A stretch of DNA of 64,000 nucleotides from a virus, in IMG/VR virus record IMGVR_UViG_3300045747_000694, positions 42,165 to 106,164 of that record, one strand, 5' to 3'. Position numbers and translations under genes: made by a program. Shown one piece after another: positions 1 through 64,000 of the stretch. Positions within the stretch are counted from its first letter, which is position 1, and each line of letters begins with the position of its first letter. A model generated the notes under the pieces. That model worked only from the letters and a program-made list of their open reading frames with translations. It was not told where the DNA came from and did no database searches.

Positions 1-1602
1 TCGGTCCGGGTGGCGCTGACCACCAACCTGCCGAACCCGACCACCGCTCCGGGCGCCTCCATCGACGGCGTCACGATGGCGGCCAACGACCGCTTCCTCC
101 TCACCGGCCAGACGACGGCTTCTGAGAACGGCATCTACGTCTGGACGAACGCCACCACGGCGGCGCGCTCTGCGGACGGCTCTGCCGGCATGCTGACCTC
201 TGGTGCCGCGGTCTTCGTGGCGGAAGGCAACCAGGACAACAAGGCCTTCATCCTCACCACCAACGACCCCATCACGGTCGGCTCCACGGCGCAGTCGTGG
301 TCGCAGTTCGTCGGCGTCGGCACCTACACCGCCTCGAACGGCGTCAGCATCTCCACCAACGCCATCAGCGGCGTCGCCAACACGGCGGCCGGCATCGGGG
401 TGGACGCCAGCGGCTTCAAGGTCGTCCTCAACGGCACCAACCCAGGTCTCGCGTTCACCAGCACCTACGTGGACGTGAAGTACGGCAACGGCGTCGCTGC
501 CAGCGCTGCCGGCGTCACCGTCACCCCCAACACCGCGCAGGGCGTGAACGTCAGCGCCTCCGGTGTCGGCGTCACCCTGAACGGCACCAACCCGGGCCTG
601 GCCTTCACGTCCACCTACGTCGACGTGAAGTACAACGCGGCCGGCGCCATCATCGCTACCGCCACCGGCATCTCCCTCAACCTCAACGCCACGAACCCCG
701 GCCTCGCGATCACCACGAACGCGCTGGACATCAAGTACAGCAACGGCACGGCGGCCAGCGCCGCCGGCATCGTGGCGGTGGGCAACGCGGCGCAGGGCAT
801 CAACGTGGGCGCGTCGGGCATCGGCATCACGCTGATGACCAACCCAGGCCTCCAGTTCAACACAGGCCTCGGCGTCCTCATCAACGCCACGGGCGCCTCT
901 GGCACGGCGGGCGGCCTCAACCTGGCTGCCGGCGGCCTCGGCATCTCGCTGGCCACCACGAACCCTGGGCTCTCGGTCACGTCGGGCCTGTCGGTCGTCA
1001 TCGACGCCACGACCACTGGCGGCCTGACCAAGAACGCGAACGGCCTCGCGATCCTGCTCAACGGCACGACCCTCTCGCTCTCCCCCTCTCTGGGCCTCTC
1101 GGTCCTCGGCGTGCCTGCCGCCGGCACCTGGACCATCGGGGGCACGGCCACCTCGGCCAACGTCACCGCGGCCAACCTGACCACCCTGACTGGTGGCGGC
1201 GATGCCTCGGCGCTGCACACCCACGCTGGTCTCTCCTCCTCCGCGGTGGCGTTCAGCTCCACGGTGGGCACGGGCGGCGTGACGAAGGGCGACTGCCTCT
1301 ACTACAGCGCCAACGACACGGTGAACAAGGGCGACCCGACCAACCTCGCCAAGTCCGTCATCTACGGCATCGCCACCTCGACCCAGTCGGCTGCCGCGAC
1401 CGTGCAGGTGCAGACGGACGGCGTGCTGGCCGGTGCTGGCTCCGGATGGACGGCGGGCCAGCAGATCTTCATGTCCACCGCCGGCGGCCTCACCAACGAT
1501 CCCACGACCCTGGCCTCCCGCTCACGCACCATCCAGGTGGGCATCGCCAAGAACGCCACCGATCTCGCCATCTCCGTCCGTGACCTCGGCATGAAGCCGT
1601 AG
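1..1602 (+). CDS. tail-fibre-like repeat protein (5' partial; ORF open to the window start)
   Basis: Frame stays open back to nt 1. Gly/Thr/Ser/Ala/Asn-rich. Tandem ~50-aa repeats carry the NGTNPGLAFTSTYVDVKY motif. Sits directly upstream of the giant fibre gene. Confidence 0.6.
   Translation, partial: SVRVALTTNLPNPTTAPGASIDGVTMAANDRFLLTGQTTASENGIYVWTNATTAARSADGSAGMLTSGAAVFVAEGNQDNKAFILTTNDPITVGSTAQSWSQFVGVGTYTASNGVSISTNAISGVANTAAGIGVDASGFKVVLNGTNPGLAFTSTYVDVKYGNGVAASAAGVTVTPNTAQGVNVSASGVGVTLNGTNPGLAFTSTYVDVKYNAAGAIIATATGISLNLNATNPGLAITTNALDIKYSNGTAASAAGIVAVGNAAQGINVGASGIGITLMTNPGLQFNTGLGVLINATGASGTAGGLNLAAGGLGISLATTNPGLSVTSGLSVVIDATTTGGLTKNANGLAILLNGTTLSLSPSLGLSVLGVPAAGTWTIGGTATSANVTAANLTTLTGGGDASALHTHAGLSSSAVAFSSTVGTGGVTKGDCLYYSANDTVNKGDPTNLAKSVIYGIATSTQSAAATVQVQTDGVLAGAGSGWTAGQQIFMSTAGGLTNDPTTLASRSRTIQVGIAKNATDLAISVRDLGMKP
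400..1020 (+). repeat. tandem ~150-bp coding repeats (TNPGL motif) inside the fibre gene
   Basis: Near-identical DNA segments ggcaccaacccaggtctcgcgttcaccagcacctacgtggacgtgaagtac at ~430 and ~585; further degenerate copies run to ~1000. Confidence 0.55.
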
Positions 1603-1624
1603 CAGCGGGCAGTGAGGGAAGTGC

Positions 1625-4600
1625 ATGGCCCTCGTATACCCGCTGGTCAACGACACCACTGGGCAGTTCGAAGAGCCCATCAACTACCAGGCCGACAGCC
1701 TGGTGGCTGGTGGTCTCTACGTTCAGAAGACGACGACCAGTCTCACCACCCCCACCTCAACGACGGGCCTCACCTACGACGGCACGAACACCTTCGTGGT
1801 CCTCAAGACCGAGGGCACGAAGATCTCCTTCCAGGTCGCCGGGAGCGAGCTCGCCACAGTCGACGGCGGCGGGATCGACGCTCTGTCCTACGACTCGCTG
1901 ACGAGCGTGCAGCTGAACATCGGCGTCACCAACGCCACCTCGCTCGTACTTGGCAAGACAGCGGTCCCTACAACGGTGATGAGCACGCTGAAGCTCGTTA
2001 CGGGGGACGGCTCTTCCACCTACACCACGCCGCAGGTCAGCCTGGGCTACGCGGGGTCCAACCAGTACCCGCACTTCATCCACACCAGGCACAACACGGT
2101 GGCTGCCAACAGCGCCATCGACTTCTACGTCAACGACGGGACGCTCGCAGGAGTCTTCCCCACCAACGCCACCCTCTCCGGCTTCATGGACTACCAGGGG
2201 TGGAACGGCAACGTGATGGGCCCCGCGGCCGCATCCCTCAAGCTCAAGGGCTTGATGGTGGATGGTGCCTCTGCGGTCAGCATCATCAACGACTCCCCTG
2301 CCTACTCCACGGCCGGGGCGAAGCTCCTCTCGGTTCGCAACAACACCGTGGAGAAGATGTACGTCGACAAGGATGGAGGCGTGTACTCGCAGGCAGGCTT
2401 CTCTGCCCTCGGCGGGTACTTCGTCCTCTCCTCTGGTGGCTCGTTCTTGGGGTACGCAGGACAGGCTGCCCGCATGGAAGGCCGGATGGTCGACGGCTCA
2501 ACCGCCGTCGGCAACGTGCTCGACACCTTCGCCATCACGTACTCGACGGCAGGAGCAAAGCTCGTCTCGTTCCGCAACGCAGGGACGGAGAAGGCCTACG
2601 TCGACAAGGACGGCAAGTTCTGGTCTGCCGGCTCCGGAGTTGCCACGATCCCCTACGTGCAGAGCAAGGGGATGAACCTCATCGCCAACGGCACGGGGCT
2701 CCTTGGCACCAACTACAACTTCTCGAGCTTCACCTTCACCGGGGCGGAAGCCTACGGCGCTCCTGGCAGCTTCTACTCCGACACCCTGAGCGGTGGCTAC
2801 TCCAACGACGAACTGCTCCCAGTCGACCCGGGCAAGTACTACGAGCTTCGGCTGTGGGCGAAGGCAGTGTCGGCCGCGTCGCCAGTGCACGCCTACTTCG
2901 GCGGTTCGTTCTTCGACGCTGACCAGCTCAGCCTCTTGCCCTACTTCCATATGCGGGTGGCTGGGACCGACACCACCCTCGCCGCCCCCTTGAAGGTGGG
3001 TGACACCACCATCACGCTGACGAGCAGCGCGAACTGGTACCTCGGCTCGACGACGTACGTGCGCCAGATCATCATCTGGGGCTACAAGAACTCCTTCGGC
3101 TACCAGTACGCGCCCTACACGTACAGCCGGTACACCACCAACACCCTCGGCGCGCCCTGGAGCTCGGGGGCTTGGGCGCAGACCACAGGCATCTCTGGCA
3201 ACGTCATCACGTTGGCTGCCCCTTGGCCTGCCTCCCACAACAACCCAGACGATCCAACCAACGGCTGGCCTGCCGGGACGCCGGTCTCGAACTCCAGCTC
3301 TGGGGGCACCTTCAAGTACTTCGCCGCGGCCAACGTCACAACGGCTGCGACATGGCTCGAGTACCGAGGACAGATCGGCTCTCTCGACTTGAGCGGTAAC
3401 AACGACACCTACTCGTTCCCGCCAGGTTCGGCGTACATGAAGCTCCTGTTCCTGTTCAACCGGGACACGGGGGCCACCGCGAGCCGCACCTACCTCTCGA
3501 ACATCTGGTTCAGCGAGATGACTTCGCTGACTATGCTCACACCGGCCAACAGCGCCTCGGCGGGCACGACGATCGTGAACTCGCCTGCTCTCACGATGCG
3601 CGGCCAGTACTGGAACGGCTCGGCTTCGGTCAACATCGACGCGAGCCTCGTCCACGTCGTGCAGACCACGGGGCCCACCACCAGGCTGGCCTTCAACGTG
3701 GCCGGTGCAGAGCGCGCCTCGGTGGACTCGGGCGGCACGGTCACTGCTTCCTACTACGCCTCGTCCATCGGCTGGATCTACTCGAGCACTGCTGCCACCC
3801 CGATGAAGGTGCGCGGCAATGCGGACGCCACAGGCTCCATCGCTGTTCAGATCGGCAACCAGACCACCCTCACGGGGGGCAGAATCGTTTCCTTCTGCAT
3901 CGACTCGTCGATGGCGACGGAGAAGGCCTCCATCGACTACACCGGTGCCTTCTTCGGGTACAGCTACGACGCACTGATCGGGCAGGGGCTGACCATCGGA
4001 GGCACCAACGCCACTACGGTCACGTTGGGCAAGAACGGCGTTGGAACGACCGCAGCTGGGGCGCTGACCGTCGTTGGCGGTGGGACGCTCGGTTGGTCGC
4101 CCTTCATGATCACCGGCACGCAGCCGGACGTCCTGTACGGCGGTCAGGTCACCAACATCTACGGCTTCCTCGGTACCGGTGCGTACTACGCCAGCCTCAA
4201 CTGGCGCTCTCCAACGACCTACGCGTCGAACATCCGCTTCGGAGGCTCCGGCGGCACGCTGGGCAACATCGAGTTCACCACCGACACAGGTCTCACGGCG
4301 AACACCAACTACACGCCGACGGTGAGGATGACTGTTGCTGCCAATGGCACGATCGCCATCGTCGGTTCGGTCACTGCTGCCTCGATCTCTCTCGGCGGCA
4401 CCAGCATCCTCGCAGGCTTCAACGATCGCACGACCAGCACGCTCGGCTTCGTCGACGGCACTCGCGTCTTCACTCTCTCGACGGGTAGCTCCTTCGTCTT
4501 CTGGGCAAACAACGTCAAGTACACGAAGAGCACCAGCCAGACCGTCACCATTGCCAACACGGTCGGTCAGCACTTCATCTACGAAGATGCCACTGGCACA

Positions 4601-7600
4601 CTCGTCGAGAGCACATCCCCGTGGAGCATCGACAGCGACCAGATCGCCCCCGTCGCCACCGTCTACTGGGATGGCGCGAAGGGCGTGATCGGCGACGAGC
4701 GCCACAATGCCTTCCGCAATCGCCAGGCGCACGTCTACCTGCACAACACCCGCGGCACTGCTTACGACTCTGGCCTCGCCGGCACCTTCACCAACACCAC
4801 GCTCTCCGTCGCCACGGGCGTCATCTGGGACGAGGACATCAAGTTCTCGCTGACTGGTCCGTTCACCGCCTGCCGCCTCTGGTACACCACGACCGGCGGT
4901 ACGGTGATGACGTCGAACACGGCGAGCACCACGCCGTATGCGGTGAACACTGGCACGCTCCAGTATGACAACGCCGGCACGCTTACCAATGTCGCGGCCA
5001 ACAGCTACGTCGTCAACTGGGTCTACGCGACGAACGACAAGGACTACCCGATTGCAGTGGTGGTCAGTCAGGCCGTCTACACCACACTGATCGGCGGCGC
5101 TCGACAGGCGACGCAGCCCACGTTCCCGAATCTCAACACGAGAGAGTGGAAGCTCCTCTACAGCATCACGTATCGCAACGTCGCCGGGGTCGTCACCTAT
5201 ACGGAGCAGACCGACTACCGCAACGTCTCCTCTCTCCCGAATGCTGGCGTCACCTCACTGCCTGCGAGCTCTGTCACTGTCACGCCCGCTGGCAGCTTCA
5301 CTGGCGCGGCGAACGTGCAGGCCGCCCTCGAGATCCTCGACGCGGTGAAGAGCACGACGGGGCCGACCGGGCCGCAAGGCGCCACCGGACCGGTAGGGCC
5401 GCAGGGTGTGACTGGTGTGACGGGGCCGACGGGGGCACGGGGCGCAACCGGCGTCGACGGAGTCACGGGCGTCACCGGCCCGACAGGCGCGCGAGGAGCC
5501 ACCGGGGTCACGGGGGCTACTGGCCCCATCGGACCTCAGGGCGTGACCGGAGCTACTGGTCCCGTCGGCCCACAGGGCGCCACTGGCCTTCAGGGCATCC
5601 AGGGCTTCACCGGCGTGACTGGTGCTACCGGACCCGTTGGCCCACAAGGAGTGACGGGAGCCACAGGCCCCGTCGGACCGCAGGGGCCGACGGGCGCAGC
5701 CATCACCGGCGCACAGGGGATCCAGGGGCCGACCGGGGCCGCGATCACAGGAGCGGTTGGTCCCCAAGGGCCGACAGGCGTCACCGGCGCTCGCGGTGCA
5801 GATGGTGTGACGGGAGCTACCGGCCCCACCGGGCCCGTTGGCGCGCAGGGAGTGACTGGGTGGACCGGGCCTACCGGGGCACGCGGTGCGACGGGAGTGG
5901 ACGGCGTCACGGGCGTGACCGGGCCCACAGGAGCTCGGGGCGCTACCGGCGTCACTGGAGCTCAAGGCATTCAGGGCATTCAGGGAGTGACGGGCTTCAC
6001 TGGCCCGCAGGGAGCACAGGGGCCAACTGGTGCCGCCATCACTGGGCCGCAAGGAGTGACTGGGGCAACTGGGCCCGTGGGGCCTCAAGGGCCCACTGGT
6101 GCTCTCGGCCCCACCGGCGCCGGCAGCTTCCCCAACGGCGCGAGCGGCTACGTCCAGATCCATGGCGGCGCCATCTTCGACAGCAGCGCGAACTTCTTCT
6201 ACACGAAGCACAACAACACGCTCAACGTCAGCACCATCGACGCCGTCAGCCCGAACCCTCTGACCCTCCTGGGCAGCGCGACGGGTGGCGCGACGGGTGG
6301 CGCGCTCATCTTCGATCAGACTCCGGCGATCACGGTCTCGGGCGGCAAGCTCGTCTCCTTCCGCAACGCTGGAGTGGAGAAGGCGTACCTCGACATGTCG
6401 GGCTACCTCGTCACCTCCGGCGGGGCAACCATCACCGGAACCTTGGACGTTCTCGGTGGGTGGGTTCGCGCCGGCACGCTCATCTCGACGGACATCCAGC
6501 CCTACAACGCTGGTCCGGTCACCATCACCGGAACTGGCACCACTAGCGGCACTGCCGTCTCGGTCATCGTCCACAACCTCACCAACCTCACCACTGCGGG
6601 CGACAAGCTGATGTCGTTCCGTTCGGTGGGCAGCACCGAGGTCGCTTACGTCGACTACGTTGGCACCGTCTACGGCGCCGGGTTCAACACATCAGGTGCC
6701 ACGTACGGTGCGAGCACGGCTTCGATGACGTACTTGTACGCCTCGAACGCCAACATCGACTTGATTCAGTCGAACACCAGCGTCACTCTCCAACTCGTTG
6801 GTCGGGTGGTTACGGGCTCTTCGGCCATTGGCGTCACCATCAACAACGGCAACTCACTCACCACCGCTGGTGCGAAGCTCGTCTCCTTCCAGAACGCGAC
6901 GGTGGAGAAGCTCTACATCGACAAGGATGGCTTCCTTCATGGCGTTGGCACCACAGGCGGAGTGAACGTCGTCATCGACACCAACTCTACCTTCACCGGC
7001 TCCGGCAAGCTCCTGAGCGTCCGCAACACGGGCGGGGATGTCTTCACGGTGGATGCTGGTGGCTTCGTCACAGCCAACGAGTACCGCCCCAACTCTGCGA
7101 CCTCGACGGTGACCTTGGCGGGCACTGTTGCGGCGGGTACCACTACCGGTTCGGTCATCCTCAACACGACCACGGCGCTGACCACGTCAGGTGCCAAGAT
7201 TGTCTCGATTCGCAACGCCGGAACGGAGGTCGCGTCGATCTCGAAGGAAGGCACCATCACCGGCAGCGACATCTACGCCATCCGGTCCGGCGCCACTACC
7301 ACGGGGGTCATCTACCTTGGCAGCGGCGGCGCTCGGTACCTCTACTACGACGGGTCTCAGTACGTCCTGAATGGCGCGGCACTGACGGTCGGAGGCATCG
7401 TCTACGCCACCGACTTCTCGGCATCGTCCGACTACCGGCTGAAGAGCGACATCATCACCATCCCGGATGCGCTGGAGCGGGTGATCTCGCTGCGGGGCGT
7501 CAACTACACACGCAAGGACGACGAGAACAAGCACTTGCACATGGGCGTCATCGCCCAGGAGGTGGAAGCGATTGTTCCAGAGGTGGTCAGCACCGACGAG

Positions 7601-7705
7601 AGTGGTATGAAGTCCGTGAGCTACCAGAGCCTGGTGGGCATCCTCATCGAGGCGATCAAGGGCCTGAAGGCCGAGATCATGGAGCTCAAGGAGGACTTGG
7701 CATGA
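1625..7705 (+). CDS. giant tail fibre/tailspike (2,026 aa) with collagen-like region and C-terminal S74 intramolecular-chaperone auto-processing domain
   Basis: ATG 1625 follows GAGGGAAG. Long beta-rich Gly/Thr/Ser sequence. A ~30-aa motif [22 protein letters not shown] recurs at least 7 times. The Gly-X-Y region lies at ~5350-6125. The C-terminus SDYRLKSDI...[17 protein letters not shown]...[16 protein letters not shown] matches the endosialidase/tailspike S74 chaperone domain. Confidence 0.85.
5350..6125 (+). repeat. collagen-like Gly-X-Y triplet-repeat region (~258 aa) inside the fibre gene, with an internal duplicated block
   Basis: Continuous [19 protein letters not shown]... triplets. 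The block [33 protein letters not shown] occurs twice (~5430 and ~5880). Confidence 0.85.
7337..7705 (+). other. peptidase S74 / intramolecular chaperone domain of the fibre (predicted autocleavage at the Ser of SSDYRLK)
   Basis: Consensus SDxRLKxNI...GxIAQEV...LIEAIKxL recognised by eye in the last ~120 aa. Confidence 0.75.
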
Positions 7706-8826
7706 GCAAGCGCCGTGAGTTCCACATGGACTTGAACCTGACCAACCAGTGCAGCCTGCGCTGCACCTACTGCGTCGAGACGGGCCTCTTCAAGGCCAAG
7801 AACTGCGACGAGATCATCCCCCAGTTCTACGAGTGGATCGACCGCTTCATCGTGTCCGACTTCTTCAAGGCCTCGTTCGACGTCCTCCACATCTCTCTCT
7901 GGGGAGGCGAGCCCACATTGGAGTGGGATACCATCTTCAGGCTGATGGAACGGTACCTCGGGGACAACCGCGTGATGTTCATGCTGTACACGAACGGCTA
8001 CAGCGTTCCTGGGTCTCTTCGGAAGATGATCGTCAACGCGAGCGAGCTCCACAAGAAGGACCCCGACAAGCACTCGGAGTTCCGTCTTCAGGTCTCCTAC
8101 GATGGCCAGCCCATCCACGACCTGTGCAGAAGGACAGTGGACGGCAAGCCCACCGCTGACCAAGTGCTCAAGACGTTGCGGTGGGCACAGGACGCAGGCG
8201 TGGAGCATAGCGTCAAGTCCACCATCACCTTCGACACGCTCAAGCACCTCTACGAGGCATGGGCCGACGTGAACGCCATCAGCAGCGGGAGGTACTCTTA
8301 CTTCCCCACGCTGGACTACGTTCACTTTGCCACCCCGGAGCAGGTCAAGCTGCTGGACGGGTACATCGAGGAGATGAAGACGGGCATGAAGAGGATCGCC
8401 GCGGCGCTGCTGACCGCGAAGCGTGAGGGGAAGGCCGCCTCCGAGTTCAGGTGGTTCCGCCCCTCTCGAGACAAGTGCGCGGCCGGCATTCGCCTGTTCG
8501 GCCTGGATGTGGATGGCAAGATCTACTCTTGCCACTCGGCCATGTACTCGCCGGCCAAGAGCGACCACCTCATCGGCACGCTCGCTGACGACTTCTCCAT
8601 CTTCGAGAAGTCTGTGAGCAAGCACCCCAACACCCGCCCGGCGGAGTGCTCGTCCTGCGACGCGATCTTCTGCGTCAGCTGCAACACCACCAAGTACCCG
8701 CTCTCTTCCAAGGGAACCTACGAGGAGAGGTGGTCGGACTACACGGTCGTCGAGAGCTCGTGCCGCGTCTACCGAGAGATGGGCAAGGTCACCAGAGCCT
8801 ACATCCAGTTGAGGGATGCGACCTGA
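7702..8826 (+). CDS. radical SAM enzyme with C-terminal SPASM domain (anSME-like peptide/protein-modifying maturase)
   Basis: CSLRCTYC (CxxxCxxC) at residues 17-24. GGEPTL SAM-binding motif. C-terminal Cys clusters [19 protein letters not shown] ... [14 protein letters not shown] typical of SPASM. The start ATG overlaps the fibre stop (ATGA). Confidence 0.85.
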
Positions 8827-9518
8827 TGGCCACGATGAGGCACAAGATTCGCGGTGACGCGTTCTTGTTCGACATCATGCAGCCCATCCTCGATCTGAGC
8901 TACTCCGGGGACCTGGCGGGTGCCTTGGCCCAGCTGGAGGCGCTCGAGATGCCAGCGACGCTCGACAGGGGACGGGACCTCCACGTCTGGTTCCAGGTCA
9001 GCGCAGAGAAGCTGCGCCACTACGTCAAGCTGTCGCGCTCGACCGATGCCGCCCGCACCGCCTCGCAGATGATCCGGGTCGACGTCGTCAAGCTCGAGGC
9101 GATGGTTGATGAGTTCTGGGCCTGGGGCTTCACCATCGGACTCCTCCAGTACATGAGGTCGATCGACGCGACCAACTTCATGACCAATGCGGAGCTGAAG
9201 CCCTACCGGGACTTCATCGAGAGCACCAAGCACCTCGATGACAACCCCAAGGGGCCGTTCATCTACGACATCTACCTCCTGAGCATGCGGTGTGCGCTGG
9301 ACATGAGGAGCAGTGCCCCGACGGACGAGGTCTTCAACGAGCTCCTCTCCAAGATGACCGTGCCGAACATCGACCTCCTGAAGTTCGGCCACATCCTGTT
9401 GTTGGACTACGTCGCGAGAGCGCTTACTATCCTTTGCAAGCTCTTGGGCAAAGATGCCGCGGTGGCTGAGCAGGTGGCGACTCTTTCGGCCCTCATCAGC
9501 AACTTGCCGCACGACTAG
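8826..9518 (+). CDS. hypothetical helical protein, coupled by overlapping stop/start codons between the rSAM gene and the Cys-repeat/Hint gene
   Basis: ATG overlaps the rSAM stop (TGATG). 230 aa with no recognisable motif. Candidate partner or recognition protein. Confidence 0.5.
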   Translation: MATMRHKIRGDAFLFDIMQPILDLSYSGDLAGALAQLEALEMPATLDRGRDLHVWFQVSAEKLRHYVKLSRSTDAARTASQMIRVDVVKLEAMVDEFWAWGFTIGLLQYMRSIDATNFMTNAELKPYRDFIESTKHLDDNPKGPFIYDIYLLSMRCALDMRSSAPTDEVFNELLSKMTVPNIDLLKFGHILLLDYVARALTILCKLLGKDAAVAEQVATLSALISNLPHD

Positions 9519-9526
9519 GACCGACC

Positions 9527-10189
9527 ATGCTACCGACAACTGGGACCATCAGGCTGAGGGGGGCTACGAGTACCGATACGAATGCGGTCAGTGTCGAGAT
9601 CTTTGGCACGCCCACCAACCTCAACCTCACGGCAACCATCGTCCGAACGCTGTTCGCTCTGGCGAGTGGCACGATCAAGCTGACGGATGGGTACGGCCAC
9701 TGCTACTCGAACTGCGGCTGCGATGCGAACTGCGGGTGTGATGTGAACTGCACCTGCGACGCCAATGGCGGCTGTATCTGCGACCTCTGCCCGTCCCCCG
9801 ACGTGCCCCTCGAGATGGCGGATGGCTCGGAGAAGCCAGCTGGCGAGATCGTGGTCGGGGACCTGGTCACCGCGTGGGACGAGGAGAAGCGTATCCTCAG
9901 CCCTCGCCGCATCACGTACGTCAAGCGGGGCGAGAACGTCAGGATGAGTCTCCTCCTGAGCAACGGCAAGTCTGGTGAGTTCGCCGTGAACCATCGCTTC
10001 CTCACGATCAGCAACACGTGGGCGGAGCTTCGGGACCTGAAGGTGGGCGACATCCTCTCGACTGGCGTCTCAGTGCTGGGGACGATGCTGACTGGCCCAG
10101 GCCCTGTGATCTCCATGCTCGTGGATGAGCTGCACACCTACGTCACGCTCGGCGTGGTGTCCCACAACGCCAAGTGCGGTAACCTCTGA
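9527..10189 (+). CDS. Cys-repeat peptide fused to a Hint (Hedgehog/intein-like, BIL-type) autoprocessing domain
   Basis: Residues 59-88 are CYSNCGCDANCGCDVNCTCDANGGCICDLC (10 Cys; CDANCG-type repeats). A Hint domain follows from Cys88: C-PSPDVPLEMADGSEKPAGEIVVGDLV...NHRFLT...ELHTYVTLGVVSHN. Blocks A, B and F/G are recognisable and it ends in HN. Confidence 0.75.
   Translation: MLPTTGTIRLRGATSTDTNAVSVEIFGTPTNLNLTATIVRTLFALASGTIKLTDGYGHCYSNCGCDANCGCDVNCTCDANGGCICDLCPSPDVPLEMADGSEKPAGEIVVGDLVTAWDEEKRILSPRRITYVKRGENVRMSLLLSNGKSGEFAVNHRFLTISNTWAELRDLKVGDILSTGVSVLGTMLTGPGPVISMLVDELHTYVTLGVVSHNAKCGNL
9788..10168 (+). other. Hint domain portion of the 9527..10189 protein
   Basis: N-terminal Cys, a TxxH-like block (NHRFLT) and a C-terminal VSHN. 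Confidence 0.65.
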
Positions 10190-10196
10190 GGTCACC

Positions 10197-10496
10197 ATGC
10201 TGAATGTCAACATCACCAACGACGACCTGACCGATGTGTCGCTCAGCACCTTCGAGCCGCGTGAGCGCGCCTCCATCGAGGCCGCTGTGCTCCTCATCGC
10301 GGCCAAGGAGGTGATCGCTTCCTACGAGCCCCTCTACGGTGAGATGCTGAGCGTGCAGGCCCACCATCTGCTGGGCCCGCTCAGGAAGAGGAAGCACGAC
10401 GAGGCCTTGGCGGCCCAGGCCAGACTGAAGGACGAAGTGGACGGCATCGCCAACGACATCCAGAAGTTCACCATCGAAGGGAGCAAGAAGCCATGA
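10197..10496 (+). CDS. hypothetical protein (100 aa)
   Basis: ATG 8 nt after the upstream stop; same operon. Confidence 0.45.
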   Translation: MLNVNITNDDLTDVSLSTFEPRERASIEAAVLLIAAKEVIASYEPLYGEMLSVQAHHLLGPLRKRKHDEALAAQARLKDEVDGIANDIQKFTIEGSKKP

Positions 10497-10639
10497 ACAC
10501 CAACGACGCCCCGAAGCTCGAGCCGGTCACTGGCACCAAGACCGGGTGGGCTGCCATCCCTGCCCCCACCAAGTACGTCGTCGGAGCGGTGGTGGCTTTC
10601 GTCATCATCGTCGCCGTGGTCGCGCTGAAGTTCAGGTAA
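10493..10639 (+). CDS. small single-pass membrane protein (48 aa; holin-like?)
   Basis: ATGA overlap with the upstream stop. Hydrophobic stretch VVGAVVAFVIIVAVVAL. Below the ORF-track cutoff. Confidence 0.35.
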   Translation: MNTNDAPKLEPVTGTKTGWAAIPAPTKYVVGAVVAFVIIVAVVALKFR

Positions 10640-10644
10640 CCGCC

Positions 10645-10950
10645 ATGGCCCTTCAGCTCAACCTCACCGCAGAGAAGACCGGCGTCGGCGTCGCCTCCCC
10701 GGAGGCGTATGCGCGCATCGTGCACCTCGCCTTCGACACCAAGACGGGCAAGGTCACGCTGTCCGTCGACATCCACTACGACCAGGCGGCCCGGGCGGCC
10801 AACAAGTCTCCCGTCAGCGGAGGGATCTACTCCGGCTTCGTGGGCATCGACATGCCCAGCATCGACGTGGCCCTGGCCGAAGGGGTGCGTGCCGTGCTCT
10901 ACGCCTGGCTGAAGACCCAGGCCGACTTCACCGGCGCCACGGACGTCTAG
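10645..10950 (+). CDS. hypothetical protein (101 aa)
   Basis: ATG 10645; coding-like composition. Confidence 0.45.
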   Translation: MALQLNLTAEKTGVGVASPEAYARIVHLAFDTKTGKVTLSVDIHYDQAARAANKSPVSGGIYSGFVGIDMPSIDVALAEGVRAVLYAWLKTQADFTGATDV

Positions 10951-10952
10951 CC

Positions 10953-11054
10953 GTGCTGCTCAAGGTGGCCAAGGGTGTCTTGCTCTGGGCCTCTGTAGCA
11001 GTCCTGCTCGTGTGGTGGGTGCACACCAACAAGCACCGCGACCCTGAAGGCTAA
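10953..11054 (+). CDS. possible small hydrophobic peptide (33 aa, GTG start)
   Basis: VLLKVAKGVLLWASVAVLLVWWVH... followed by a strong hairpin. Confidence 0.2.
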   Translation: MLLKVAKGVLLWASVAVLLVWWVHTNKHRDPEG

Positions 11055-11064
11055 GAAAGAAGAA

Positions 11065-11092
11065 GGGGCCCCAGGCAATCACCCGGGGCCCC
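11065..11092 (-). terminator. intrinsic terminator hairpin ggggccccaggcaatcacccggggcccc with a minus-sense U-rich tail
   Basis: Perfect 8-bp GC stem. The minus-strand reading continues CUUCUUCUUUCUUAGCC. Lies downstream of the minus-strand transglycosylase and tmRNA. Confidence 0.5.
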
Positions 11093-11125
11093 TCTTCACG
11101 CGAACGAGCAGCTCTCGCGGCTCGC

Positions 11126-11683
11126 TTAGTTCATCGCCACCATCAACGTCCTGGCCTGCTTGCGGTATCTCTCGATCCGCGTGCTGTAGACCAAGCGCAG
11201 TTCCTCATCTGCGGTGTTGTAGAAGCTGTATCCCAGCTTCTCTTGGTGACGGTCGAGTACGTCTCTCAGGATCTTCCCCGCGATGCGCAGGTTGTATCCG
11301 TCGTCGGTGCGAAGCCTCTTGGCGTCGAGCTCGAGCTCGTCCACCCAGAAGGAGTTCACCTGTGCGAGGCCGTAGTCACAGGTGCGGCGGCCACTGGCGT
11401 TGTAGCAGCTCTTGGCGCCAGTCTTGAAGTGGCTCTCCTGGCGCACGATGGCAGCGAAGAGAGGCACGTCGATCTTGAACTCCTCGGCCACCGTCTCGAC
11501 CAGTCGAGCGATGCGCTCGGCCTCTGGGGCGCTGAGGGTAGGGTTGGACTGCATCACGAACGAGAGCAGCTTCGGTGCTGGAGGCGGTGGAGCGGGTAGA
11601 GCCGGCGGCAGCTGGTTGTCACTCGTCTTCAGTGGCGAGACACACGCCGTGAAGACGACGGCAGACAGAAGAAGTCGTCTCAC
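11126..11683 (-). CDS. lipoprotein lytic transglycosylase (SLT/lysozyme-like domain)
   Basis: Signal peptide with lipobox (LLSAVVFTAC). ESHF...CDYGLAQVNS catalytic-Glu region typical of the SLT family. Confidence 0.75.
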   Translation of the reverse strand: MRRLLLSAVVFTACVSPLKTSDNQLPPALPAPPPPAPKLLSFVMQSNPTLSAPEAERIARLVETVAEEFKIDVPLFAAIVRQESHFKTGAKSCYNASGRRTCDYGLAQVNSFWVDELELDAKRLRTDDGYNLRIAGKILRDVLDRHQEKLGYSFYNTADEELRLVYSTRIERYRKQARTLMVAMN

Positions 11684-11775
11684 TCGATCCTCCTTTCAGA
11701 GGTGAGCTTCTACACTACGAGGCATGGGTGTGGGTGCACAGAAGCGTATTGCGTACCATGTGCGCGGTACTTGAA

Positions 11776-12142
<367 letters not shown>

Positions 12143-12189
12143 GTACGCCCTGGGCTGATACCTCCAGCCCAGGGATGTAGCATAGTACC

Positions 12190-12837
12190 CTACTGGGTCT
12201 GCTGCGTCTGCTGCTCCGCCGGCGCCGGAGGGGGGGTCAGCTCAGCCGGGGGCACGTGGCCCGCCGCCTGGAGCTTGTCCGCCAGCGTCTGCGTGAGGGG
12301 CCTCTGGGCGTGCGCCAGGGGCCTCTGGCCGGGCTGACCGGCCGGACGGGGGTTCTTGCCCTGGAAGGCCCGCGGACGGGCCTGCTGGGGCCTCTGCTGC
12401 GGCCGCTGCTGGTGCGGCTGCGGGGCGACGGGGGTCGCCGGCACAGCCTGAGCGGCCTGGGTGGCCGCCACCTCACTGAAGTGCTGGCTCCTCAGGTTGC
12501 CCCCCACCTTCTTCACCTTGTACCGGAAGAGGTCGTCGATCACGTCGAGGTTCTTGTTGACCACCTTCACCGCGACGTCCACGAGCACCGCCAGCGTGCC
12601 GAAGAACCGCGCCTGAGCGTTGTTCTTGGTGACCTCCGAGTTGTTCTTGGCGATGATGCTCGAGCCGAGGGTGAAAGCCAGCGCCTTCGCCTTCTCGAGC
12701 TCCTCCTGCGACAGCACCTGCACCAGCGTCTCCACCGTGCTCGACTCCACCAAGCTCGGCGTGGCGACCTCCACTGGCTTCTTCTCGACCACCCGTGCTG
12801 ACCCCGCCGCCCTCTGCGTCTTCTTCTTGGTCGCCAT
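12190..12837 (-). CDS. hypothetical basic protein with Pro/Gln-rich C-terminus
   Basis: Likely start MATKKK (internal Met of the 12190..12885 ORF). Confidence 0.45.
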   Translation of the reverse strand: MATKKKTQRAAGSARVVEKKPVEVATPSLVESSTVETLVQVLSQEELEKAKALAFTLGSSIIAKNNSEVTKNNAQARFFGTLAVLVDVAVKVVNKNLDVIDDLFRYKVKKVGGNLRSQHFSEVAATQAAQAVPATPVAPQPHQQRPQQRPQQARPRAFQGKNPRPAGQPGQRPLAHAQRPLTQTLADKLQAAGHVPPAELTPPPAPAEQQTQQTQ

Positions 12838-12993
12838 TTGCTGTTGTCCCCGTTCGCGTGCGTGACGGCTGACAATCAGCCGCACAACACCTTATCCCTC
12901 GCTATGAGAGCTTTTGGTTGAGGGCTAAAGAGAGAGTCCTGAGACTTCCAGGACTCTCCCCGACGGTTGCATCGCTGCGCGGGAGGAGCCGCG

Positions 12994-13596
12994 CTACGCC
13001 TGCGCCATCTTCTGTGTGGCCTTGCCTGCCTCGAGGCTGAACTCGAGGCGCGCGGCCGCTCTCTTCACGTTCTCGACCAGCTCCCACGGCTGCACGCCCA
13101 GCTCGATGATCTCGTCGAGCGTGACGATGCGGTACGCGTCCAGCCCCAGCGCCGCTAGGATCCCTTCGGGGATGTGCACGTTGGGCCGCACGGTGAAGCC
13201 GAGAGCCATCTCACCGTTGTTGACGGGTCCCCACACGATGCGGCCGTAGGTGATGGACTCCGCACCGTCGATCACGCGCAGGCCGGCGCTGGAGAGCGGG
13301 TAGCGGAAGAGCTCCACCACGCCGCTGTTCGTCAGCTTCGCCAGCAGGTCCAGCAGAGGCTGGAGACCGCGACGCGCCACGCGAGGCAGGGCTTCTCGGT
13401 ACGTGCCCAAGAAGTGATCGCACTCCTTCTCGATGCTCTCCGCATCCTTCTTCACGTCGTCGATCTTGGTCACAGGATCCACCTTCCTGTCTTCGGGTTG
13501 ATCATCAGAGGCGTGTCCTTTCGGCTCCTCGTGAGGGCCTGCCCCTTCATGTTTCGCTTCGCGGCGTTGGAACGGAAGAGAGCGCGAATGACCCAC
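12994..13596 (-). CDS. hypothetical protein (start uncertain; a small TM ORF 13479..13631 with an AGGAGG RBS overlaps its 5' end)
   Basis: Coding-like from ~VTKIDDVKKDAES onward. Confidence 0.4.
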   Translation of the reverse strand: MGHSRSLPFQRREAKHEGAGPHEEPKGHASDDQPEDRKVDPVTKIDDVKKDAESIEKECDHFLGTYREALPRVARRGLQPLLDLLAKLTNSGVVELFRYPLSSAGLRVIDGAESITYGRIVWGPVNNGEMALGFTVRPNVHIPEGILAALGLDAYRIVTLDEIIELGVQPWELVENVKRAAARLEFSLEAGKATQKMAQA

Positions 13597-14080
13597 ACCA
13601 ACGCCATCCCCAACAGCACGTACCCCGTCATCCGTACCTCCTGGCTAAGGTTGTCTCTGCTCTCTCCTTATGCCTCCACGCACCCACCTTTGGAAGCCAC
13701 TCGCACAGTTGGTACGATGAAAGATGACTCCCAAACGTGCACGGTGCACGGTGTTTGCGCGACCCCATGGGTACCCCGTCAAGCAACGAATGTACAGGGC
13801 TGTCCTGCAAGTCCGGGCAATCAGGAAGAGTATGGAGATGAGCCGCCTCCCGGCGGCTACTCGAAGAGTCCGTTCGCGTTCTCATCCAGGAAGCGAGGTG
13901 TGACTTACACCTCTCCCAGATGGGAACTGAGCGGACTCTAGAGCTTGTCACCGTCAGTGCTACGAGCAGCGAAACTTCACTGCCATACTCTTATGCCCAA
14001 AGTGCGGCCGTACTTGCACCCACACCGACGCCACGATTCATGCTCCCCACTGAAGCTGCGGTGGAGTAGCGTCGAGGTAC

Positions 14081-14926
14081 GTGAGCACTTACTACGCCCT
14101 CCCAGGAACGACCAAGCGCGTTTCGAACTACGCTCTGCTCTTCCTGTGCTTGTTGATGACTGCGCTCTTCGGGGCCGTTGACCGAATGCTTGATGTCGCC
14201 TTCCACTACAACTTCACACCCACGCCGCTCTACCTGATCCCCATCTCGATTGCGGCGTGGTTCGGTGGTCTTCCTCTCGGCCTACTCGTTTCGGTGCCAG
14301 CTCTGTTGCTCGAGTCTTGGCTCAGTCTCAAGTCGATCAAGATCCACCATCCCAACTCAGCCATCATCACCGAGGCTCTCTCGCTTCTCATCGCTGCGGA
14401 GATGCTTGGAGCGGTGTTGATCGTTTCGAGGCTGCGGAGCTACGTTCGCAAGTACCATCACTTCGCTTCGGTGGACGAGCTCACCGAATGCCTCAATGCC
14501 AGGGCCTTCAGGCACGAGTGCGAGATCGCCATCGAGCGCCTGAAGCGCTCGAAGGACGCCCACCTCTCGGTCATGTACATCGACGTGGACGACTTCAAGA
14601 TCGTGAACGACGAGAAGGGCCACAAGCATGGGGATGCGGCACTCAAGACGCTTGGGGAAGCGCTGCGTACCTCGGTGCGCTTGGTGGATGTGGTTGGTAG
14701 AGTGGGAGGAGATGAGTTCGCCGTTCTCCTCCCTGATGCCGAAGAGGCCGACCTCCCACTCATCATCGGTCGCATCAAGGCTGCACTCGTGCAGCTGGAG
14801 TTCCCCACCACCATCAGCATCGGCTACGTGACCTACCCGCCCGGTGTTCCGAAAGACCTCGACGCAGTCTTCCACTTGGCCGACCAGCGCATGTACGCGG
14901 CCAAGAAGGCACGCAAGCAGAGGTAA
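14081..14926 (+). CDS. membrane-anchored GGDEF-domain diguanylate cyclase
   Basis: N-terminal hydrophobic helices. C-terminal GGDEF domain with an intact RVGGDEFAVLL motif. Hairpin terminator just downstream. Confidence 0.8.
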   Translation: MSTYYALPGTTKRVSNYALLFLCLLMTALFGAVDRMLDVAFHYNFTPTPLYLIPISIAAWFGGLPLGLLVSVPALLLESWLSLKSIKIHHPNSAIITEALSLLIAAEMLGAVLIVSRLRSYVRKYHHFASVDELTECLNARAFRHECEIAIERLKRSKDAHLSVMYIDVDDFKIVNDEKGHKHGDAALKTLGEALRTSVRLVDVVGRVGGDEFAVLLPDAEEADLPLIIGRIKAALVQLEFPTTISIGYVTYPPGVPKDLDAVFHLADQRMYAAKKARKQR

Positions 14927-14932
14927 GAAGAA

Positions 14933-14951
14933 GGGCCCAGACTTCGGGCCC
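14933..14951. terminator. hairpin gggcccagacttcgggccc between convergent genes (preceded by GAGGTAAGAAG)
   Basis: 7-bp GC stem. Minus-sense reading gives a UUCUUCUUACCUC tail after the stem. Confidence 0.5.
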
Positions 14952-14974
14952 TCCTCCAGCTGCTGTGCATGCTG

Positions 14975-15727
14975 CTACTGCGCGACGAACTTCAGCGGAG
15001 CCTGATACCGGACCAGAGGGCCCAGTGGCGTCGCCGGGTAGAACTTCATGTTCGCGACGGTGGCCATGTCCGTGGTGCTCGTGTAGGGCGTGCAGATGGC
15101 CACGCCAAGAGAACCGTCCGGCATGTCCGAACGCAGCATCATGCTCTTCACCCCAGAGCCGGAAGCGCTACCCAGCACGGGGTCTGCGTAGGGGTGCTCA
15201 ACGATGTACACGATCTCGTTGTTCTGCACGGGAGCCTCGGCACTGTTGTTGATGGTCGTCGACGCGTACGTGGACACCACGAACGAGTTCCCGGTGCAGT
15301 CGAGGTTGTCGAAGTAGATCCGAGCAGCGGGCATCAGCCCCGTCTTGATGATGCGCAGGGTGAGGTACCGCTTGGCCCCCAGCTGCTCCGAGATGATGGC
15401 CTCGCCCATCCCCGCCGGCCCGTAGAAGCCGATGATGTTGCCGATGACGACATCATCGTTCGACACGAGGTTCATGCCGATGCCCCCAGTCACAGCCGCG
15501 ACAGCCGCGACAGCCTTCGCCTGAACCGGCATCTCCACTGGAGCTACGAGGGCAACAGGAGCCTGCACCAGCGCACCGACGTTGGGGTTGCGGGTGAGGT
15601 CCTGCACCACCGGCGGAGGCACCACCGGCGGGGTCACGACGACAGGGTCTTCGCCTCCGTTGGGAGCGGCGCAGGCGAACAGCGTGAGGCAGAGAACCGC
15701 GACAAGAGTGCTGTTGTAGGTCTTCAT
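14975..15727 (-). CDS. secreted lipoprotein, unknown function
   Basis: MKTYNSTLVAVLCLTLFAC signal/lipobox. RBS aaggagggg upstream. Confidence 0.55.
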   Translation of the reverse strand: MKTYNSTLVAVLCLTLFACAAPNGGEDPVVVTPPVVPPPVVQDLTRNPNVGALVQAPVALVAPVEMPVQAKAVAAVAAVTGGIGMNLVSNDDVVIGNIIGFYGPAGMGEAIISEQLGAKRYLTLRIIKTGLMPAARIYFDNLDCTGNSFVVSTYASTTINNSAEAPVQNNEIVYIVEHPYADPVLGSASGSGVKSMMLRSDMPDGSLGVAICTPYTSTTDMATVANMKFYPATPLGPLVRYQAPLKFVAQ

Positions 15728-15851
15728 GATGGTCCCCTCCTTGGGGCGTGGATGGACGGAAGTCCATCGCTACATGAGGCTTATGCCTAGAGTGTCTTGG
15801 GTATTGCGACCTGAGAGGTAAGAAGCGGGGCCTGTGAGAGCGCCCCTGGTG

Positions 15852-16177
15852 CTACTTGGTGTCCTCGAGGGCCGTGAACAGCGTGGCCATCTCGAAGCAC
15901 TTGGTCGCGTAGTGTCGCATCAGCTTCTCGCTAATCACGCTGCTACAGCGCTCGTCTGCCGGCGGGATGAGCTCGGCCTTGTCGACCTCCTGCTTGAAGA
16001 GATCCCACGCACGGTCAGCCACCTTCTGCTTGAAGAAGATGTCCCTCGTGGTGACCAGTGTGGAGCGCTCTTCCTTGTCTTGCTCGACGAGCTTCTCCAG
16101 CGCCTGGGCGATGCGCTTGAAGGTGGATGCGAACTCCTGACCACCTCGAGTGTTGAGCCAGTTGTCACCCGCCATCA
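15852..16177 (-). CDS. hypothetical protein (108 aa)
   Basis: Starts at internal Met MAGDNW of the 15852..16502 ORF; the upstream part of that ORF is Ser/Arg-rich junk. Confidence 0.4.
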
Positions 16178-16554
16178 CGCACCCCCACAGCCTTCTCGAC
16201 GGTGTCGACGAAGACCATGCCGAACAGCAGGGCCTCTGCCATGGCGTCCTCAAGCGAGACGTTCGATACCTCGGTCTCGCAGAGGGTGAAGTGGTGCGAC
16301 TGGACACAGACGAAGTAGCTCTTCGACTGCTCGACGTTGGGGTAGACGGCGAGCATGAGCTCGTCGGTGCCGTAGAGCGAGAGCGTGGCCTTGTCACCAC
16401 CCACCACCCACTCAGACGCGGTTGGCTTCGGGAGCCTGCGCTTCTCTCGTTCCTCCCAGAGCTTCTCGGCGTGGTCGTAGGCCCACTTCGCTCCTGCGTC
16501 ATCAGTGGCGATGAGCCTGAGTGCTGCCTTGTCGATGAACTCTTGCTTGGTCAT
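16165..16554 (-). CDS. hypothetical protein (129 aa)
   Basis: Good coding composition; overlaps its neighbours by a few nt. Confidence 0.5.
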   Translation of the reverse strand: MTKQEFIDKAALRLIATDDAGAKWAYDHAEKLWEEREKRRLPKPTASEWVVGGDKATLSLYGTDELMLAVYPNVEQSKSYFVCVQSHHFTLCETEVSNVSLEDAMAEALLFGMVFVDTVEKAVGVRDGG

Positions 16555-17060
16555 TAGAAGTCCAACACCATCTTCGGTGTCTTGAAGGAGCCTTCGAAGC
16601 GTGCGTGGCCATCGCTGAAGTGGTACTCGCAGATGTCCACGTTGGCGCGTTTGCAGTACTTGGTGAACTCCTTCACCTTCTCTCGGAACTGGTCCTGCGA
16701 GAGCGCTTCGTCCTTGCTGTCCGCCCCGTTTGCCATCTCTTCCTCTTCTTCCTCAGGCTCTGGTGCTTGGTTTGAGACGATGCCCACCTGAACCATTCGC
16801 GGGTAGATGAGCGACCACTTCCTGAGCTCGCCCAAGGCATAAGGCAGGCCCCTCTGCTTGCACGTCGTGACGATGCTGTCCGTTGCTGCGTGGCCCGATT
16901 GGTCGGTGCCAACGATGACGCCTTCGGTCTCCGCTGGTGGGCTGTACGGTCTTGAGGGCCGGTACTCTTGCGCGCCTACTACCTCATGCCCGATGCGCTC
17001 AAGCTTCGTTTGGAACTCACGAAGGATGTCGGGCACGGCTCCACAGATGAAGAGCTTCAT
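16554..17060 (-). CDS. hypothetical protein with acidic Glu-rich linker
   Basis: ATG preceded by GGAGG. Confidence 0.5.
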   Translation of the reverse strand: MKLFICGAVPDILREFQTKLERIGHEVVGAQEYRPSRPYSPPAETEGVIVGTDQSGHAATDSIVTTCKQRGLPYALGELRKWSLIYPRMVQVGIVSNQAPEPEEEEEEMANGADSKDEALSQDQFREKVKEFTKYCKRANVDICEYHFSDGHARFEGSFKTPKMVLDF

Positions 17061-17176
17061 TGAGCCTCCATGGTTCTTATGCCTCTAGGGGCTGACGTTT
17101 CGGAGAGGTAAGAGGAGAGGCAGGGACAGGCCCCTCTCCCCAGCGTGTGATCACGGTACACGCCAGACCGCCCCAC

Positions 17177-17659
17177 CTACTCCTTCCAGTACCGAGTGCG
17201 CTCGGGGAGAGCGCGCAGCGCCAGCATGTTGATGCGGTGCTGCTCCCACGCATTGCGGAAGCTGGTGGCGCGAGCCAACACCTCGCTCATCAGCTCAGGC
17301 TGGCGGACCAGCCACGGCGTCGGAACGAGCTGCCTGTGCCCACCCACCATGGCCGAGACGACCACGCGGTACTTCTGGTCTCGTGGCCCGTGAGAGGGCT
17401 TGAAGACCACCGCGCGCATCTTGTCTCGAGCGATGAGCCTGCGCCGCTGAGCAGCCAGCACGTTCACGGGCTGCACCATCAAGTAGTGCAGAGGCGAGGT
17501 GCGATCCTCCATGGCTTCCTCGACGATGATGTCGTAGGTGAGCACCCCGTGCTGGATGGCGAGTGCCCGCAGCCAGATGGCCAACGCACGCTGCCGGCCC
17601 TCGGGCACCAGGTTCGGGTCTGGCCAGAAGGCCAGATACGGATAGCGACGACGCGGCAT
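17177..17659 (-). CDS. hypothetical protein (160 aa)
   Basis: Complete ORF. Confidence 0.45.
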   Translation of the reverse strand: MPRRRYPYLAFWPDPNLVPEGRQRALAIWLRALAIQHGVLTYDIIVEEAMEDRTSPLHYLMVQPVNVLAAQRRRLIARDKMRAVVFKPSHGPRDQKYRVVVSAMVGGHRQLVPTPWLVRQPELMSEVLARATSFRNAWEQHRINMLALRALPERTRYWKE

Positions 17660-18199
17660 CTACGCCTCTGCCTGCGACGGGAAGGAGATGTTCTTCCTGG
17701 TGATGAGGATGGCCTCGTTGCTGCCGAGCTCCTGCTGCACGGCCAGGACGAGCGGCGACACGAGCCTCGACATCGGGTGCGCCACCATCCCCTCGTGGGT
17801 CACCGGCTGCCCTCGCTTGACCTTGTTGGCCTTGCGGGTGATCTCTGCCTTCTTCACGGCGGCGATGAGCTTGGCGGACATCTTGCTCGCGGCCTTGGCC
17901 TTCTTCATGGCTTTGTTCTTCGGCTTGGGGCCGCGGTTGGCCACCTCGGTCATCTCGAGGCTCTTGTCCTCGAAGGCCTTGAAGATGGCCGAGAGACCCT
18001 TGACGTTGAAGTGGGAGCCACCGAACTGCTTCTTGTAGGCCTTGGCCTTCTCGACGACCGAGCCCTCCGTGGCCGCGACCTGCTTGAGCTGCGACGCCAC
18101 GCGCTTCGTCACGCTGATCTTCACGCTGTACGTCCTTGCCCTTGAGGGCAGTGCATCGAGGATGAAGACCTCGAAGGTGCTGGAACGAATCCCGCACAC
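17660..18199 (-). CDS. Lys-rich basic protein (GTG start right after the GGCATAAGGA motif)
   Basis: VCGIRSSTFEV... The upstream part of the 17660..18349 ORF looks non-coding. Confidence 0.4.
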   Translation of the reverse strand: MCGIRSSTFEVFILDALPSRARTYSVKISVTKRVASQLKQVAATEGSVVEKAKAYKKQFGGSHFNVKGLSAIFKAFEDKSLEMTEVANRGPKPKNKAMKKAKAASKMSAKLIAAVKKAEITRKANKVKRGQPVTHEGMVAHPMSRLVSPLVLAVQQELGSNEAILITRKNISFPSQAEA

Positions 18200-18261
18200 A
18201 TCCTTATGCCGACTCAAGGGCAAGAATGGTGAGACGTAAGGGGAGGAATGCTCCCCCTGCT

Positions 18262-18483
18262 TCAGTGCTTCTGGGCCTGCTTGGCCTTCTTCCAGCCATC
18301 CAGCCAGCCCTGCTCTTGGGGGTTGGCCCCAGCCTCCATCACCGGGCACGCAGGTGATGGAGGAGCGATGCAGGCCTGCTTGCCCTGGCAGTACCCAGCT
18401 CTCCAGCCCTCTGTGAAGCTCTTGCAGTAGGGCGTGTTGAATGGGTTCTGCGAGAGCAGCAGGGCCACGATGAGCAAGGGCAT
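18262..18483 (-). CDS. small secreted Cys-containing protein
   Basis: Hydrophobic N-terminus MPLLIVALLLS. Confidence 0.35.
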   Translation of the reverse strand: MPLLIVALLLSQNPFNTPYCKSFTEGWRAGYCQGKQACIAPPSPACPVMEAGANPQEQGWLDGWKKAKQAQKH

Positions 18484-18836
18484 CTAGATGCCCGCTTCAG
18501 GCACCATCACCCGAAGCGTCTCGATGGTCTCCTTCGACCACGAGAAGCGATTCATCTGCTCCTCGTACTCGGACACCGCGGTGGGGACGCTGTAGCCCTT
18601 CATCGCCATGGCGTGGATGAAAGCCATCCGCACCGTGTGCTCGGTGATGCCAGCGGCCACCAGCTGGCGCACGCACTCACGCTTCTGCTCGAGGGTGCTG
18701 GCCTTGGCCTCGCTCGAGCTGAGCTTGAAGAGCCCGTGGAGACCACCGCAGAGGCGGAAGAGAGCCTTCACGTTGTCGGGCAGGGCCTGGAGCTGGTCGT
18801 ACAGCTGCTTGTGGCTGAACTCGAACATGTCCATGG
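18484..18836 (-). CDS. hypothetical protein
   Basis: Internal Met MDMFEFSHKQ of the 18484..19056 ORF. Confidence 0.45.
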
Positions 18837-19226
18837 CTACGCCTTCCTTGCGTGCTCGTACATTCCCCAGATGGTCAGGGGATGCTTCAGCGGGACGAAG
18901 CCCTTCTCGAGCAGCTCCATGCTGTAGCGGGGTGGGACATCCTTGGCGCAGGAGATGGTGATGTGGGCAACGCCCCTGTCCATTCGCAAGAGCTGCTCCT
19001 TGAGGTGGACAGCCTGGCCCTTGTCGTCTTCGGCCACACCATCCACGGTCATGCACACCATCTTCCCCAGCCGCGTCTCGAACTCCTTCACGATCTGCTC
19101 GTGAGGCTTGAAGACCACGGTGAGGTGCTCAGCGAAGACCTTCGGGTGCTTGGGCGGGATCGCCGCCAAGAGGGCCTTCTTGCTGGTCTCGGTCAGGTAC
19201 AGCGCGATGAAGACAGGGAGGGCCAT
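18837..19226 (-). CDS. hypothetical protein
   Basis: Complete ORF directly abutting its neighbours. Confidence 0.45.
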   Translation of the reverse strand: MALPVFIALYLTETSKKALLAAIPPKHPKVFAEHLTVVFKPHEQIVKEFETRLGKMVCMTVDGVAEDDKGQAVHLKEQLLRMDRGVAHITISCAKDVPPRYSMELLEKGFVPLKHPLTIWGMYEHARKA

Positions 19227-19228
19227 CT

Positions 19229-19402
19229 AGGCCGCCTCATCCTTCGCTTCGCGCTCCTTCTTCTGCTTGAGCACCTCGGCCTGCTGCGCGGGCGAGAGCT
19301 TGTCGAACTTCTTCTTGATGCGCTTCTGCCTCTTGTCCTCGGCGGCGATCTTGACCGAGGCGTAGAGCTCCGACGTGGTGAACGAGTTGCGCTTCTTCAT
19401 GG
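19229..19402 (-). CDS. small Lys/Glu-rich protein (57 aa)
   Basis: MKKRNSFTTSELYASVKIAAEDKRQKRIKKKFDKLSPAQQAEVLKQKKEREAKDEAA. Below the track cutoff. Confidence 0.3.
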
Positions 19403-19439
19403 TGATGCCTCCCTATGTGGGGTGGATGCTGCGTTGGGA

Positions 19440-19730
19440 CTACTCGTACTCTCGGATGCGGAACTCGACCTTGTAGCTGAAGCTCTTGGGCGCCCTGAAG
19501 AGGACCGACAGGACCCTCCACTTCTCGCAGAGCCACTCCTCCTTATCGAGCTCCAACGAGATGCCGCAGTAGTGCTGCTTCCGCCTGCGGGCCTTCATCT
19601 TCAGGTCACCCAAGACCTTGTGCGGGCGGTGGATGCTGAGGACCTTCTCAGCCTCCTCCTCGGTGAGCTTCACGGACTCACCCACACTGAACTTGGCGTG
19701 AGCGGCCTTCTCGACGACGACTTGGTTCAT
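19440..19730 (-). CDS. hypothetical protein (96 aa)
   Basis: RBS gggagg; the CCTTATGCC motif lies ~45 nt upstream. Confidence 0.5.
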   Translation of the reverse strand: MNQVVVEKAAHAKFSVGESVKLTEEEAEKVLSIHRPHKVLGDLKMKARRRKQHYCGISLELDKEEWLCEKWRVLSVLFRAPKSFSYKVEFRIREYE

Positions 19731-19739
19731 GCTGCCTCC

Positions 19740-20588
19740 CTACAGGGGTTGGTGAAGAGTGGAACTGCCTGACAAAGCCTTATGCCCAAGAGCGCCGTGC
19801 TCTTGCCGGTTCGTATGCCCTCTCCAGGTGCAAATGGCCTCCATCTCCCTGGGGCGCTTCTTCTCCTTCTCTTGGGCGCACAGTAGGGCAAGCTGCGATG
19901 GCCATCACCCTCGACCACCATGCATGGGAGAGGGGGATGGATAGGCAGTACACATCGAGCAGTCGAGTACAGCTCAAGACAGCCTGCACGCATCTACATC
20001 GTTCAGACTGTAGGTAGCGTAGCGGCGCCCCGCGAGAGCCTCATGACGAGGAGAGTGAGGCTTCAGGCAGCAGGCCAACTCGTATGCTGGGTACCCAAGA
20101 CCAAGAACAGGTACCCCTCTGAGGTCCATGCGCCATTGGCAGACCAACCAGGGCTCTTCGGCTTGCTCTACATGCTCAGCTGGGCACGAGAGAGGTCATC
20201 ATGAGGGCCATCGCTTGCCCAAGACAGCTTGAAGAGCGCTCATGCATCACCAAGTAGCGAGCCCTCCAGCTTGGGCGCCAGCAAGAGCACTCGAAGAGGC
20301 CCTCGTCTCGCCTATCGTTAGGGCTATCGAGTCGAAGTGCAGCCCGGGTAGAGGGGGGACAGTGGTTACCTAGTTCTGGGCCCCCTTTACAACTTGAGGG
20401 GGTGGGGGACCGGCACGGCCTGAAAGTTCTTGGGGTGGCATACGATTCGGGTACCCCCTGGGGGATGGAATGCGTGCAGGGTGGTCGGTAAGTGTTCGGT
20501 CGAACCTGTCCGGTGTCCCCCGAACACGGGGAAAGGTGTGTGATATGGCCTACACGGTCTTGGCTCGACGTATGCTCCACGAGTCGTC
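19740..20588. promoter_or_regulatory. ~850-bp non-coding divergent control region (candidate early promoters, origin or ncRNA)
   Basis: No convincing ORF. Lower GC than the flanks. Multiple GGGGG/CCCCC inverted repeats (gggcccccTTTACAACTTGAgggggtggggg; cccctggggg). Transcription diverges from here. Confidence 0.4.
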
Positions 20589-20825
20589 ATGCGACTCGAC
20601 ATGCACGTCTTCATGACCGACGATTCGACATGGTGTGCCCGGGTTGGGTCTGGGCCTACCATCTTCGCCAAGACCCCGGAGCAGGCCCAGGCGGCTGCCC
20701 TGATGGCGTACCGGGCCAGGGCGCTCTACCTCTCGCTCCTGGGGCGGGAGCCCTCGGACCGGGAGCTGCGCCGGCTGCGCAGGCCGGTAGATGCCCTGGA
20801 CCTGCGGGTGGTCTGGACGCAGTAG
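20589..20825 (+). CDS. hypothetical protein
   Basis: Complete ORF. Confidence 0.4.
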   Translation: MRLDMHVFMTDDSTWCARVGSGPTIFAKTPEQAQAAALMAYRARALYLSLLGREPSDRELRRLRRPVDALDLRVVWTQ

Positions 20826-20850
20826 CTGGTCCCCGGGTAGTCTCCGGGGC

Positions 20851-21204
20851 ATGACCAGCCAAGACGAAGAAGCACTCCCAGGCGGCCTTGTGGCCGTGCC
20901 GGACGACCTCACGGTGGAGATGCCGGGGGAAGGCCTGCCGGTCATCACCTGGTGGGAGACAGGGCCCGCCGAGAGGCTGCTCGCAGACCAGCTGCGCCAG
21001 CTGGAGGACGCGCGGCTCCTCGAGCTGGTGACCAAGACCGCCCTGCCTCAGGGCTGGTATGCCGGCACCATCACAGGCGGGGTGCAGGTGGCCCCTCTCG
21101 TCAGCTTCACTTGCGCCCAAGACGTGAGCCCGGTCTTCGACTTGGGGTCCCCTCGTCAGCACTTCGTGGCGGGGAAGACCGTCTTGAAGGGTAAGAAGAA
21201 GTAG
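20851..21204 (+). CDS. hypothetical protein
   Basis: Internal Met MTSQDEE. Confidence 0.4.
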   Translation: MTSQDEEALPGGLVAVPDDLTVEMPGEGLPVITWWETGPAERLLADQLRQLEDARLLELVTKTALPQGWYAGTITGGVQVAPLVSFTCAQDVSPVFDLGSPRQHFVAGKTVLKGKKK

Positions 21205-21310
21205 AGCCTCTTCGGCGCTCCCCACCTACACCTACAGATTCTGAGCGCGTGGGAGGGCTAAGAAGCGGGGCCCGTACAGGCGCCCCACCTCCCTGTCCCC
21301 TCCGCGGGGA

Positions 21311-21547
21311 CTACGCCTCCGGCAGCTCGTCGTAGACGACCAGGCTCCCGTTGGTGAAGACGATGCGGAAGCCCTCGGCCTCGTACTTCTCCCAGGCCTT
21401 GTAGAAGGAGGGCGCGCGGTCGGTCAGGACCTCGAGCTTCTTCACGTCGCCCAGCTGGGTGGCGCGGTCCCAGGCCTTCTCCATCGCCTTGCCCCGCCGC
21501 GCCAGGCTGAGGAACTTCGCCTTCCGGACTTCTCGGGTGGCGCTCAC
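21311..21547 (-). CDS. hypothetical protein
   Basis: Complete ORF. Confidence 0.45.
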   Translation of the reverse strand: MSATREVRKAKFLSLARRGKAMEKAWDRATQLGDVKKLEVLTDRAPSFYKAWEKYEAEGFRIVFTNGSLVVYDELPEA

Positions 21548-21550
21548 CCC

Positions 21551-21844
21551 TTACGCCTCGGCCTGCTGGGCGCGCTTCTCCTTGCGGGTCTTCATGCCCA
21601 GGGACTTCTTGATGCCGGCCTCAAGGCCCTCGACCGCCTTCTCGTACTTCGACGCGGCCTCGGTGAGGTGGCCGAAGGTCTCCATCAGCTTCTCCTCGCC
21701 GGCGGCCTTCATGAACTCCGCGCGGGCGGCGGCCACGGCCTTGGAGAGGACCGGGGTCTGGTTGGTGATCGTGGTGGCCAGCGCCACGGTGACGTCGGTG
21801 GTGATGACGGTGATGGACTTCAGGATGATGATGAGCTGGTTCAT
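21551..21844 (-). CDS. hypothetical protein with hydrophobic N-terminus
   Basis: Internal Met MNQLIIILKSITVITTDV. Confidence 0.4.
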   Translation of the reverse strand: MNQLIIILKSITVITTDVTVALATTITNQTPVLSKAVAAARAEFMKAAGEEKLMETFGHLTEAASKYEKAVEGLEAGIKKSLGMKTRKEKRAQQAEA

Positions 21845-21990
21845 ACAGCCTCCATGGCCATTGGCCTGGGTGAGCTCAAGAGCGGAACTGCTCTCGAACA
21901 AAGCCTTCTCCCACAGGGATGCCAGGAATTGCTTCTCTCCCAGGGCTAAGCGAAGAGGGGCCTGTACGAGCGCCCCTCCTGCCCTGCCTA

Positions 21991-22143
21991 CGACGGCCCC
22001 CAGCGCTCTTCGCGCTCCTCGGGCGTCAGCCTACGGTTCTGCGGCTGCTTCGAGTCTTCCCAGATCTTGTAGAGCCCGACGCCCAGCTCGCAGACCCAGA
22101 AGAAGAGAAGCACCCCGCCCAGCAACACCAGGTACTGCACCAT
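21991..22143 (-). CDS. small membrane protein (50 aa)
   Basis: MVQYLVLLGGVLLFFWVCELGVGLYKIWEDS... Below the track cutoff. Confidence 0.3.
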
Positions 22144-22154
22144 GTGCAACCTCC

Positions 22155-23159
22155 TTAGAGAGAAGTGGAGACGTTTCCGTCTTCATAGTCTTCTCCCACA
22201 GGTGGGGCAGCTTTTGCCCCTCCCAGTGCCCAGACGCCATCCCGCACCGAGGCGCCCAGGTCGTGCAGGTCTCGATAGAGCATCCTCGAAGCCGGGGAGT
22301 CCTTGACGTTCCCCTCCGCCGGATAGGTGCAGGGGTAGGCCGTGTAGATGTCCGCGAAGGTGCACGGCAGCATCCTCTTCACCCGCTTCATGCGCGCCTC
22401 CCGAGCGTGCGAGTAGCCACAGTCGGCGCAGAGCTCTTCGATCGCCTTCTCCATCTCGAGGGCGACGTAGAGCTCCTTGTGGAGCCGCTCCACCTTCCGG
22501 GCGCTCTTGGCCGTCATCTGCTTCTTCTTCAGCTGGAGGGCAGGGGTCTTGTTCCCGAGGGCCTGAGCGATCTCGCCCTTCGTCATGCCGCCCTTGCTGC
22601 GCAGCTCCGTGACCTTCTTCCACACCTCCTGGCCAGGGACGAGGGCGTGTGGCAGCGCCGCGGCCAGCGTCACCGAGAGGATCCTCTTCTCGGTCTCCGG
22701 CAGGACGGCCTGCTGCTTTCCCTGCCTGATGTCGCGGATGATGCAGTTGGCGACGCCGCTGGCCTGGTGAACCGCCTCTTCGCCCACCCCGTTCTGGGAG
22801 AGGAAGAGGATGTGCTCACGGGTCTTGTGGGCCAGCACCGTCACGAACGTCTTCAGTCTCTCGCGGCAGTTGGAGCAGATGCCGCCTGTCGAGTCCTTCC
22901 GGAGGTGCGAGTGCGTCTTGCAGGGCAGCCCGTCGATGCCAGGGCACGCCCGCTTGTAGTGCCGGACCTGCTTGGTTCCGTCGGGGAGGGTCCAGACCTG
23001 CGGCGCCGGCACCACCTCGGAGAGGAACTGCACAGCCTGGTCGGCCTGCTTCTGCGACCGCAGCTGTGCGTACTTCCGGTTGGCTGCCCGGCATGCATCG
23101 CATCTGCACTTCTCGGCGACGTACATGGCCCGGGTGCCGTGCTGGCGAACAGCCTTCAT
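22155..23159 (-). CDS. Cys-rich putative zinc-binding or regulatory protein (334 aa)
   Basis: Several CxxC pairs (CRCDAC, CSNC, CADC). Confidence 0.45.
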   Translation of the reverse strand: MKAVRQHGTRAMYVAEKCRCDACRAANRKYAQLRSQKQADQAVQFLSEVVPAPQVWTLPDGTKQVRHYKRACPGIDGLPCKTHSHLRKDSTGGICSNCRERLKTFVTVLAHKTREHILFLSQNGVGEEAVHQASGVANCIIRDIRQGKQQAVLPETEKRILSVTLAAALPHALVPGQEVWKKVTELRSKGGMTKGEIAQALGNKTPALQLKKKQMTAKSARKVERLHKELYVALEMEKAIEELCADCGYSHAREARMKRVKRMLPCTFADIYTAYPCTYPAEGNVKDSPASRMLYRDLHDLGASVRDGVWALGGAKAAPPVGEDYEDGNVSTSL

Positions 23160-23433
23160 CTCTGCGGTTTCCTCAAGGAATGGTAGTGGATCTTGCGGTC
23201 CCGGGCGCGATGCGCTACGGGAAGTGGGTGACCGAGTGCGGATACCGAGCTGCCGCCACCTGCCGGATGTCCGGCTTGCATCATCTGGACTTCGCCACCG
23301 GGGCCTGCACGTCCTGTGGCGTCCAGCTCTTGGCCCCGAGCGCCGGCTCCTCCCGCGCGCTCGAAGGCGCCGAGACGAAGGCAGAGGGAGGGGGGATTGG
23401 GCCGCCCCTGGTCCCCCCTCCCCGCCGGGTTCG

Positions 23434-23688
23434 CTAGTCCTCGAAGCGGCCGTTCGGATTGCTGCGGTGGGTGAAGAACGCCGGCTTCGGATCCGCCGGC
23501 GCAGTGGGCCTGGTGAAGGGCCCCTTCTCGTCCAAGTGTCTGGGGACGTTCTGGACCCCGGTCTCCTTGGAAGAGAGCCTGCCCGTCGTCGTCCCCGCGA
23601 ACTTGAGCGCCTTCTTGACCTTCTGGCTCTGCCTGTTGAGCTCCTGCTGGAGCCTCTTGAGCCTGATGCGCTGCTTCTTGTTCATCAT
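23434..23688 (-). CDS. small basic protein
   Basis: MMNKKQRIRLKRLQQELNRQ... Confidence 0.35.
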   Translation of the reverse strand: MMNKKQRIRLKRLQQELNRQSQKVKKALKFAGTTTGRLSSKETGVQNVPRHLDEKGPFTRPTAPADPKPAFFTHRSNPNGRFED

Positions 23689-23894
23689 CAGAAGCCCTCG
23701 AAGGCAGCGAGGGTGCCGGCAGCCCGCTTCTCCCGGAGGCGCTTCTCCTGCCGCCGCTTCTTCTGCTCCTCGGTCTCGACCCGCTGAGAGCGGGCCACGG
23801 GGGAGCACTTGCGGCAGGTCTTCCCTTCCTTCATCACGCGCATGTTGCAGGTGGGATTGATGCAGCGGGGCCACTCCCGTCTTCCCATAGCCAT
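23688..23894 (-). CDS. small zinc-ribbon protein
   Basis: CINPTC...CRKC. Confidence 0.4.
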   Translation of the reverse strand: MAMGRREWPRCINPTCNMRVMKEGKTCRKCSPVARSQRVETEEQKKRRQEKRLREKRAAGTLAAFEGF

Positions 23895-24147
23895 CAGGGC
23901 AGCCCGAGCTCGTCGAAGAGCTCCCCCACCGTCTTGTCCCAGCCGTCGGCGAAGCCCACGATGTAGCCGATGTGGTACATCGCCCGGCCGAGCGTAGGCC
24001 CGGTGAGCTTGCTCGAGAGGGTGATGCTCTCCTCCTCGAACCCCTCGATGAGTTCGAGGACAGTGGTGCTGAACAAGATGGAGGCCGGCTCCAGCTCGTC
24101 CATGTGCTCCTGGATCGTCTGCTTCGTTGTTAGATCGCTCACAGCAG
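23894..24147 (-). CDS. hypothetical protein (GTG start overlapping the upstream stop)
   Basis: VSDLTTKQTIQEHMDELEP... Confidence 0.35.
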
Positions 24148-24345
24148 TCCTTCCTTCTTGGCCCACCAGCTCTTCACGATGAGGGTGCCGGTGCTGTTCT
24201 TGTCCCCGTCGAAGACCTCGGAGTCGTCGTGGATGACCGACTTGGGGACCCACTTCTCTTCGCCTTCGATGACCACGAGCAGCGCCTTGTCTCGCTCCAT
24301 GATGACCTTCGCGTCGTGGAAGTCAGCCTGGTCATCAGAGGCCAC
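24139..24345 (-). CDS. hypothetical protein
   Basis: Complete ORF. Confidence 0.45.
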   Translation of the reverse strand: MASDDQADFHDAKVIMERDKALLVVIEGEEKWVPKSVIHDDSEVFDGDKNSTGTLIVKSWWAKKEGLL

Positions 24346-24685
24346 GCTTGTTCCTCCACTCCTGGAGCAGCTGCATGTGCCCTTCGTTCTCCATCATCTT
24401 GTGGGCGTAGTGCTCCTCGGTGATCTTCTTGAAGGCGATCTTCCTCTTCTCGAGGTTGTCGACGGCGGCCGCGGGGCTGAGCTCCAGCTTGGACAGGGTG
24501 TTGCCCATGTTCCGGTAGGCGCCGGCAAGACGGCTGCGGTCGCTCTTCAGCTCGAAGAACGTCTTGCCGGCCTTGGTGACCGTGTACTGCTCGACCACGA
24601 CCTGGTCCTTGATCTTGTCGTGGCCGATGTCCAGCACCCTGGCGAGGTAGACCACCATGCCGAGGGTCAGGTCCGATTCCTTCAT
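24335..24685 (-). CDS. hypothetical protein
   Basis: Complete ORF. Confidence 0.45.
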   Translation of the reverse strand: MKESDLTLGMVVYLARVLDIGHDKIKDQVVVEQYTVTKAGKTFFELKSDRSRLAGAYRNMGNTLSKLELSPAAAVDNLEKRKIAFKKITEEHYAHKMMENEGHMQLLQEWRNKRGL

Positions 24686-24688
24686 GTG

Positions 24689-25210
24689 TCAGATCCCTCC
24701 GTCGCTGCTGGTGGGAGAACTGTCCGACGAAGACGAGCCGGAGTCGCTGGAGGATGAGTCGCTGCTGGGGCTGCTCTCTGAGGCCGGGCTCGGGTCCCAG
24801 GAACCGCTGGCTCCACCGCCAGAGAAGGTACCTCCGTCGCCCTTCCAAGCCTCGGGCTCCGGAGCTGGCGGGCTGATGTTGGGGGTCTCCAAGAGGAGAA
24901 GAGGCAGGAGACCCACGTGCGGATCCTCGTCCTCCTCGACTCTCCTCCTCGGCGGGTCGTACTTCGCGGGAGGGTAGCTGCCCACGAGCCCGGGGCTCGT
25001 GGGTCGGTTGGGCGTCGGGGGTAGCGGCTTCGGGAGCCCCACGTCGTAGACGAGAACTCCGGAGTAGGCGACGACCTCCTCCCCGTAGTGCTTGTCGGGG
25101 CAACCGAAGGACGGACTGAGGAAGAGGCCGGTGAACCCCCTCTTCATCGGCTTGTTGCAGTAGGGGCAGCGCATCCGCCAGATGCGCCACTTCTTCTTGA
25201 ACCAGTTCAC
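24689..25210 (-). CDS. zinc-ribbon protein with Ser/Pro-rich tail
   Basis: CPYC...CPDKH, then SSSDSGSSSSDSS. Confidence 0.45.
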   Translation of the reverse strand: MNWFKKKWRIWRMRCPYCNKPMKRGFTGLFLSPSFGCPDKHYGEEVVAYSGVLVYDVGLPKPLPPTPNRPTSPGLVGSYPPAKYDPPRRRVEEDEDPHVGLLPLLLLETPNISPPAPEPEAWKGDGGTFSGGGASGSWDPSPASESSPSSDSSSSDSGSSSSDSSPTSSDGGI

Positions 25211-25686
25211 GACTGACTCGGCGGAGGGGGAGGAGCTCCCTCTCCCGTGGCGGTCACCGTGCGCGTCACGGGGACGGTGGCCGGGTAGCCATTGGCGCTG
25301 GCAGTGACTGCCGCCTGGCCGTTCTCCTGGATGATGTACTTGTACTGGTTGTTGGCGAAGACCGCCCTCACCAGCTCCTTCATGTCGCCGACCCGCTCCT
25401 TGGCGTTCTCGATCTTCAGGTCGACGATCTGCTTGTCGATCGCGGCCGTCCTGGCCTGCTCCTTGGCCGTCTCGAGCTTCCTGATGAGGTCGTCCAGAGA
25501 CTTCAGCTCGTGGAGCTGCGCCTCGCTCATCTCGAGCTTCTTCTTGAGCCCGATGACCTCCTGCTCGAGGAGATAGGCACGTCGCTCGACATCCTCGGCC
25601 TGCTGGATGCGGATCTTGAGCCTCTTGCTGACCTCGGCGGTGAGGTTCGCGTCGATTGCCTTGCTGATGTCTTCTTCGAGTGCCAT
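25207..25686 (-). CDS. coiled-coil protein
   Basis: Heptad-like charged repeats through most of its length. Confidence 0.45.
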   Translation of the reverse strand: MALEEDISKAIDANLTAEVSKRLKIRIQQAEDVERRAYLLEQEVIGLKKKLEMSEAQLHELKSLDDLIRKLETAKEQARTAAIDKQIVDLKIENAKERVGDMKELVRAVFANNQYKYIIQENGQAAVTASANGYPATVPVTRTVTATGEGAPPPPPSQS

Positions 25687-25688
25687 CT

Positions 25689-25946
25689 CTACTTCCTCCT
25701 TAGTGCGCGCCGTTGGTGGCGCTTGGTGAGTTCGTTGGTGAAGCTGCGAAGGTGCTTCTTGGGAGGCTCCTGGAACACGACTTGCCGGGCCAGGAGCTCT
25801 TCCTTCAGGAGCGGGGTCACGGCGTAGTAGGTGTTGTCGGGCAGGGTGATCAAGACGAAGCCACCGGTCGTGTCTTGGCTGGTGTAACTCACGTGAAGCC
25901 GGATGAGCCTACCCAGTTCCTCGCGGTCGATGGCGGTGATGATCAT
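25689..25946 (-). CDS. hypothetical protein
   Basis: Internal Met MIITAIDRE. Confidence 0.4.
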   Translation of the reverse strand: MIITAIDREELGRLIRLHVSYTSQDTTGGFVLITLPDNTYYAVTPLLKEELLARQVVFQEPPKKHLRSFTNELTKRHQRRALRRK

Positions 25947-26236
25947 CTGGGCTTCCTCTTGGCGCCGATGAGTTCTGCCAGGTCTCCCAGGTTGCTCATC
26001 ATCGTCCAGGCATTGCACTCGAGGGAGTAGCCCAGCTGGTACTGGCGCTTGACCTCCTCGTCCACGAACTTCTGGATGGTGGTGGCCGTCATGGTCCCAT
26101 TCTGGAGGTCGTTGCTGACCGACAGAAGGTTGTCCATCTTCCGCTTCGCCCGGTGAGTCGCGGTGTGGGCGATGTCGGCGCTGCGAAGGGCTTCGGCCAC
26201 CGCCTGCCGAAGCCTATCCCCGTGGCTCTTGTGCAT
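25943..26236 (-). CDS. hypothetical protein
   Basis: Complete ORF. Confidence 0.45.
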   Translation of the reverse strand: MHKSHGDRLRQAVAEALRSADIAHTATHRAKRKMDNLLSVSNDLQNGTMTATTIQKFVDEEVKRQYQLGYSLECNAWTMMSNLGDLAELIGAKRKPR

Positions 26237-26238
26237 GA

Positions 26239-27150
26239 CTACTTCACCACGTCAGCGGCGAGGTTCTTGATGGCCTCGTCCCCGAGGCTGTCGGCGATGT
26301 CGTCGAGGGTGAGCGTGCAGAACTCGTCCTCCCAGTCGCCGATGAAGTAGAGCCGGCGCCGGTCCTCGATGAGGCCGAAGAGGATGGGGTCCTTCTTCCT
26401 CTCGATCTCCTCCTTGGTGTCCGCCTTCCCCGTGCCCTCTGGGTCGTAGTGCATGACGGCGTAGTTGTCGAAGATGAGGTGCTCGTCGGCCAGCTTCTTC
26501 TTCTCGATGATGGGCGCCGGGATGACGCGGGTGAAGTTCACCATCCAGGTCAGGTCCACCTTCTTGAGGCTCCGCTTGGCGAACTTCACCACGTCGGCCT
26601 CCTCGACGTACTTCGGCAGCCCGATGGCCTCCAGCTGGCACTCCAGCCTGGCGGCGTTGAGGCCCGCGGTGAGCTTCTCGACGAGGGCAGTCTGGCCGTT
26701 GGCGATGGCGGCCTGGATGGCCTTCTCGTAGCCGGCCGCCCGGGTCCGGACCACGTTCAGCTCCTCCACGGAGTTCTTGATGGACTTGAAGAACTCCTGG
26801 ATGGTGATGGGCGGCCCGTACGTCGGAGGCTTGGGGCGCCGGGAGAGGATGCGATCCCAGAAGGACTTCTTCTCCTCCGACTGGTCGTTCCTCTGGGCTA
26901 CGGTCAGGCCCATGACCGGGTTCGACATCATCACCATGCCGCCGCCAGCCCAGCTCGAGGTGATGGCGGTGGAGTTGCTGGTGATGAAGACGCCGGGGCT
27001 CTGGTTGTCCGACTTCTGCGCCTGGTAGTCGGAGTGCTTCAGCTCGTCGGCCGCCGCCTTCTTGGGCTGGTACTTCGGCAGCCGGTAGTCCTTCTTGAAG
27101 TTCTCGAAGACCTCGAGCTTCCCTTCCTTCGTGATCATGTCGTTCTCCAT
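26239..27150 (-). CDS. hypothetical protein (~303 aa)
   Basis: Internal Met MENDMITKEG; the upstream part of the ORF is Ser/Arg-rich. Confidence 0.45.
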   Translation of the reverse strand: MENDMITKEGKLEVFENFKKDYRLPKYQPKKAAADELKHSDYQAQKSDNQSPGVFITSNSTAITSSWAGGGMVMMSNPVMGLTVAQRNDQSEEKKSFWDRILSRRPKPPTYGPPITIQEFFKSIKNSVEELNVVRTRAAGYEKAIQAAIANGQTALVEKLTAGLNAARLECQLEAIGLPKYVEEADVVKFAKRSLKKVDLTWMVNFTRVIPAPIIEKKKLADEHLIFDNYAVMHYDPEGTGKADTKEEIERKKDPILFGLIEDRRRLYFIGDWEDEFCTLTLDDIADSLGDEAIKNLAADVVK

Positions 27151-27416
27151 TCTGTGGGATCGACGCCAGCCTTCCAGGCCTGACGCACCTTCTTCGGGTA
27201 GTGCTGGGTGGAGCTGCGTCTCACGATACCTGGAGGCATACGGCTGGTGCCGCAGAGGAGCAACACGGTCCCAGGGTGAGGGTTGGGGGCTGCGTAGTGG
27301 CTGGTCCAGGACGTGGTGTAGGGCGTCACCACGCCGTTGTCGATGCAGGCCACTCCCGCGGCGCAGACCCACTCCTCGAAGGTGAGGCCCTCTCGGTTCA
27401 CCGTGTCGCGGCTCAC
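27135..27416 (-). CDS. hypothetical protein
   Basis: Complete ORF. Confidence 0.4.
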   Translation of the reverse strand: MSRDTVNREGLTFEEWVCAAGVACIDNGVVTPYTTSWTSHYAAPNPHPGTVLLLCGTSRMPPGIVRRSSTQHYPKKVRQAWKAGVDPTEWRTT

Positions 27417-27658
27417 TTGTACCTCGCCTTCTCGACGGTCCCGAACTTCCTGACCCAGAGCTTAACGCCCTCGAAGAGGATGTCGTGGACACAGGGCAGC
27501 TTCCCTTCGCGGTCGTTGCAGCCCTCCCAGCAGTCGCAGTTGGCTTTGGCGATCCCCTGGGCTGTGAAGATGCGGGCCGCGAGGATGGTCTGCTTGGTGG
27601 CGCTCACGGCGGGTCCTTCCACCTCCGCACGAAGAAGCGGAGGTCGTCGAGGGGGCAC
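27413..27658 (-). CDS. hypothetical Cys-containing protein
   Basis: Complete ORF. Confidence 0.35.
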   Translation of the reverse strand: MPPRRPPLLRAEVEGPAVSATKQTILAARIFTAQGIAKANCDCWEGCNDREGKLPCVHDILFEGVKLWVRKFGTVEKARYK

Positions 27659-27933
27659 TGGGTGCAGGTGGCGAGGGAGTTGCGGTCCCTGGTGGCTTCG
27701 TAGAAGGCGGCCTGGACCTTGAGGAGCGCCTTCCGCTCGTTCAGCACCAGCTCTTCGACCGCTTCGTTCGAGGACACGACATCCCAGAGGGCCTTCCAGT
27801 CGTAGGAGTCGTACTTCTTGATGGCCTCCTCCACCTTGGACATGTCAGGCCAAAGGGACTCGCTCACGTCATCACCCGTCCGACCAAGGCTTCGTGCCAG
27901 GGCTTGGGGAGGAAGCCCCCAGTGATGAGCCAC
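27604..27933 (-). CDS. hypothetical protein (start uncertain)
   Basis: Complete ORF. Confidence 0.3.
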   Translation of the reverse strand: MAHHWGLPPQALARSLGRTGDDVSESLWPDMSKVEEAIKKYDSYDWKALWDVVSSNEAVEELVLNERKALLKVQAAFYEATRDRNSLATCTQCPLDDLRFFVRRWKDPP

Positions 27934-28064
27934 TCGTTCAGCGCCGCGACCAGCTCAGCCAGGCGAGCAGCATCCACCTGGCTGCACTTCTCGCCGTTGT
28001 CCTGGCACTTGCTGATGGTCTCGGCCAGCTCCAGCTGCTCCTTCAGGTTGGCATCGGGATCCAT
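27864..28064 (-). CDS. hypothetical protein (66 aa)
   Basis: Internal Met MDPDANLKEQ. Confidence 0.35.
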   Translation of the reverse strand: MDPDANLKEQLELAETISKCQDNGEKCSQVDAARLAELVAALNEWLITGGFLPKPWHEALVGRVMT

Positions 28065-28066
28065 AC

Positions 28067-28363
28067 CTACCTCGGAGCCTTCTTCGGCTTCTTGAGCTTC
28101 TTGCCGTCGATGTGCCCGTCGAAGGCCTTGAGCAGCATGTCGGCGGCGTAGTCGCTCATGGAATCGGCGAGGACCTGAAGCTCCGGCCTCCGGGTCGGCT
28201 TGGTCATCTTGCCGTTGGAGGTGCGGGGGATCGGCCCTCTGAAGTAGGGGATGGTGCCCACGAGCTCGTGGGCCACCACTGCCCGACTGGCGAAGTAGAG
28301 CGCGTCCTGGATGCGCTCCGTGCGCGCCTCCTCCTGCCGCAGCGTCAGCTTCTTCTTGGCCAT
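28067..28363 (-). CDS. hypothetical basic protein
   Basis: Complete ORF. Confidence 0.45.
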   Translation of the reverse strand: MAKKKLTLRQEEARTERIQDALYFASRAVVAHELVGTIPYFRGPIPRTSNGKMTKPTRRPELQVLADSMSDYAADMLLKAFDGHIDGKKLKKPKKAPR

Positions 28364-28561
28364 CTAGTCCTCCTTCCCGAGGCACTCGACCTTGAGGAGG
28401 TCCTCGACGGTGGTCTCGGAGGCCGGGTAGTTCTTCTGGAAGATCTTCACCGCGAGGCCAGCCGCCTCGACGAGGGTCTCCGCGATGACGGTGCAGGTGT
28501 CCTCCGTCGTACCGTCGATCTTCCCGTACACCTTCCACATCGACCGCTTGTTCTTGGACAT
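28364..28561 (-). CDS. hypothetical protein (65 aa)
   Basis: MSKNKRSMWKVYGK... Confidence 0.4.
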   Translation of the reverse strand: MSKNKRSMWKVYGKIDGTTEDTCTVIAETLVEAAGLAVKIFQKNYPASETTVEDLLKVECLGKED

Positions 28562-29253
28562 CAGGTCTTCTCCGGTAGCAGCTTGAGGTTCTTGGCGACG
28601 TTGAAGAGCTTCTTCTCGAAGTCCTTCGACTTGGTGAGTGCATCGAGCTGGTCCTGGAACGCCAGCAGCTTCTGGTGCATGACCTTGAGCGCGAGCCAGG
28701 TCTCCTCGGTGTACGGCAGGATGCGGTAGGCGTTGGAGGCCTGCTCCTTGCCATAGCCGCCGGGCTTGATGTCGGAGCCGTTCTCCCTGTCCTTCTTGTT
28801 CGACTTCCGGCAATCCTCCAGACGATCCTTGGTGGGATAGACGAGCTCGTCGCTCATGAACGGACTGTGAGGCTCCCGGTCCGAGTCGGTGAGCCCGTCC
28901 TCGAGGAATGGCCGCTCCAGCCAGTGGCCGTCCTTCTTCTGCGCCATCTCGCTGCGCCAGAACTCGAAGCTGAGCTTGACGCGGTAGACGTAGTCGCGGC
29001 GGCCATTGCCGTAGTGCGTGCGGTCCTTCACCTCGTCGACGAAGATGAAGGGCTTCCAGGTGTAGGGCTTGAAGGCCTTGAGCGCCGCCCACGCCTTGTT
29101 CTTGCAACCATCCGCCGTCTTGTCGCGGACTTCTTCGGTGCCGACGATGGCCACGAAGTCGTTGTAGTTGCGGTCAAAGTAGAGGACGGCCCTCTCCGCA
29201 GTATCTCGGTCCGTGAGAACGTCGATCTGCTGGAGCTTCAGGATTCGGGCCAT
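28561..29253 (-). CDS. hypothetical protein
   Basis: MARILKLQQ... Confidence 0.45.
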   Translation of the reverse strand: MARILKLQQIDVLTDRDTAERAVLYFDRNYNDFVAIVGTEEVRDKTADGCKNKAWAALKAFKPYTWKPFIFVDEVKDRTHYGNGRRDYVYRVKLSFEFWRSEMAQKKDGHWLERPFLEDGLTDSDREPHSPFMSDELVYPTKDRLEDCRKSNKKDRENGSDIKPGGYGKEQASNAYRILPYTEETWLALKVMHQKLLAFQDQLDALTKSKDFEKKLFNVAKNLKLLPEKT

Positions 29254-29747
29254 CAGAAGTGCACCACCTTCCAGCACTCAGGGGCGTGGAGGAACGTTCC
29301 GAACTCCAGGTACATGTCCTTGTTGCGGAGGTCGTCGTCGATGAACATCATGCTGTCCGTCGGGTAGAAGTCGACGACGTCGGAGATCTGCTCCATCTTG
29401 TAGAGCTTCGAGCTGCTGTAGTCGCCCTCGGGACGCATGAGGAGAGGAACGGCCGTGTCGGACCTCAGCTCCTCCGTCGTCTTGATGTTGAAGTGGTTGA
29501 GGAGCCAGATCTCCGTCACCTGCCGCAGCGCATCGGGCCTCCCGGTGAGGAGGATGGGCTCGTAGATGCTCCGGTTGTCGAGGATGGCAGCCAGCGCCGC
29601 CCTGGCCTCGTTGATGGGCGGGTCGGCCGCCACCAAGTCCGGGCGGTGGAACGAGGCCCAGTCCTTCTTCTTGCCGGGCGTGGTCAGGAACTTCTGCCTC
29701 TCCGAGGCGTCGGAGATGGTCCCGTCGATGTCGATGAAGATGATCAC
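29253..29747 (-). CDS. HAD-superfamily phosphatase
   Basis: N-terminal MIIFIDIDGTISD (DxDGT motif I). Confidence 0.65.
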   Translation of the reverse strand: MIIFIDIDGTISDASERQKFLTTPGKKKDWASFHRPDLVAADPPINEARAALAAILDNRSIYEPILLTGRPDALRQVTEIWLLNHFNIKTTEELRSDTAVPLLMRPEGDYSSSKLYKMEQISDVVDFYPTDSMMFIDDDLRNKDMYLEFGTFLHAPECWKVVHF

Positions 29748-30226
29748 GTTGCACCCTTGGCTGGTAGCAAAAGGCTACCCAGCTTGCCGGCTTCGGCGAT
29801 GTGAGAGAGCTTGGGCAGGACCATGTCGCCGATGGTCTGACCGGAGCTCGTGACGATGTGGGCGAGGAACTCCTCCTCGAACTCCGAGATGCCCGACTCG
29901 ACGGCCTCGAGCTTCGCCTTCACGACGAGGGCGAGGGCCCGCCAGCGACGGCGCATCTCCTGGTCCACCATGTCCTCCATCTGGCGCTCGGTGCGCTCGG
30001 AGTCGTGGTGGCTGTTCTTCCGCCGGTACGTCTTGAACTGCTCGTTGGTGGGCATCTTGAGCAGGAAGCGGATGCGACGGCTCTTCATGTCGAACTGCAC
30101 CATGGCCTGCATGTGGCCCTGGTCCCAGCCGGACACGAACTGACTGGCGCCGTATCGCGTGAGGATGCGCTCGACCTCAGCCTTGGACTTCTCGACGGTG
30201 ACGCTGGTCTTCTCTGCGTAGCTCAC
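29744..30226 (-). CDS. hypothetical protein
   Basis: Complete ORF. Confidence 0.45.
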   Translation of the reverse strand: MSYAEKTSVTVEKSKAEVERILTRYGASQFVSGWDQGHMQAMVQFDMKSRRIRFLLKMPTNEQFKTYRRKNSHHDSERTERQMEDMVDQEMRRRWRALALVVKAKLEAVESGISEFEEEFLAHIVTSSGQTIGDMVLPKLSHIAEAGKLGSLLLPAKGAT

Positions 30227-30232
30227 GGGTGT

Positions 30233-30580
30233 TCACTCCTCCTGGTCTGCTTTGGTGCCTGCGTAGTTGGTCATGCCGTACTCCGAAAGGTCATCCATGC
30301 TGGGGCGGGGCTTGACCCTGCGCCCTGTGTCCGACAGCTCGACCGCCTCCCAGATGTAGTCGAGGTCGACAGGGCGCACGACGTCAGGCAGCGGCTCGCG
30401 TTTCCACATGGAGTCCAGCAGGCCTTTCGCTTGGTACTCTTTGAGAGGGCCGGGGACCCGAAGCACCTTCGTCGGGTCCCGCCACTTGTAGTCCTTCTCG
30501 TAGAACTTGCCCTTGATGCGCCCGCCGTACCGGATGCGGGACTTCGGCACTCTCGTCCCAGGGATCTGGGGGGTACCCAT
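30233..30580 (-). CDS. hypothetical protein
   Basis: Complete ORF. Confidence 0.35.
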   Translation of the reverse strand: MGTPQIPGTRVPKSRIRYGGRIKGKFYEKDYKWRDPTKVLRVPGPLKEYQAKGLLDSMWKREPLPDVVRPVDLDYIWEAVELSDTGRRVKPRPSMDDLSEYGMTNYAGTKADQEE

Positions 30581-30686
30581 AGTGCTCCAAAAGGGAGAGG
30601 CGGGACCAGGCGCCATGCCCAGTCCCGCCTCAGTTGGTTTGACTGCTCGCTGTGTCTACGCGTTCGCTGCGGAGGACAGAAGCGTA

Positions 30687-39684: not shown

Positions 39685-40119
39685 ATGTTCCTCATCACCA
39701 TCTGCAACTCCTGCTACACCCGCTTCGACGTGACCATCGCGCCGGAGACGAGCCACCTCCTCGCCCAGCTGGCGGATGAGGAGGGGCTGGCCTCTTGCCC
39801 GCGCCGTTGCGGCGGGAAGATCAGCGTGACGGGGGACGTGACCGTCACCAGCATCGCGCAGGAGCAGAAGGAGCAGGTCCACCTCACCACGATGGAGCTC
39901 TACCGGGCCATCCATGGCGCAGGTCTCCCCGACGAGATCCCGAAGTCGGGCGAGCTGGTCGAGGCCATGCTCAAGACGCACAAGGTGAAGGACGCCATGG
40001 TGGAGGAAGTCGGAGACCGCATCTTCCTCCACGAGCTCATCCTGGAGAACGGCAGCACCATCCACCTCACCGCCGGCGGCAGCGGTGCCCAGGTGCTGAA
40101 GGTCACGAGGGCAACATGA
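39685..40119 (+). CDS. hypothetical protein
   Basis: Complete ORF. Confidence 0.45.
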   Translation: MFLITICNSCYTRFDVTIAPETSHLLAQLADEEGLASCPRRCGGKISVTGDVTVTSIAQEQKEQVHLTTMELYRAIHGAGLPDEIPKSGELVEAMLKTHKVKDAMVEEVGDRIFLHELILENGSTIHLTAGGSGAQVLKVTRAT

Positions 40120-40454
40120 GCGCGATCGCCGAACTGTCAGAGGCCGTCCTTCGCCTCGAGCACAAGATGGACCTCCTCTTCCGCGCTCTCGGGCTCGGAG
40201 AGGGCATCTTCCCTCAGATGAACTTCGTCGGGCTGAACTGCCCGGTGTGCAAGAAGCTGGTCGAGTACCAGGTCGATGTCGTGAACCAAGTCGTGAAGCG
40301 CAAGTGCGGCTGCACTACGGGGAAGCAGCCTCCCCTCATCCCACTCACCCCCGTGATGCAAGGAGCTACCGATGGCAGATCCGATGGAGAGCCTGATCGA
40401 CCAGGAGCAGTCGAGAGCAGCACCGAGGAGCGTCCTCGCCGCCAAGGGCGTTGA
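40116..40454 (+). CDS. hypothetical protein (3' end may be shorter)
   Basis: ATGA overlap with the upstream gene. Confidence 0.35.
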   Translation: MSAIAELSEAVLRLEHKMDLLFRALGLGEGIFPQMNFVGLNCPVCKKLVEYQVDVVNQVVKRKCGCTTGKQPPLIPLTPVMQGATDGRSDGEPDRPGAVESSTEERPRRQGR

Positions 40455-40644
40455 CCTCGCCCTCATCACCTACGTCGACGAGCAGGGGACGCAGATCACC
40501 CAGCTCGCCGTGGTGGGCGACAACCGGGTCCACGTCCTCGATGGCAAGCCGATGGGCTTCAGCAAGGTCACCACGCCGCAGGGCCTGGCCAACGACTGGC
40601 TGCGCGACGGCGTCTTCGCCAAGCTCGGGCGGAAGGTGAAGTAG
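40372..40644 (+). CDS. hypothetical protein
   Basis: Complete ORF. Confidence 0.4.
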   Translation: MADPMESLIDQEQSRAAPRSVLAAKGVDLALITYVDEQGTQITQLAVVGDNRVHVLDGKPMGFSKVTTPQGLANDWLRDGVFAKLGRKVK

Positions 40645-41070
40645 ATGACGGCGAAGATCGCCAGCGAGACGAAGCTCCTCCCGCGCCGCGGCTGGGTCCT
40701 CGTGCTCTCCGACGCCAGGAAGACCAAGCTCGAGTCGGGCATCTTCCTGCCGGGCTCGGAGACCAAGGCCGAGAAGGTGACGGAGCAGGCAGGTCTCGTC
40801 ATCCGCCTCGGTCCGCACGACCACCTCGACAAGATCGGGGTCGTCGAGGGCGACCGCATCGTCTACCGCGGATTCATGAAGCACCACGTGCCCATCGAGA
40901 CCGGTGAGTGCTGGCCCGACGGCTCGACGAAGGAGTTCTTCCTGATGGACGTGAAGGACATCCTCGCGGTGGTGCCCGAGGGCATCGAGGTGGGCATCTA
41001 CACCAGCCGTCCTTCGCAGCACGCGGTCGAGTCGGTGGACGCCGAGGGCAACGTGAAGATGAGGTCATGA
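40645..41070 (+). CDS. GroES/Cpn10-like co-chaperonin with C-terminal extension
   Basis: LLPRRGWVLVL...GIFLPGSETKAEKVTEQAGLVIRLGP...VVEGDRIVYRGF...ILAVV parallels the GroES LKPLGDRVLV...GGIVLP...ILAVV. Confidence 0.6.
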   Translation: MTAKIASETKLLPRRGWVLVLSDARKTKLESGIFLPGSETKAEKVTEQAGLVIRLGPHDHLDKIGVVEGDRIVYRGFMKHHVPIETGECWPDGSTKEFFLMDVKDILAVVPEGIEVGIYTSRPSQHAVESVDAEGNVKMRS

Positions 41071-41366
41071 TGAAGCTCTGGGACCCCGGCTTCGAGATCT
41101 TCGGCTGCCAGATCCTCACGGACCTGCCGACCGAGCAGATGAGGAGCATCGACGACGTCTCGGACAAGCACCGAGAGGCCATCGTCATGGGCCAGCACGC
41201 GCTGATGCGCCGCCGCCATGTCTCGAAGTTCGTCATCATCACGAAGCTCCAGGTCGTCGTCCTGCCCTCTCTCGAGTACGACCTGTTCGACACCATCGAG
41301 GTGGCAGACGTTCGTGGCGCCACCTTCATGGGCCGCGACAACCACACCGGCATGGGGAACCTCTGA
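41067..41366 (+). CDS. hypothetical protein
   Basis: Complete ORF. Confidence 0.45.
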   Translation: MMKLWDPGFEIFGCQILTDLPTEQMRSIDDVSDKHREAIVMGQHALMRRRHVSKFVIITKLQVVVLPSLEYDLFDTIEVADVRGATFMGRDNHTGMGNL

Positions 41367-41611
41367 TGGCCAACCCTCAGGGCAAGTTCAAGGTCAACTC
41401 GGTGACCGTGGTCATCGGCTACGAGACCCAGAACGGCATCGAGGAGGTCGTCCACGTGGTGGACGGCGTGAAGTGCGACATCCTCAGCGTGCAGCACGGG
41501 CTGGAGAGGAAGTCGCGAGCGGTGAAGGACCCGAAGGACGGAGCCATCCTCAACTACGAGCCGACGGGCGAAACGGTCCTCTTGCTCAAGGTCAAGTACA
41601 TCCAGGGGTGA
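41366..41611 (+). CDS. hypothetical protein
   Basis: Complete ORF. Confidence 0.45.
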   Translation: MANPQGKFKVNSVTVVIGYETQNGIEEVVHVVDGVKCDILSVQHGLERKSRAVKDPKDGAILNYEPTGETVLLLKVKYIQG

Positions 41612-41613
41612 GC

Positions 41614-41808
41614 ATGAGCCGCTACAAGTCGAAGTGGGTGCCCGGAGAGGCCAACGAGGAGTTCTGGTGCGAGGTCCTGAAGGGGAAGACCATCAGGGAC
41701 CTCCGCTTCGAGAACGGCAAGCTCACCGACCTCTTCCTCGATGACGGGCAGACGGTGTCCATCATCACCAACGAGAACGCAGTCGCAACCCTCGCCATCA
41801 AGGACTGA
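41614..41808 (+). CDS. hypothetical protein (64 aa)
   Basis: Complete ORF. Confidence 0.4.
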   Translation: MSRYKSKWVPGEANEEFWCEVLKGKTIRDLRFENGKLTDLFLDDGQTVSIITNENAVATLAIKD

Positions 41809-41810
41809 CC

Positions 41811-42029
41811 ATGGACGACACGCTGAAGGGGCCGGTGCTCAAGGTGCGTGGCCCGCAGAACAACCTGATCACGATCCACAAGGGGGGCATCGCTCTCGTC
41901 TCCATCTCGGTGGACGGCGTGGTGACCTACGGCGAGGGCTACACCCCGGACGACGCGGCTCGCATCTTCTGGGACGGCATCGCTGCCAAGCGGCCCACGT
42001 GTCCGCACTGCGGGAAGGGGATCTCGTGA
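41811..42029 (+). CDS. hypothetical protein with C-terminal CPHC
   Basis: Complete ORF. Confidence 0.45.
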   Translation: MDDTLKGPVLKVRGPQNNLITIHKGGIALVSISVDGVVTYGEGYTPDDAARIFWDGIAAKRPTCPHCGKGIS

Positions 42030-42358
42030 CGGACACCTTCTTCGGCTCGGTCAAGAAGGTCTTCAAGGCGTTCAGCAGCACGGACGGCGAGGACCAGCTC
42101 CTGATCCCAGGGCAGGACTTCCCCTACGTCATCACGGAGATCATCCTCCGCACCGACGGTCTGCCCGCCGACGGGGTCATCTCGCTGTTCAAGGACAGCG
42201 GCAAGCTGCTCGACATCAACATCCCTGCCTCTCTGGAGCCCATCTACGTCGACGGGGACAGGTGGATGGTGGGACACCAAGAGAGCGTCTCGCTCCAGCT
42301 AGCGGTCGGTTATGTCATCTCCGGTCGGCTCATGATCGAGATCGTCACCGACAGGTAG
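42026..42358 (+). CDS. hypothetical protein (GTG start)
   Basis: Complete ORF. Confidence 0.35.
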   Translation: MTDTFFGSVKKVFKAFSSTDGEDQLLIPGQDFPYVITEIILRTDGLPADGVISLFKDSGKLLDINIPASLEPIYVDGDRWMVGHQESVSLQLAVGYVISGRLMIEIVTDR

Positions 42359-42391
42359 TCCAACGCAGTCGCAATAGGAAGGAAGTGCCTC

Positions 42392-42595
42392 ATGCTGTCC
42401 CTTCTCGTCAACCTGCTCATCCTCTGCCTCATCATCGGCGTCCTCTACTGGATCGCCACGAAGGTGGCTCCCATGCTGCCGCCGCCGCTTCAGCCCGTCC
42501 CCCCCATCATCGTCGCCATCGTCGGCCTCATCCTGCTGCTCAACATGCTCGGTGTCGTCGGGCAGCCTGTCTTCCACAACCGCTGGGGAAACTGA
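42392..42595 (+). CDS. small two-helix membrane protein
   Basis: MLSLLVNLLILCLIIGVLYWIA...IIVAIVGLILLLNMLGVV. Confidence 0.5.
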   Translation: MLSLLVNLLILCLIIGVLYWIATKVAPMLPPPLQPVPPIIVAIVGLILLLNMLGVVGQPVFHNRWGN

Positions 42596-42596
42596 C

Positions 42597-42818
42597 ATGC
42601 CCAACATCGGCCCCGAAGAGATCGAGAACTGGTTCACCTACCACACGCCCGACAACGTCGACGCCTCGGCCTACACGGCGCTGCGCGCCCACGCCAAGGA
42701 TCTGGCGCTGGCCATCGTGAACCTCACGCCGCCCAGCGCCGACCAGTCGGCGGCCATCCGCAAGCTGCGTGAGTGCATCATGACGGCCAACGCCTCCATC
42801 GCCTGCAAGGGGAAGTAG
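42597..42818 (+). CDS. hypothetical protein
   Basis: Complete ORF. Confidence 0.4.
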   Translation: MPNIGPEEIENWFTYHTPDNVDASAYTALRAHAKDLALAIVNLTPPSADQSAAIRKLRECIMTANASIACKGK

Positions 42819-42824
42819 GACAGC

Positions 42825-43070
42825 ATGCCCTGGCCCACGAAGACCATCTTCGATGGCGAGCCCGCCGGTCGCGAGGAAACGAAGGACTTCTGCGACATGG
42901 TGGAGGAGCTGAAGAAGTACCCGGGCCAGGGCCTGCCGGAGCAGTACGTATTCGTCCTCTGCGCGGATCGCGTGTTCATCCTCAACACGATGAACCACCG
43001 CTACTTGATGACCACGAAGTTCACGTTGTTCGAGTTCTGGCCCCAGAAGGTCAGAGAGATGGAGAGCTAG
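42825..43070 (+). CDS. hypothetical protein
   Basis: Complete ORF. Confidence 0.45.
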   Translation: MPWPTKTIFDGEPAGREETKDFCDMVEELKKYPGQGLPEQYVFVLCADRVFILNTMNHRYLMTTKFTLFEFWPQKVREMES

Positions 43071-43502
43071 ATGGCCTGGGTCGTCATTGGTTACGACGAA
43101 GTCCTGATGCAGGACATGGGTGACGGCCAGGAAGTCGCCGTCGATGGCGCCCTGGAGGCCGTCAACTTCCTGCTCTCGCAGGGGCATCACCTCACGGTGT
43201 GGACCGAGCGGTTCACGCCCATGCCTGACTCCGAGAAGCAGCGCCTCAAGGAGCAGCTCGAGCAGGAGCTCCAGGCGCAGGGCTTCCCGCTGATGGAGGT
43301 CTGGACGGGCTCCACCAAGCCGGCCGCTGACGTCTTCATCGACAAGAAGGCGGTCACCTACGACGGGGACTGGAACCTCGTCATCGCCCAGGTCGGGGTC
43401 ATGCTCGAGGAGCGTGGCCTCGCCCCGGGCCCTCAGCCGGACGACGGCAGCATGGACGGCATCGAGTCGCCGCCGGCAGGAGAGGAGCCTCCCATTGGCT
43501 GA
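43071..43502 (+). CDS. hypothetical protein
   Basis: Complete ORF. Confidence 0.45.
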   Translation: MAWVVIGYDEVLMQDMGDGQEVAVDGALEAVNFLLSQGHHLTVWTERFTPMPDSEKQRLKEQLEQELQAQGFPLMEVWTGSTKPAADVFIDKKAVTYDGDWNLVIAQVGVMLEERGLAPGPQPDDGSMDGIESPPAGEEPPIG

Positions 43503-43704
43503 GGACCAGACGAGAGGGTTGGAGAACAACGCAGCGCTCGTGAGGTCCGTCTACCTCTCGGCGATCCGGCCCATGCCCACGCCACTCCTGCTGAAGGAGT
43601 ACGACGCCTTCATCGCTGGGCTCATGGCACAGGCTCCGGAGGGCTTCCTCGAGGCGTTCGCCAAGCTGGTCAGGGAGCAGAAGGACAAGACCGCGGAGGC
43701 ATAG
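43495..43704 (+). CDS. hypothetical protein (TTG start?)
   Basis: Complete ORF. Confidence 0.3.
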   Translation: MAEDQTRGLENNAALVRSVYLSAIRPMPTPLLLKEYDAFIAGLMAQAPEGFLEAFAKLVREQKDKTAEA

Positions 43705-43890
43705 GTGTCACGGACTTCGGACAAGCGGCGCCGCGTGCGCGTCAACATGAGGATCCCCTCCGAACTGCTGGAGTGGGCGAAGGACTACGCCGTGGCCAAG
43801 AACAAGAACGTGACCCAGATCGTGGTCGATCACTTCACCGGGCTGAAGGAGAAGGCGAATGGCAACGGCAAGACCCCCCAGCATCGGTGA
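43705..43890 (+). CDS. ribbon-helix-helix (CopG/Arc-like) DNA-binding protein
   Basis: MRIPSELLEWAKDYAVAKNKNVTQIVVDHF. Confidence 0.5.
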   Translation: MSRTSDKRRRVRVNMRIPSELLEWAKDYAVAKNKNVTQIVVDHFTGLKEKANGNGKTPQHR

Positions 43891-44419
43891 CGAGAAGCCC
43901 GAGCTCGTGCTGGTGCGCGACTCGAAGCCGCTGCCCAAGTCGCGCACCGACATCCTCGCGGAGGTGAGCCACATCTTCGCGCTGGGTGGCGTGCAGAGGG
44001 TCATCATCGAGGTCGGGAAGCCCCTCTTCTTCGACCGCCTGGTCCCGAAGTCCGAGGTGGCCGAAGACGAGACGACGGAGGAGATCCCTGCCGACGCCGT
44101 CGACCTCTACGGCGCCATGAGGAACAACGAGCTCCTCAACTTCGAGCTCAAGTACGGCTCGATGAGCGGGCAGGAGGCGCTCTTCAAGGCCTGGCGACTG
44201 CTCTCCTCCCGCAAGCTGGCGGCGAAGGGGTTCCTCGTCTCCGACTTCCCCGCCCTGCGGGAATGGCTCGACCTCGGGGAGGAGGACTCTGTGGACGACA
44301 TCTTCGGCGTCCCCGTCTTCAAGCACGCAGAGATCCCCGCCGACGTCATCATCCTCGTGGCCGTCGATGCTGCCGACCCCGAGGACGTGAAGCTCTCCCT
44401 TCGCATCACCCTGGACTGA
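43859..44419 (+). CDS. hypothetical protein
   Basis: Complete ORF. Confidence 0.4.
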   Translation: MATARPPSIGDEKPELVLVRDSKPLPKSRTDILAEVSHIFALGGVQRVIIEVGKPLFFDRLVPKSEVAEDETTEEIPADAVDLYGAMRNNELLNFELKYGSMSGQEALFKAWRLLSSRKLAAKGFLVSDFPALREWLDLGEEDSVDDIFGVPVFKHAEIPADVIILVAVDAADPEDVKLSLRITLD

Positions 44420-44421
44420 CC

Positions 44422-44898
44422 ATGAGCGAGATCGTCAAGAAGGTTCTCGGAAGCGGCCTCATCGACAAGCACACCGCGGCCCTGATGGAGCAGTTCGGTC
44501 TGCTCGAGCCCGGCGCCTCCGACTTGGTGAACGAGGGTGCCCTCAAGGACGCCACCAAGGCCCAGATGGCGAAGCTGGCCGAGGACCTCGCCGTCACGGT
44601 GGAGCGAGAGCACAAGATCAAGGAGACCTACCTCGACCTCGAGCGCATCCGCTGGCCGGCGCGGGTGAGCATCGGCATCGACCTGGAACTCGGGTCGAAG
44701 ACCGCCATCATCGACTGCGTGATGGACCGCCACGGTCGCTACTTCTTCCGCTGGCAGGATGTGGACTCGAGCTGGTTCGTGCCGGGCCGCCGTCTCTTCC
44801 GGGAGGGCTTCGGCACGCACGAGATGATCATCGAGGCCACGCCGCTCTACATCGACGACAAGCCCGTGGCCATCCAGGTCACCGCGCAGGCGGTGTGA
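44422..44898 (+). CDS. hypothetical protein
   Basis: Complete ORF. Confidence 0.45.
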   Translation: MSEIVKKVLGSGLIDKHTAALMEQFGLLEPGASDLVNEGALKDATKAQMAKLAEDLAVTVEREHKIKETYLDLERIRWPARVSIGIDLELGSKTAIIDCVMDRHGRYFFRWQDVDSSWFVPGRRLFREGFGTHEMIIEATPLYIDDKPVAIQVTAQAV

Positions 44899-45185
44899 TG
44901 GAATGGGACCTGCCAACGTTGAAGCGGGAGGTCGAGGAGAAGACCCTCGACCTGGTGGCCTTCTACAGGGCCCGGGAGACGATCCGCCGGCGGGTGCTGG
45001 AGGTGAGGGACTCGCCCAGCCAGCTGACGCCGCTGCCGACGTGGAGCGGGACGGACGCGGTGCTGGGGAGCCTGGACCTCTCGATCCACGCGATGGAGCG
45101 GACCCTGACCGAGCTCAAGGGGATGCTGAGCGAGGCGCAGGCCGCGGCGCCGCGGCTCCAGGTGCTCGACGGAGGCCTCGAGTGA
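44895..45185 (+). CDS. hypothetical protein
   Basis: Complete ORF. Confidence 0.4.
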   Translation: MMEWDLPTLKREVEEKTLDLVAFYRARETIRRRVLEVRDSPSQLTPLPTWSGTDAVLGSLDLSIHAMERTLTELKGMLSEAQAAAPRLQVLDGGLE

Positions 45186-45844
45186 GCAACGCCACCCACG
45201 AGGAGCTGAACCTCCGGTCGGCCCTTCTGGGGACTGGGCTCGTCCAGCCGGTGGACTCCGCCCTGACGCGGAGCGGCAAGCGGTCTTCCCTCGAGGTCCT
45301 GTGCCGCCAGATCCCCGGCCAGGAAGCTCCCTGGCTCAAGATCGTGGACGGGCTGCTGGAAGCCTTCGAGTCCGCCAAGGTGTCCCTCCATCTGTGCCGT
45401 CGATACCTGAGGAAGAACGGGAGGATGGCCTTCGGCTGGCACCTCGAACTGTCCGGCTCGATGTCCGAGATCAAGTCCGGGGTCCGGGACGCCATCGAGG
45501 TGCTCGCCCTGGCCCGCCCGACCCTCGACACGCCGATGGCCCGCCCGCGCGCTGCGCGGCCCGCCGCGGCCGTGCGGGAGCCGGACCTGGGCGAAGAGGC
45601 ACCCGGCGAAGATCTGGGGCCTGTGAGGGCTCCTGGGCCGCCTGCGAAGGTCCAGGCACCGCCCCCTGGCTTCGTCCCTCGGCTCCGGGTGACCAGGAAC
45701 GACGTCGACGAGGAGACCGGGCGCCCCTTCGTCGTGGAGGAGATGGCCCTGCCTCACGTCTACCGGGAGATGAACAAGCCCACCGAGGGTGGCCGGGGAG
45801 CCACCAAGACGGCCGGCGGCGAGCGGCCGAAGGGGAGAAGGTAG
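45182..45844 (+). CDS. hypothetical protein (GTG start)
   Basis: Complete ORF. Confidence 0.4.
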   Translation: MSNATHEELNLRSALLGTGLVQPVDSALTRSGKRSSLEVLCRQIPGQEAPWLKIVDGLLEAFESAKVSLHLCRRYLRKNGRMAFGWHLELSGSMSEIKSGVRDAIEVLALARPTLDTPMARPRAARPAAAVREPDLGEEAPGEDLGPVRAPGPPAKVQAPPPGFVPRLRVTRNDVDEETGRPFVVEEMALPHVYREMNKPTEGGRGATKTAGGERPKGRR

Positions 45845-46534
45845 ATGCCTGAGTCATTCAAGACCCTGGGGGACAAGCTCCAGCTGCCGGCCGGCGCGGC
45901 GCCGCCGGGCAACCGGTTCGAGGTCACCGAGGAGACCCGGCAGGCCAGCAAGGCCCAGCTGGAGCGGGCCGCCAAGACCGCCGAGGACCCCGAGGTCGTC
46001 GACCTCATCGCCGGCAAGGCCAGGGCGAGGTGGAAGATCGAGATCAACTTCCTCTCCGACCGGACCATCCACAAGCCCTGCGCCTACATGTGCCAGGTGT
46101 GGGAGAGCGGCAAGGCGCTCAACGGGGACGGTGACGCGCTCTCCTGGTGGTGCCTCAACTCCGACCCCGACTCGAACGAGGGCTGCCGGAGCATCATCCC
46201 GCAGGACGCGGTGCGCGGCGGCATCGCGATGTGCCCGAGCTGCAAGAGAATGATCAACGCCGAGAAGCTGGCCGACATGACCGGCGGCAACGTCCGCATG
46301 GACGTCCTCGCCACCTACATCGCCAACCTCTTCAGGAAGCTCGGCTCCAACGCCGACATCTACCTGAAGTACCACAAGACCGATCCCCGCTACGTCGCGC
46401 TCGAGCGGGCCAAGGGAGAGCTCGTGGCGAGGCGGCTGAAGGGGATGCACATCTACCCGCTGCACCGGCTCCTCACCGACATCTCTGCCGGCGCCGACCT
46501 CACGAAGCGAATGAAGGCTTTCCTCCTGTCGTAG
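45845..46534 (+). CDS. Cys-rich hypothetical protein
   Basis: CAYMC...CLNS...CPSC. Confidence 0.45.
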   Translation: MPESFKTLGDKLQLPAGAAPPGNRFEVTEETRQASKAQLERAAKTAEDPEVVDLIAGKARARWKIEINFLSDRTIHKPCAYMCQVWESGKALNGDGDALSWWCLNSDPDSNEGCRSIIPQDAVRGGIAMCPSCKRMINAEKLADMTGGNVRMDVLATYIANLFRKLGSNADIYLKYHKTDPRYVALERAKGELVARRLKGMHIYPLHRLLTDISAGADLTKRMKAFLLS

Positions 46535-46554
46535 CTGCCGCCTACACTCTCGCC

Positions 46555-47073
46555 ATGAACACGCGCGCCTTCCACTCGATGATGCTGAAGCTGGCCTTCA
46601 AGCTGAACCCTCAGGGGAAGGCGGAGGTCAAGGCCGAGACCCACTTCGCGGCGGAGAAGCCGAGCTGGGACTCCTTCGTGAAGAACCTGAAGAGCACCAA
46701 CTTCAGGAAGGCCATCCTCGGCGCCGAGCAGGCTGATCCGAAGCTGAAGAAGTACGTGAAGAACTTCGGCGGCTACGTCTCCTCGAAGGACGAGCTGGCG
46801 CGCATCAAGTCGAAGGACTCCGGCAAGACGTACATCGTGAAGGACCTCCACAGCGGTCGCTGGGGCTGCAACTGCGGGGACTGGCAGTACATCCACTCGG
46901 TCAAGGGTGGGGACTGCAAGCACATCAAGTCCGTCAAGAAGTCGAAGCTGGTGAAGACCGCCATGCTCAACGTCATGGCGAGGGGCTTCACCGGCATGGC
47001 TCGGGTGCAGAAGCAGCGCGAGAAGGGCATCCAGGCGAAGCAGACGATGAAGGCGTTCAACGCCCCACGATGA
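46555..47073 (+). CDS. SWIM zinc-finger protein
   Basis: CNCGDWQYIHSVKGGDCKH (CxCxnCxH). Confidence 0.55.
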   Translation: MNTRAFHSMMLKLAFKLNPQGKAEVKAETHFAAEKPSWDSFVKNLKSTNFRKAILGAEQADPKLKKYVKNFGGYVSSKDELARIKSKDSGKTYIVKDLHSGRWGCNCGDWQYIHSVKGGDCKHIKSVKKSKLVKTAMLNVMARGFTGMARVQKQREKGIQAKQTMKAFNAPR

Positions 47074-47210
47074 GGGCTAAGGAAACAATCACGGCCACCG
47101 CCTTCTGGCGCAAGGTGCCCCGTCACCGCGGTGGTCCGGCCGACTCGCCGCCTCTCGCGCGACTGCACGAGTCCTGCCCTACCTTCTGCCACTGAACTGA
47201 GGATCTTTGC

Positions 47211-47534
47211 ATGGCGACATTCACCGAGCTGCACGCAAGACTGGTCGACGCGAGGAACCGCAAGGCGGTTCTCCAGATGCTCGTCGAGCACATCGACAAC
47301 AACTTCCTCCCCACCGGGCCGGCGAAGGCCGAGCGGATGCTCCTCAACGACGAGAGGATCCCCGTCCCGCAGGCAATGTTCGAGGCGGTCATCGCCGACA
47401 CTCTCGACGCGGAGATCAAGCAGCTCGATCAGGAGATCGCCCGAGTCACCAACACCGAGCTCGCGCAGAAGGGCGCCGCCCCGAAGGCCGAGCCGGAGAA
47501 GAAGACCAAGAAGTCCCACAAGGAGGCAACGTGA
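47211..47534 (+). CDS. hypothetical protein
   Basis: Complete ORF. Confidence 0.45.
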   Translation: MATFTELHARLVDARNRKAVLQMLVEHIDNNFLPTGPAKAERMLLNDERIPVPQAMFEAVIADTLDAEIKQLDQEIARVTNTELAQKGAAPKAEPEKKTKKSHKEAT

Positions 47535-48088
47535 GCGAAGAGACGGCAGCAGTGGTGGAGGTTGGCAGCCCCGGGACCATCGAGGTCCCTCCGGACGCCG
47601 CCGAGAGGAAGCCCACCAAGCTCGAGGAGAAGCGCCGGAAGATCTACATCGACCGGATGCAGCGCCACATGGCCAAGGGGATGACGGCCGAGGCGGCGCA
47701 CATGAAGATCCAGGAGGAGGACTACGATCGCCTCCCCATCGAGGCCAAGCTGAAGCGCCTCGAGGTGGCCTGCATGCAGGCCATCCAGCGTCTCGCCCAG
47801 GAACTGGGCAGCCTCCAGAACAACGACCAGGTCATCGCCGACGCGATGGACTCCAACTTCCGCGCCATCACCAAGGCGCTCGTGAAGCTCGGCGTCTCCG
47901 GCGAGGAGCAGGTTGCCTTCCTCAAGGAGGCCGAGGTCGAGATCAAGGCCGACCGCGAGAACCGCCAGAAGGTGATGGAGCAGCACGCGGCGGCCATCAA
48001 GGAGGAGGCGGAGAAGGCTCTCGTCGAGAAGACCATCGACCAGCCCGGCGAGGCCACCGTGCCCGACGGCGCCACGGAGTTCGCATGA
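47531..48088 (+). CDS. hypothetical protein (GTG start)
   Basis: Complete ORF. Confidence 0.4.
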   Translation: MSEETAAVVEVGSPGTIEVPPDAAERKPTKLEEKRRKIYIDRMQRHMAKGMTAEAAHMKIQEEDYDRLPIEAKLKRLEVACMQAIQRLAQELGSLQNNDQVIADAMDSNFRAITKALVKLGVSGEEQVAFLKEAEVEIKADRENRQKVMEQHAAAIKEEAEKALVEKTIDQPGEATVPDGATEFA

Positions 48089-48624
48089 GCAGCTTCGACA
48101 ACGCCCTGACCGTCATCCTGAAGCACGAGGTGGACCCCGTCGCCGGGCCGTACTGCAACGTGCCGGAGGACAAGGGTGGCCCCACCTGCTACGGCGTCAC
48201 CATCGCCGAGTACCGCCGCTTCAAGCCCGGCGCGACGGTGGAGGACCTGAAGAACATCCCGATGGCGGACGTCTACACCATCTTCAAGGCCAACTACTGG
48301 CAGCCGCTCGGTCTCGACGGCGTGATCGACCAGACGGTGGCGACGAAGCTCGCCGACATCGCCATCAACGGTGGTCCCGGTGCTGCCTCCGCCCTCGCCC
48401 AGCGCGCCTGCATCGCCTGCGGACAGCCGCTGAACGTGGACGGCTGGATCGGGCCCAAGACGCGGGACGCCATCAACAGCATCCCGCCGAAGGACTTCAT
48501 GGTGGCCCTGAAGGAGCAGCAGCGGGACTTCTACCTGGACATCGTCCAGCACGACAAGACCCAGCTGACCTTCCTCTACAACTGGATGCGCCGGGCCGAG
48601 TGGCCGCTGGCGGGCCAGGCCTGA
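48085..48624 (+). CDS. endolysin: GH108 lysozyme-like domain plus PG_binding_3 domain
   Basis: ILKHEVDPVAG...DKGGPTCYGVT (GH108 N-terminal signature) and a C-terminal peptidoglycan-binding-like half. Confidence 0.7.
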   Translation: MSSFDNALTVILKHEVDPVAGPYCNVPEDKGGPTCYGVTIAEYRRFKPGATVEDLKNIPMADVYTIFKANYWQPLGLDGVIDQTVATKLADIAINGGPGAASALAQRACIACGQPLNVDGWIGPKTRDAINSIPPKDFMVALKEQQRDFYLDIVQHDKTQLTFLYNWMRRAEWPLAGQA

Positions 48625-48635
48625 GAGGTAAGGAA

Positions 48636-48662
48636 GGAGGGGGCCCTTGCGGGCCCCCTCCC
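48636..48662. terminator. hairpin ggagggggcccttgcgggccccctcc between convergent genes (preceded by GAGAGGTAAGGAAG)
   Basis: 11-bp GC stem with a 4-nt loop. Confidence 0.55.
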
Positions 48663-48666
48663 GTTG

Positions 48667-49734
48667 CTACTCGATGTCGATGACGCGGCCGAACTGGCCC
48701 GCACGCACCGACCGAATGCCAGCCTGCTTCGCAGTCTCATCCACCGCCAGCTCGGACATCGCGGCGAGAAGGCTACGAACTTCATCCGTGGAGTGATTCA
48801 CCTGCTCCGCGGTGAGCTGCCAGTCGGTCTCTCCATTCCCGCCCTGCTTCAGGAACCGAGCGCGGATGGACTTGATGGTGTCCTCGAAGGTCGAGGTCCC
48901 CGAGAAGTTGACCGCCGAGAAGGTCTCGAAGGCCTCGAAGAGAGGCCGGAGGTTCTTGGGGTTCAGCTTGCCGTTGGTCTCGAGCAACCTCTTGGCCTGC
49001 GAGGCTGCCTCTCCGAGCTGCTGATGCATCATGACGGAGACCTCACTCACCCAGTGGTTGAGGTCCCGCCGCACCCTGTTCTGCTCCTGGAGCAGTGTCT
49101 CGGCATCCAGGGTGGTCATCGACTCCACGCCCTCGAGCGGCGTCATCTTGAACATGCGCCACTCGAAGTTGTACCGGCTACGCAGGTGCGAGACGTCCGG
49201 GTACAGGGTGCGGTTGATGGCCTCCTGCTGCTTCACCCACCCGTCGAGCTCCTTCACCTTCGCGGCGTATGCGTACGGGGCGACCTTGTTGGCCTCCTTG
49301 TCCGCGATGTTGCGCGCCTGCTGGGTGAGCTTCTCGAGCTGCTCCTCCTTGAAGCGAGGGTAGCCCGCGATGAGGTCGTCGACTGCGACGTCCCACTGCG
49401 CCTTGAACTCCTGGAGTCTCCTCAGCACCCCGCGCAGCGCGTGGTAGGAGACGTACTTCGCATTCCCGATGGGGAAGGGAACGGAGCGGTTGTCGAGGAA
49501 CCTCCTCGCATGCCCCTCGATGAACTGGAGACGCTCCTGGGCCTGACGTGGCAGGAGCTTCTTGTGCCCGATGTAGAAGGCACTCTTGTCGACCTCGTCG
49601 ATGAGGAGGTCGCTCTCGTTCATCTTCTTGTTCGCGGTCCAGCGACCGATGTAGAGGTGAAACAGCGTACCGGTGTCAAAGAGAACGCGAGTGATGCCGC
49701 TCTCCTGCCGGACGGACACAGGAGGGTTAGGCAC
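48667..49734 (-). CDS. hypothetical protein (355 aa)
   Basis: Complete ORF. Confidence 0.45.
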   Translation of the reverse strand: MPNPPVSVRQESGITRVLFDTGTLFHLYIGRWTANKKMNESDLLIDEVDKSAFYIGHKKLLPRQAQERLQFIEGHARRFLDNRSVPFPIGNAKYVSYHALRGVLRRLQEFKAQWDVAVDDLIAGYPRFKEEQLEKLTQQARNIADKEANKVAPYAYAAKVKELDGWVKQQEAINRTLYPDVSHLRSRYNFEWRMFKMTPLEGVESMTTLDAETLLQEQNRVRRDLNHWVSEVSVMMHQQLGEAASQAKRLLETNGKLNPKNLRPLFEAFETFSAVNFSGTSTFEDTIKSIRARFLKQGGNGETDWQLTAEQVNHSTDEVRSLLAAMSELAVDETAKQAGIRSVRAGQFGRVIDIE

Positions 49735-49736
49735 CC

Positions 49737-49940
49737 CTACCCCCCGGTGTGCGAGTGATCGTGCGACTCGATCTTCTGGCTGCCCTCGGGCTTCATGTCG
49801 CGCTTCTCCACCTTGCCGAGAGCGTCCTCGAGGGACTTGGTCTCCGCGAGGCAGGCGTTGCCCACGAAGCCACGGGTCGGCTCGGCCTTGACCGTGCCGT
49901 CCTTGGCGATGGTGACCTTGATCTCCTTCAGCGTTGCCAT
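49737..49940 (-). CDS. DUF2997-like small protein
   Basis: MATLKEIKVTIAKDGTVKAE...GNACLAETKSLEDALGKV. Confidence 0.5.
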   Translation of the reverse strand: MATLKEIKVTIAKDGTVKAEPTRGFVGNACLAETKSLEDALGKVEKRDMKPEGSQKIESHDHSHTGG

Positions 49941-49949
49941 GTTTCCTCC

Positions 49950-50504
49950 TTACAGCGTGATGACCCGGCCGTGCCGGATGCGGGTGTCGTTGCGCTGCGC
50001 TGCCTGAACATCTTCGTCGGAAGCCAGGCGCCGGCGCGGGCCGGTCTGCGCGGGGACTCCGGCGTCCATCTTCTCGAGCTCCTCACCGGCGCGGAAGCGC
50101 CTCATGATCCCGGCCACCTCGCTCTGGATGAGGTCGAGGTGCTTGCAGTGCCGGGGCTTGGGCAGCCCGGTCTCCTTGTCCTTGCGCTGGAAGACCCAAC
50201 CCATGCAGTTGCAGCGCAGGGTCCCGTCTTCCTCGAGGCGCGTCTCGTAGTTCACGATGAAGCCGCCCCTGGGCTGGCTCGAAGCGAACGCCCAGGTGTA
50301 GACCGGCTCCCCGTACTCTCTCTTGGCAGGATCGGTGTTGCTGGTGTCCCTGCCGGTCCTGACACCACGGCGTGGCATGATGATCTTCCTCCTCTGGCGT
50401 GAGGGGAGAGAGGCCGGCACCTCCTCTTCGAAGGGCCGGACCCTCTCCTCGTAGAGCCTGTGCGAGAGGTCGGCGATCTGGTCGATCACTCGCCTTCTCG
50501 GCAT
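49950..50504 (-). CDS. SWIM zinc-finger protein
   Basis: CNCMGWVFQRKDKETGLPKPRHCKH. Confidence 0.5.
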   Translation of the reverse strand: MPRRRVIDQIADLSHRLYEERVRPFEEEVPASLPSRQRRKIIMPRRGVRTGRDTSNTDPAKREYGEPVYTWAFASSQPRGGFIVNYETRLEEDGTLRCNCMGWVFQRKDKETGLPKPRHCKHLDLIQSEVAGIMRRFRAGEELEKMDAGVPAQTGPRRRLASDEDVQAAQRNDTRIRHGRVITL

Positions 50505-50510
50505 GGCTCC

Positions 50511-50939
50511 CTACCCGTAGCGCTGGAAGGTGAGCTCGACCTCGCCGGTCTTGAGCGCCACGCGGTTGGCCACCTGGTACCCCTTCTCGACGCAGTTCTT
50601 CACGGTGACCTTCTCCGCGTAGTACTGCGCGACGAGGTTCTGGTGCTCCATGGGGAAGCCGTCCATGTCGACGTGGACGTCGTACGTCCCCTCCTTGTTG
50701 CGCTCGTAGCCGAGGTCGTTGGACGCCACGTAGCGGCCGAGCTTCTCGCCCTGCGCCGCCTTGCGGACCACGATGTTGGCCTTGAGGTTCGACTTCTGCC
50801 CAGCGTAGTTGAGGAGGTCCACCTTCTTGTCCCCATGGGACTCGACCTTGCCCTCACCGAAGTGCTGGACCAGCGCTGCCACCAGCTCAGCCTCGAACTT
50901 CTGCTGAGCCTGGATGTTCAACTTCACGTAGTGGGACAC
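50511..50939 (-). CDS. DUF1257 (Ycf35-like) protein
   Basis: MSHYVKLNIQAQQ..., overall Ycf35 pattern. Confidence 0.55.
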   Translation of the reverse strand: MSHYVKLNIQAQQKFEAELVAALVQHFGEGKVESHGDKKVDLLNYAGQKSNLKANIVVRKAAQGEKLGRYVASNDLGYERNKEGTYDVHVDMDGFPMEHQNLVAQYYAEKVTVKNCVEKGYQVANRVALKTGEVELTFQRYG

Positions 50940-50985
50940 TGCGTTCTCCTTTCGTGAGACAGGATGCTACTGCGGGGGTACGACA

Positions 50986-52581
50986 TCAGGCGTCGATGCG
51001 GCGACCAGCGGTGCCGACCTGCGTCTGGGCGACGACCTCCTTGCGATTGGCCGGGCGGGTGCGAGCAGCGCACCAGTTGCGGAGGAGCTGGAGCCTCTCC
51101 AGCATCGTCTTGGCGATGGGCTGCGTGGAGTCGAAGGCGTCCTGGAGGTCCACGGCGTTGAGGTCCCTGCCGTGGTGGTAGGCGACCCGCATGGCCTGCT
51201 CGATGGCTCCGTCGATCTCGGCGCCAGTGAAGTCCTGGCTGGTCTCGCCGGCGAAGTGGTCGAGGTCGATCTTGGGCTTCGCGGTACCGTTGACCTGGTA
51301 GAGCGCCTCCCGGTTGCGCCGCTTGATGTGGATGGCGAGGATCTCCTTCCGCTCCTTCTTGGTCGGGAGGTCGATGGAGAACATCTCGTCGAAGCGGCCC
51401 TTGCGGAGGAGCTCCGGGGGCAGCATCGTCACGTCGTTGGCGGTGGCCACCACGAAGACCGGGCTGGTCTTCTCCTGCATCCAGGTGAGCAGCGTGCCGA
51501 GCACGCGCGCCGAGACGCCGGAGTCACCGGAGCCGCCTGAGGCACCCGCGGCCCCCTTCTCGATCTCGTCGAGCCAGAGGACGCAGGGGGACATCGCTTC
51601 CGCGAGGCGGATGGCCATGCGGATGTTGGCCTCGGAGGAGCCGACGAGGGACTGGTAGAGCTTGCCCATGTCGAGCTTCAGCAGCGGCTTGCCCAGCGCG
51701 GCCGCGGCCACCTTCGAGAAGAGCGACTTGCCGGTGCCGGGAGGGCCGACCAGCAGGACGCCCTTGGGGTACGCCAGGCCGAAGTCGAGCGCCTCCTTCG
51801 TGAAGGCGCGCTGGAGTGGCCGCACCCAGTCCTTCAGCTCCTCCATGCCGCCGATGACCTCGAGGCCGGCGGGCACGTCGCGGATGTACTCGAGCAGCTG
51901 GCTCTTGCGCAGCGCGAAGCACTTCTCCCGGATGACGATGGCCGGGTCCCACAGGTCCTCGAGCTTCCGCTTCCCCTGCTTCCGGGGCTCGATGATGGAC
52001 AGCGTGAAGGCGTTCTCAGCCTCCTGCGTGGTGAGCCCCTTGGCGGCGTCGATGAGGAGCTTCTTGCGGTCCGCATCGGGACGCTTGTCGGCGGTGATGC
52101 CGGAGGCCTCGAAGATGCCGTCCAGCACCGCGGTGAGGCTCTCCTCGTCCGGGAGCGGAGCCTCGAGCAGCGTGATCTCCTTCTCGACCTCCGGCGGCAG
52201 GACGATGACGGGGGAGAGGATGATGATCATCTTCCTCGTCAGCTTCATCTCGGGGATGACGTCCAGGAGCAGCGCCTGCACGTTGAGATCCGGGAGGAAG
52301 TGGTGGAACTGACGGAGGACCAGGATGGAGTCCTGCGGGAGGTCCTTGATCTTCTCCAGGGCGGTGGTCGGCATCCCGGTTCCCGTGAGGGGAGCCGTGG
52401 TGCGCCTGGAGTCCTCGATGATGCCCTTGTTGATGGTCCAGAAGTACATCTTGCGCTTCAGGACGTCCGCCGCCTGGCGGATCTCCCGCAGCGTCCTCTG
52501 GTCCTCGAGGCTCTGGAGGTAGATGGCGGCGTAGCCCGCCTTCCCTCTCACCTCGAGGAGGTCGATCAGCTTCTCGGTCAC
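50986..52581 (-). CDS. AAA+ ATPase (Ycf46-like)
   Basis: Walker A GPPGTGKS, Walker [10 protein letters not shown], a second region with arginine finger. ~530 aa. Confidence 0.8.
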
Positions 52582-52919
52582 GTGGTCTTCTCCTCTTCCT
52601 TCTTGCTGTAGATCTTGGGGTTCCCCCAGAACCAGGGGTGGGGCATGGCGATGAACGGGACGACGTGCACCATCCGCACCTTGCAGTGGGGGCAGTGGAA
52701 CGGCTCCTCGGCGCCCCGGTAGTTATCGGGGTCGTAGTCCTCGCCGACGGCCTCGTAGTAGTTGACGAGCTCGGCGCAGGACCAGCACGGCGACTGGATG
52801 ATGTGCAGCGCCGCGATGTACGCACGCTGCTTCTCGATGCCGGTCAGGAGCCGCGGCTTGTCGAGGTAGTCCTGCGCCATCCGTGTTGCGTTGGCGATGA
52901 TCTCCGGCTTGGCTGCCAT
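52578..52919 (-). CDS. hypothetical protein
   Basis: CWSC...CPHC. Confidence 0.45.
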   Translation of the reverse strand: MAAKPEIIANATRMAQDYLDKPRLLTGIEKQRAYIAALHIIQSPCWSCAELVNYYEAVGEDYDPDNYRGAEEPFHCPHCKVRMVHVVPFIAMPHPWFWGNPKIYSKKEEEKTT

Positions 52920-53372
52920 CTATCCTCCGAACAGCTTCGAGGCCTTCTCGTCCTCGGTCATGGGTGGTGGCGGCCACTTCGATGGGCCCCAGAGGCCCTT
53001 CAGGTCGCCGGCGCAGATGAGGGTCAGCTCGTGAGGCGTCGGTCGACGCCACGCGCCGTGCTTCTCGTAGATGGGCTCCGCCCCTTCGTCGACGCCTTCG
53101 GAGGTGCGTCCGTCCGTCCAGAACGGCGTCCCTTCCCAGACCCAGAAGCCAGGCTCCTCTGGAGCGAGGCCAGTGGGTCCTGCTTCGTCACGACCGAGCC
53201 CGGCATCGAGGTCTCCCTCGACTCCGTACCCGACGCCGTGGATGAGGAACGAGCCTCCCCCGATGGGAACGAGGACGAGAGCGTGTTCCTTCTTCGCCTC
53301 TTCGGCCTTCTGGCACTCCTCACACTCTTCGATCGGATGGCCGTGCTTCTTGCAGCGACTTCTGTTGGTCAC
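52920..53372 (-). CDS. hypothetical protein
   Basis: Complete ORF. Confidence 0.45.
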   Translation of the reverse strand: MTNRSRCKKHGHPIEECEECQKAEEAKKEHALVLVPIGGGSFLIHGVGYGVEGDLDAGLGRDEAGPTGLAPEEPGFWVWEGTPFWTDGRTSEGVDEGAEPIYEKHGAWRRPTPHELTLICAGDLKGLWGPSKWPPPPMTEDEKASKLFGG

Positions 53373-53746
53373 GTGGACCTCAAGATGCCGGAGACGATGG
53401 CGTTGATCTCCTTCAGCGCCCTCTCTGCGGCCTCGATCTCGCCGTTCTGGCTCTCCGTCCAGTTGATGATGTTCTGGAGGTCAGCCTTGGCGACGAGGAA
53501 CTTGTCCTTCCTGACCCTGATGGGCATGGCATCGCAGAGGGACTCGGGCCAGCCGAGCGCCTTCTTCACCATGTTGCCGCCCTGCGCTGCCTGGAGGCAG
53601 TCGACCTTCGTCTTCCCGTAGGTGACGACGTGGGTCATGTGCTCCGACTTCTTCGTGTCGCGCTCGTAGGCGACCATGATGACCTGGTCGAGCTTGAACT
53701 CCCTGGCGATGTCCTTCACCACTCGAATCGGGATGCGCTTGTTCAT
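53369..53746 (-). CDS. hypothetical protein
   Basis: Internal Met MNKRIP. Confidence 0.4.
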   Translation of the reverse strand: MNKRIPIRVVKDIAREFKLDQVIMVAYERDTKKSEHMTHVVTYGKTKVDCLQAAQGGNMVKKALGWPESLCDAMPIRVRKDKFLVAKADLQNIINWTESQNGEIEAAERALKEINAIVSGILRST

Positions 53747-54030
53747 GGTGCGTGCTCCGGATCGACGTTGGGCCCCTTCGGCTTGATGGAGCCGGCCAGG
53801 CGGAAGAGCTCCAGCAGGTTGGTGCCGCACCACGGGCAGAACGTCACCACCAGCCCGCGGTCCGACTCCTTCATCTTGTACGTGACGCCCAGGCGGATGT
53901 TCTTGCCCGTCCGCATGTGGGTGAGGACGAGAGCGGTGAGCCCCTTGCCGTGGTTGGCCTCGGGGTTCAGCCTCTCGTCGAGTCGAGTGCAGAAGCTGCG
54001 ACGAGTGCACTTGGGCCGATGCTTAGCCAA
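53743..54030 (-). CDS. hypothetical protein (TTG start after GGAGG)
   Basis: LAKHRPKCTRRSF... Confidence 0.35.
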   Translation of the reverse strand: MAKHRPKCTRRSFCTRLDERLNPEANHGKGLTALVLTHMRTGKNIRLGVTYKMKESDRGLVVTFCPWCGTNLLELFRLAGSIKPKGPNVDPEHAP

Positions 54031-54574
54031 GCGGAACCTCCTTGCAGGGGTTGGGGCCCGTGTGCTGTGGGCAGTCGCACTGCCAGCCCTCTGGCCACGG
54101 CTGCCCGTTGGCGAGCTTGCCCTCCCGACAGGAGCAGCCGGACCAGTTGCCGTCTCCGAGGTCGATGCCCTGGCAGTTGACGGGGCATGCAGCCGGCGGC
54201 TCACCGTAGCGACAGGTCATGCAGCCGACCTGCTGGTGAGTGGGGCAGGGGCTCTTCTCCCAGCCGAGCAGCTCCCAGAAGAAGCGGACCTCGGCCTCGA
54301 GAGCTGCCTCGCGAGAGGTGAAGACGGCGATCTGGCCCTCGTAGGCAACGACCTGACGGAAGGCGCCGTCCTTGATGACGAGACGGATGGCGAGGCCGGA
54401 CTCGAGAGCAGAGCGAACCGTCCAGCCCACCTCACTGCTGACCTCCTCGAACTCGACGTGGGAGGCGCGCTTCACGGTGGTCACCTTGGCCCCAAGGGTC
54501 TCGGCGATGCCGTCGTGGTAGATGCCGTCTACTGAGCCGTCAGCGGTGACGCGGACCTTGAAGGTCTCCTTCAT
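54023..54574 (-). CDS. hypothetical protein with Cys-rich C-terminus
   Basis: Internal Met MKETFK. Confidence 0.4.
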   Translation of the reverse strand: MKETFKVRVTADGSVDGIYHDGIAETLGAKVTTVKRASHVEFEEVSSEVGWTVRSALESGLAIRLVIKDGAFRQVVAYEGQIAVFTSREAALEAEVRFFWELLGWEKSPCPTHQQVGCMTCRYGEPPAACPVNCQGIDLGDGNWSGCSCREGKLANGQPWPEGWQCDCPQHTGPNPCKEVPLG

Positions 54575-54855
54575 GGCTCGGCCTTCTCGTACGTGGCGGC
54601 GAAGATGTCCCCCTTGCAGGGGTAGATCTCGCCCTTCACGCCCGTGATGAGCATGTCTCCACGCTGCATCTTCATGGTGCCCTCCAGCGTGGTGACCAGG
54701 TAGCAGTCGTCGTTCTCGTGCGTGATGGGGTGGCCGTTGTAGACGAAGGACCACGGATACCCACCGATGAGGCCACGGCTTACCGAGATCCCGTAGGCGA
54801 CGAGCTCGTCGAAGGTGATGGCTTCGATCACAACCGGCTTCTTGCGGAACTTCAT
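54571..54855 (-). CDS. hypothetical protein
   Basis: Complete ORF. Confidence 0.45.
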   Translation of the reverse strand: MKFRKKPVVIEAITFDELVAYGISVSRGLIGGYPWSFVYNGHPITHENDDCYLVTTLEGTMKMQRGDMLITGVKGEIYPCKGDIFAATYEKAEP

Positions 54856-55472
54856 GACTTCCTCGCTCCGAAGACCTTCACGATGTTGTCGAAGATCTCC
54901 TTGTCGGTGACGGCGATGAACGGTTCTCCACTGGTGACGCTGAGCCAGCCGATCTTCTTCCTGTCGTAGTCGGCGACGGGGTCGAAGATCTGGGTGCCCT
55001 GCGGGTTCTCCTTACACTGCTGCTTGCCCCGCGCCACGAGGACGATGACCTTGGCCACCTGGTCCTCGTCGCCCTTCCGGCAGATGAAGTAGACCGGGGT
55101 GTCGCCAGGCTTCGGCAGCGTGCTCTTGTCGCCACGCTTCTTCACGGTGGGGTCGTAGTTGGAGTTCCCCCGCGACCACTTGTTGAGCTCGATGTCCTTG
55201 GCGTCGACCGTGATGGACCCGATGACGAGCTTCTTGGCCTTGCGGAGGTTGATGATCTCCTCGAGGGCCTTGGCCGGGGCGCCGAACTCGTACTCGGCGG
55301 AGCCCATGTACTCGAAGCCGAAGAGCTCGTGGAGAACGTCCCAGGCCAGCTTCGAGATCCCCGACCCGCCACCGCCGAAGCTCATGGTCTGGGCGAGCTT
55401 GCTGAACTTGTCCGACTTCGGCGGGCGAGTGATGACCTGCAACAGCCAGCCGCGGTACCCTTCGTCAGTCAT
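54852..55472 (-). CDS. hypothetical protein
   Basis: Internal Met MTDEGYRG. Confidence 0.4.
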   Translation of the reverse strand: MTDEGYRGWLLQVITRPPKSDKFSKLAQTMSFGGGGSGISKLAWDVLHELFGFEYMGSAEYEFGAPAKALEEIINLRKAKKLVIGSITVDAKDIELNKWSRGNSNYDPTVKKRGDKSTLPKPGDTPVYFICRKGDEDQVAKVIVLVARGKQQCKENPQGTQIFDPVADYDRKKIGWLSVTSGEPFIAVTDKEIFDNIVKVFGARKS

Positions 55473-55546
55473 GGTTGGGATGTAACAGAAGAGCCCGACA
55501 GAACCTTGCGGTCCCATCGGGCTCCCTCTGCCTGTTGGTGGTTGGA

Positions 55547-55963
55547 CTACAGCGCCCTGACGCTCTTCCCCTTCACGGCCGGGGTGAGGTGTCGCTGGTC
55601 GAGAACCGTGGTGGAGCTTCGGTAGTCGGGGCAGTGCTTGTCGTAGTTCCGGTTCAGGCACCTCATGTGCTTGTCCCGGAACTTGTTGCGGACGGCGAGG
55701 TAGCGGCGACGGCTGCCGCTCTCGTCGTAGATGAGGAGCATCGACTCGCCACAGCTGTGGCAGACGAACTCGATGCGCCCCTCTCCGTCCCTCGCGTACT
55801 CGTCGTCATCCGTCAGGAAGTGCAGGTGGACCTGAGGGGATCCAGCAAGGAACTCGACCTTGAACAGCTGGCTCGCGTGACCGCAGCCAAAGACCTGCGC
55901 TCCCATGTGTGCCTCCTTGCGTGGCTTCATTGTGACGCCAGGGGGCTCAACGTTGGAAGGCAT
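55547..55963 (-). CDS. hypothetical Cys/His-containing protein (start uncertain)
   Basis: Complete ORF. Confidence 0.35.
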   Translation of the reverse strand: MPSNVEPPGVTMKPRKEAHMGAQVFGCGHASQLFKVEFLAGSPQVHLHFLTDDDEYARDGEGRIEFVCHSCGESMLLIYDESGSRRRYLAVRNKFRDKHMRCLNRNYDKHCPDYRSSTTVLDQRHLTPAVKGKSVRAL

Positions 55964-55971
55964 TCGTTCAC

Positions 55972-57204
55972 CTAGTCCTCGATGTCGATGATGCGGCCAG
56001 GAAGGAACCGCTTCTCGGGTGTGATGATCTCCTTCTGTGTGGGCTCTTGTGGGACAGCCGCCATTCCCGTATCGGCGCTGAGGACCTCCCCGTACAGGTT
56101 GCGAAGGTCCTCATCCGAGATGCCGTTGCGGTCGACGTACTGGCGAGAGGTCTCGTCCGCTCCGACGGCGAAGTCGATGCCGATGTAGTCGGCGGCCCGA
56201 GGCAGCCGGATGGTGGCCTCGACGTTCATGACCCCATGCCGCCGGAGCCGCTCCATCGTTGCTTGTGCTTCTGCTTCGATGCGCGCTCGCGCCTGCGGGG
56301 TGTCCCGCTCTCCGACGAACCCCTGCAAACGCTCAGCGAGAGCACGCTGAGCGAAGGCGATGGAGCCGGCGGCATCTCCTACGGAAGGAAGGGTTGGAGG
56401 CTCCTCCGGTGCCGCGGTGTACTGCTCGTAGAAGATGTCGTTGTTGACGTTCATCGCTGCACGGAGGTTCTGCTGGCGAGCAGCCTCGGCTTCGCGGCCC
56501 CCGGCGAGCAGTCGTGTCTGCTGAGCTTCTTGCAAGAACTCTCTCGGTACCTGCATCGCGCCCAGCATGGTCCTCCGGGCAGCATCCTGCTGCTCTCTCA
56601 TCCGGGCTTCGTCTGCGGGCGAGGCCGTCATGGGTCGGAAGATCTCCATCAGGAGCTGAGACCCTCCCCGCTGCGGAGTGGGGCGCTCGAGGGCGCGAGC
56701 CTGGTCCCAGATCTCGAGAGGCACGGGGAGGATCTCGGTACGCACTCTCTTGCGGCGAGCGTACTCGATGCAGTTGGCAGTCCCTCCTACCGACCCGTTC
56801 CAGACGGCAAGGAGGAGGGAGGCATTGTCCACCATCCAGGCGTTGCGACGGTAGAGGAGGTTGGCGCGGTACTCGTGGGTGTCGGTAACGACGTGAACGC
56901 TGTCGGCCTCGTTGAGGAGGCGCTGGTAGTGACGCCTCGAGGCGTCAGGCCACCGGCTGTCCCACCCGTGGAAGGGCACGACAGCAGTCCACTTGATCCT
57001 CTCCTCGATGCAGATCTCCGCCGCCCACTGGTCCACTCCGAGCGCCATGCCGGAGAGGATCATCAGCTCATCCCCCGTGCTGACCCTGTCGGCCTGCTCA
57101 CGGAAGGCAGTACGAAGCACCGCCTTCACGTTCAGGTAGATGGGATTCGGAAGGTAGTAGCCGCCAAGCTTCGGCGGCCGGTGACCTGTGATGGCGACGA
57201 TCAT
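55972..57204 (-). CDS. YpsA/DUF1273-type SLOG-domain protein with Gln/Ala/Arg-rich C-terminal extension
   Basis: MIVAITGHRPPKLGG matches the YpsA MKVLAITGYKPFELG. Confidence 0.5.
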   Translation of the reverse strand: MIVAITGHRPPKLGGYYLPNPIYLNVKAVLRTAFREQADRVSTGDELMILSGMALGVDQWAAEICIEERIKWTAVVPFHGWDSRWPDASRRHYQRLLNEADSVHVVTDTHEYRANLLYRRNAWMVDNASLLLAVWNGSVGGTANCIEYARRKRVRTEILPVPLEIWDQARALERPTPQRGGSQLLMEIFRPMTASPADEARMREQQDAARRTMLGAMQVPREFLQEAQQTRLLAGGREAEAARQQNLRAAMNVNNDIFYEQYTAAPEEPPTLPSVGDAAGSIAFAQRALAERLQGFVGERDTPQARARIEAEAQATMERLRRHGVMNVEATIRLPRAADYIGIDFAVGADETSRQYVDRNGISDEDLRNLYGEVLSADTGMAAVPQEPTQKEIITPEKRFLPGRIIDIED

Positions 57205-57205
57205 C

Positions 57206-58600
57206 TCACAGTCTCTCGTTCACGCACTCGTTGGGCAGCTTGTCCGTGCGAATGTAGTTGTCCGGGTCGATGGCAGGGAAGTCTAGCGCGTTGGTGTCGT
57301 CCCCGTCCGTGACGTACCTGCGCCCCTTGTACTCGACTCGCCAGACCTGCGGCCACAGCTTCGGGTCCGTGAGGGTGGCGAGCATCTCCTTGGTGAGGCC
57401 GGAGTTCACGTTGGCGATGAAGACCAGCACACCCTTCGTGTCGTACTGGTAGAGGCCGACGCTCTTGATGCCGCCGGCGCGGGAGCCCTTCTGCGACCGC
57501 TCTCCGTAGCCCTTGTCCGGGTCCCAGATGGCGATGAAGTCGTCCTCGAAGGTCGGCTTCAGCTTGGCGCAGGCGGTGCCGGGACGGTCCGGCTTCCCCT
57601 TGAAGTTGTACGACTTGTCGCCGTAGCCCGGAGCGTCCGGGTCGATGACGACGAAGCCCTCCCAGTTGTTCTTCTTGGCGAACTCGACGGCGTCATCGGG
57701 GGTAGGGAAGCTAAGACGAACGAGCGCCTCGACGTGCTTGCTGCTGGCACGCTCCTCGAGGTTGTCGATGTTGATGACCCGCTCGCGCATGGGCTGCGTG
57801 CTGACGAGGTCCACGCCGCCGAAGAACGGGATGTCCCAGCAGTAGAAGAAGGGCCACAGCCCACTCTTCTCCATGTCGGCCACGGCCTTCGGGGTGAGGC
57901 TCTTGATGTAGCTCTGGGCGAGGTCGAACCGCTCCTTGGCGATCTCGCCCTTGAAGCGGACCTCGTCCTCGACCACGAGCTCCCCCAGCAGGATGGTGCG
58001 CGGAGGGATGTGGGGCTCGATGGCCGCGATGAGGTGCGGGAACCTGTCGTCCCAGGTGAACTCGGTGTCGGTCTCGTCATCGTGCTGACGGAGCATCCGG
58101 CGCGAGTAGATCTGGAGGTCCCCATCGTTGTTCTTGCAGAGGATGGTCGCCATGCCGTTGCGCTTGCGCGTGTACCAGCACAGCCCCGCCCTTGCCTTCT
58201 TCTCGATGCCGGCTCCCATCGAGTTGTCTGGCTTGTAGAAGCTGAGCGACAGTGGGAGGTTGTCGAAGTCGACCTTCGACTCCACGATGGGGTCGAGGTA
58301 CGCCCCACCCGTGTCGGTGGAGATCGTCTCCCGGTAGCCCTCCCAGTTCTTCTTCCTGCACATCTCCCTGGCCCGATCCAAAGCGTAAGCGGAGGGACTG
58401 AGGGCGTTCGCCTTGCCGACGTTCACACCCGCGAAGTGTTCGGTGACGGTCTGCATCTTGCCGCCAGCCAGTCCCCACGTGGTGCGTACGGAGTTCCCGA
58501 TCACCTCCAGCTCCCAGATGCGGGTGCCGGTGCGGGAGTGAAGCTGGTGGAAGGTTCTCTTCTCGCCCTTCCAAGCTGCGCTGCGCTGCTCGAAGTTCAT
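57206..58600 (-). CDS. ATP-dependent (T7-type) DNA ligase-like nucleotidyltransferase
   Basis: EGFVVIDPDAPGYGDKSYNFKGKPDRPGTACAKLKP matches T7 ligase EGLIIKDP...WWKMKP (motifs IV and V). Putative motif I reads KRNG instead of KxDG. Confidence 0.5.
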   Translation of the reverse strand: MNFEQRSAAWKGEKRTFHQLHSRTGTRIWELEVIGNSVRTTWGLAGGKMQTVTEHFAGVNVGKANALSPSAYALDRAREMCRKKNWEGYRETISTDTGGAYLDPIVESKVDFDNLPLSLSFYKPDNSMGAGIEKKARAGLCWYTRKRNGMATILCKNNDGDLQIYSRRMLRQHDDETDTEFTWDDRFPHLIAAIEPHIPPRTILLGELVVEDEVRFKGEIAKERFDLAQSYIKSLTPKAVADMEKSGLWPFFYCWDIPFFGGVDLVSTQPMRERVINIDNLEERASSKHVEALVRLSFPTPDDAVEFAKKNNWEGFVVIDPDAPGYGDKSYNFKGKPDRPGTACAKLKPTFEDDFIAIWDPDKGYGERSQKGSRAGGIKSVGLYQYDTKGVLVFIANVNSGLTKEMLATLTDPKLWPQVWRVEYKGRRYVTDGDDTNALDFPAIDPDNYIRTDKLPNECVNERL

Positions 58601-58718
58601 GAGCCCCTCAAGAGGTAGGATAGCTTGTACACTTGTCCGTTGACGAAGTCCTTATGCCGTGAGAACGTCCAATCTTGACCTGCCGCTCTGACGGTGGCAT
58701 CTACTGCTCGAGGACTTC

Positions 58719-64000: not shown

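What the first reader, a model, noticed from the sequence alone, without database searches (positions are those of the whole stretch)
7702..10189. Tail-fibre-coupled radical SAM/SPASM enzyme with a Cys-repeat peptide fused to a Hint autoprocessing domain
The 2,026-aa fibre gene stop overlaps the start of a radical SAM/SPASM gene (ATGA); its motifs CSLRCTYC and GGEPTL resemble those of anaerobic sulfatase maturases. That gene in turn overlaps a 230-aa helical protein (TGATG). The next gene has a ~58-aa N-terminal region, then ten Cys in 30 residues (CYSNCGCDANCGCDVNCTCDANGGCICDLC), and then a clear Hint domain (MADGSEKPAGEIVVGDLV...NHRFLT...LHTYVTLGVVSHN). SPASM enzymes typically install thioether or C-C crosslinks on Cys-rich RiPP precursors. 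I know of no described RiPP-like precursor whose C-terminus is a Hint domain. A Hint N-terminal thioester could release, or transfer to a nucleophile as in Hedgehog, the modified Cys-rich peptide. The partner could be the fibre, given the coupling by overlapping stop/start codons. This may be a phage-encoded, fibre-associated peptide maturation or attachment system.
Basis: partly seen in the sequence, partly recalled or inferred. Interest (0 to 1): 0.92.

Follow-up and report, generated by a model that had tools for sequence, protein, structure and literature searches.

The report
Radical-SAM-modified, self-cleaving phage fibre protein
A large phage's tail-fibre operon encodes a small fibre-associated protein whose cysteine-repeat end is most likely cross-linked by its own radical SAM enzyme and then freed by a built-in self-cutting (Hint) domain. 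It is one variant of a widespread phage system that I could not find described in the papers I could search.

Summary

The Hint fold is real: AlphaFold pLDDT is about 90 and Foldseek matches BIL and mini-intein structures. It has Cys1, the block-B His and a C-terminal His-Asn, but no +1 nucleophile, so it is a cleaving domain, not a splicing intein.

Comparative data change the picture in four ways:
- **Hint module.** The same module caps the C-termini of many phage tail-fibre and J-like proteins.
- **N-terminal 58 aa.** This is not a RiPP leader. It is a very common phage module, usually encoded directly after S74-terminated fibre genes.
- **rSAM clade.** The enzyme belongs to a phage-specific clade. 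In 64 of 80 IMG/VR loci it sits beside a CxC-repeat protein.
- **Repeat position.** In those proteins the repeats end two or three residues before an S74 autocleavage site, or before the stop codon.

Hint is therefore most simply read as an alternative self-removing cap. A published virion proteome detected one family member.

The chemistry (probably Cys thioethers), the cleavage and the fibre attachment are all inferred, not shown.

The parts
1625..7705 (+). Fibre protein, 2,026 aa, with collagen-like repeats and a C-terminal Peptidase_S74 self-cleaving chaperone (SDYRLK motif). It has only 2 Cys.
   Evidence: An S74-terminated fibre lies directly upstream of the cassette in L007 and L046, and of the variant cassette in L211-213.
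7702..8826 (+). Radical SAM/SPASM enzyme, 374 aa. Cluster Cys are C17/C21/C24, with GGEPT at 68-72. The seven C-terminal Cys (259, 277, 316, 319, 324, 327, 354) fit a SPASM pattern. There is no N-terminal RRE domain.
   Evidence: All these Cys are invariant, or nearly so, in 19 homologues. 29% identity to the Campylobacter phage CP220 rSAM.
8826..9518 (+). All-helical 230-aa protein of unknown function, found only in this type of cassette.
   Evidence: Conserved at 33-41% identity in L007, L003 and L046. No Pfam, NCBIfam, PHROG or PDB match. AlphaFold on the single sequence gave low confidence, pLDDT 46.
9527..9700 (+). Residues 1-58 of the precursor: a widespread phage N-terminal module with consensus MALNSSGxISLGG..ELG..ISLND..VRTLxG..SGxISLSxxYGKS.
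   Evidence: Profile A2 gave 148 hits, all at protein N-termini. More than 542 loci in IMG/VR. 36 of 68 evaluable loci have an S74-terminated ORF ending within 300 nt upstream. Modelled as disordered when alone.
9701..9787 (+). Residues 59-87: Cys-repeat core CYSNCGCDANCGCDVNCTCDANGGCICDL, built from CxC[D/N]xx units. Proposed substrate of the rSAM.
   Evidence: invariant Cys. Co-occurrence of CxC repeats with this rSAM clade. P0007, which lacks the repeats, has no rSAM within 10 kb upstream or 0.95 kb downstream.
9788..10168 (+). Residues 88-214: Hint (BIL-like) autoprocessing domain. Cys88 is residue 1, His156 is the block-B His (AVNH), and it ends His213-Asn214. The predicted scissile bond is Leu87-Cys88.
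   Evidence: The same module sits at the C-terminus of tail-fibre and J-like proteins.
10169..10189 (+). Six-residue tail AKCGNL plus the stop codon. Residue +1 is Ala, so there is no splicing nucleophile. Cys217 at +3 is conserved in 6 of 8 close homologues.
10197..10496 (+). Small acidic helical protein, 99 aa, with no Cys: the fifth gene of the operon and the last member of the conserved cassette.
   Evidence: 34-70% identity in L007, L003 and L046. There is tentative similarity to ORFs of about 75 aa just upstream of distant phage rSAMs (hhalign probability 46%, E 2e-4).

Best explanation
The operon makes a fibre together with a small protein associated with that fibre.

The 220-aa precursor has three parts:
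- a common phage N-terminal module (residues 1-58);
- a CxC[D/N]xx repeat core (residues 59-87);
- a C-terminal Hint domain (residues 88-214).

Step 1 (inferred). The co-translated radical SAM/SPASM enzyme modifies the Cys repeats. The most likely chemistry is Cys-S to carbon thioether cross-links onto the neighbouring Asp/Asn, as PapB, NxxcB and QhpD do. The 230-aa and 99-aa helical proteins may substitute for the missing RRE.

Step 2 (inferred from fold and motifs). The Hint domain carries out an N-to-S acyl shift at Leu87-Cys88. The thioester is resolved, releasing an 87-residue product whose stapled Cys knot is its extreme C-terminus.

Step 3 (inferred from context). This product is a virion component associated with the fibre.

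Hint here does the job that the S74 intramolecular chaperone does in sister families: it is a self-removing C-terminal cap placed immediately after the Cys repeats.
For: Translational coupling:
- The five genes overlap or are separated by at most 8 nt.

Cassette conservation:
- The rSAM / helical / Cys-Hint / small-protein cassette is conserved in L007, L003-5 and L046, and lies behind an S74 fibre in L007 and L046.
- A second architecture (L211-213) keeps the link: S74 fibre, then an N-module / Cys-patch / Hint protein, then an rSAM/SPASM enzyme.

Pairing of the rSAM with the repeats:
- 102 IMG/VR loci encode relatives of the rSAM.
- Of the 80 retrieved, 64 carry a same-strand ORF with at least 4 CxC and at least 7 Cys in 40 aa. 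By looser criteria the count is 68, of which 30 start within 300 nt after the rSAM.
- None of 38 control phage loci (561 kb) does.
- P0007, a homologue with the N-module and Hint but no Cys repeats, has no adjacent rSAM.

Equivalent cleavage position:
- The S74 class reads ...CxCNYS|DxRLK, with PF13884 confirmed.
- The tail-less class ends ...CxCNY* or ...CxCNYS*.
- The Hint class reads ...CxC[D/N]x|C.

Hint fold and catalytic residues. The same Hint module caps proteins matching tail-fibre, central-tail-fibre-J and tail-protein PHROGs.

Enzyme type:
- The best NCBIfam models are thioether-forming SPASM maturases (PapB 3.3e-19, CcpM, CXXX-repeat, QhpD, SCIFF).
- PapB links Cys to the carbon next to the Asp/Glu carboxylate (PMC12373016).

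Virion location of a family member:
- Campylobacter phage IBB_35 gene 3-9 (60,318 Da) was detected by MS in virions (PMC3322345 Table S2).
- It is the (CNYCTCD)n-repeat protein encoded 2.3 kb from the rSAM homologue, beside a gp63-like fibre-attachment gene and baseplate genes.
Against: - No chemistry has been observed. The cross-link type, the cleavage and virion incorporation are all inferred for this protein.
- The rSAM scores far below the cut-off of every curated maturase family, so its reaction may be different.
- CxC repeats resemble metallothionein-type metal sites.
- In block B the usual Thr is Ala (AVNH), so cleavage may be slow or conditional.
- The fibre's own S74 domain already matures its tip, so where an extra protein would dock is unknown.
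- In L003 the genes just upstream of the cassette are small non-fibre genes, although the contig ends 3.4 kb upstream.
- The IBB_35 proteome hit has only 2.6% coverage, and that protein is only a distant relative with no N-module and no Hint.
Confidence: 0.55

Rival explanations
1. Hint-mediated ligation. The Leu87 thioester is not hydrolysed. A nucleophile attacks it instead: a Lys or the new terminus of the fibre, a host surface molecule, or the peptide's own amine, which would cyclise it. The stapled peptide would then be covalently attached, as Hedgehog attaches cholesterol or as proposed for the Tetrahymena BIL-ubiquitin-like proteins.
For: - The best structural match is the BIL2 domain of the Tetrahymena BUBL locus.
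- The Hint has no +1 nucleophile, so the thioester must be resolved some other way.
- The gene is translationally coupled to the fibre gene.
- A conserved Cys at +3/+4 of the tail has no explanation.
Against: - In sister families the same position is occupied by an S74 protease domain or by a stop codon. Neither can ligate anything.
- The same Hint module ends large tail proteins whose C-terminus has no evident acceptor.
- No acceptor motif was identified.
Confidence: 0.12
2. Diffusible RiPP. The cassette makes a small thioether-stapled peptide, such as a bacteriocin, a signal or a host-takeover factor, that is released in the infected cell or outside it and is not part of the virion.
For: - The rSAM/SPASM enzyme is most similar to RiPP maturases.
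- The substrate region is short and modelled as unstructured.
- Self-cleavage would release a 9-kDa product.
Against: - The N-module is shared with hundreds of phage proteins carrying adhesin-like or fibre-like C-terminal parts, encoded right after fibre genes.
- Sister substrates end in S74 domains, which are typical of trimeric fibres.
- One relative was found in purified virions.
- The cassette has no export or immunity genes.
Confidence: 0.1
3. Metal or disulfide knot. The CxC repeats bind Zn, Cu or Fe-S, or form disulfides, like a metallothionein. The rSAM would then act on something else: the fibre, a cofactor or a host metabolite.
For: - CxC and CxxxC spacing is typical of metallothioneins (from general knowledge, not tested here).
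- P0038 has the N-module plus a Cys-rich region with no rSAM in the 7-kb contig seen.
- The Campylobacter phage literature treated these rSAMs as metabolic genes (PMC2853527).
Against: - The tight, repeated pairing of this rSAM clade with CxC-repeat genes (64-68 of 80 loci against 0 of 38 controls) is hard to explain if the two are unrelated.
- The fibre has only 2 Cys.
- The enzyme has the full SPASM Cys set of peptide-modifying enzymes.
Confidence: 0.12
4. anSME-like oxidation. The enzyme converts Cys to formylglycine, or performs another non-cross-linking change such as epimerisation, in the repeats.
Against: - The score is 45 bits against a cut-off of 349, and the match covers only residues 14-206.
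- PapB matches better and over the full length.
- No C/S-x-P/A-x-R motif occurs in the core.
- No sulfatase was found among the window genes scanned.
Confidence: 0.05

Closest known systems
PapB/PapA (freyrasin) and other ranthipeptide or Cys-repeat rSAM/SPASM maturases (CcpM, CXXX-repeat TIGR04115, NxxcB, SCIFF)
   Same: A radical SAM core plus a 7-Cys SPASM domain encoded next to a substrate with short, regularly repeated Cys motifs that include Asp/Asn. PapB is the best-scoring curated model. PapB links Cys to the carbon next to an Asp/Glu carboxylate (PMC12373016).
   Different: - The score is far below the family cut-off (69 against 340).
- There is no RRE domain.
- The repeat unit is CxC[D/N]xx, not CX3D.
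- The substrate is fused to a phage structural N-module and a self-cleaving domain.
- The genes sit in a phage fibre operon, with no protease or transporter genes.
QhpD/QhpC of quinohemoprotein amine dehydrogenase
   Same: An rSAM/SPASM enzyme that staples Cys to Asp/Glu inside a protein subunit which stays part of a larger assembly, rather than making a free peptide. This is from general knowledge. The model TIGR03906 matches at 2.1e-9.
   Different: It is a bacterial periplasmic enzyme subunit. It has no Hint or S74 cap and no repeats, and the match covers only the rSAM core.
Bacterial intein-like (BIL) domains, PT-HINT, and the Tetrahymena BUBL BIL2 domain
   Same: A Hint fold with Cys1, the block-B His and a C-terminal His-Asn but no +1 nucleophile. 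These are autoprocessing rather than splicing domains. They are the best structural and profile matches.
   Different: - Here the domain is at the extreme C-terminus with a 2-10 residue tail, so the cargo is N-terminal. PT-HINT releases a C-terminal toxin.
- Block-B Thr is Ala.
- The setting is phage tail proteins.
Peptidase_S74 intramolecular chaperone of endosialidases and tail fibres
   Same: A self-cleaving C-terminal domain removed after assembly. In sister families it sits at exactly the position that Hint occupies here, 2-3 residues after the last CxC. The window's own fibre ends in one.
   Different: The fold and chemistry are unrelated (Ser-Lys dyad against a Cys thioester). S74 acts in trimers; whether this Hint does is unknown.
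T-even gp38-type tail-fibre adhesins
   Same: A small protein encoded just after the fibre gene. Some N-module proteins carry the Gly-rich GP38 domain (PF05268, 1.6e-8, P0035).
   Different: - The window protein has no GP38 domain.
- The N-module has no detectable similarity to any solved structure.
- Attachment to the fibre tip has not been tested.
Hedgehog C-terminal autoprocessing domain
   Same: A Hint domain at the C-terminus that releases the N-terminal part through a thioester (structural match 1at0/6tyy).
   Different: There is no sterol-recognition region, and no evidence of transfer to a nucleophile.

Membership tests
Radical SAM superfamily (PF04055) | CxxxCxxC cluster motif, a GGE SAM-binding motif and a Pfam score above the gathering threshold | tested here: met
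   C17-x3-C21-x2-C24 and GGEPT are invariant in 19 homologues. PF04055 scores 37.8 bits against a cut-off of 29.5.
SPASM-domain rSAM enzymes | A C-terminal 7-Cys motif (CX9-15GX4C ... CX2CX5CX3C ... C) binding two auxiliary clusters | tested here: inconclusive
   C259-X12-G-X4-C277, C316-X2-C319-X4-C324-X2-C327 and C354 are conserved, and several SPASM maturase models align through this region. However, the spacing is CX2CX4CX2C, and Pfam SPASM gives no hit for this protein. Only the homologue P0019 carries PF13186. The clusters themselves are not testable here.
PapB-family ranthipeptide maturase (NF047865) | Score above the equivalog cut-off and a CX3D/E-repeat substrate | tested here: not met
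   69.3 bits against a cut-off of 340. The repeat is CxC[D/N]xx. It may work like PapB, but it is not a member.
Anaerobic sulfatase maturase (TIGR03942) | Score above the cut-off and a C/S-x-P/A-x-R substrate in a sulfatase | tested here: not met
   45.1 bits against a cut-off of 349, matching the N-terminal half only. The motif is absent from the core, and no sulfatase was found among the window genes scanned.
Hint superfamily (inteins, BIL, Hedgehog) | The Hint beta-fold | tested here: met
   The AlphaFold model has pLDDT of about 90 for residues 89-215. Foldseek gives E 7e-9 and probability 1.0, with target-normalised TM 0.7-0.77 to BIL2, DnaB and RecA mini-inteins. The profile matches PDB Hint chains at 6e-8. 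Pfam models score only below their cut-offs: Intein_splicing 18.5 against 35.8, Hint 14.2 against 29.7.
Hint superfamily | Catalytic residues: a nucleophile at position 1, the block-B (T)xxH His, and block-G His-Asn | tested here: met
   Cys88 is conserved in every family member and in every Hint-capped tail protein. His156, His213 and Asn214 are invariant. The block-B Thr is replaced by Ala153.
Canonical protein-splicing intein | A Cys/Ser/Thr at +1 of the C-extein and a host protein restored by splicing | tested here: not met
   Residue +1 is Ala/Val/Ile/Met/Leu (Thr in two of the sequences seen). The tail is only 2-10 residues, and there is no interrupted host protein.
Self-cleaving Hint (BIL-like) domain | Demonstrated autoproteolysis at the N-terminal junction | not testable with these tools
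   This needs expression of the precursor and of the C88A, H156A and N214A mutants.
RiPP (ribosomally synthesised, post-translationally modified peptide) | A leader or follower recognised by the modifying enzyme, a modified core, and proteolytic release | tested here: inconclusive
   A core-like repeat and built-in release are present. The N-terminal part, however, is a common phage structural module rather than a dedicated leader, and the modification has not been observed.
Phage rSAM plus CxC-repeat protein system (proposed here; rSAM = phrog_1802, repeat protein of CP220 = phrog_26958) | An rSAM of this clade encoded next to a protein whose CxC repeats lie at the mature C-terminus | tested here: met
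   phrog_1802 matches at 3.6e-30. The pairing occurs in 64-68 of 80 loci. The window core ends one residue before the Hint Cys1.

The most novel reading that the evidence does not exclude
The Hint thioester at Leu87 is used for ligation, not just cleavage. On this reading the phage covalently attaches a radical-SAM-stapled Cys-knot adhesin to its own fibre, or to a host surface molecule. That would be an enzyme-free, Hedgehog/BUBL-like protein conjugation step in virion assembly, on top of a class of virion modification (radical SAM cross-links in fibre tips) that has not been described.
Probability: 0.12. Interest if true: 0.95.

Novelty: new variant of a known kind. Interest (0 to 1): 0.8.

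Why it matters
If the model holds, radical SAM cross-linking is not confined to small secreted peptides. Phages would be using it to harden the tips of their fibre or adhesin proteins. At least 102 IMG/VR loci encode this rSAM clade, including the Campylobacter Firehammervirus phages, whose many rSAM genes have been unexplained since 2010.

This would give:
- a concrete, testable function for a phage rSAM family;
- a new source of thioether-stapling enzymes acting on simple CxC repeats;
- a natural case in which three different solutions (Hint, S74 protease, stop codon) expose the same modified C-terminus.

It also shows that a BIL-type Hint domain is a common self-removing cap of phage tail proteins. 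That is relevant to annotating receptor-binding proteins and to engineering them.

Tried and rejected
- **DNA search of GenBank phages.** Only the S74 end of the fibre resembles Burkholderia phage fibres. The phage itself is new.
- **tblastn of the Cys/Hint protein in GenBank phages.** It found only true inteins in terminase, NinG-like and other genes. The best hit, MT840030, is a LAGLIDADG intein.
- **Helical 230-aa protein.**
  - No hits in Pfam, NCBIfam, PHROGs, PDB, tblastn or the large protein search.
  - The single-sequence model is too poor to search with.
- **anSME reading.** Rejected.
- **'Leader peptide' reading of residues 1-58.** Rejected in favour of a common phage module.
- **N-module against the PDB.** Nothing found, so homology to the gp38 N-terminal domain is not shown.
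- **Host assignment through the genome scan.** It found only a Holophagaceae MAG contig and Sphingomonas prophages, all carrying Hint-capped tail proteins rather than the cassette.
- **P0018 (45% identical rSAM).** It lies in a three-rSAM cluster, but no DNA was available to read.
- **Small 99-aa protein.** Similarity to the small ORFs upstream of distant rSAMs is only tentative.
- **Literature.** Eight searches found no paper that links phage rSAMs to fibre Cys repeats, or Hint domains to RiPP precursors or tail-fibre C-termini. Subscription-only papers were not searchable.


Full report
**1. What is in the window**

The window is part of a large, novel phage genome. The same protein sequences sit on a 153-kb JGI contig. 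The window also encodes a class II ribonucleotide reductase, an AAA ATPase, a GH108 lysozyme and a tmRNA. Nothing close exists in GenBank phages.

Between 10 and 10950 all genes are on the + strand and tightly packed:

| Gene | Coordinates | Size | Key features |
|---|---|---|---|
| Head-decoration-like protein | 10-1602 | 530 aa | - |
| Fibre | 1625-7705 | 2,026 aa | Collagen repeats, C-terminal Peptidase_S74 chaperone |
| Radical SAM enzyme | 7702-8826 | 374 aa | [14 protein letters not shown] |
| Helical protein | 8826-9518 | 230 aa | No known relatives |
| Cys-repeat/Hint protein | 9527-10189 | 220 aa | Ten Cys in residues 59-88 |
| Small helical protein | 10197-10496 | 99 aa | No Cys |
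| Unknown ORF | 10546-10950 | 134 aa | - |

The junctions are ATGA, TGATG, an 8-nt gap and a 7-nt gap, each with a purine-rich stretch upstream. The only addition is the conserved 99-aa gene.

**2. The enzyme**

- Pfam Radical_SAM is above threshold.
- Across 19 homologues the three cluster Cys, GGEPT and seven C-terminal Cys (259, 277, 316, 319, 324, 327, 354) are invariant or nearly so. This is a SPASM-like arrangement with slightly unusual spacing.
- The best curated models are thioether-forming peptide maturases: PapB 3.3e-19 over the full length, CcpM, the CXXX-repeat family, anSME (N-terminal half only), Nif11, QhpD and SCIFF. Every one is far below its cut-off.
- The alignments start at model positions 86-99 for CcpM, SCIFF and QhpD. 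The protein therefore lacks the N-terminal peptide-recognition (RRE) domain those enzymes have.
- The best match overall is a phage family, phrog_1802 (3.6e-30). It includes the rSAM of Campylobacter phages CP220, CPt10 and IBB_35 (29% identity, E 2e-45).

**3. The Hint domain**

- AlphaFold with the 8-sequence family alignment models residues 89-215 at pLDDT of about 90 as an all-beta domain. Residues 1-88 fall below 50.
- Foldseek against the PDB returns BIL2 of the Tetrahymena BUBL locus, DnaB, RecA and gp41-1 mini-inteins, the Clostridium thermocellum BIL domain and Hedgehog Hint, all at probability 1.0.
- A family profile finds a PT-HINT-containing chain and BIL2 at 6e-8 to 7e-7.
- Cys88, His156 (in AVNH, where inteins have TxxH), His213 and Asn214 are invariant.
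- The residue after Asn is Ala/Val/Ile/Met/Leu (Thr in two sequences) and only 2-10 residues follow. This is therefore a BIL-like autoprocessing domain, not a splicing intein.

**4. The Hint module is a general cap of phage tail proteins**

A scan of IMG/VR with the family alignment gave 39 loci. Only one, L007 on a 198-kb contig, has the full 220-aa architecture.

In about 34 others the same module, C-P-A-P-D-V-P-L-L-M-A-D-G ... H-T-Y-x-T-x-G-V-x-S-H-N plus a short tail, forms the last ~130 residues of proteins of 360-1,570 aa. It is usually preceded by a Gly-rich linker, and identity to the window Hint reaches about 50%. Those proteins match PHROGs for tail fibre, central tail fibre J and tail protein. 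Sphingomonas prophages and a Holophagaceae MAG carry them too.

**5. The N-terminal 58 residues are a common phage module, not a leader**

- A profile of residues 1-88, searched against 1.8 billion representative proteins, gave 148 hits at E ≤ 1e-3. All covered profile positions 2-60 and all lay at the very N-terminus of proteins of 70-900 aa.
- The consensus is MALNSSGxISLGG.TTGQSI.LELG....ISLND..VRTL.G..SG.ISLS..YGKS.
- What follows varies: a Gly-rich GP38-adhesin domain (PF05268, 1.6e-8), Gly_rich_2, RCC1 repeats or a tail-protein C-terminus.
- Two hits have Cys repeats. P0139 is 73 aa and ends ...KCTCHTYTPCSCDGHCNCNNYT with no Hint. P0038 sits two genes after an S74 protein.
- IMG/VR holds more than 542 such loci.
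- Of 68 evaluable loci, 36 have an S74-terminated ORF ending within 300 nt upstream of the N-module gene, and 10 more have one within 3 kb.

The window protein therefore belongs to a class of proteins that follow the fibre gene.

**6. The rSAM clade is paired with CxC-repeat proteins across phages**

IMG/VR has 102 loci encoding relatives at 25-34% identity, and 80 were retrieved.

Counts:
- In 64 of the 80, an ORF on the same strand has at least 4 CxC motifs and at least 7 Cys within 40 residues.
- With looser criteria the count is 68, and 30 of these start within 300 nt after the rSAM stop.
- None of 38 control phage loci (561 kb, both strands) has such an ORF.
- The window has exactly one, the finding itself.

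Repeat types:
- (CTCNCNY)n, or (CxCNxx)n such as CICNSDCSCNLVCACHNDCGCNY.
- The window family has (CxCDxN)n.

Some loci hold several rSAM genes or tandem arrays of repeat-protein paralogues.

**7. The same C-terminus is reached in three ways**

- **S74 class.** In 29 distinct repeat proteins the repeats run straight into ...CxCNYS|DxRLK, the start of a Peptidase_S74 chaperone. PF13884 was confirmed in three that were tested.
- **Tail-less class.** In 18 others the protein simply ends ...CxCNY* or ...CxCNYS*.
- **Hint class.** In the window family the last CxC[D/N]x is followed by the Hint Cys1.

From general knowledge, S74 domains cut themselves off after the fibre has trimerised. The simplest reading is that all three designs deliver a mature protein whose extreme C-terminus is the Cys-repeat block, and that Hint is an interchangeable self-removing cap.

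**8. Conservation of the cassette**

| Loci | Gene order |
|---|---|
| L007, L046 | S74 fibre, rSAM, helical, Cys/Hint, small |
| L003-5 | rSAM, helical, Cys/Hint, small (contig ends 3.4 kb upstream) |
| L211-213 | S74 fibre, N-module + beta domain + GCSSDCPSDACGCC + Hint (270 aa), then a 411-aa rSAM/SPASM |

P0007 has the N-module, an Ig-like insert and Hint, but no Cys repeats. No rSAM lies within 10 kb upstream or 0.95 kb downstream of it.

The 230-aa helical protein occurs only in the window-type cassette. The small protein may be related to the ~75-aa helical ORFs that precede many distant rSAMs, but this is tentative (hhalign probability 46%, E 2e-4).

**9. Experimental anchor from the literature**

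The virion proteome of Campylobacter phage vB_CcoM-IBB_35 lists gene 3-9, a hypothetical protein of 60,318 Da, at 2.6% coverage (PMC3322345 Table S2). The tenth gene of contig 3 encodes a 534-aa protein with a calculated mass of 60,317 Da. It carries seven CNYCTC[D/N] heptads. It lies 2.3 kb from the rSAM homologue, next to a gp63-like fibre-attachment gene and baseplate genes.

The original genome papers regarded the rSAM genes as metabolic (PMC2853527). I found no paper that connects them to this protein.

**10. Mechanism and confidence**

| Status | Steps |
|---|---|
| Shown | Gene order and coupling; rSAM/SPASM motifs; Hint fold and catalytic residues; family-wide co-occurrence; equivalent position of Hint, S74 and stop codon |
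| Inferred | The rSAM modifies the repeats (about 0.8); the chemistry is Cys thioether to Asp/Asn (about 0.5); Hint cleaves at Leu87-Cys88 (about 0.7); the 87-mer is part of, or attached to, the fibre (about 0.6) |

Overall I put the combined model at 0.55.

The rivals are:
- thioester-mediated ligation;
- a diffusible RiPP;
- a metal or disulfide knot with an unrelated rSAM;
- anSME-like oxidation.

**11. Novelty**

Each component is of a known kind. The following combinations appear undescribed in the literature I could search:
- a phage rSAM/SPASM clade dedicated to Cys-repeat virion or fibre proteins;
- those repeats placed directly before a self-removing domain;
- a Hint-capped variant fused to a common fibre-gene-following module.

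I rate it a new variant of a known kind, of high interest. All functional steps still need experiments.

Noticed in passing
window 11774-12142 (-): A complete tmRNA gene (Rfam RF00023, 105 bits; tag peptide ANEPMFAQQLAAA) lies 1.3 kb downstream of the cassette in what appears to be a phage genome. It could be a phage-encoded tmRNA rather than an integration site, because phage-type genes continue on both sides.
   Followed up: partly
window 30687-33332 (-): An 881-aa protein with Major Vault Protein shoulder (2.5e-27) and Vault_3 repeat (2e-9) domains. This is an unusual domain for a phage genome.
   Followed up: no
window 10169-10186 (residues 215-220 of the precursor): The short tail after the Hint His-Asn carries a Cys at +3/+4 (AKCGNL, AKQCPPGA, VKNCPPGV, AKNCPTYNVP) in 6 of 8 Cys/Hint proteins. 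The Hint-capped large tail proteins lack it. Possible roles are a redox trap, part of the rSAM substrate, or a nucleophile; none is established.
   Followed up: partly
L008-L041 (IMG/VR), L229-L231 (Sphingomonas genomes): A BIL-like Hint domain with a 2-10 residue tail ends many phage tail-fibre, central-tail-fibre-J-like and tail proteins, after a Gly-rich linker. I found no published description of this self-removing cap.
   Followed up: partly
L131-L210 (IMG/VR): The ~58-aa N-terminal module (MALNSSGxISLGG...YGKS) occurs in more than 542 viral contigs, usually directly after an S74-terminated fibre gene. Its C-terminal domains are highly variable (Gly-rich/GP38-like, RCC1 and others). It has no Pfam or PDB counterpart.
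   Followed up: partly
L086 9798-12362; L114 9501-11558; L060 7153-8301: Tandem arrays of two to four paralogous short genes. In L086 and L114 each has (CTCNCNY)n repeats followed by an S74 start (...CNYSDE[QR][LV]K). The L060 pair ends within 12 residues of the repeats. All lie near the rSAM and look like a diversified set of mini-fibres.
   Followed up: no
L048 2419-7456; locus of P0018 (no DNA); L120, L107: Distant relatives sit in clusters of three or more radical SAM genes next to fibre-like proteins with an ADLAExYT motif. This suggests multi-step modification in some phages. CP220-type phages have 11-12 rSAM genes (PMC2853527).
   Followed up: no
L066, L098, L087, L109 and other repeat proteins, N-termini: Many distant Cys-repeat proteins also begin with a Cys/His-rich stretch (MACSGSHCSNH...CSTNR). 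They contain a recurring I..LR..I..E..RR motif of unknown meaning.
   Followed up: no
window 55972-57204 (-), 47131-48624 (+), 59705-61864 (-): A YpsA/DprA-like SLOG protein, a 497-aa protein with GH108 lysozyme plus PG_binding_3 domains, and a class II (B12) ribonucleotide reductase 44% identical to those of mycobacteriophages. These fit a large lytic phage whose host is unknown and has high G+C.
   Followed up: no

Follow-up and report, generated by a model that had tools for sequence, protein, structure and literature searches.

A large phage of a probably myxobacterial-type host encodes a predicted membrane-anchored diguanylate cyclase

The 64,000-nucleotide stretch of viral DNA analyzed here (the window) carries a complete gene for a diguanylate cyclase (DGC) with a predicted membrane anchor (positions 14081 to 14926, plus strand; 281 aa; GTG start, TAA stop at 14924 to 14926). 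We consider it fairly probable that the product is a GTP-specific c-di-GMP synthase of the host inner membrane, a constitutive and product-limited dimer that would shift the infected host to high c-di-GMP.

The open reading frame corresponds to 14081 to 14926 (plus strand) exactly, and the stretch RVGGDEFAVLL forms residues 207 to 217. Across five orthologues the frame is open from the GGTACGTG start context, giving products of 281 to 282 aa. The start codon is GTG with one exception among the five lineages, L007, which has ATG. A Shine-Dalgarno-like GAGG and the GTG lie at 14074 to 14083 (plus strand), in a context, GTAGCGT-GAGGTACGTG, that was kept in four lineages and differs in L007. From these alignments, the GTG at 14081 is supported as the true start; the shorter calls present in database versions (256, 243, and 255 aa) would lose the first helix.

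The catalytic domain was identified by Pfam, NCBIfam, phmmer, and Foldseek. Pfam GGDEF (PF00990) matched residues 129 to 280 (14465 to 14920, plus strand) over profile positions 1 to 160 of 161 (E = 1.8e-35; 122.5 bits against a cutoff of 23.8), and NCBIfam TIGR00254 gave 117.9 bits against a cutoff of 37.4 (E = 3.5e-34), matches well outside what chance would give. Forty solved DGC chains were matched by phmmer (best, 3.4e-22), and isolated GGDEF domains matched the DGC model in Foldseek at an rmsd of 2 to 3 Å. The original prediction had described the GGDEF motif as intact and a product-inhibition site as plausible, and both points were borne out by the Pfam HMM run and an RxxD check. The domain is full length and the signature complete (residues 209 to 213; 14705 to 14719, plus strand), D211 being the predicted Mg2+ ligand and E212 the predicted general base. 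Five residues upstream, at the canonical spacing, the I-site reads as a canonical RLVD (residues 200 to 203; 14678 to 14689, plus strand); R200 and D203 do not vary across 68 homologues, and all five phage orthologues have RLVD or RVVD.

The substrate-binding segment DVDDFKIVNDEKGHKHGD (residues 168 to 185; 14582 to 14635, plus strand) comprises the metal-binding D168, K173, and the guanine-reading N176 and D185. Both the D-x-D-x-F-K-x-x-N-D-x-x-G-H-x-x-G-D pattern (D168, K173, N176, H181, D185) and the wide-turn Arg of N-x-R (N139, R141) are present. The residues for catalysis are all there and invariant or nearly so in the 68 homologues (D168, K173, N176, D185, R141, GGDEF 209 to 213, and K275), and they were mapped to PleD numbering. 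The active-site columns line up with those of RbdA, ImcA, and DgcR column for column. The roles of the GGDEF residues, the guanine-reading Asn/Asp, and the Ser found instead in Hypr enzymes have been described (PMC6456294).

The N-terminal membrane region (residues ~17 to 118; 14129 to 14434, plus strand) has three or four hydrophobic helices and resembles DUF4118. Kyte-Doolittle windows above 1.4 covered residues ~13 to 41, 50 to 86, and 93 to 120, and the AlphaFold2 model, a monomer of high confidence (pLDDT 91.9, pTM 0.81), has helices at 16 to 41, 49 to 89, and 94 to 130 and then the GGDEF fold. The earlier description of three to four transmembrane (TM) helices at the N terminus was thus right; AlphaFold2 gives three long helices, with the middle stretch merged into one, whereas DUF4118 homology implies four. 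That family (PF13493, a KdpD-type four-helix bundle) scored 15.5 bits on the query, under its cutoff of 28.4 (E = 0.015; residues 21 to 122, profile positions 6 to 97 of 107), but of the 68 homologues aligned, 25 matched it at E ≤ 0.01, the strongest at 1.1e-8. A YLIPIS-AAW membrane motif is conserved among the homologues. The last membrane helix runs into the GGDEF domain through a basic juxtamembrane stalk, RSYVRKYHHFAS (residues ~119 to 130; 14435 to 14470, plus strand), modeled as part of the unbroken helix 94 to 130 and aligned by Foldseek with coiled-coil or stalk-linked DGCs (ImcA 8wcn, DgcB 6ttr, and WspR-GCN4 3i5c).

The original prediction had spoken of a virus or mobile element as the carrier, and the gene content is that of a virus: the window encodes a virion protein, a 2026-aa tail fiber, an endolysin, a ribonucleotide reductase (RNR), GroES, and a methyltransferase, besides a tmRNA of the phage and numerous small orphan genes, and a sister contig is listed in IMG/VR as a viral genome. 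The DGC gene lies deep within this phage DNA, flanked by phage genes to the left and right, on the strand opposite to its neighbors. GenBank phages gave no megablast match to the locus, and tblastn with the AAA-ATPase and RNR reached cultured phages only at ≤45% identity, indicating that the phage has no cultured relative. Pfam scans of concatenated ORFs, in which GS linkers gave a spurious Serglycin match, detected no PilZ, EAL, or HD-GYP domain in the 64-kb window; with neither a c-di-GMP effector nor a degrading enzyme encoded there, any effect must therefore use host receptors. PADLOC families at E ≤ 0.001 matched neither the DGC nor its three nearest neighbors, which gives no support to a role of the DGC in anti-phage defense.

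An Acb2/Tad1 hairpin-domain protein (42552 to 42818; Pfam, 41.5 bits against a cutoff of 27) and a stand-alone receiver domain (59300 to 59704) are encoded in the same window, which suggests that the phage invests in nucleotide and signaling warfare. An active DGC might then have a phage-specific role in conflict, for example by excluding superinfection or by interfering with the cyclic-nucleotide immunity of the host beside the Acb2/Tad1-like sponge, although we consider this rather improbable. Since the characterized Acb2 does not bind 3',3'-c-di-GMP (PMC10312549), the phage could sequester immune signals while making c-di-GMP. However, the sponge gene is 28 kb from the DGC with no evidence of genetic linkage, the DGC matches no PADLOC defense model, and the proposal is a speculation from co-occurrence in one genome window. 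We also know of no immune pathway in which c-di-GMP serves as a decoy or inhibitor.

It is appreciably less probable that the protein is an inactive GGDEF receptor or scaffold that binds c-di-GMP through its I-site. Many GGDEF proteins are degenerate receptors, and the intact I-site would suit such a function, as would the C-terminal K-x-x-G-R/K-N motif, which is altered to AKKARKQR, most of the phage clade having Arg instead of Gly; this alteration may count against a competent enzyme. Nevertheless, the signature is GGDEF rather than a degenerate variant, no active-site residue checked is missing, Pfam matches the domain along its full length, and the whole domain is under purifying selection. 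The original prediction had allowed for a degenerate sensor devoid of key catalytic residues beyond the signature, and the alignment to 68 homologues retains those residues. A synthase with a different product, Hypr-like 3',3'-cGAMP or another nucleotide instead of c-di-GMP, seems slightly less probable still. Hypr GGDEF enzymes, with the fold in common, are found in Myxococcota and relatives (PMC6456294, PMC8844925), but they have Ser at the Watson-Crick-face specificity position and a cross-dimer Tyr, where the phage protein has Asp185 and Arg141, both as in canonical DGCs. GacA mutants with an S-to-D change turn into pure diguanylate cyclases (PMC6456294). On its residues, the phage protein is most likely a catalytically competent, GTP-specific diguanylate cyclase.

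The DGC was found at the same position in five diverged relatives (57 to 82% protein identity; contigs up to 198 kb), lineages that come from independent samples (JGI, ENA, and Logan). Among the five orthologues dN/dS was 0.17 to 0.31, in both halves of the protein. Because of this shared place, the product length of 281 to 282 aa throughout, and these dN/dS values, the DGC is a maintained phage gene under purifying selection and not host contamination. Between the window and L003, it is 76% identical, against a median of ~60% for its neighbors, and several adjacent genes occur in only one of the two. A search of 5.8 billion proteins gave no bacterial homologue above 40% identity, full-length matches being at 36 to 37% or lower, and an exact-protein look-up of precomputed annotation returned short Logan contigs only, with one protein having no entry. 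The clusters of the closest bacterial homologues carried hardly any organism names. That the gene is host DNA, through mis-binning, a chimeric contig, or the flank of a prophage, or else a recently captured passenger with no phage role, is very improbable. In viral collections, many GGDEF matches do occur right at the termini of predicted prophage contigs and are probably host flanks, and GC3 of the DGC gene (0.78) is below that of many window genes, but the flanking phage genes, the synteny in independent samples, the distance to any bacterial homologue, and dN/dS of about 0.2 to 0.3 all argue against it. The lineage consists of large phages (150 to 200 kb). The small TM-GGDEF design also occurs in other viral contigs of ~190 to 210 kb; as these have no neighboring genes in common with the window, they are independent cases rather than relatives.

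The host probably belongs to the Myxococcota or is of myxobacterial type, because both the tag and the sequence of the phage tmRNA match Myxococcota tmRNAs. The phage tag ANEPMFAQQLAAA and the Myxococcota tag ANEPMALAA have the ANEPM prefix in common, and the RNA is most similar to Myxococcota tmRNAs among genomes pre-selected by an exact 22-mer; the assignment comes from one RNA gene. It lends independent support to an earlier remark that had brought up myxobacterial development. c-di-GMP is the main motile/sessile switch in bacteria, and in myxobacteria it governs type IV pili, exopolysaccharide, and fruiting-body development. Type IV pili drive social motility and commonly serve as phage receptors. 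In Myxococcus xanthus, a heterologous active DGC lowered pilA transcription, type IV pilus assembly, and pilus-dependent motility (PMC4686200).

Alignment of the five lineages revealed a long conserved intergenic region upstream of the DGC (13632 to 14080). It contains two minus-oriented promoter-like motifs (13667 to 13674 and 13990 to 13997, minus strand), of a motif that is enriched at 10 occurrences observed against 0.47 expected, and a structured element of ~146 nt (13838 to 13983; fold z-scores of -5.6 and -6.7). Compensatory pairs in this element numbered 15, against 6.3 ± 1.8 in shuffles. Its pairing was 86% on the plus and 81% on the minus strand, with a strand preference that varied by helix. 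Around the DGC, neither a c-di-GMP riboswitch nor another Rfam family turned up at E ≤ 10, the matches being noise only; no sigma-70-type promoter was found upstream of the gene, and the conserved TTCATGCTCC block does not recur as a motif. A viral scan for more copies of the element returned one chance match, on an unrelated contig of 70% GC (L091), and a metagenome scan returned one real extra locus, a duplicate of L005; four further metagenome contigs were unlike the upstream region, one of which (L092) has a distant GGDEF homologue (37% identity). The covariation analysis was confined to the five lineages because the scans gave no further distinct copies. Downstream, between convergent stop codons, a G+C-rich hairpin, AGGGCCC-agacttc-GGGCCCT (14932 to 14952), resembles a terminator without a U tract. 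We call it terminator-like only tentatively, since it is not significant against shuffles (z = -1.0).

The DGC would be transcribed as its own unit, on the strand opposite to its neighbors. The DUF4118-like helical bundle would anchor it in the host inner membrane, with the last membrane helix leading straight into the GGDEF domain. A constitutive dimer is most likely, because the protein has no recognizable ligand-binding sensor domain. c-di-GMP would be made upon expression, presumably during infection, and product binding at the RxxD I-site would cap the output. The rise in host c-di-GMP would bring about a high-c-di-GMP state in which, as in Myxococcus, pilA transcription, type IV pili, and pilus-dependent motility would all be reduced. 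The phage might benefit from an immobilized infected cell or from changed surface receptors that limit superinfection. As the gene is intact and conserved and codes for a predicted c-di-GMP-making membrane enzyme, the virus probably rewires the motility and surface behavior of its host. It may be that a fast lytic cycle is too short for c-di-GMP transcriptional responses, an argument made for the YIP peptides (PMC8085984), and this is a point against the proposal. Going further, the DGC and the ~146-nt element might form a phage regulatory module, the element being a divergent small RNA or a structured leader, by which a jumbo phage of Myxococcota switches the infected cell to high c-di-GMP on cue, shutting down type IV pili and thereby excluding rival phages or halting development. 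We regard this extension as unlikely; if true, direct synthesis of c-di-GMP by a virus to control host behavior would be defined for the first time.

Small bacterial DUF4118-type TM-GGDEF proteins (~270 to 300 aa, uncharacterized; for example P0006 to P0120 from Gemmatimonadota, Malonomonas, and many metagenomes) resemble the phage DGC in length and architecture and align with it end to end, with the YLIPI-AAW motif, stalk helix, GGDEF, and RxxD common to both. They are chromosomal and at most ~40% identical to it, whereas the phage clade is phage borne and has AKKARKQR in place of A-K-x-x-G-K-N. PleD and WspR (1w25, 2v0n, and 3bre) are like the phage DGC in GGDEF fold (Foldseek probability 1.0), active-site residues, and RxxD spacing, but they are soluble and activated by receiver-domain phosphorylation, whereas the phage enzyme is membrane anchored and has no receiver. 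The best full-length Foldseek match was ImcA of Pseudomonas aeruginosa (8wcn; E = 2e-13, 289 aligned columns), a membrane DGC of iron signaling (PMC10904736). In both proteins, membrane helices are combined with a stalk and a GGDEF domain; identity is only 27% and the overall rmsd ~10 Å, and any homology between the membrane domains is putative. A periplasmic partner works together with ImcA, whereas the phage DGC has no evident one.

Active DGCs that alter host motility and biofilm (DgcK and DgcL) are carried by SXT/R391 integrating conjugative elements. These are conjugative rather than viral carriers, and the domain architectures are unlike that of the phage DGC. The original prediction made a phage-encoded DGC seem more unusual than it is: GenBank phages and IMG/VR contain annotated examples, and papers mention them. 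GGDEF genes are carried by Bacillus phages G (gp350) and SP-15, Escherichia coli phage vB_EcoS-683R6, Acetobacter phage phiAX1, a Mu-like virus of the Cariaco Basin, and Methylobacterium phages of glacier ice, and viral GGDEF genes have been read as signaling auxiliary genes (PMC12484599, PMC7785012, PMC8290583). The annotated ones are ≤40% identical to the phage DGC, in the GGDEF domain only, and have other N termini and unrelated phages and hosts. We found no report in the literature of the experimental characterization of a phage-encoded DGC. The YIP peptides of PB1-like lytic phages of Pseudomonas activate the host enzyme YfiN and raise c-di-GMP, with less motility and more biofilm (PMC8085984). 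Whereas YIP is a small peptide acting on a host enzyme, the DGC is a predicted synthase brought by the phage itself, and a phage with its own product-limited synthase can set the c-di-GMP switch directly, independently of host enzymes. The recurrence of the small TM-GGDEF design in unrelated viral contigs of ~190 to 210 kb hints at a general strategy of jumbo phages. Retention of the DGC while neighboring genes turn over, its constant position in five diverged genomes, and its dN/dS are signs of selection and make it a good choice if a viral DGC is to be tested, for the first time, in its biochemistry and phenotype. A picture is emerging in which phages manipulate the second-messenger signaling of their hosts, and the DGC adds a concrete example to it.

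The product of the candidate phage diguanylate cyclase gene (14081-14926, plus strand; 281 codons, GTG start), called DGC below, matched the Pfam GGDEF profile PF00990 over its full length (E=1.8e-35; profile positions 1-160 of 161, residues 129-280) and NCBIfam TIGR00254 at 3.5e-34. The motif RVGGDEFAVLL lies at residues 207-217 and is intact, as originally predicted. We aligned DGC with 11 and with 67 homologues, and with the solved diguanylate cyclases RbdA (5xgb), ImcA (8wcn, GMPCPP-bound) and DgcR (6zxm). The wide-turn residues N139 and R141, the segment D168-V-D-D-F-K173-I-V-N176-D-E-K-G-H181-K-H-G-D185, R207, G209-G-D211-E212-F213 and K275 are all retained. The RxxD product-inhibition site (I-site), considered plausible at first reading, consists of R200 and D203, exactly five residues ahead of GGDEF and both invariant in 68 of 68 sequences. 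In PleD numbering, we take these positions to be D327, K332, N335, D344, R359/D362, R390 and K442. Most members of the phage clade depart from the usual C-terminal A-K-x-x-G-K/R-N, having AKKARKQR, and retain K275 and the invariant K279 despite this change.

With the catalytic residues beyond the GGDEF signature kept in the alignments, DGC is unlikely to be a degenerate GGDEF receptor. Canonical c-di-GMP synthases have Asp facing the Watson-Crick edge of the base, where the cGAMP-making Hypr enzymes have Ser, and the third and fourth residues of the signature bind Mg2+ and act as general base, respectively (PMC6456294). DGC has D185, D211 and E212 at these positions, predicting a GTP-specific diguanylate cyclase, and the presence of Asp185 together with Arg141 makes a Hypr-type product unlikely. 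DGC is thus predicted, with good confidence, to be an active c-di-GMP synthase.

Hydropathy windows above 1.4 were found at residues ~13-41, 50-86 and 93-120, and an AlphaFold2 model built from 68 homologues (pLDDT 91.9, pTM 0.81) has helices at 16-41, 49-89 and 94-130, the last of which passes unbroken into a standard GGDEF fold. Both agree with the three to four N-terminal transmembrane helices first proposed, the count being three or four. DUF4118, a membrane domain known from KdpD as a four-helix bundle, scored weakly in DGC itself (15.5 bits, cutoff 28.4; E=0.015) but reached E<=0.01 in 25 of the 68 homologues that align end to end (best 1.1e-8). Alignments also showed a YLIPI-AAW motif common to the family; we therefore call the region DUF4118-like and claim no membership. 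No ligand-binding domain, periplasmic or cytoplasmic, is present in DGC. Foldseek comparison of the model with the PDB returned diguanylate cyclases exclusively; isolated GGDEF domains superposed at an rmsd of ~2-3 Å, and the top full-length match was ImcA, a membrane diguanylate cyclase (PMC10904736). The original prediction of a membrane-anchored GGDEF diguanylate cyclase is upheld as a whole at the sequence level.

The window is phage DNA, and carriage of DGC by a virus was corroborated by the phage-type gene content and by an orthologue contig that is itself an IMG/VR viral genome. Encoded are a virion-structural-like protein (10-1602), a 2026-aa collagen-like tail fibre (1625-7705), a methyltransferase, a ligase-like protein, a ribonucleotide reductase, a lytic transglycosylase (SLT), a GroES-like co-chaperonin (Cpn10; 40645-41070, plus strand), an endolysin with GH108 and peptidoglycan-binding PG_binding_3 domains (47131-48624, C-terminal part, plus strand), a YpsA/DprA-like SLOG-domain protein (55972-57204, minus strand) and dozens of small orphan genes. 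The tail-fibre gene is immediately followed by a radical-SAM gene and then by an open reading frame with a Cys-rich repeat (together 7702-10189, plus strand); the repeat, in 9527-10189 (plus strand), is CGCDANCGCDVNCTCDANGGCICDLC, and the two proteins are 56% and 63% identical to their counterparts in the sister phage, a 198-kb relative (L003). A minus-strand cluster (48667-52581) encodes DUF3150, DUF2997 and DUF1257 proteins and a 531-aa AAA ATPase, which belongs to phrog_8638 and resembles PADLOC IetA at 2.8e-23; relatives at ~32-38% identity are found in phages of Rhizobium, Agrobacterium, Rhodobacter and mycobacteria. An 881-aa protein (30687-33332, minus strand) contains a major-vault-protein shoulder domain (PF11978, E=2.5e-27) and a vault repeat (PF17795, E=2e-9) and matched no PHROG family; such a gene is unexpected in a phage. 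Searches of GenBank phages with the locus and with its AAA ATPase and ribonucleotide reductase returned no close cultured relative.

Among 5.8 billion proteins, an identical DGC was found on a 153-kb JGI contig, along with four diverged orthologues (82, 80, 63 and 58% identity); no other homologue in that set exceeded 40%, full-length matches standing at 36-37% or below. The orthologue loci keep their gene order: tail fibre, radical SAM, small genes, SLT, tmRNA, two minus-strand genes, a long intergenic region, plus-strand DGC and a run of small minus-strand genes. This synteny, which recurs on independently sampled JGI, ENA and Logan contigs as long as 198 kb, together with the absence of close bacterial homologues, rules out host contamination as the source. 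All five orthologues are 281-282 aa long from a shared GTG context (ATG in one, L007), and pairwise dN/dS is 0.17-0.31, alike in the membrane and catalytic halves. DGC of the 198-kb relative is 76% identical to that of the window, and the neighbouring proteins are 39-94% identical (median near 60%), several adjoining genes having no counterpart. Synteny, length, dN/dS and above-median identity together argue that this phage lineage very probably maintains DGC as a gene of its own.

A tmRNA (11774-12142, minus strand; Rfam 105 bits) has a counterpart at the matching internal site of the sister phage (L003 7465-7862, minus strand; 100 bits), and is therefore phage encoded. Its first 22 bases occur exactly in 56 species genomes, mostly Myxococcota (Anaeromyxobacter, Anaeromyxobacteraceae, Myxococcales) or unnamed 'delta proteobacteria', with Gemmatimonadota second. 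The top full-length matches were all from Anaeromyxobacteraceae, Myxococcales or unnamed 'deltaproteobacterial' MAGs, at ~75% over the 5′ 110 nt and 100% over the 3′ 34 nt. The phage tags, ANEPMFAQQLAAA in the window and ANEPMINMAAAAA (read by eye) in the sister phage, share a prefix with ANEPMALAA of Myxococcota but end in Ala runs, not ALAA; the tags of Gemmatimonadota, Thermodesulfobacteriota and Planctomycetota are ANDNLALAA, AETDFALAA and ADDHVEYALAA. The matches and the tag comparison point to a Myxococcota host or donor, with moderate strength because the compared genomes were pre-selected by the 22-mer. The Ala-run ends might alter recognition of tagged proteins for degradation.

The 449-nt intergenic region 5′ of DGC aligned as conserved in all five lineages. 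Within it lie two occurrences of a promoter-like motif, GGCATAAG (13667 and 13990), both pointing away from DGC and located 70 and ~390 nt from the nearest minus-strand gene start. The window has 10 occurrences of this 8-mer where 0.47 would be expected, nine in minus orientation (13667, 13990, 15780, 17076, 18203, 19779, 36668, 58651 and 62816) and one in plus (16836). Most copies precede the start of a minus-strand gene by 20-140 nt, with a GCAA-like box ~17 nt upstream of the motif, which is probably a phage promoter class; DGC itself lacks it. Between the two copies, a ~146-nt element (13838-13983, either strand) folds far better than shuffled sequences, at z=-6.7 for the plus and -5.6 for the minus strand; of the four other lineages, three gave similar folds. 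It includes an invariant GCCGCC-TCCC-GGCGGC hairpin and 15 compensatory pairs, compared with 6.3±1.8 in column shuffles and 2-7 in slid controls, across five lineages only. No Rfam family matched. Either a small RNA transcribed away from DGC or a segment of a structured DGC leader could account for the element.

The gene would form its own expression unit amid oppositely oriented genes. DGC combines a short membrane bundle, a stalk that extends the last helix to the GGDEF domain and an intact I-site, and it lacks a sensor domain. An enzyme built in this way would be expected to dimerise constitutively and to be limited by its own product; its expression would raise c-di-GMP in the infected cell. 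Pfam scans found no PilZ, EAL or HD-GYP protein encoded within the 64-kb window, so the signal would have to work via host receptors. As a direct precedent, expression of an active foreign diguanylate cyclase in M. xanthus raises c-di-GMP and lowers pilA transcription, type IV pilus assembly and pilus-dependent motility (PMC4686200). We consider reprogramming of host lifestyle or receptors the probable purpose of DGC; that type IV pili are the main target is a tentative suggestion.

A conflict-related role for DGC appears improbable. The window also encodes an 88-aa Acb2/Tad1-type hairpin-domain protein (42552-42818, plus strand; PF24729, 41.5 bits against a cutoff of 27; phrog_1454), probably a sponge for cyclic nucleotides that counters CBASS or Thoeris-type immunity, and a stand-alone CheY-like receiver domain (59300-59704, minus strand; PF00072, E=5.7e-23) adjoining the ribonucleotide reductase gene, a second host-signalling-type gene. 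A defence role draws no support from genetic linkage or from PADLOC, no model of which matched DGC. Characterised Acb2 does not bind 3′,3′-c-di-GMP (PMC10312549), so sponge and synthase would not interfere.

Reprogramming of the host by DGC has a precedent in a lytic Pseudomonas phage that raises c-di-GMP indirectly through a YfiN-activating peptide, immobilisation and superinfection exclusion being possible benefits discussed by its authors (PMC8085984). Phage-borne GGDEF genes are rare yet already known. Viral diguanylate cyclases have been mentioned for a marine Mu-like virus, phage G and Methylobacterium phages (PMC7785012, PMC12484599, PMC8290583), and the literature found reports no experimental test of one. 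With DGC as tblastn query, 52 of 50,697 GenBank phage records, including Bacillus phages G and SP-15, an E. coli phage and Acetobacter phiAX1, carried GGDEF genes, at most 40% identical and in the catalytic domain only. At least 380 IMG/VR stretches encode relatives, many of them at the edges of predicted prophages, where they may represent flanking host DNA. The small DUF4118-like transmembrane-GGDEF design recurs at 31-34% identity in four unrelated IMG/VR viral contigs of 97-209 kb, three of them 196-209 kb (L009 5007-5885, L010 4941-5801, L012 4821-5705 and L013 4884-5738, the last with a degenerate GGDAF). PHROG-family neighbours flank the gene in L009 and L012, and the flanks of the four share no genes with the window, which suggests that the design was acquired repeatedly. 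DGC belongs to an unsurprising type of phage auxiliary gene, though one that is well supported here, and is of added interest for its strong conservation, its probable myxobacterial host with well-developed c-di-GMP biology and the conserved RNA-like element adjoining it.

Follow-up and report, generated by a model that had tools for sequence, protein, structure and literature searches.

A phage-encoded Ycf46-like AAA+ ATPase in a conserved gene block shares its C-terminal tail with candidate partner proteins

Ycf46, Ycf35 (DUF1257) and DUF2997 proteins are conserved in cyanobacteria, plastids and phages. The Ycf46 ATPase of cyanobacteria has been linked solely to CO2 use and to KaiC and circadian timing. 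The N-terminal MSH motif of DUF1257/Ycf35 was described (PMC13060386), and cyanobacterial clusters of DUF2997, ycf35 and fed7 were reported without ycf46 (PMC4284462). Full-text literature searches returned no paper on a phage module of this kind, or on any link between Ycf46, Ycf35 and DUF2997. An earlier, sequence-only reading of the DNA discussed here regarded the three as a trio best known from cyanobacteria and plastids. This is only partly right: the adjacency of the genes typifies phages, non-cyanobacterial bacteria and archaea. In cyanobacteria, ycf46 hardly ever adjoins a DUF1257 or DUF2997 gene, and DUF1257 was encoded within 8 kb of it in only one (L094) of the approximately 40 loci fetched.

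The window, that is, the whole 64-kb stretch of viral DNA analyzed, contains a phage form of this gene set. The four open reading frames reported earlier at positions 49737–52581 have the coordinates and order ascribed to them, and all lie on the minus strand: the Ycf46-family AAA+ ATPase (50986..52581, 531 aa), the DUF1257/Ycf35-like protein (50511..50939, 142 aa), a SWIM-motif zinc-finger protein (49950..50504, 184 aa) and the DUF2997 protein (49737..49940, 67 aa). A fifth gene of the same tightly packed block, overlooked in that reading, encodes a DUF3150 protein (48667..49734, minus strand, 355 aa). The spacing between the block genes is 2–46 nt, and their GC3 of 0.88–0.96 marks them as coding. 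Genes for a ribonucleotide reductase, a ligase and a YpsA-like protein lie on either side of the block. The viral setting is supported by the head-decoration protein, ribonucleotide reductase and DNA ligase encoded in the window, the closest relative of which is a 198-kb IMG/VR phage contig; a search for near-identical DNA in isolated phages found none. Scanning positions 47500–58000 for promoters and terminators gave no signal beyond the shuffled expectation. Compared with its cyanobacterial and plastid relatives, the locus is alike in the full-length homology of the ATPase, the MSH motif of the Ycf35-like protein and the Pfam match of DUF2997. It differs in being phage-encoded, in the adjacency of the trio, in the added SWIM and DUF3150 genes and in the end of the ATPase, which reads GRxIDA in the phage protein and ...SDRIQRQ in cyanobacterial Ycf46.

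The assignment of the ATPase to the AAA+ class is supported by a match to PF00004 (E = 4.3e-30), and its Ycf46-like character by homology to cyanobacterial Ycf46 over the full length, the N-terminal half included. In BLASTP, it is 37% identical to Fischerella thermalis P0231 (UniRef name 'ycf46') over residues 14–514 (E = 4e-106). Encoded by a phage and not by a cyanobacterial or plastid genome, it is a viral homologue, distinct from the organellar gene. Its active-type domain belongs to the classic clade of AAA proteins and carries the sole Walker A motif of the protein (GPPGTGKS, at residue 279), the Walker B motif VLWLDEIEK and the pore loop S-L-V-G. Conservation extends to the LVG of the pore loop and to the arginines in the second region of homology, with R393 and R396 invariant. 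The N-domain (approximately residues 1–210) is of alpha/beta type and resembles a degenerate second AAA domain in which Walker A and Walker B are completely lost; a MIT domain, sought at the N-terminus, was not found in this alpha/beta, AAA-like region. Clustering with ordinary ClpX/FtsH-like ATPases, considered earlier as an argument against the Ycf46 assignment, is not a clear-cut criterion here: the AAA domain alone is nearest to the Cdc48/FtsH type, whereas the full-length protein is Ycf46-like. The nearest solved relatives are the substrate-threading unfoldases VAT, p97, NVL, Rix7 and Pex1.

The remaining genes of the trio were also called correctly. The DUF1257 protein matches PF06868 with 37.1 bits (cut-off 22.2); it starts with GTG, continues with M-S-H-Y and so keeps the Ycf35-type MSH motif, and it has a TBP-like alpha+beta fold with a curved sheet. 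The DUF2997 protein matches PF11211 with 52.4 bits (cut-off 24.1, E = 4.8e-14) as well as phrog_23133, and its relatives adjoin Ycf46-like ATPases at many phage, bacterial and archaeal loci. For the SWIM protein, a Pfam search gave no match at E <= 0.1, and the assignment depends on the CxCxnCxH motif itself, which is present as CNC and CKH separated by 19 residues. The ligands C98, C100, C120 and H122 are invariant across four diverged orthologues, and the signature is kept in 148 of 149 representatives of the family. Comparison by hhalign with a Pfam-positive SWIM protein encoded elsewhere in the window gave an equivocal match (E = 0.001, probability 21%), with the ligands in register. This second protein (46555..47073, plus strand; Pfam SWIM, 20.1 bits, cut-off 19.6) had been proposed as a partner of the module. 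That proposal is not upheld, as the gene lies on the opposite strand in a different gene block, its product lacks the tail described below and no link to the module was seen. The DUF3150 protein matches PF11348 over profile positions 5–161 of 257 (44.2 bits, cut-off 24.9, E = 1.9e-11), and DUF3150 is linked to the ATPase at six other loci (L005, L007, L009, L010, L014 and L017). A tblastn search against plasmids and isolated phages gave no DUF3150 match, and no solved relative of it was found. Upstream of the ATPase gene, a YpsA/DprA-like SLOG protein is encoded (55972..57204, minus strand, 410 aa; PF06908, E = 2.3e-16). Its SLOG domain (approximately residues 1–165) is followed by some 240 aa of low-complexity linker and then by a C-terminal tail, a layout kept in L006 and L017.

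The arrangement recurs in other phages. L005, L014 and L017 have the full order AAA-DUF1257-SWIM-DUF2997-DUF3150, and L006 and L015 the same order up to DUF2997, while the ATPases of these five are 46–50% identical to that of the window. Such order in independent contigs, despite ATPase identities of only 46–48%, indicates that the arrangement does not result from chance. The gene block was found again in metagenomic phages of approximately 180–210 kb. Isolated phages, as well as many archaea and non-cyanobacterial bacteria, have simpler forms of the module. Rhizobium phage RHph_I4 and Aeromonas phage HJ05 carry an AAA-X-DUF1257-DUF2997 set upstream of replication genes. In the five contigs mentioned above, a gene for a small conserved protein (MKETFKV...FFWELL), identified with phmmer, abuts the ATPase gene directly upstream; its orthologue in the window (54023..54577, minus strand), which has no tail, is separated from the ATPase gene by three extra genes. 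In the bacterial chromosomal loci, the tailed partners encoded beside the ATPase are membrane-anchored helix-hairpin-helix proteins of the ComEA type.

A new observation of this analysis is that the ATPase, the SWIM protein, the DUF3150 protein and the YpsA/DprA-like protein share a common end, G-R-[VIR]-I-[DT]-[ILA]. It reads G-R-R-I-D-A in the ATPase (50989..51006), ...HGRVITL in the SWIM protein, where it follows a variable linker (codons 49953–49970), ...FGRVIDIE in the DUF3150 protein (48670–48690) and ...PGRIIDIED in the YpsA-like protein (55975–55998), all on the minus strand. The tail was never seen on DUF1257 or DUF2997. R527 of the ATPase, which forms the Arg column of the tail, is invariant in an alignment of 114 sequences. 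An end of the type [GSTAN]R.[VILM]x[AVILMT] is present in 101 of 120 ATPase homologues and in 5 of 554 window frames, and R-x-[VILM]-[DEQTSNK]-[VILAMF] ends 71 of 77 DUF3150 homologues. A strict tail regex matches 86 of 149 SWIM-family representatives, and more match by eye. In the YpsA-like proteins, the tail is retained across linkers of 30–240 aa, and linker and tail were found in 4 of 65 viral members of the family, at least three of these four from module-bearing genomes. Only three of the 655–805 stop-to-stop frames of the window match the tail motif, namely those of the YpsA-like, SWIM and DUF3150 proteins. Tail-like ends at 43859–44419 (...LRITLD) and 44895–45185 are unconserved in orthologues and were taken as chance. 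It might be argued that all these genes are mere neighbors in an early or middle region of the phage genome and that the likeness of their ends is accidental or compositional. The motif is indeed short, and an unbiased test of similarity between the ATPase tail and neighbor tails was noisy, with p <= 0.05 in 14 of 89 loci. However, gene order kept at 46–50% ATPase identity, conservation of the tail over 77–149 homologues per family, its confinement in the window to module genes and its general absence from YpsA-like proteins of genomes without the module already disfavor this explanation, which we consider extremely improbable.

The tails also co-vary within genomes. The ATPase and its neighbors end with SRAxxLEL in L007 and L009, GRK.. 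in L015, GLxQxE. in L019 and L020, and GGRx[LIV]DF in L045, L061 and L075. In L026, an ATPase ending GGRTLDF has beside it seven paralogues in a row, all with the end ERx[ILV]D[LIF]. Partner tails were found at 13 of 59 loci with DUF1257 or DUF2997 and at 4 of 98 without them (odds ratio 6.6, p = 9e-4). It was considered whether the tails are signals of sorting or turnover, i.e., degrons for a host protease, virion-packaging signals or signals for localization to a phage compartment, with the ATPase sharing the fate of the other proteins. Short C-terminal signals are well known, e.g., the ssrA and MuA tags and cargo-loading peptides, and the 198-kb relative points to a large phage as the source of the window. 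Nevertheless, the tails track the tail of the ATPase genome by genome, which a signal determined by the host would not do, and the same logic applies to the membrane-anchored proteins encoded beside the ATPase in bacterial chromosomes. This explanation is thus improbable.

The mechanism that we prefer, although we regard it as falling just short of probable, is that the ATPase is a substrate-threading remodeler to which a shared C-terminal peptide recruits clients or adaptors, and that it acts on DNA-associated complexes. In this proposal, the block at 48667–52581 together with the YpsA-like gene would represent a widespread AAA+ system of the Ycf46 type in its phage form. Its ATPase, tandem-AAA-like, would combine an inactive D1-like N-domain with an active D2 of Cdc48/FtsH type; it would most likely form a hexamer, through the pore of which proteins are threaded and thereby remodeled or unfolded. 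The usual aromatic residue of the pore loop is absent (S-L-V-G), which counts against threading. DUF1257, with its TBP-like fold, and DUF2997 might serve as tail-less core cofactors, and the SWIM, DUF3150 and YpsA/DprA-like proteins as clients or adaptors. The recruitment peptide would be C-terminal, of the pattern G-R-hydrophobic-hydrophobic-acidic-hydrophobic, and presented on a flexible linker. Additional acidic residues are tolerated after the motif, as would suit a peptide that occupies a groove or extends a sheet by a strand. The AF2 monomer model shows the tail of the ATPase itself, which exits from the D2 (exit) face, as disordered, in keeping with a linear motif; docking of this tail in cis was rejected on the same grounds. 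It is possible that it competes for the site used by the other tails, resulting in auto-inhibition or in ring-to-ring contact. As to the target, the predicted nucleic-acid binding of the partners, the ComEA-type partners of bacteria and the gene location suggest that it is probably a complex associated with DNA and serving phage replication, recombination or host take-over. For the SWIM and SLOG domains, such binding is a prediction at the level of the family. The role in nucleic-acid remodeling or host manipulation put forward in the sequence-only reading is plausible.

The receptor of the tails could, however, be a third party. The ATPase and the tailed proteins would then dock by the same peptide onto a DUF1257–DUF2997 complex or onto a host protein, with the tails labeling alternative caps or cargo of a single platform. 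The 20S core is recognized in this way by HbYX tails common to proteasomal ATPases, Blm10/PA200 and Cdc48, and HslU tails activate HslV. By analogy, a tail leaving the D2 exit face, as HbYX, HslU and p97 tails do, could contact such a platform. DUF1257 and DUF2997 are always tail-less, the curved TBP-like sheet of DUF1257 is typical of a binding platform, and the enrichment of partner tails at loci encoding DUF1257 or DUF2997 fits a receptor composed of them equally well. Against this, tailed ATPases occur with neither protein encoded within 10 kb, in mycobacteriophage Corndog (gp96, ...VRVLDL) and at approximately 20 IMG/VR loci ending RxLDL, and in L019 and L020 the ATPase and its neighbor share tails although both proteins are missing; these cases also weaken DUF1257 or DUF2997 as the sole receptor. 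Moreover, the one to three residues beyond the motif disfavor a pocket reading a free C-terminus, and no peptidase was found among the window genes scanned. A third-party receptor is hence possible but unlikely.

A further issue is the radical SAM enzyme. An NrdG-like radical SAM gene (Fer4_12) is present in the AAA/DUF2997 neighborhood at at least 19 loci. Against TIGR02491 (cut-off 126.1), four of five examples scored 99–117 bits and that of L011 scored 69 bits, all below the cut-off. The role of this enzyme in many related systems is not explained by the threading and tail model. It can be proposed that an NrdG-like activase modifies the Gly/Arg tail, DUF1257 or DUF2997, and that the ATPase handles the products; the phage studied here would have a reduced form of the system, drawing on the enzyme of its host or on one from another locus. 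Besides the gene neighborhoods, this proposal is favored by tails that often begin with GG in radical-SAM lineages and by the ferredoxin gene adjoining cyanobacterial DUF2997-ycf35 pairs (PMC4284462). Yet an HMM built from six module-linked enzymes found no match in the 64-kb window, and in the closest relatives no such gene was found within 7–10 kb of the module. The tail does not fit the glycyl-radical motif RVxG[FWY], and glycyl radicals are unstable in the oxygenic cells in which Ycf35 and Ycf46 operate. DUF1257 was considered as a glycyl-radical carrier because of the likeness of its D-[LVI]-G-[FYW] site to that motif and because the enzyme is often encoded nearby. This candidate was rejected: the site is unconserved and its Gly is gone in L061 and L030, which are radical-SAM loci, and the window lacks the enzyme. 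We regard radical-SAM modification as quite improbable.

If threading and tail-mediated recruitment are correct, then candidate clients can be named in any genome by a sequence rule based on the shared tail. We propose, tentatively and somewhat short of what could be called probable, a lineage-specific Ycf46 "tail code", in which the ATPase and its clients end alike, so that clients can be read from the genome sequence in phages, bacteria and archaea. Here the clients would be the SWIM, DUF3150 and YpsA/DprA-like proteins, a role that arrays of membrane-anchored, DNA-binding proteins of the ComEA type would have in bacteria. If the tail code is true, it would define a previously undescribed AAA+ system remodeling DNA-associated proteins and would make the mechanism of Ycf46, Ycf35 and DUF2997 accessible to experiment for the first time. 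If the clients are DNA-bound, then phages and bacteria would have in this system their own equivalent of the Cdc48- or Vps4-type extraction machines. Such a system might be relevant to phage replication, to host take-over or, at the bacterial loci, to the handling of incoming DNA.

Several known systems can be compared with this one. Among defense systems, the AAA domain matches IetA models of IetAS (Gao_Iet) and SGI1 SgiAT (PADLOC, 81 bits; NCBIfam IteA, 74.8 bits). These scores are far below the cut-off of 510, the ATPase is phage-encoded, and no protease-family or IetS match, i.e., no IetS/S8 protease partner, was found among the eight module and flanking proteins scanned. With the TRIP13 match similarly weak and both matches confined to the AAA domain, a defense-system assignment was rejected. 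Closer are the homologous ATPases, 31–35% identical, of RHph_I4 (gp084-087), HJ05 (gp65-68) and Corndog (gp96). In the first two, DUF1257 and DUF2997 follow downstream, a different protein of approximately 210 aa replaces the SWIM protein and DUF3150 is missing, while Corndog has the ATPase alone. Among solved structures, the best sequence matches of the phage ATPase are to NVL/Rix7, VAT/p97 and Pex1/Pex6. In several tandem-AAA unfoldases, one ring is catalytically weak or inactive, and the C-terminal tail of p97 binds adaptors. The phage protein differs from them in its D1-like domain devoid of Walker A and B, in having no N-terminal double-psi barrel and in its much smaller size (531 aa). 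The resemblance to Vps4/CdvC with the ESCRT-III MIM, and to ClpX with the XB peptide of SspB, is one of working principle only. Vps4/CdvC is a classic-clade AAA+ ATPase whose varied partners share a short C-terminal motif recruiting them before threading. In contrast, the phage ATPase has a degenerate AAA fold as its N-domain in place of MIT, its partners are not ESCRT-III-like, and the shared motif is strand-like rather than helical and is carried by the ATPase as well.

The module consists of five co-directional genes on the minus strand at 48667-52581, spaced by 2-46 nt, and their third-position GC of 0.88-0.96 in a window of 64% GC is typical of real genes. They encode a 531-aa AAA+ ATPase (50986-52581; PF00004, E = 4.3e-30), a 142-aa DUF1257 protein read from a GTG start as MSHY (50511-50939; PF06868, 37.1 bits against a cut-off of 22.2), a 184-aa CxC...CxH protein (49950-50504), a 67-aa DUF2997 protein (49737-49940; PF11211, 52.4 bits), and a 355-aa DUF3150 protein (48667-49734; PF11348, 44.2 bits). 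The sequence-only reading had listed the first four, at 49737-52581, and missed the DUF3150 gene. Its AAA, DUF1257, and DUF2997 calls agree with the Pfam profiles, and its SWIM call for the CxC...CxH protein, though there is no Pfam match, is supported by zinc ligands that are invariant in four orthologues of only 24-30% identity, kept in 148 of 149 family representatives, and, in a tentative profile alignment (hhalign E = 0.001), in register with those of the other SWIM protein of the window (46555-47073), which does match Pfam. The latter (plus strand; 20.1 bits against 19.6), conserved in the metagenomic phage contigs L014 and L017, lies inside a lysis/structural block on the strand opposite to the module and does not carry the tail described below; no connection between the two was seen.

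The window is of phage origin. Among its products are a head-decoration-like protein, a class II ribonucleotide reductase, an ATP-dependent DNA ligase, a YpsA/DprA-like SLOG protein (55972-57204, minus strand), and an endolysin-like protein. No near-identical DNA was found among isolated phages; a 198-kb IMG/VR contig comes closest, its ATPase being 96% identical. The stretch from the YpsA-like gene to the module contains two small conserved genes (54571-54855 and 54852-55661, minus strand); an orthologue of the first was seen only in this closest relative, orthologues of the second both there and in L017, and neither product matches a PHROG. Three small genes at 52578-54010 (minus strand; 113, 150, and 213 aa, the 113-aa protein with a CPHC zinc-ribbon-like motif) separate an MKETF...FFWELL gene from the ATPase gene and look like an insertion, because the two abut in contigs L005, L006, L014, L015, and L017. 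Elsewhere in the window, a single 2026-aa ORF of high GC3 downstream of the head-decoration-like gene (1625-7705, plus strand) probably encodes a giant virion protein, and a transposase-like ORF is located at 26239-27492 (minus strand; phrog_10081, E = 1.3e-19).

The order AAA-DUF1257-SWIM-DUF2997-DUF3150 recurs in L005, L014, and L017 (large metagenomic phage contigs, 101-197 kb), and its first four genes are kept in L006 and L015 (209 and 154 kb); the ATPases of all five are 46-50% identical to that of the window. An IS605 OrfB/Cas12f-like TnpB gene adjoins the module in L015 (8346-9584). Inserted between DUF2997 and DUF3150 in L017 (13220-16342) are rIIA-like (HATPase_c_3, 697 aa) and rIIB-like genes, the product of the second ending ..SKIIEVRGDNY, loosely tail-like. 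DUF3150 stands upstream of the ATPase in other phage lineages (L007, L009, L010); the isolated phages RHph_I4 and HJ05 carry AAA, a ~210-aa protein, DUF1257, and DUF2997 directly upstream of replication genes, and mycobacteriophage Corndog has the ATPase alone. A scan of prokaryotes, one genome per species, returned 80 loci, and AAA adjoining DUF2997, often with DUF1257, was common in Planctomycetota, Clostridia, Actinomycetota, Paenibacillus, methanogens, and others. About 40 of the 80 loci were cyanobacterial ycf46, with DUF1257 within 8 kb only in L094. For cyanobacteria, the literature describes a DUF2997-ycf35-fed7 cluster that lacks ycf46 (PMC4284462). The earlier picture of the trio as a cyanobacterial module is therefore only partly right: DUF2997 and ycf35 do cluster there, whereas ycf46 is rarely adjacent.

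The chief new result is a short C-terminal peptide, G-R-[VIR]-I-[DT]-[ILA], that four proteins of the window share. Spotted by reading the protein ends, it closes the ATPase (...AGRRIDA), the SWIM protein (...HGRVITL), the DUF3150 protein (...FGRVIDIE), and the YpsA-like protein (...PGRIIDIED); a regular expression for the motif, applied to 655-805 stop-to-stop frames of the window, matched only the last three. Within-family conservation, architecture, distribution, and within-genome co-variation show that the tail belongs to these families and did not arise by accident. The ATPase pattern is present in 101 of 120 homologues against 5 of 554 window frames, and all 114 aligned sequences keep its Arg, though a variable linker precedes it; AF2 models this tail as disordered (pLDDT 54 and 41). 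DUF3150 homologues end F-x-R-[VLF]-[VI]-[DE]-[VL] in 71 of 77 cases, and at least 86 of the 149 SWIM representatives (90-1062 aa) end [YF]-G-R-[VI]-[IV]-[DE]-[LI], often followed by D. In the YpsA-like layout, a linker of 30-240 residues joins a conserved SLOG domain to the tail. Some 60 of 65 phage YpsA-like proteins are short, tail-less, and without the module within 10 kb; linker and tail occur in only four, at least three of them from module-bearing contigs. Within genomes, the ends vary together: ATPase SRAATLDL with DUF3150 SRAS[MV]LEL in L007 and L009 (in L009 also a 106-aa protein, SRAAMLEL), GRKVGTG.. with neighbours GRKLKVK.. and GRTLYL.. in L015, GLRQMELA with one neighbour GLIQLEID in L019 and L020, GGR[AT L][LIV][DE]F with one neighbour [SG]GR[VI][LI]D[FYV] in L045, L061, and L075, and GGRTLDF with seven consecutive paralogues ER[NIKE][ILV]D[LIF] in L026. 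An unbiased, noisier score-based test gave p <= 0.05 in 14 of 89 loci. The tail was never found on DUF1257 or DUF2997.

Tail-bearing proteins in bacterial loci combine an N-terminal hydrophobic segment, basic residues, a ComEA-type helix-hairpin-helix (HHH_3), and the tail. The seven-paralogue array of L026 (2281-7323; sheep rumen bacterium RGIG6874) stands directly upstream of genes for an NrdG-like radical SAM enzyme, a Ycf46-like ATPase, and DUF2997; its members are mostly ~210-230 aa, with one 87-aa ORF, most have the hydrophobic segment, all seven end ERx[ILV]D[LIF], and the one paralogue tested has the ComEA-type HhH. Many bacterial and some phage versions of the module add the NrdG-like enzyme (strong Fer4_12 match; TIGR02491 69-117 bits, under the 126.1 cut-off), which was found neither in the window nor, in its nearest relatives, in the 7-10 kb around the module. 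Its gene was seen in AAA/DUF2997/DUF1257 neighbourhoods L007, L009, L011, L029, L030, L034, L036, L042, L043, L045, L050, L051, L057, L061, L075, L088, L090, and several of L163-L242, and no glycyl-radical enzyme was seen in them. Other ATPase clades end in NPF[IL], acidic ..EDDL, or cyanobacterial ..SDRIQRQ, and no partners sharing these ends were detected. The ending ..Q-E-x-x-N-P-F-[IL].. replaces the GR tail in L029, L031, L034, L036, L042, L051, L073, and L092; proteins of 620-1140 aa follow the ATPase in L031, L034, and L073. In the similar locus L043, with an ATPase end not of NPF type, an 888-aa protein and an Hsp70/actin-like ATPase precede DUF2997 and the radical SAM gene.

On its own, the AAA domain most resembles those of Cdc48/p97/VAT, FtsH, and proteasomal ATPases. 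The whole protein, its first 230 residues included, aligns with cyanobacterial proteins named Ycf46 in UniRef (37% identity, residues 14-514, E = 4e-106), which justifies the earlier label "Ycf46-like". The AF2 model, built with 114 homologues, is confident (pLDDT 92.3). Walker A occurs once, at residue 279, and profile-profile comparison places an LPPEL...LP..E...G(L/F)(T/S)xxE region of the N-domain weakly in register with the AAA domain (E = 0.049). The N-half is probably a degenerate, nucleotide-free AAA module, which would make the protein a pseudo-D1 plus an active D2, as predicted from fold and motifs. For one 809-aa homologue (P0008; 70% identity), the precomputed Pfam list gives an intein (PF14890). 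The ATPase shares its fold and motifs with ring-forming, substrate-threading remodellers. It is proposed that the tail would bind the ATPase, delivering clients or adaptors, and that the ATPase's own tail would compete with them. This is the simplest model, because the ATPase alone always accompanies partner tails and these track its own. Motif recruitment to classic-clade AAA+ proteins has precedents in the ESCRT-III MIM motifs, which bind Vps4 or CdvC, and in the XB peptide of SspB, which binds ClpX. The main rival places the receptor on a common third party, possibly a DUF1257-DUF2997 complex, much as HbYX tails dock on the 20S core and HslU tails on HslV; it is favoured by the enrichment of partner tails in loci with DUF1257 or DUF2997 (13/59 vs 4/98, Fisher p = 9e-4). 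Against it stand ATPases that keep the tail with neither protein nearby, and the tolerance of extra residues after the motif also speaks against a pocket reading a free C-terminus. The putative clients (SWIM and DprA/YpsA-like SLOG proteins, in bacteria ComEA-type HhH proteins) are predicted to bind nucleic acid, and the neighbours of the module include genes for replication and nucleotide metabolism; both point to a DNA-associated target, as a family-level expectation.

The gene content of the module is solid and the evidence for the tail strong; the proposed mechanism is that of an AAA+ remodeller with motif-recruited partners. A few phages in GenBank already carry annotations of the AAA/DUF1257/DUF2997 trio; in full-text searches, no work turned up on its function, on DUF3150, or on any radical SAM link, and the shared tail and extended membership appear undescribed in the literature searched. 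The IetAS defence system was rejected as an identity, as matches of the ATPase were weak and confined to the AAA domain and no protease was found among eight scanned proteins of the module and its flanks; so was the Vps4/MIT system, as the ATPase has no MIT domain. Literature on cyanobacterial Ycf46 offers physiological links only, namely to CO2 use, to KaiC as an interaction partner, and to an operon induced by stress. The window ATPase belongs, by sequence, to this same family, yet it is encoded by a virus.
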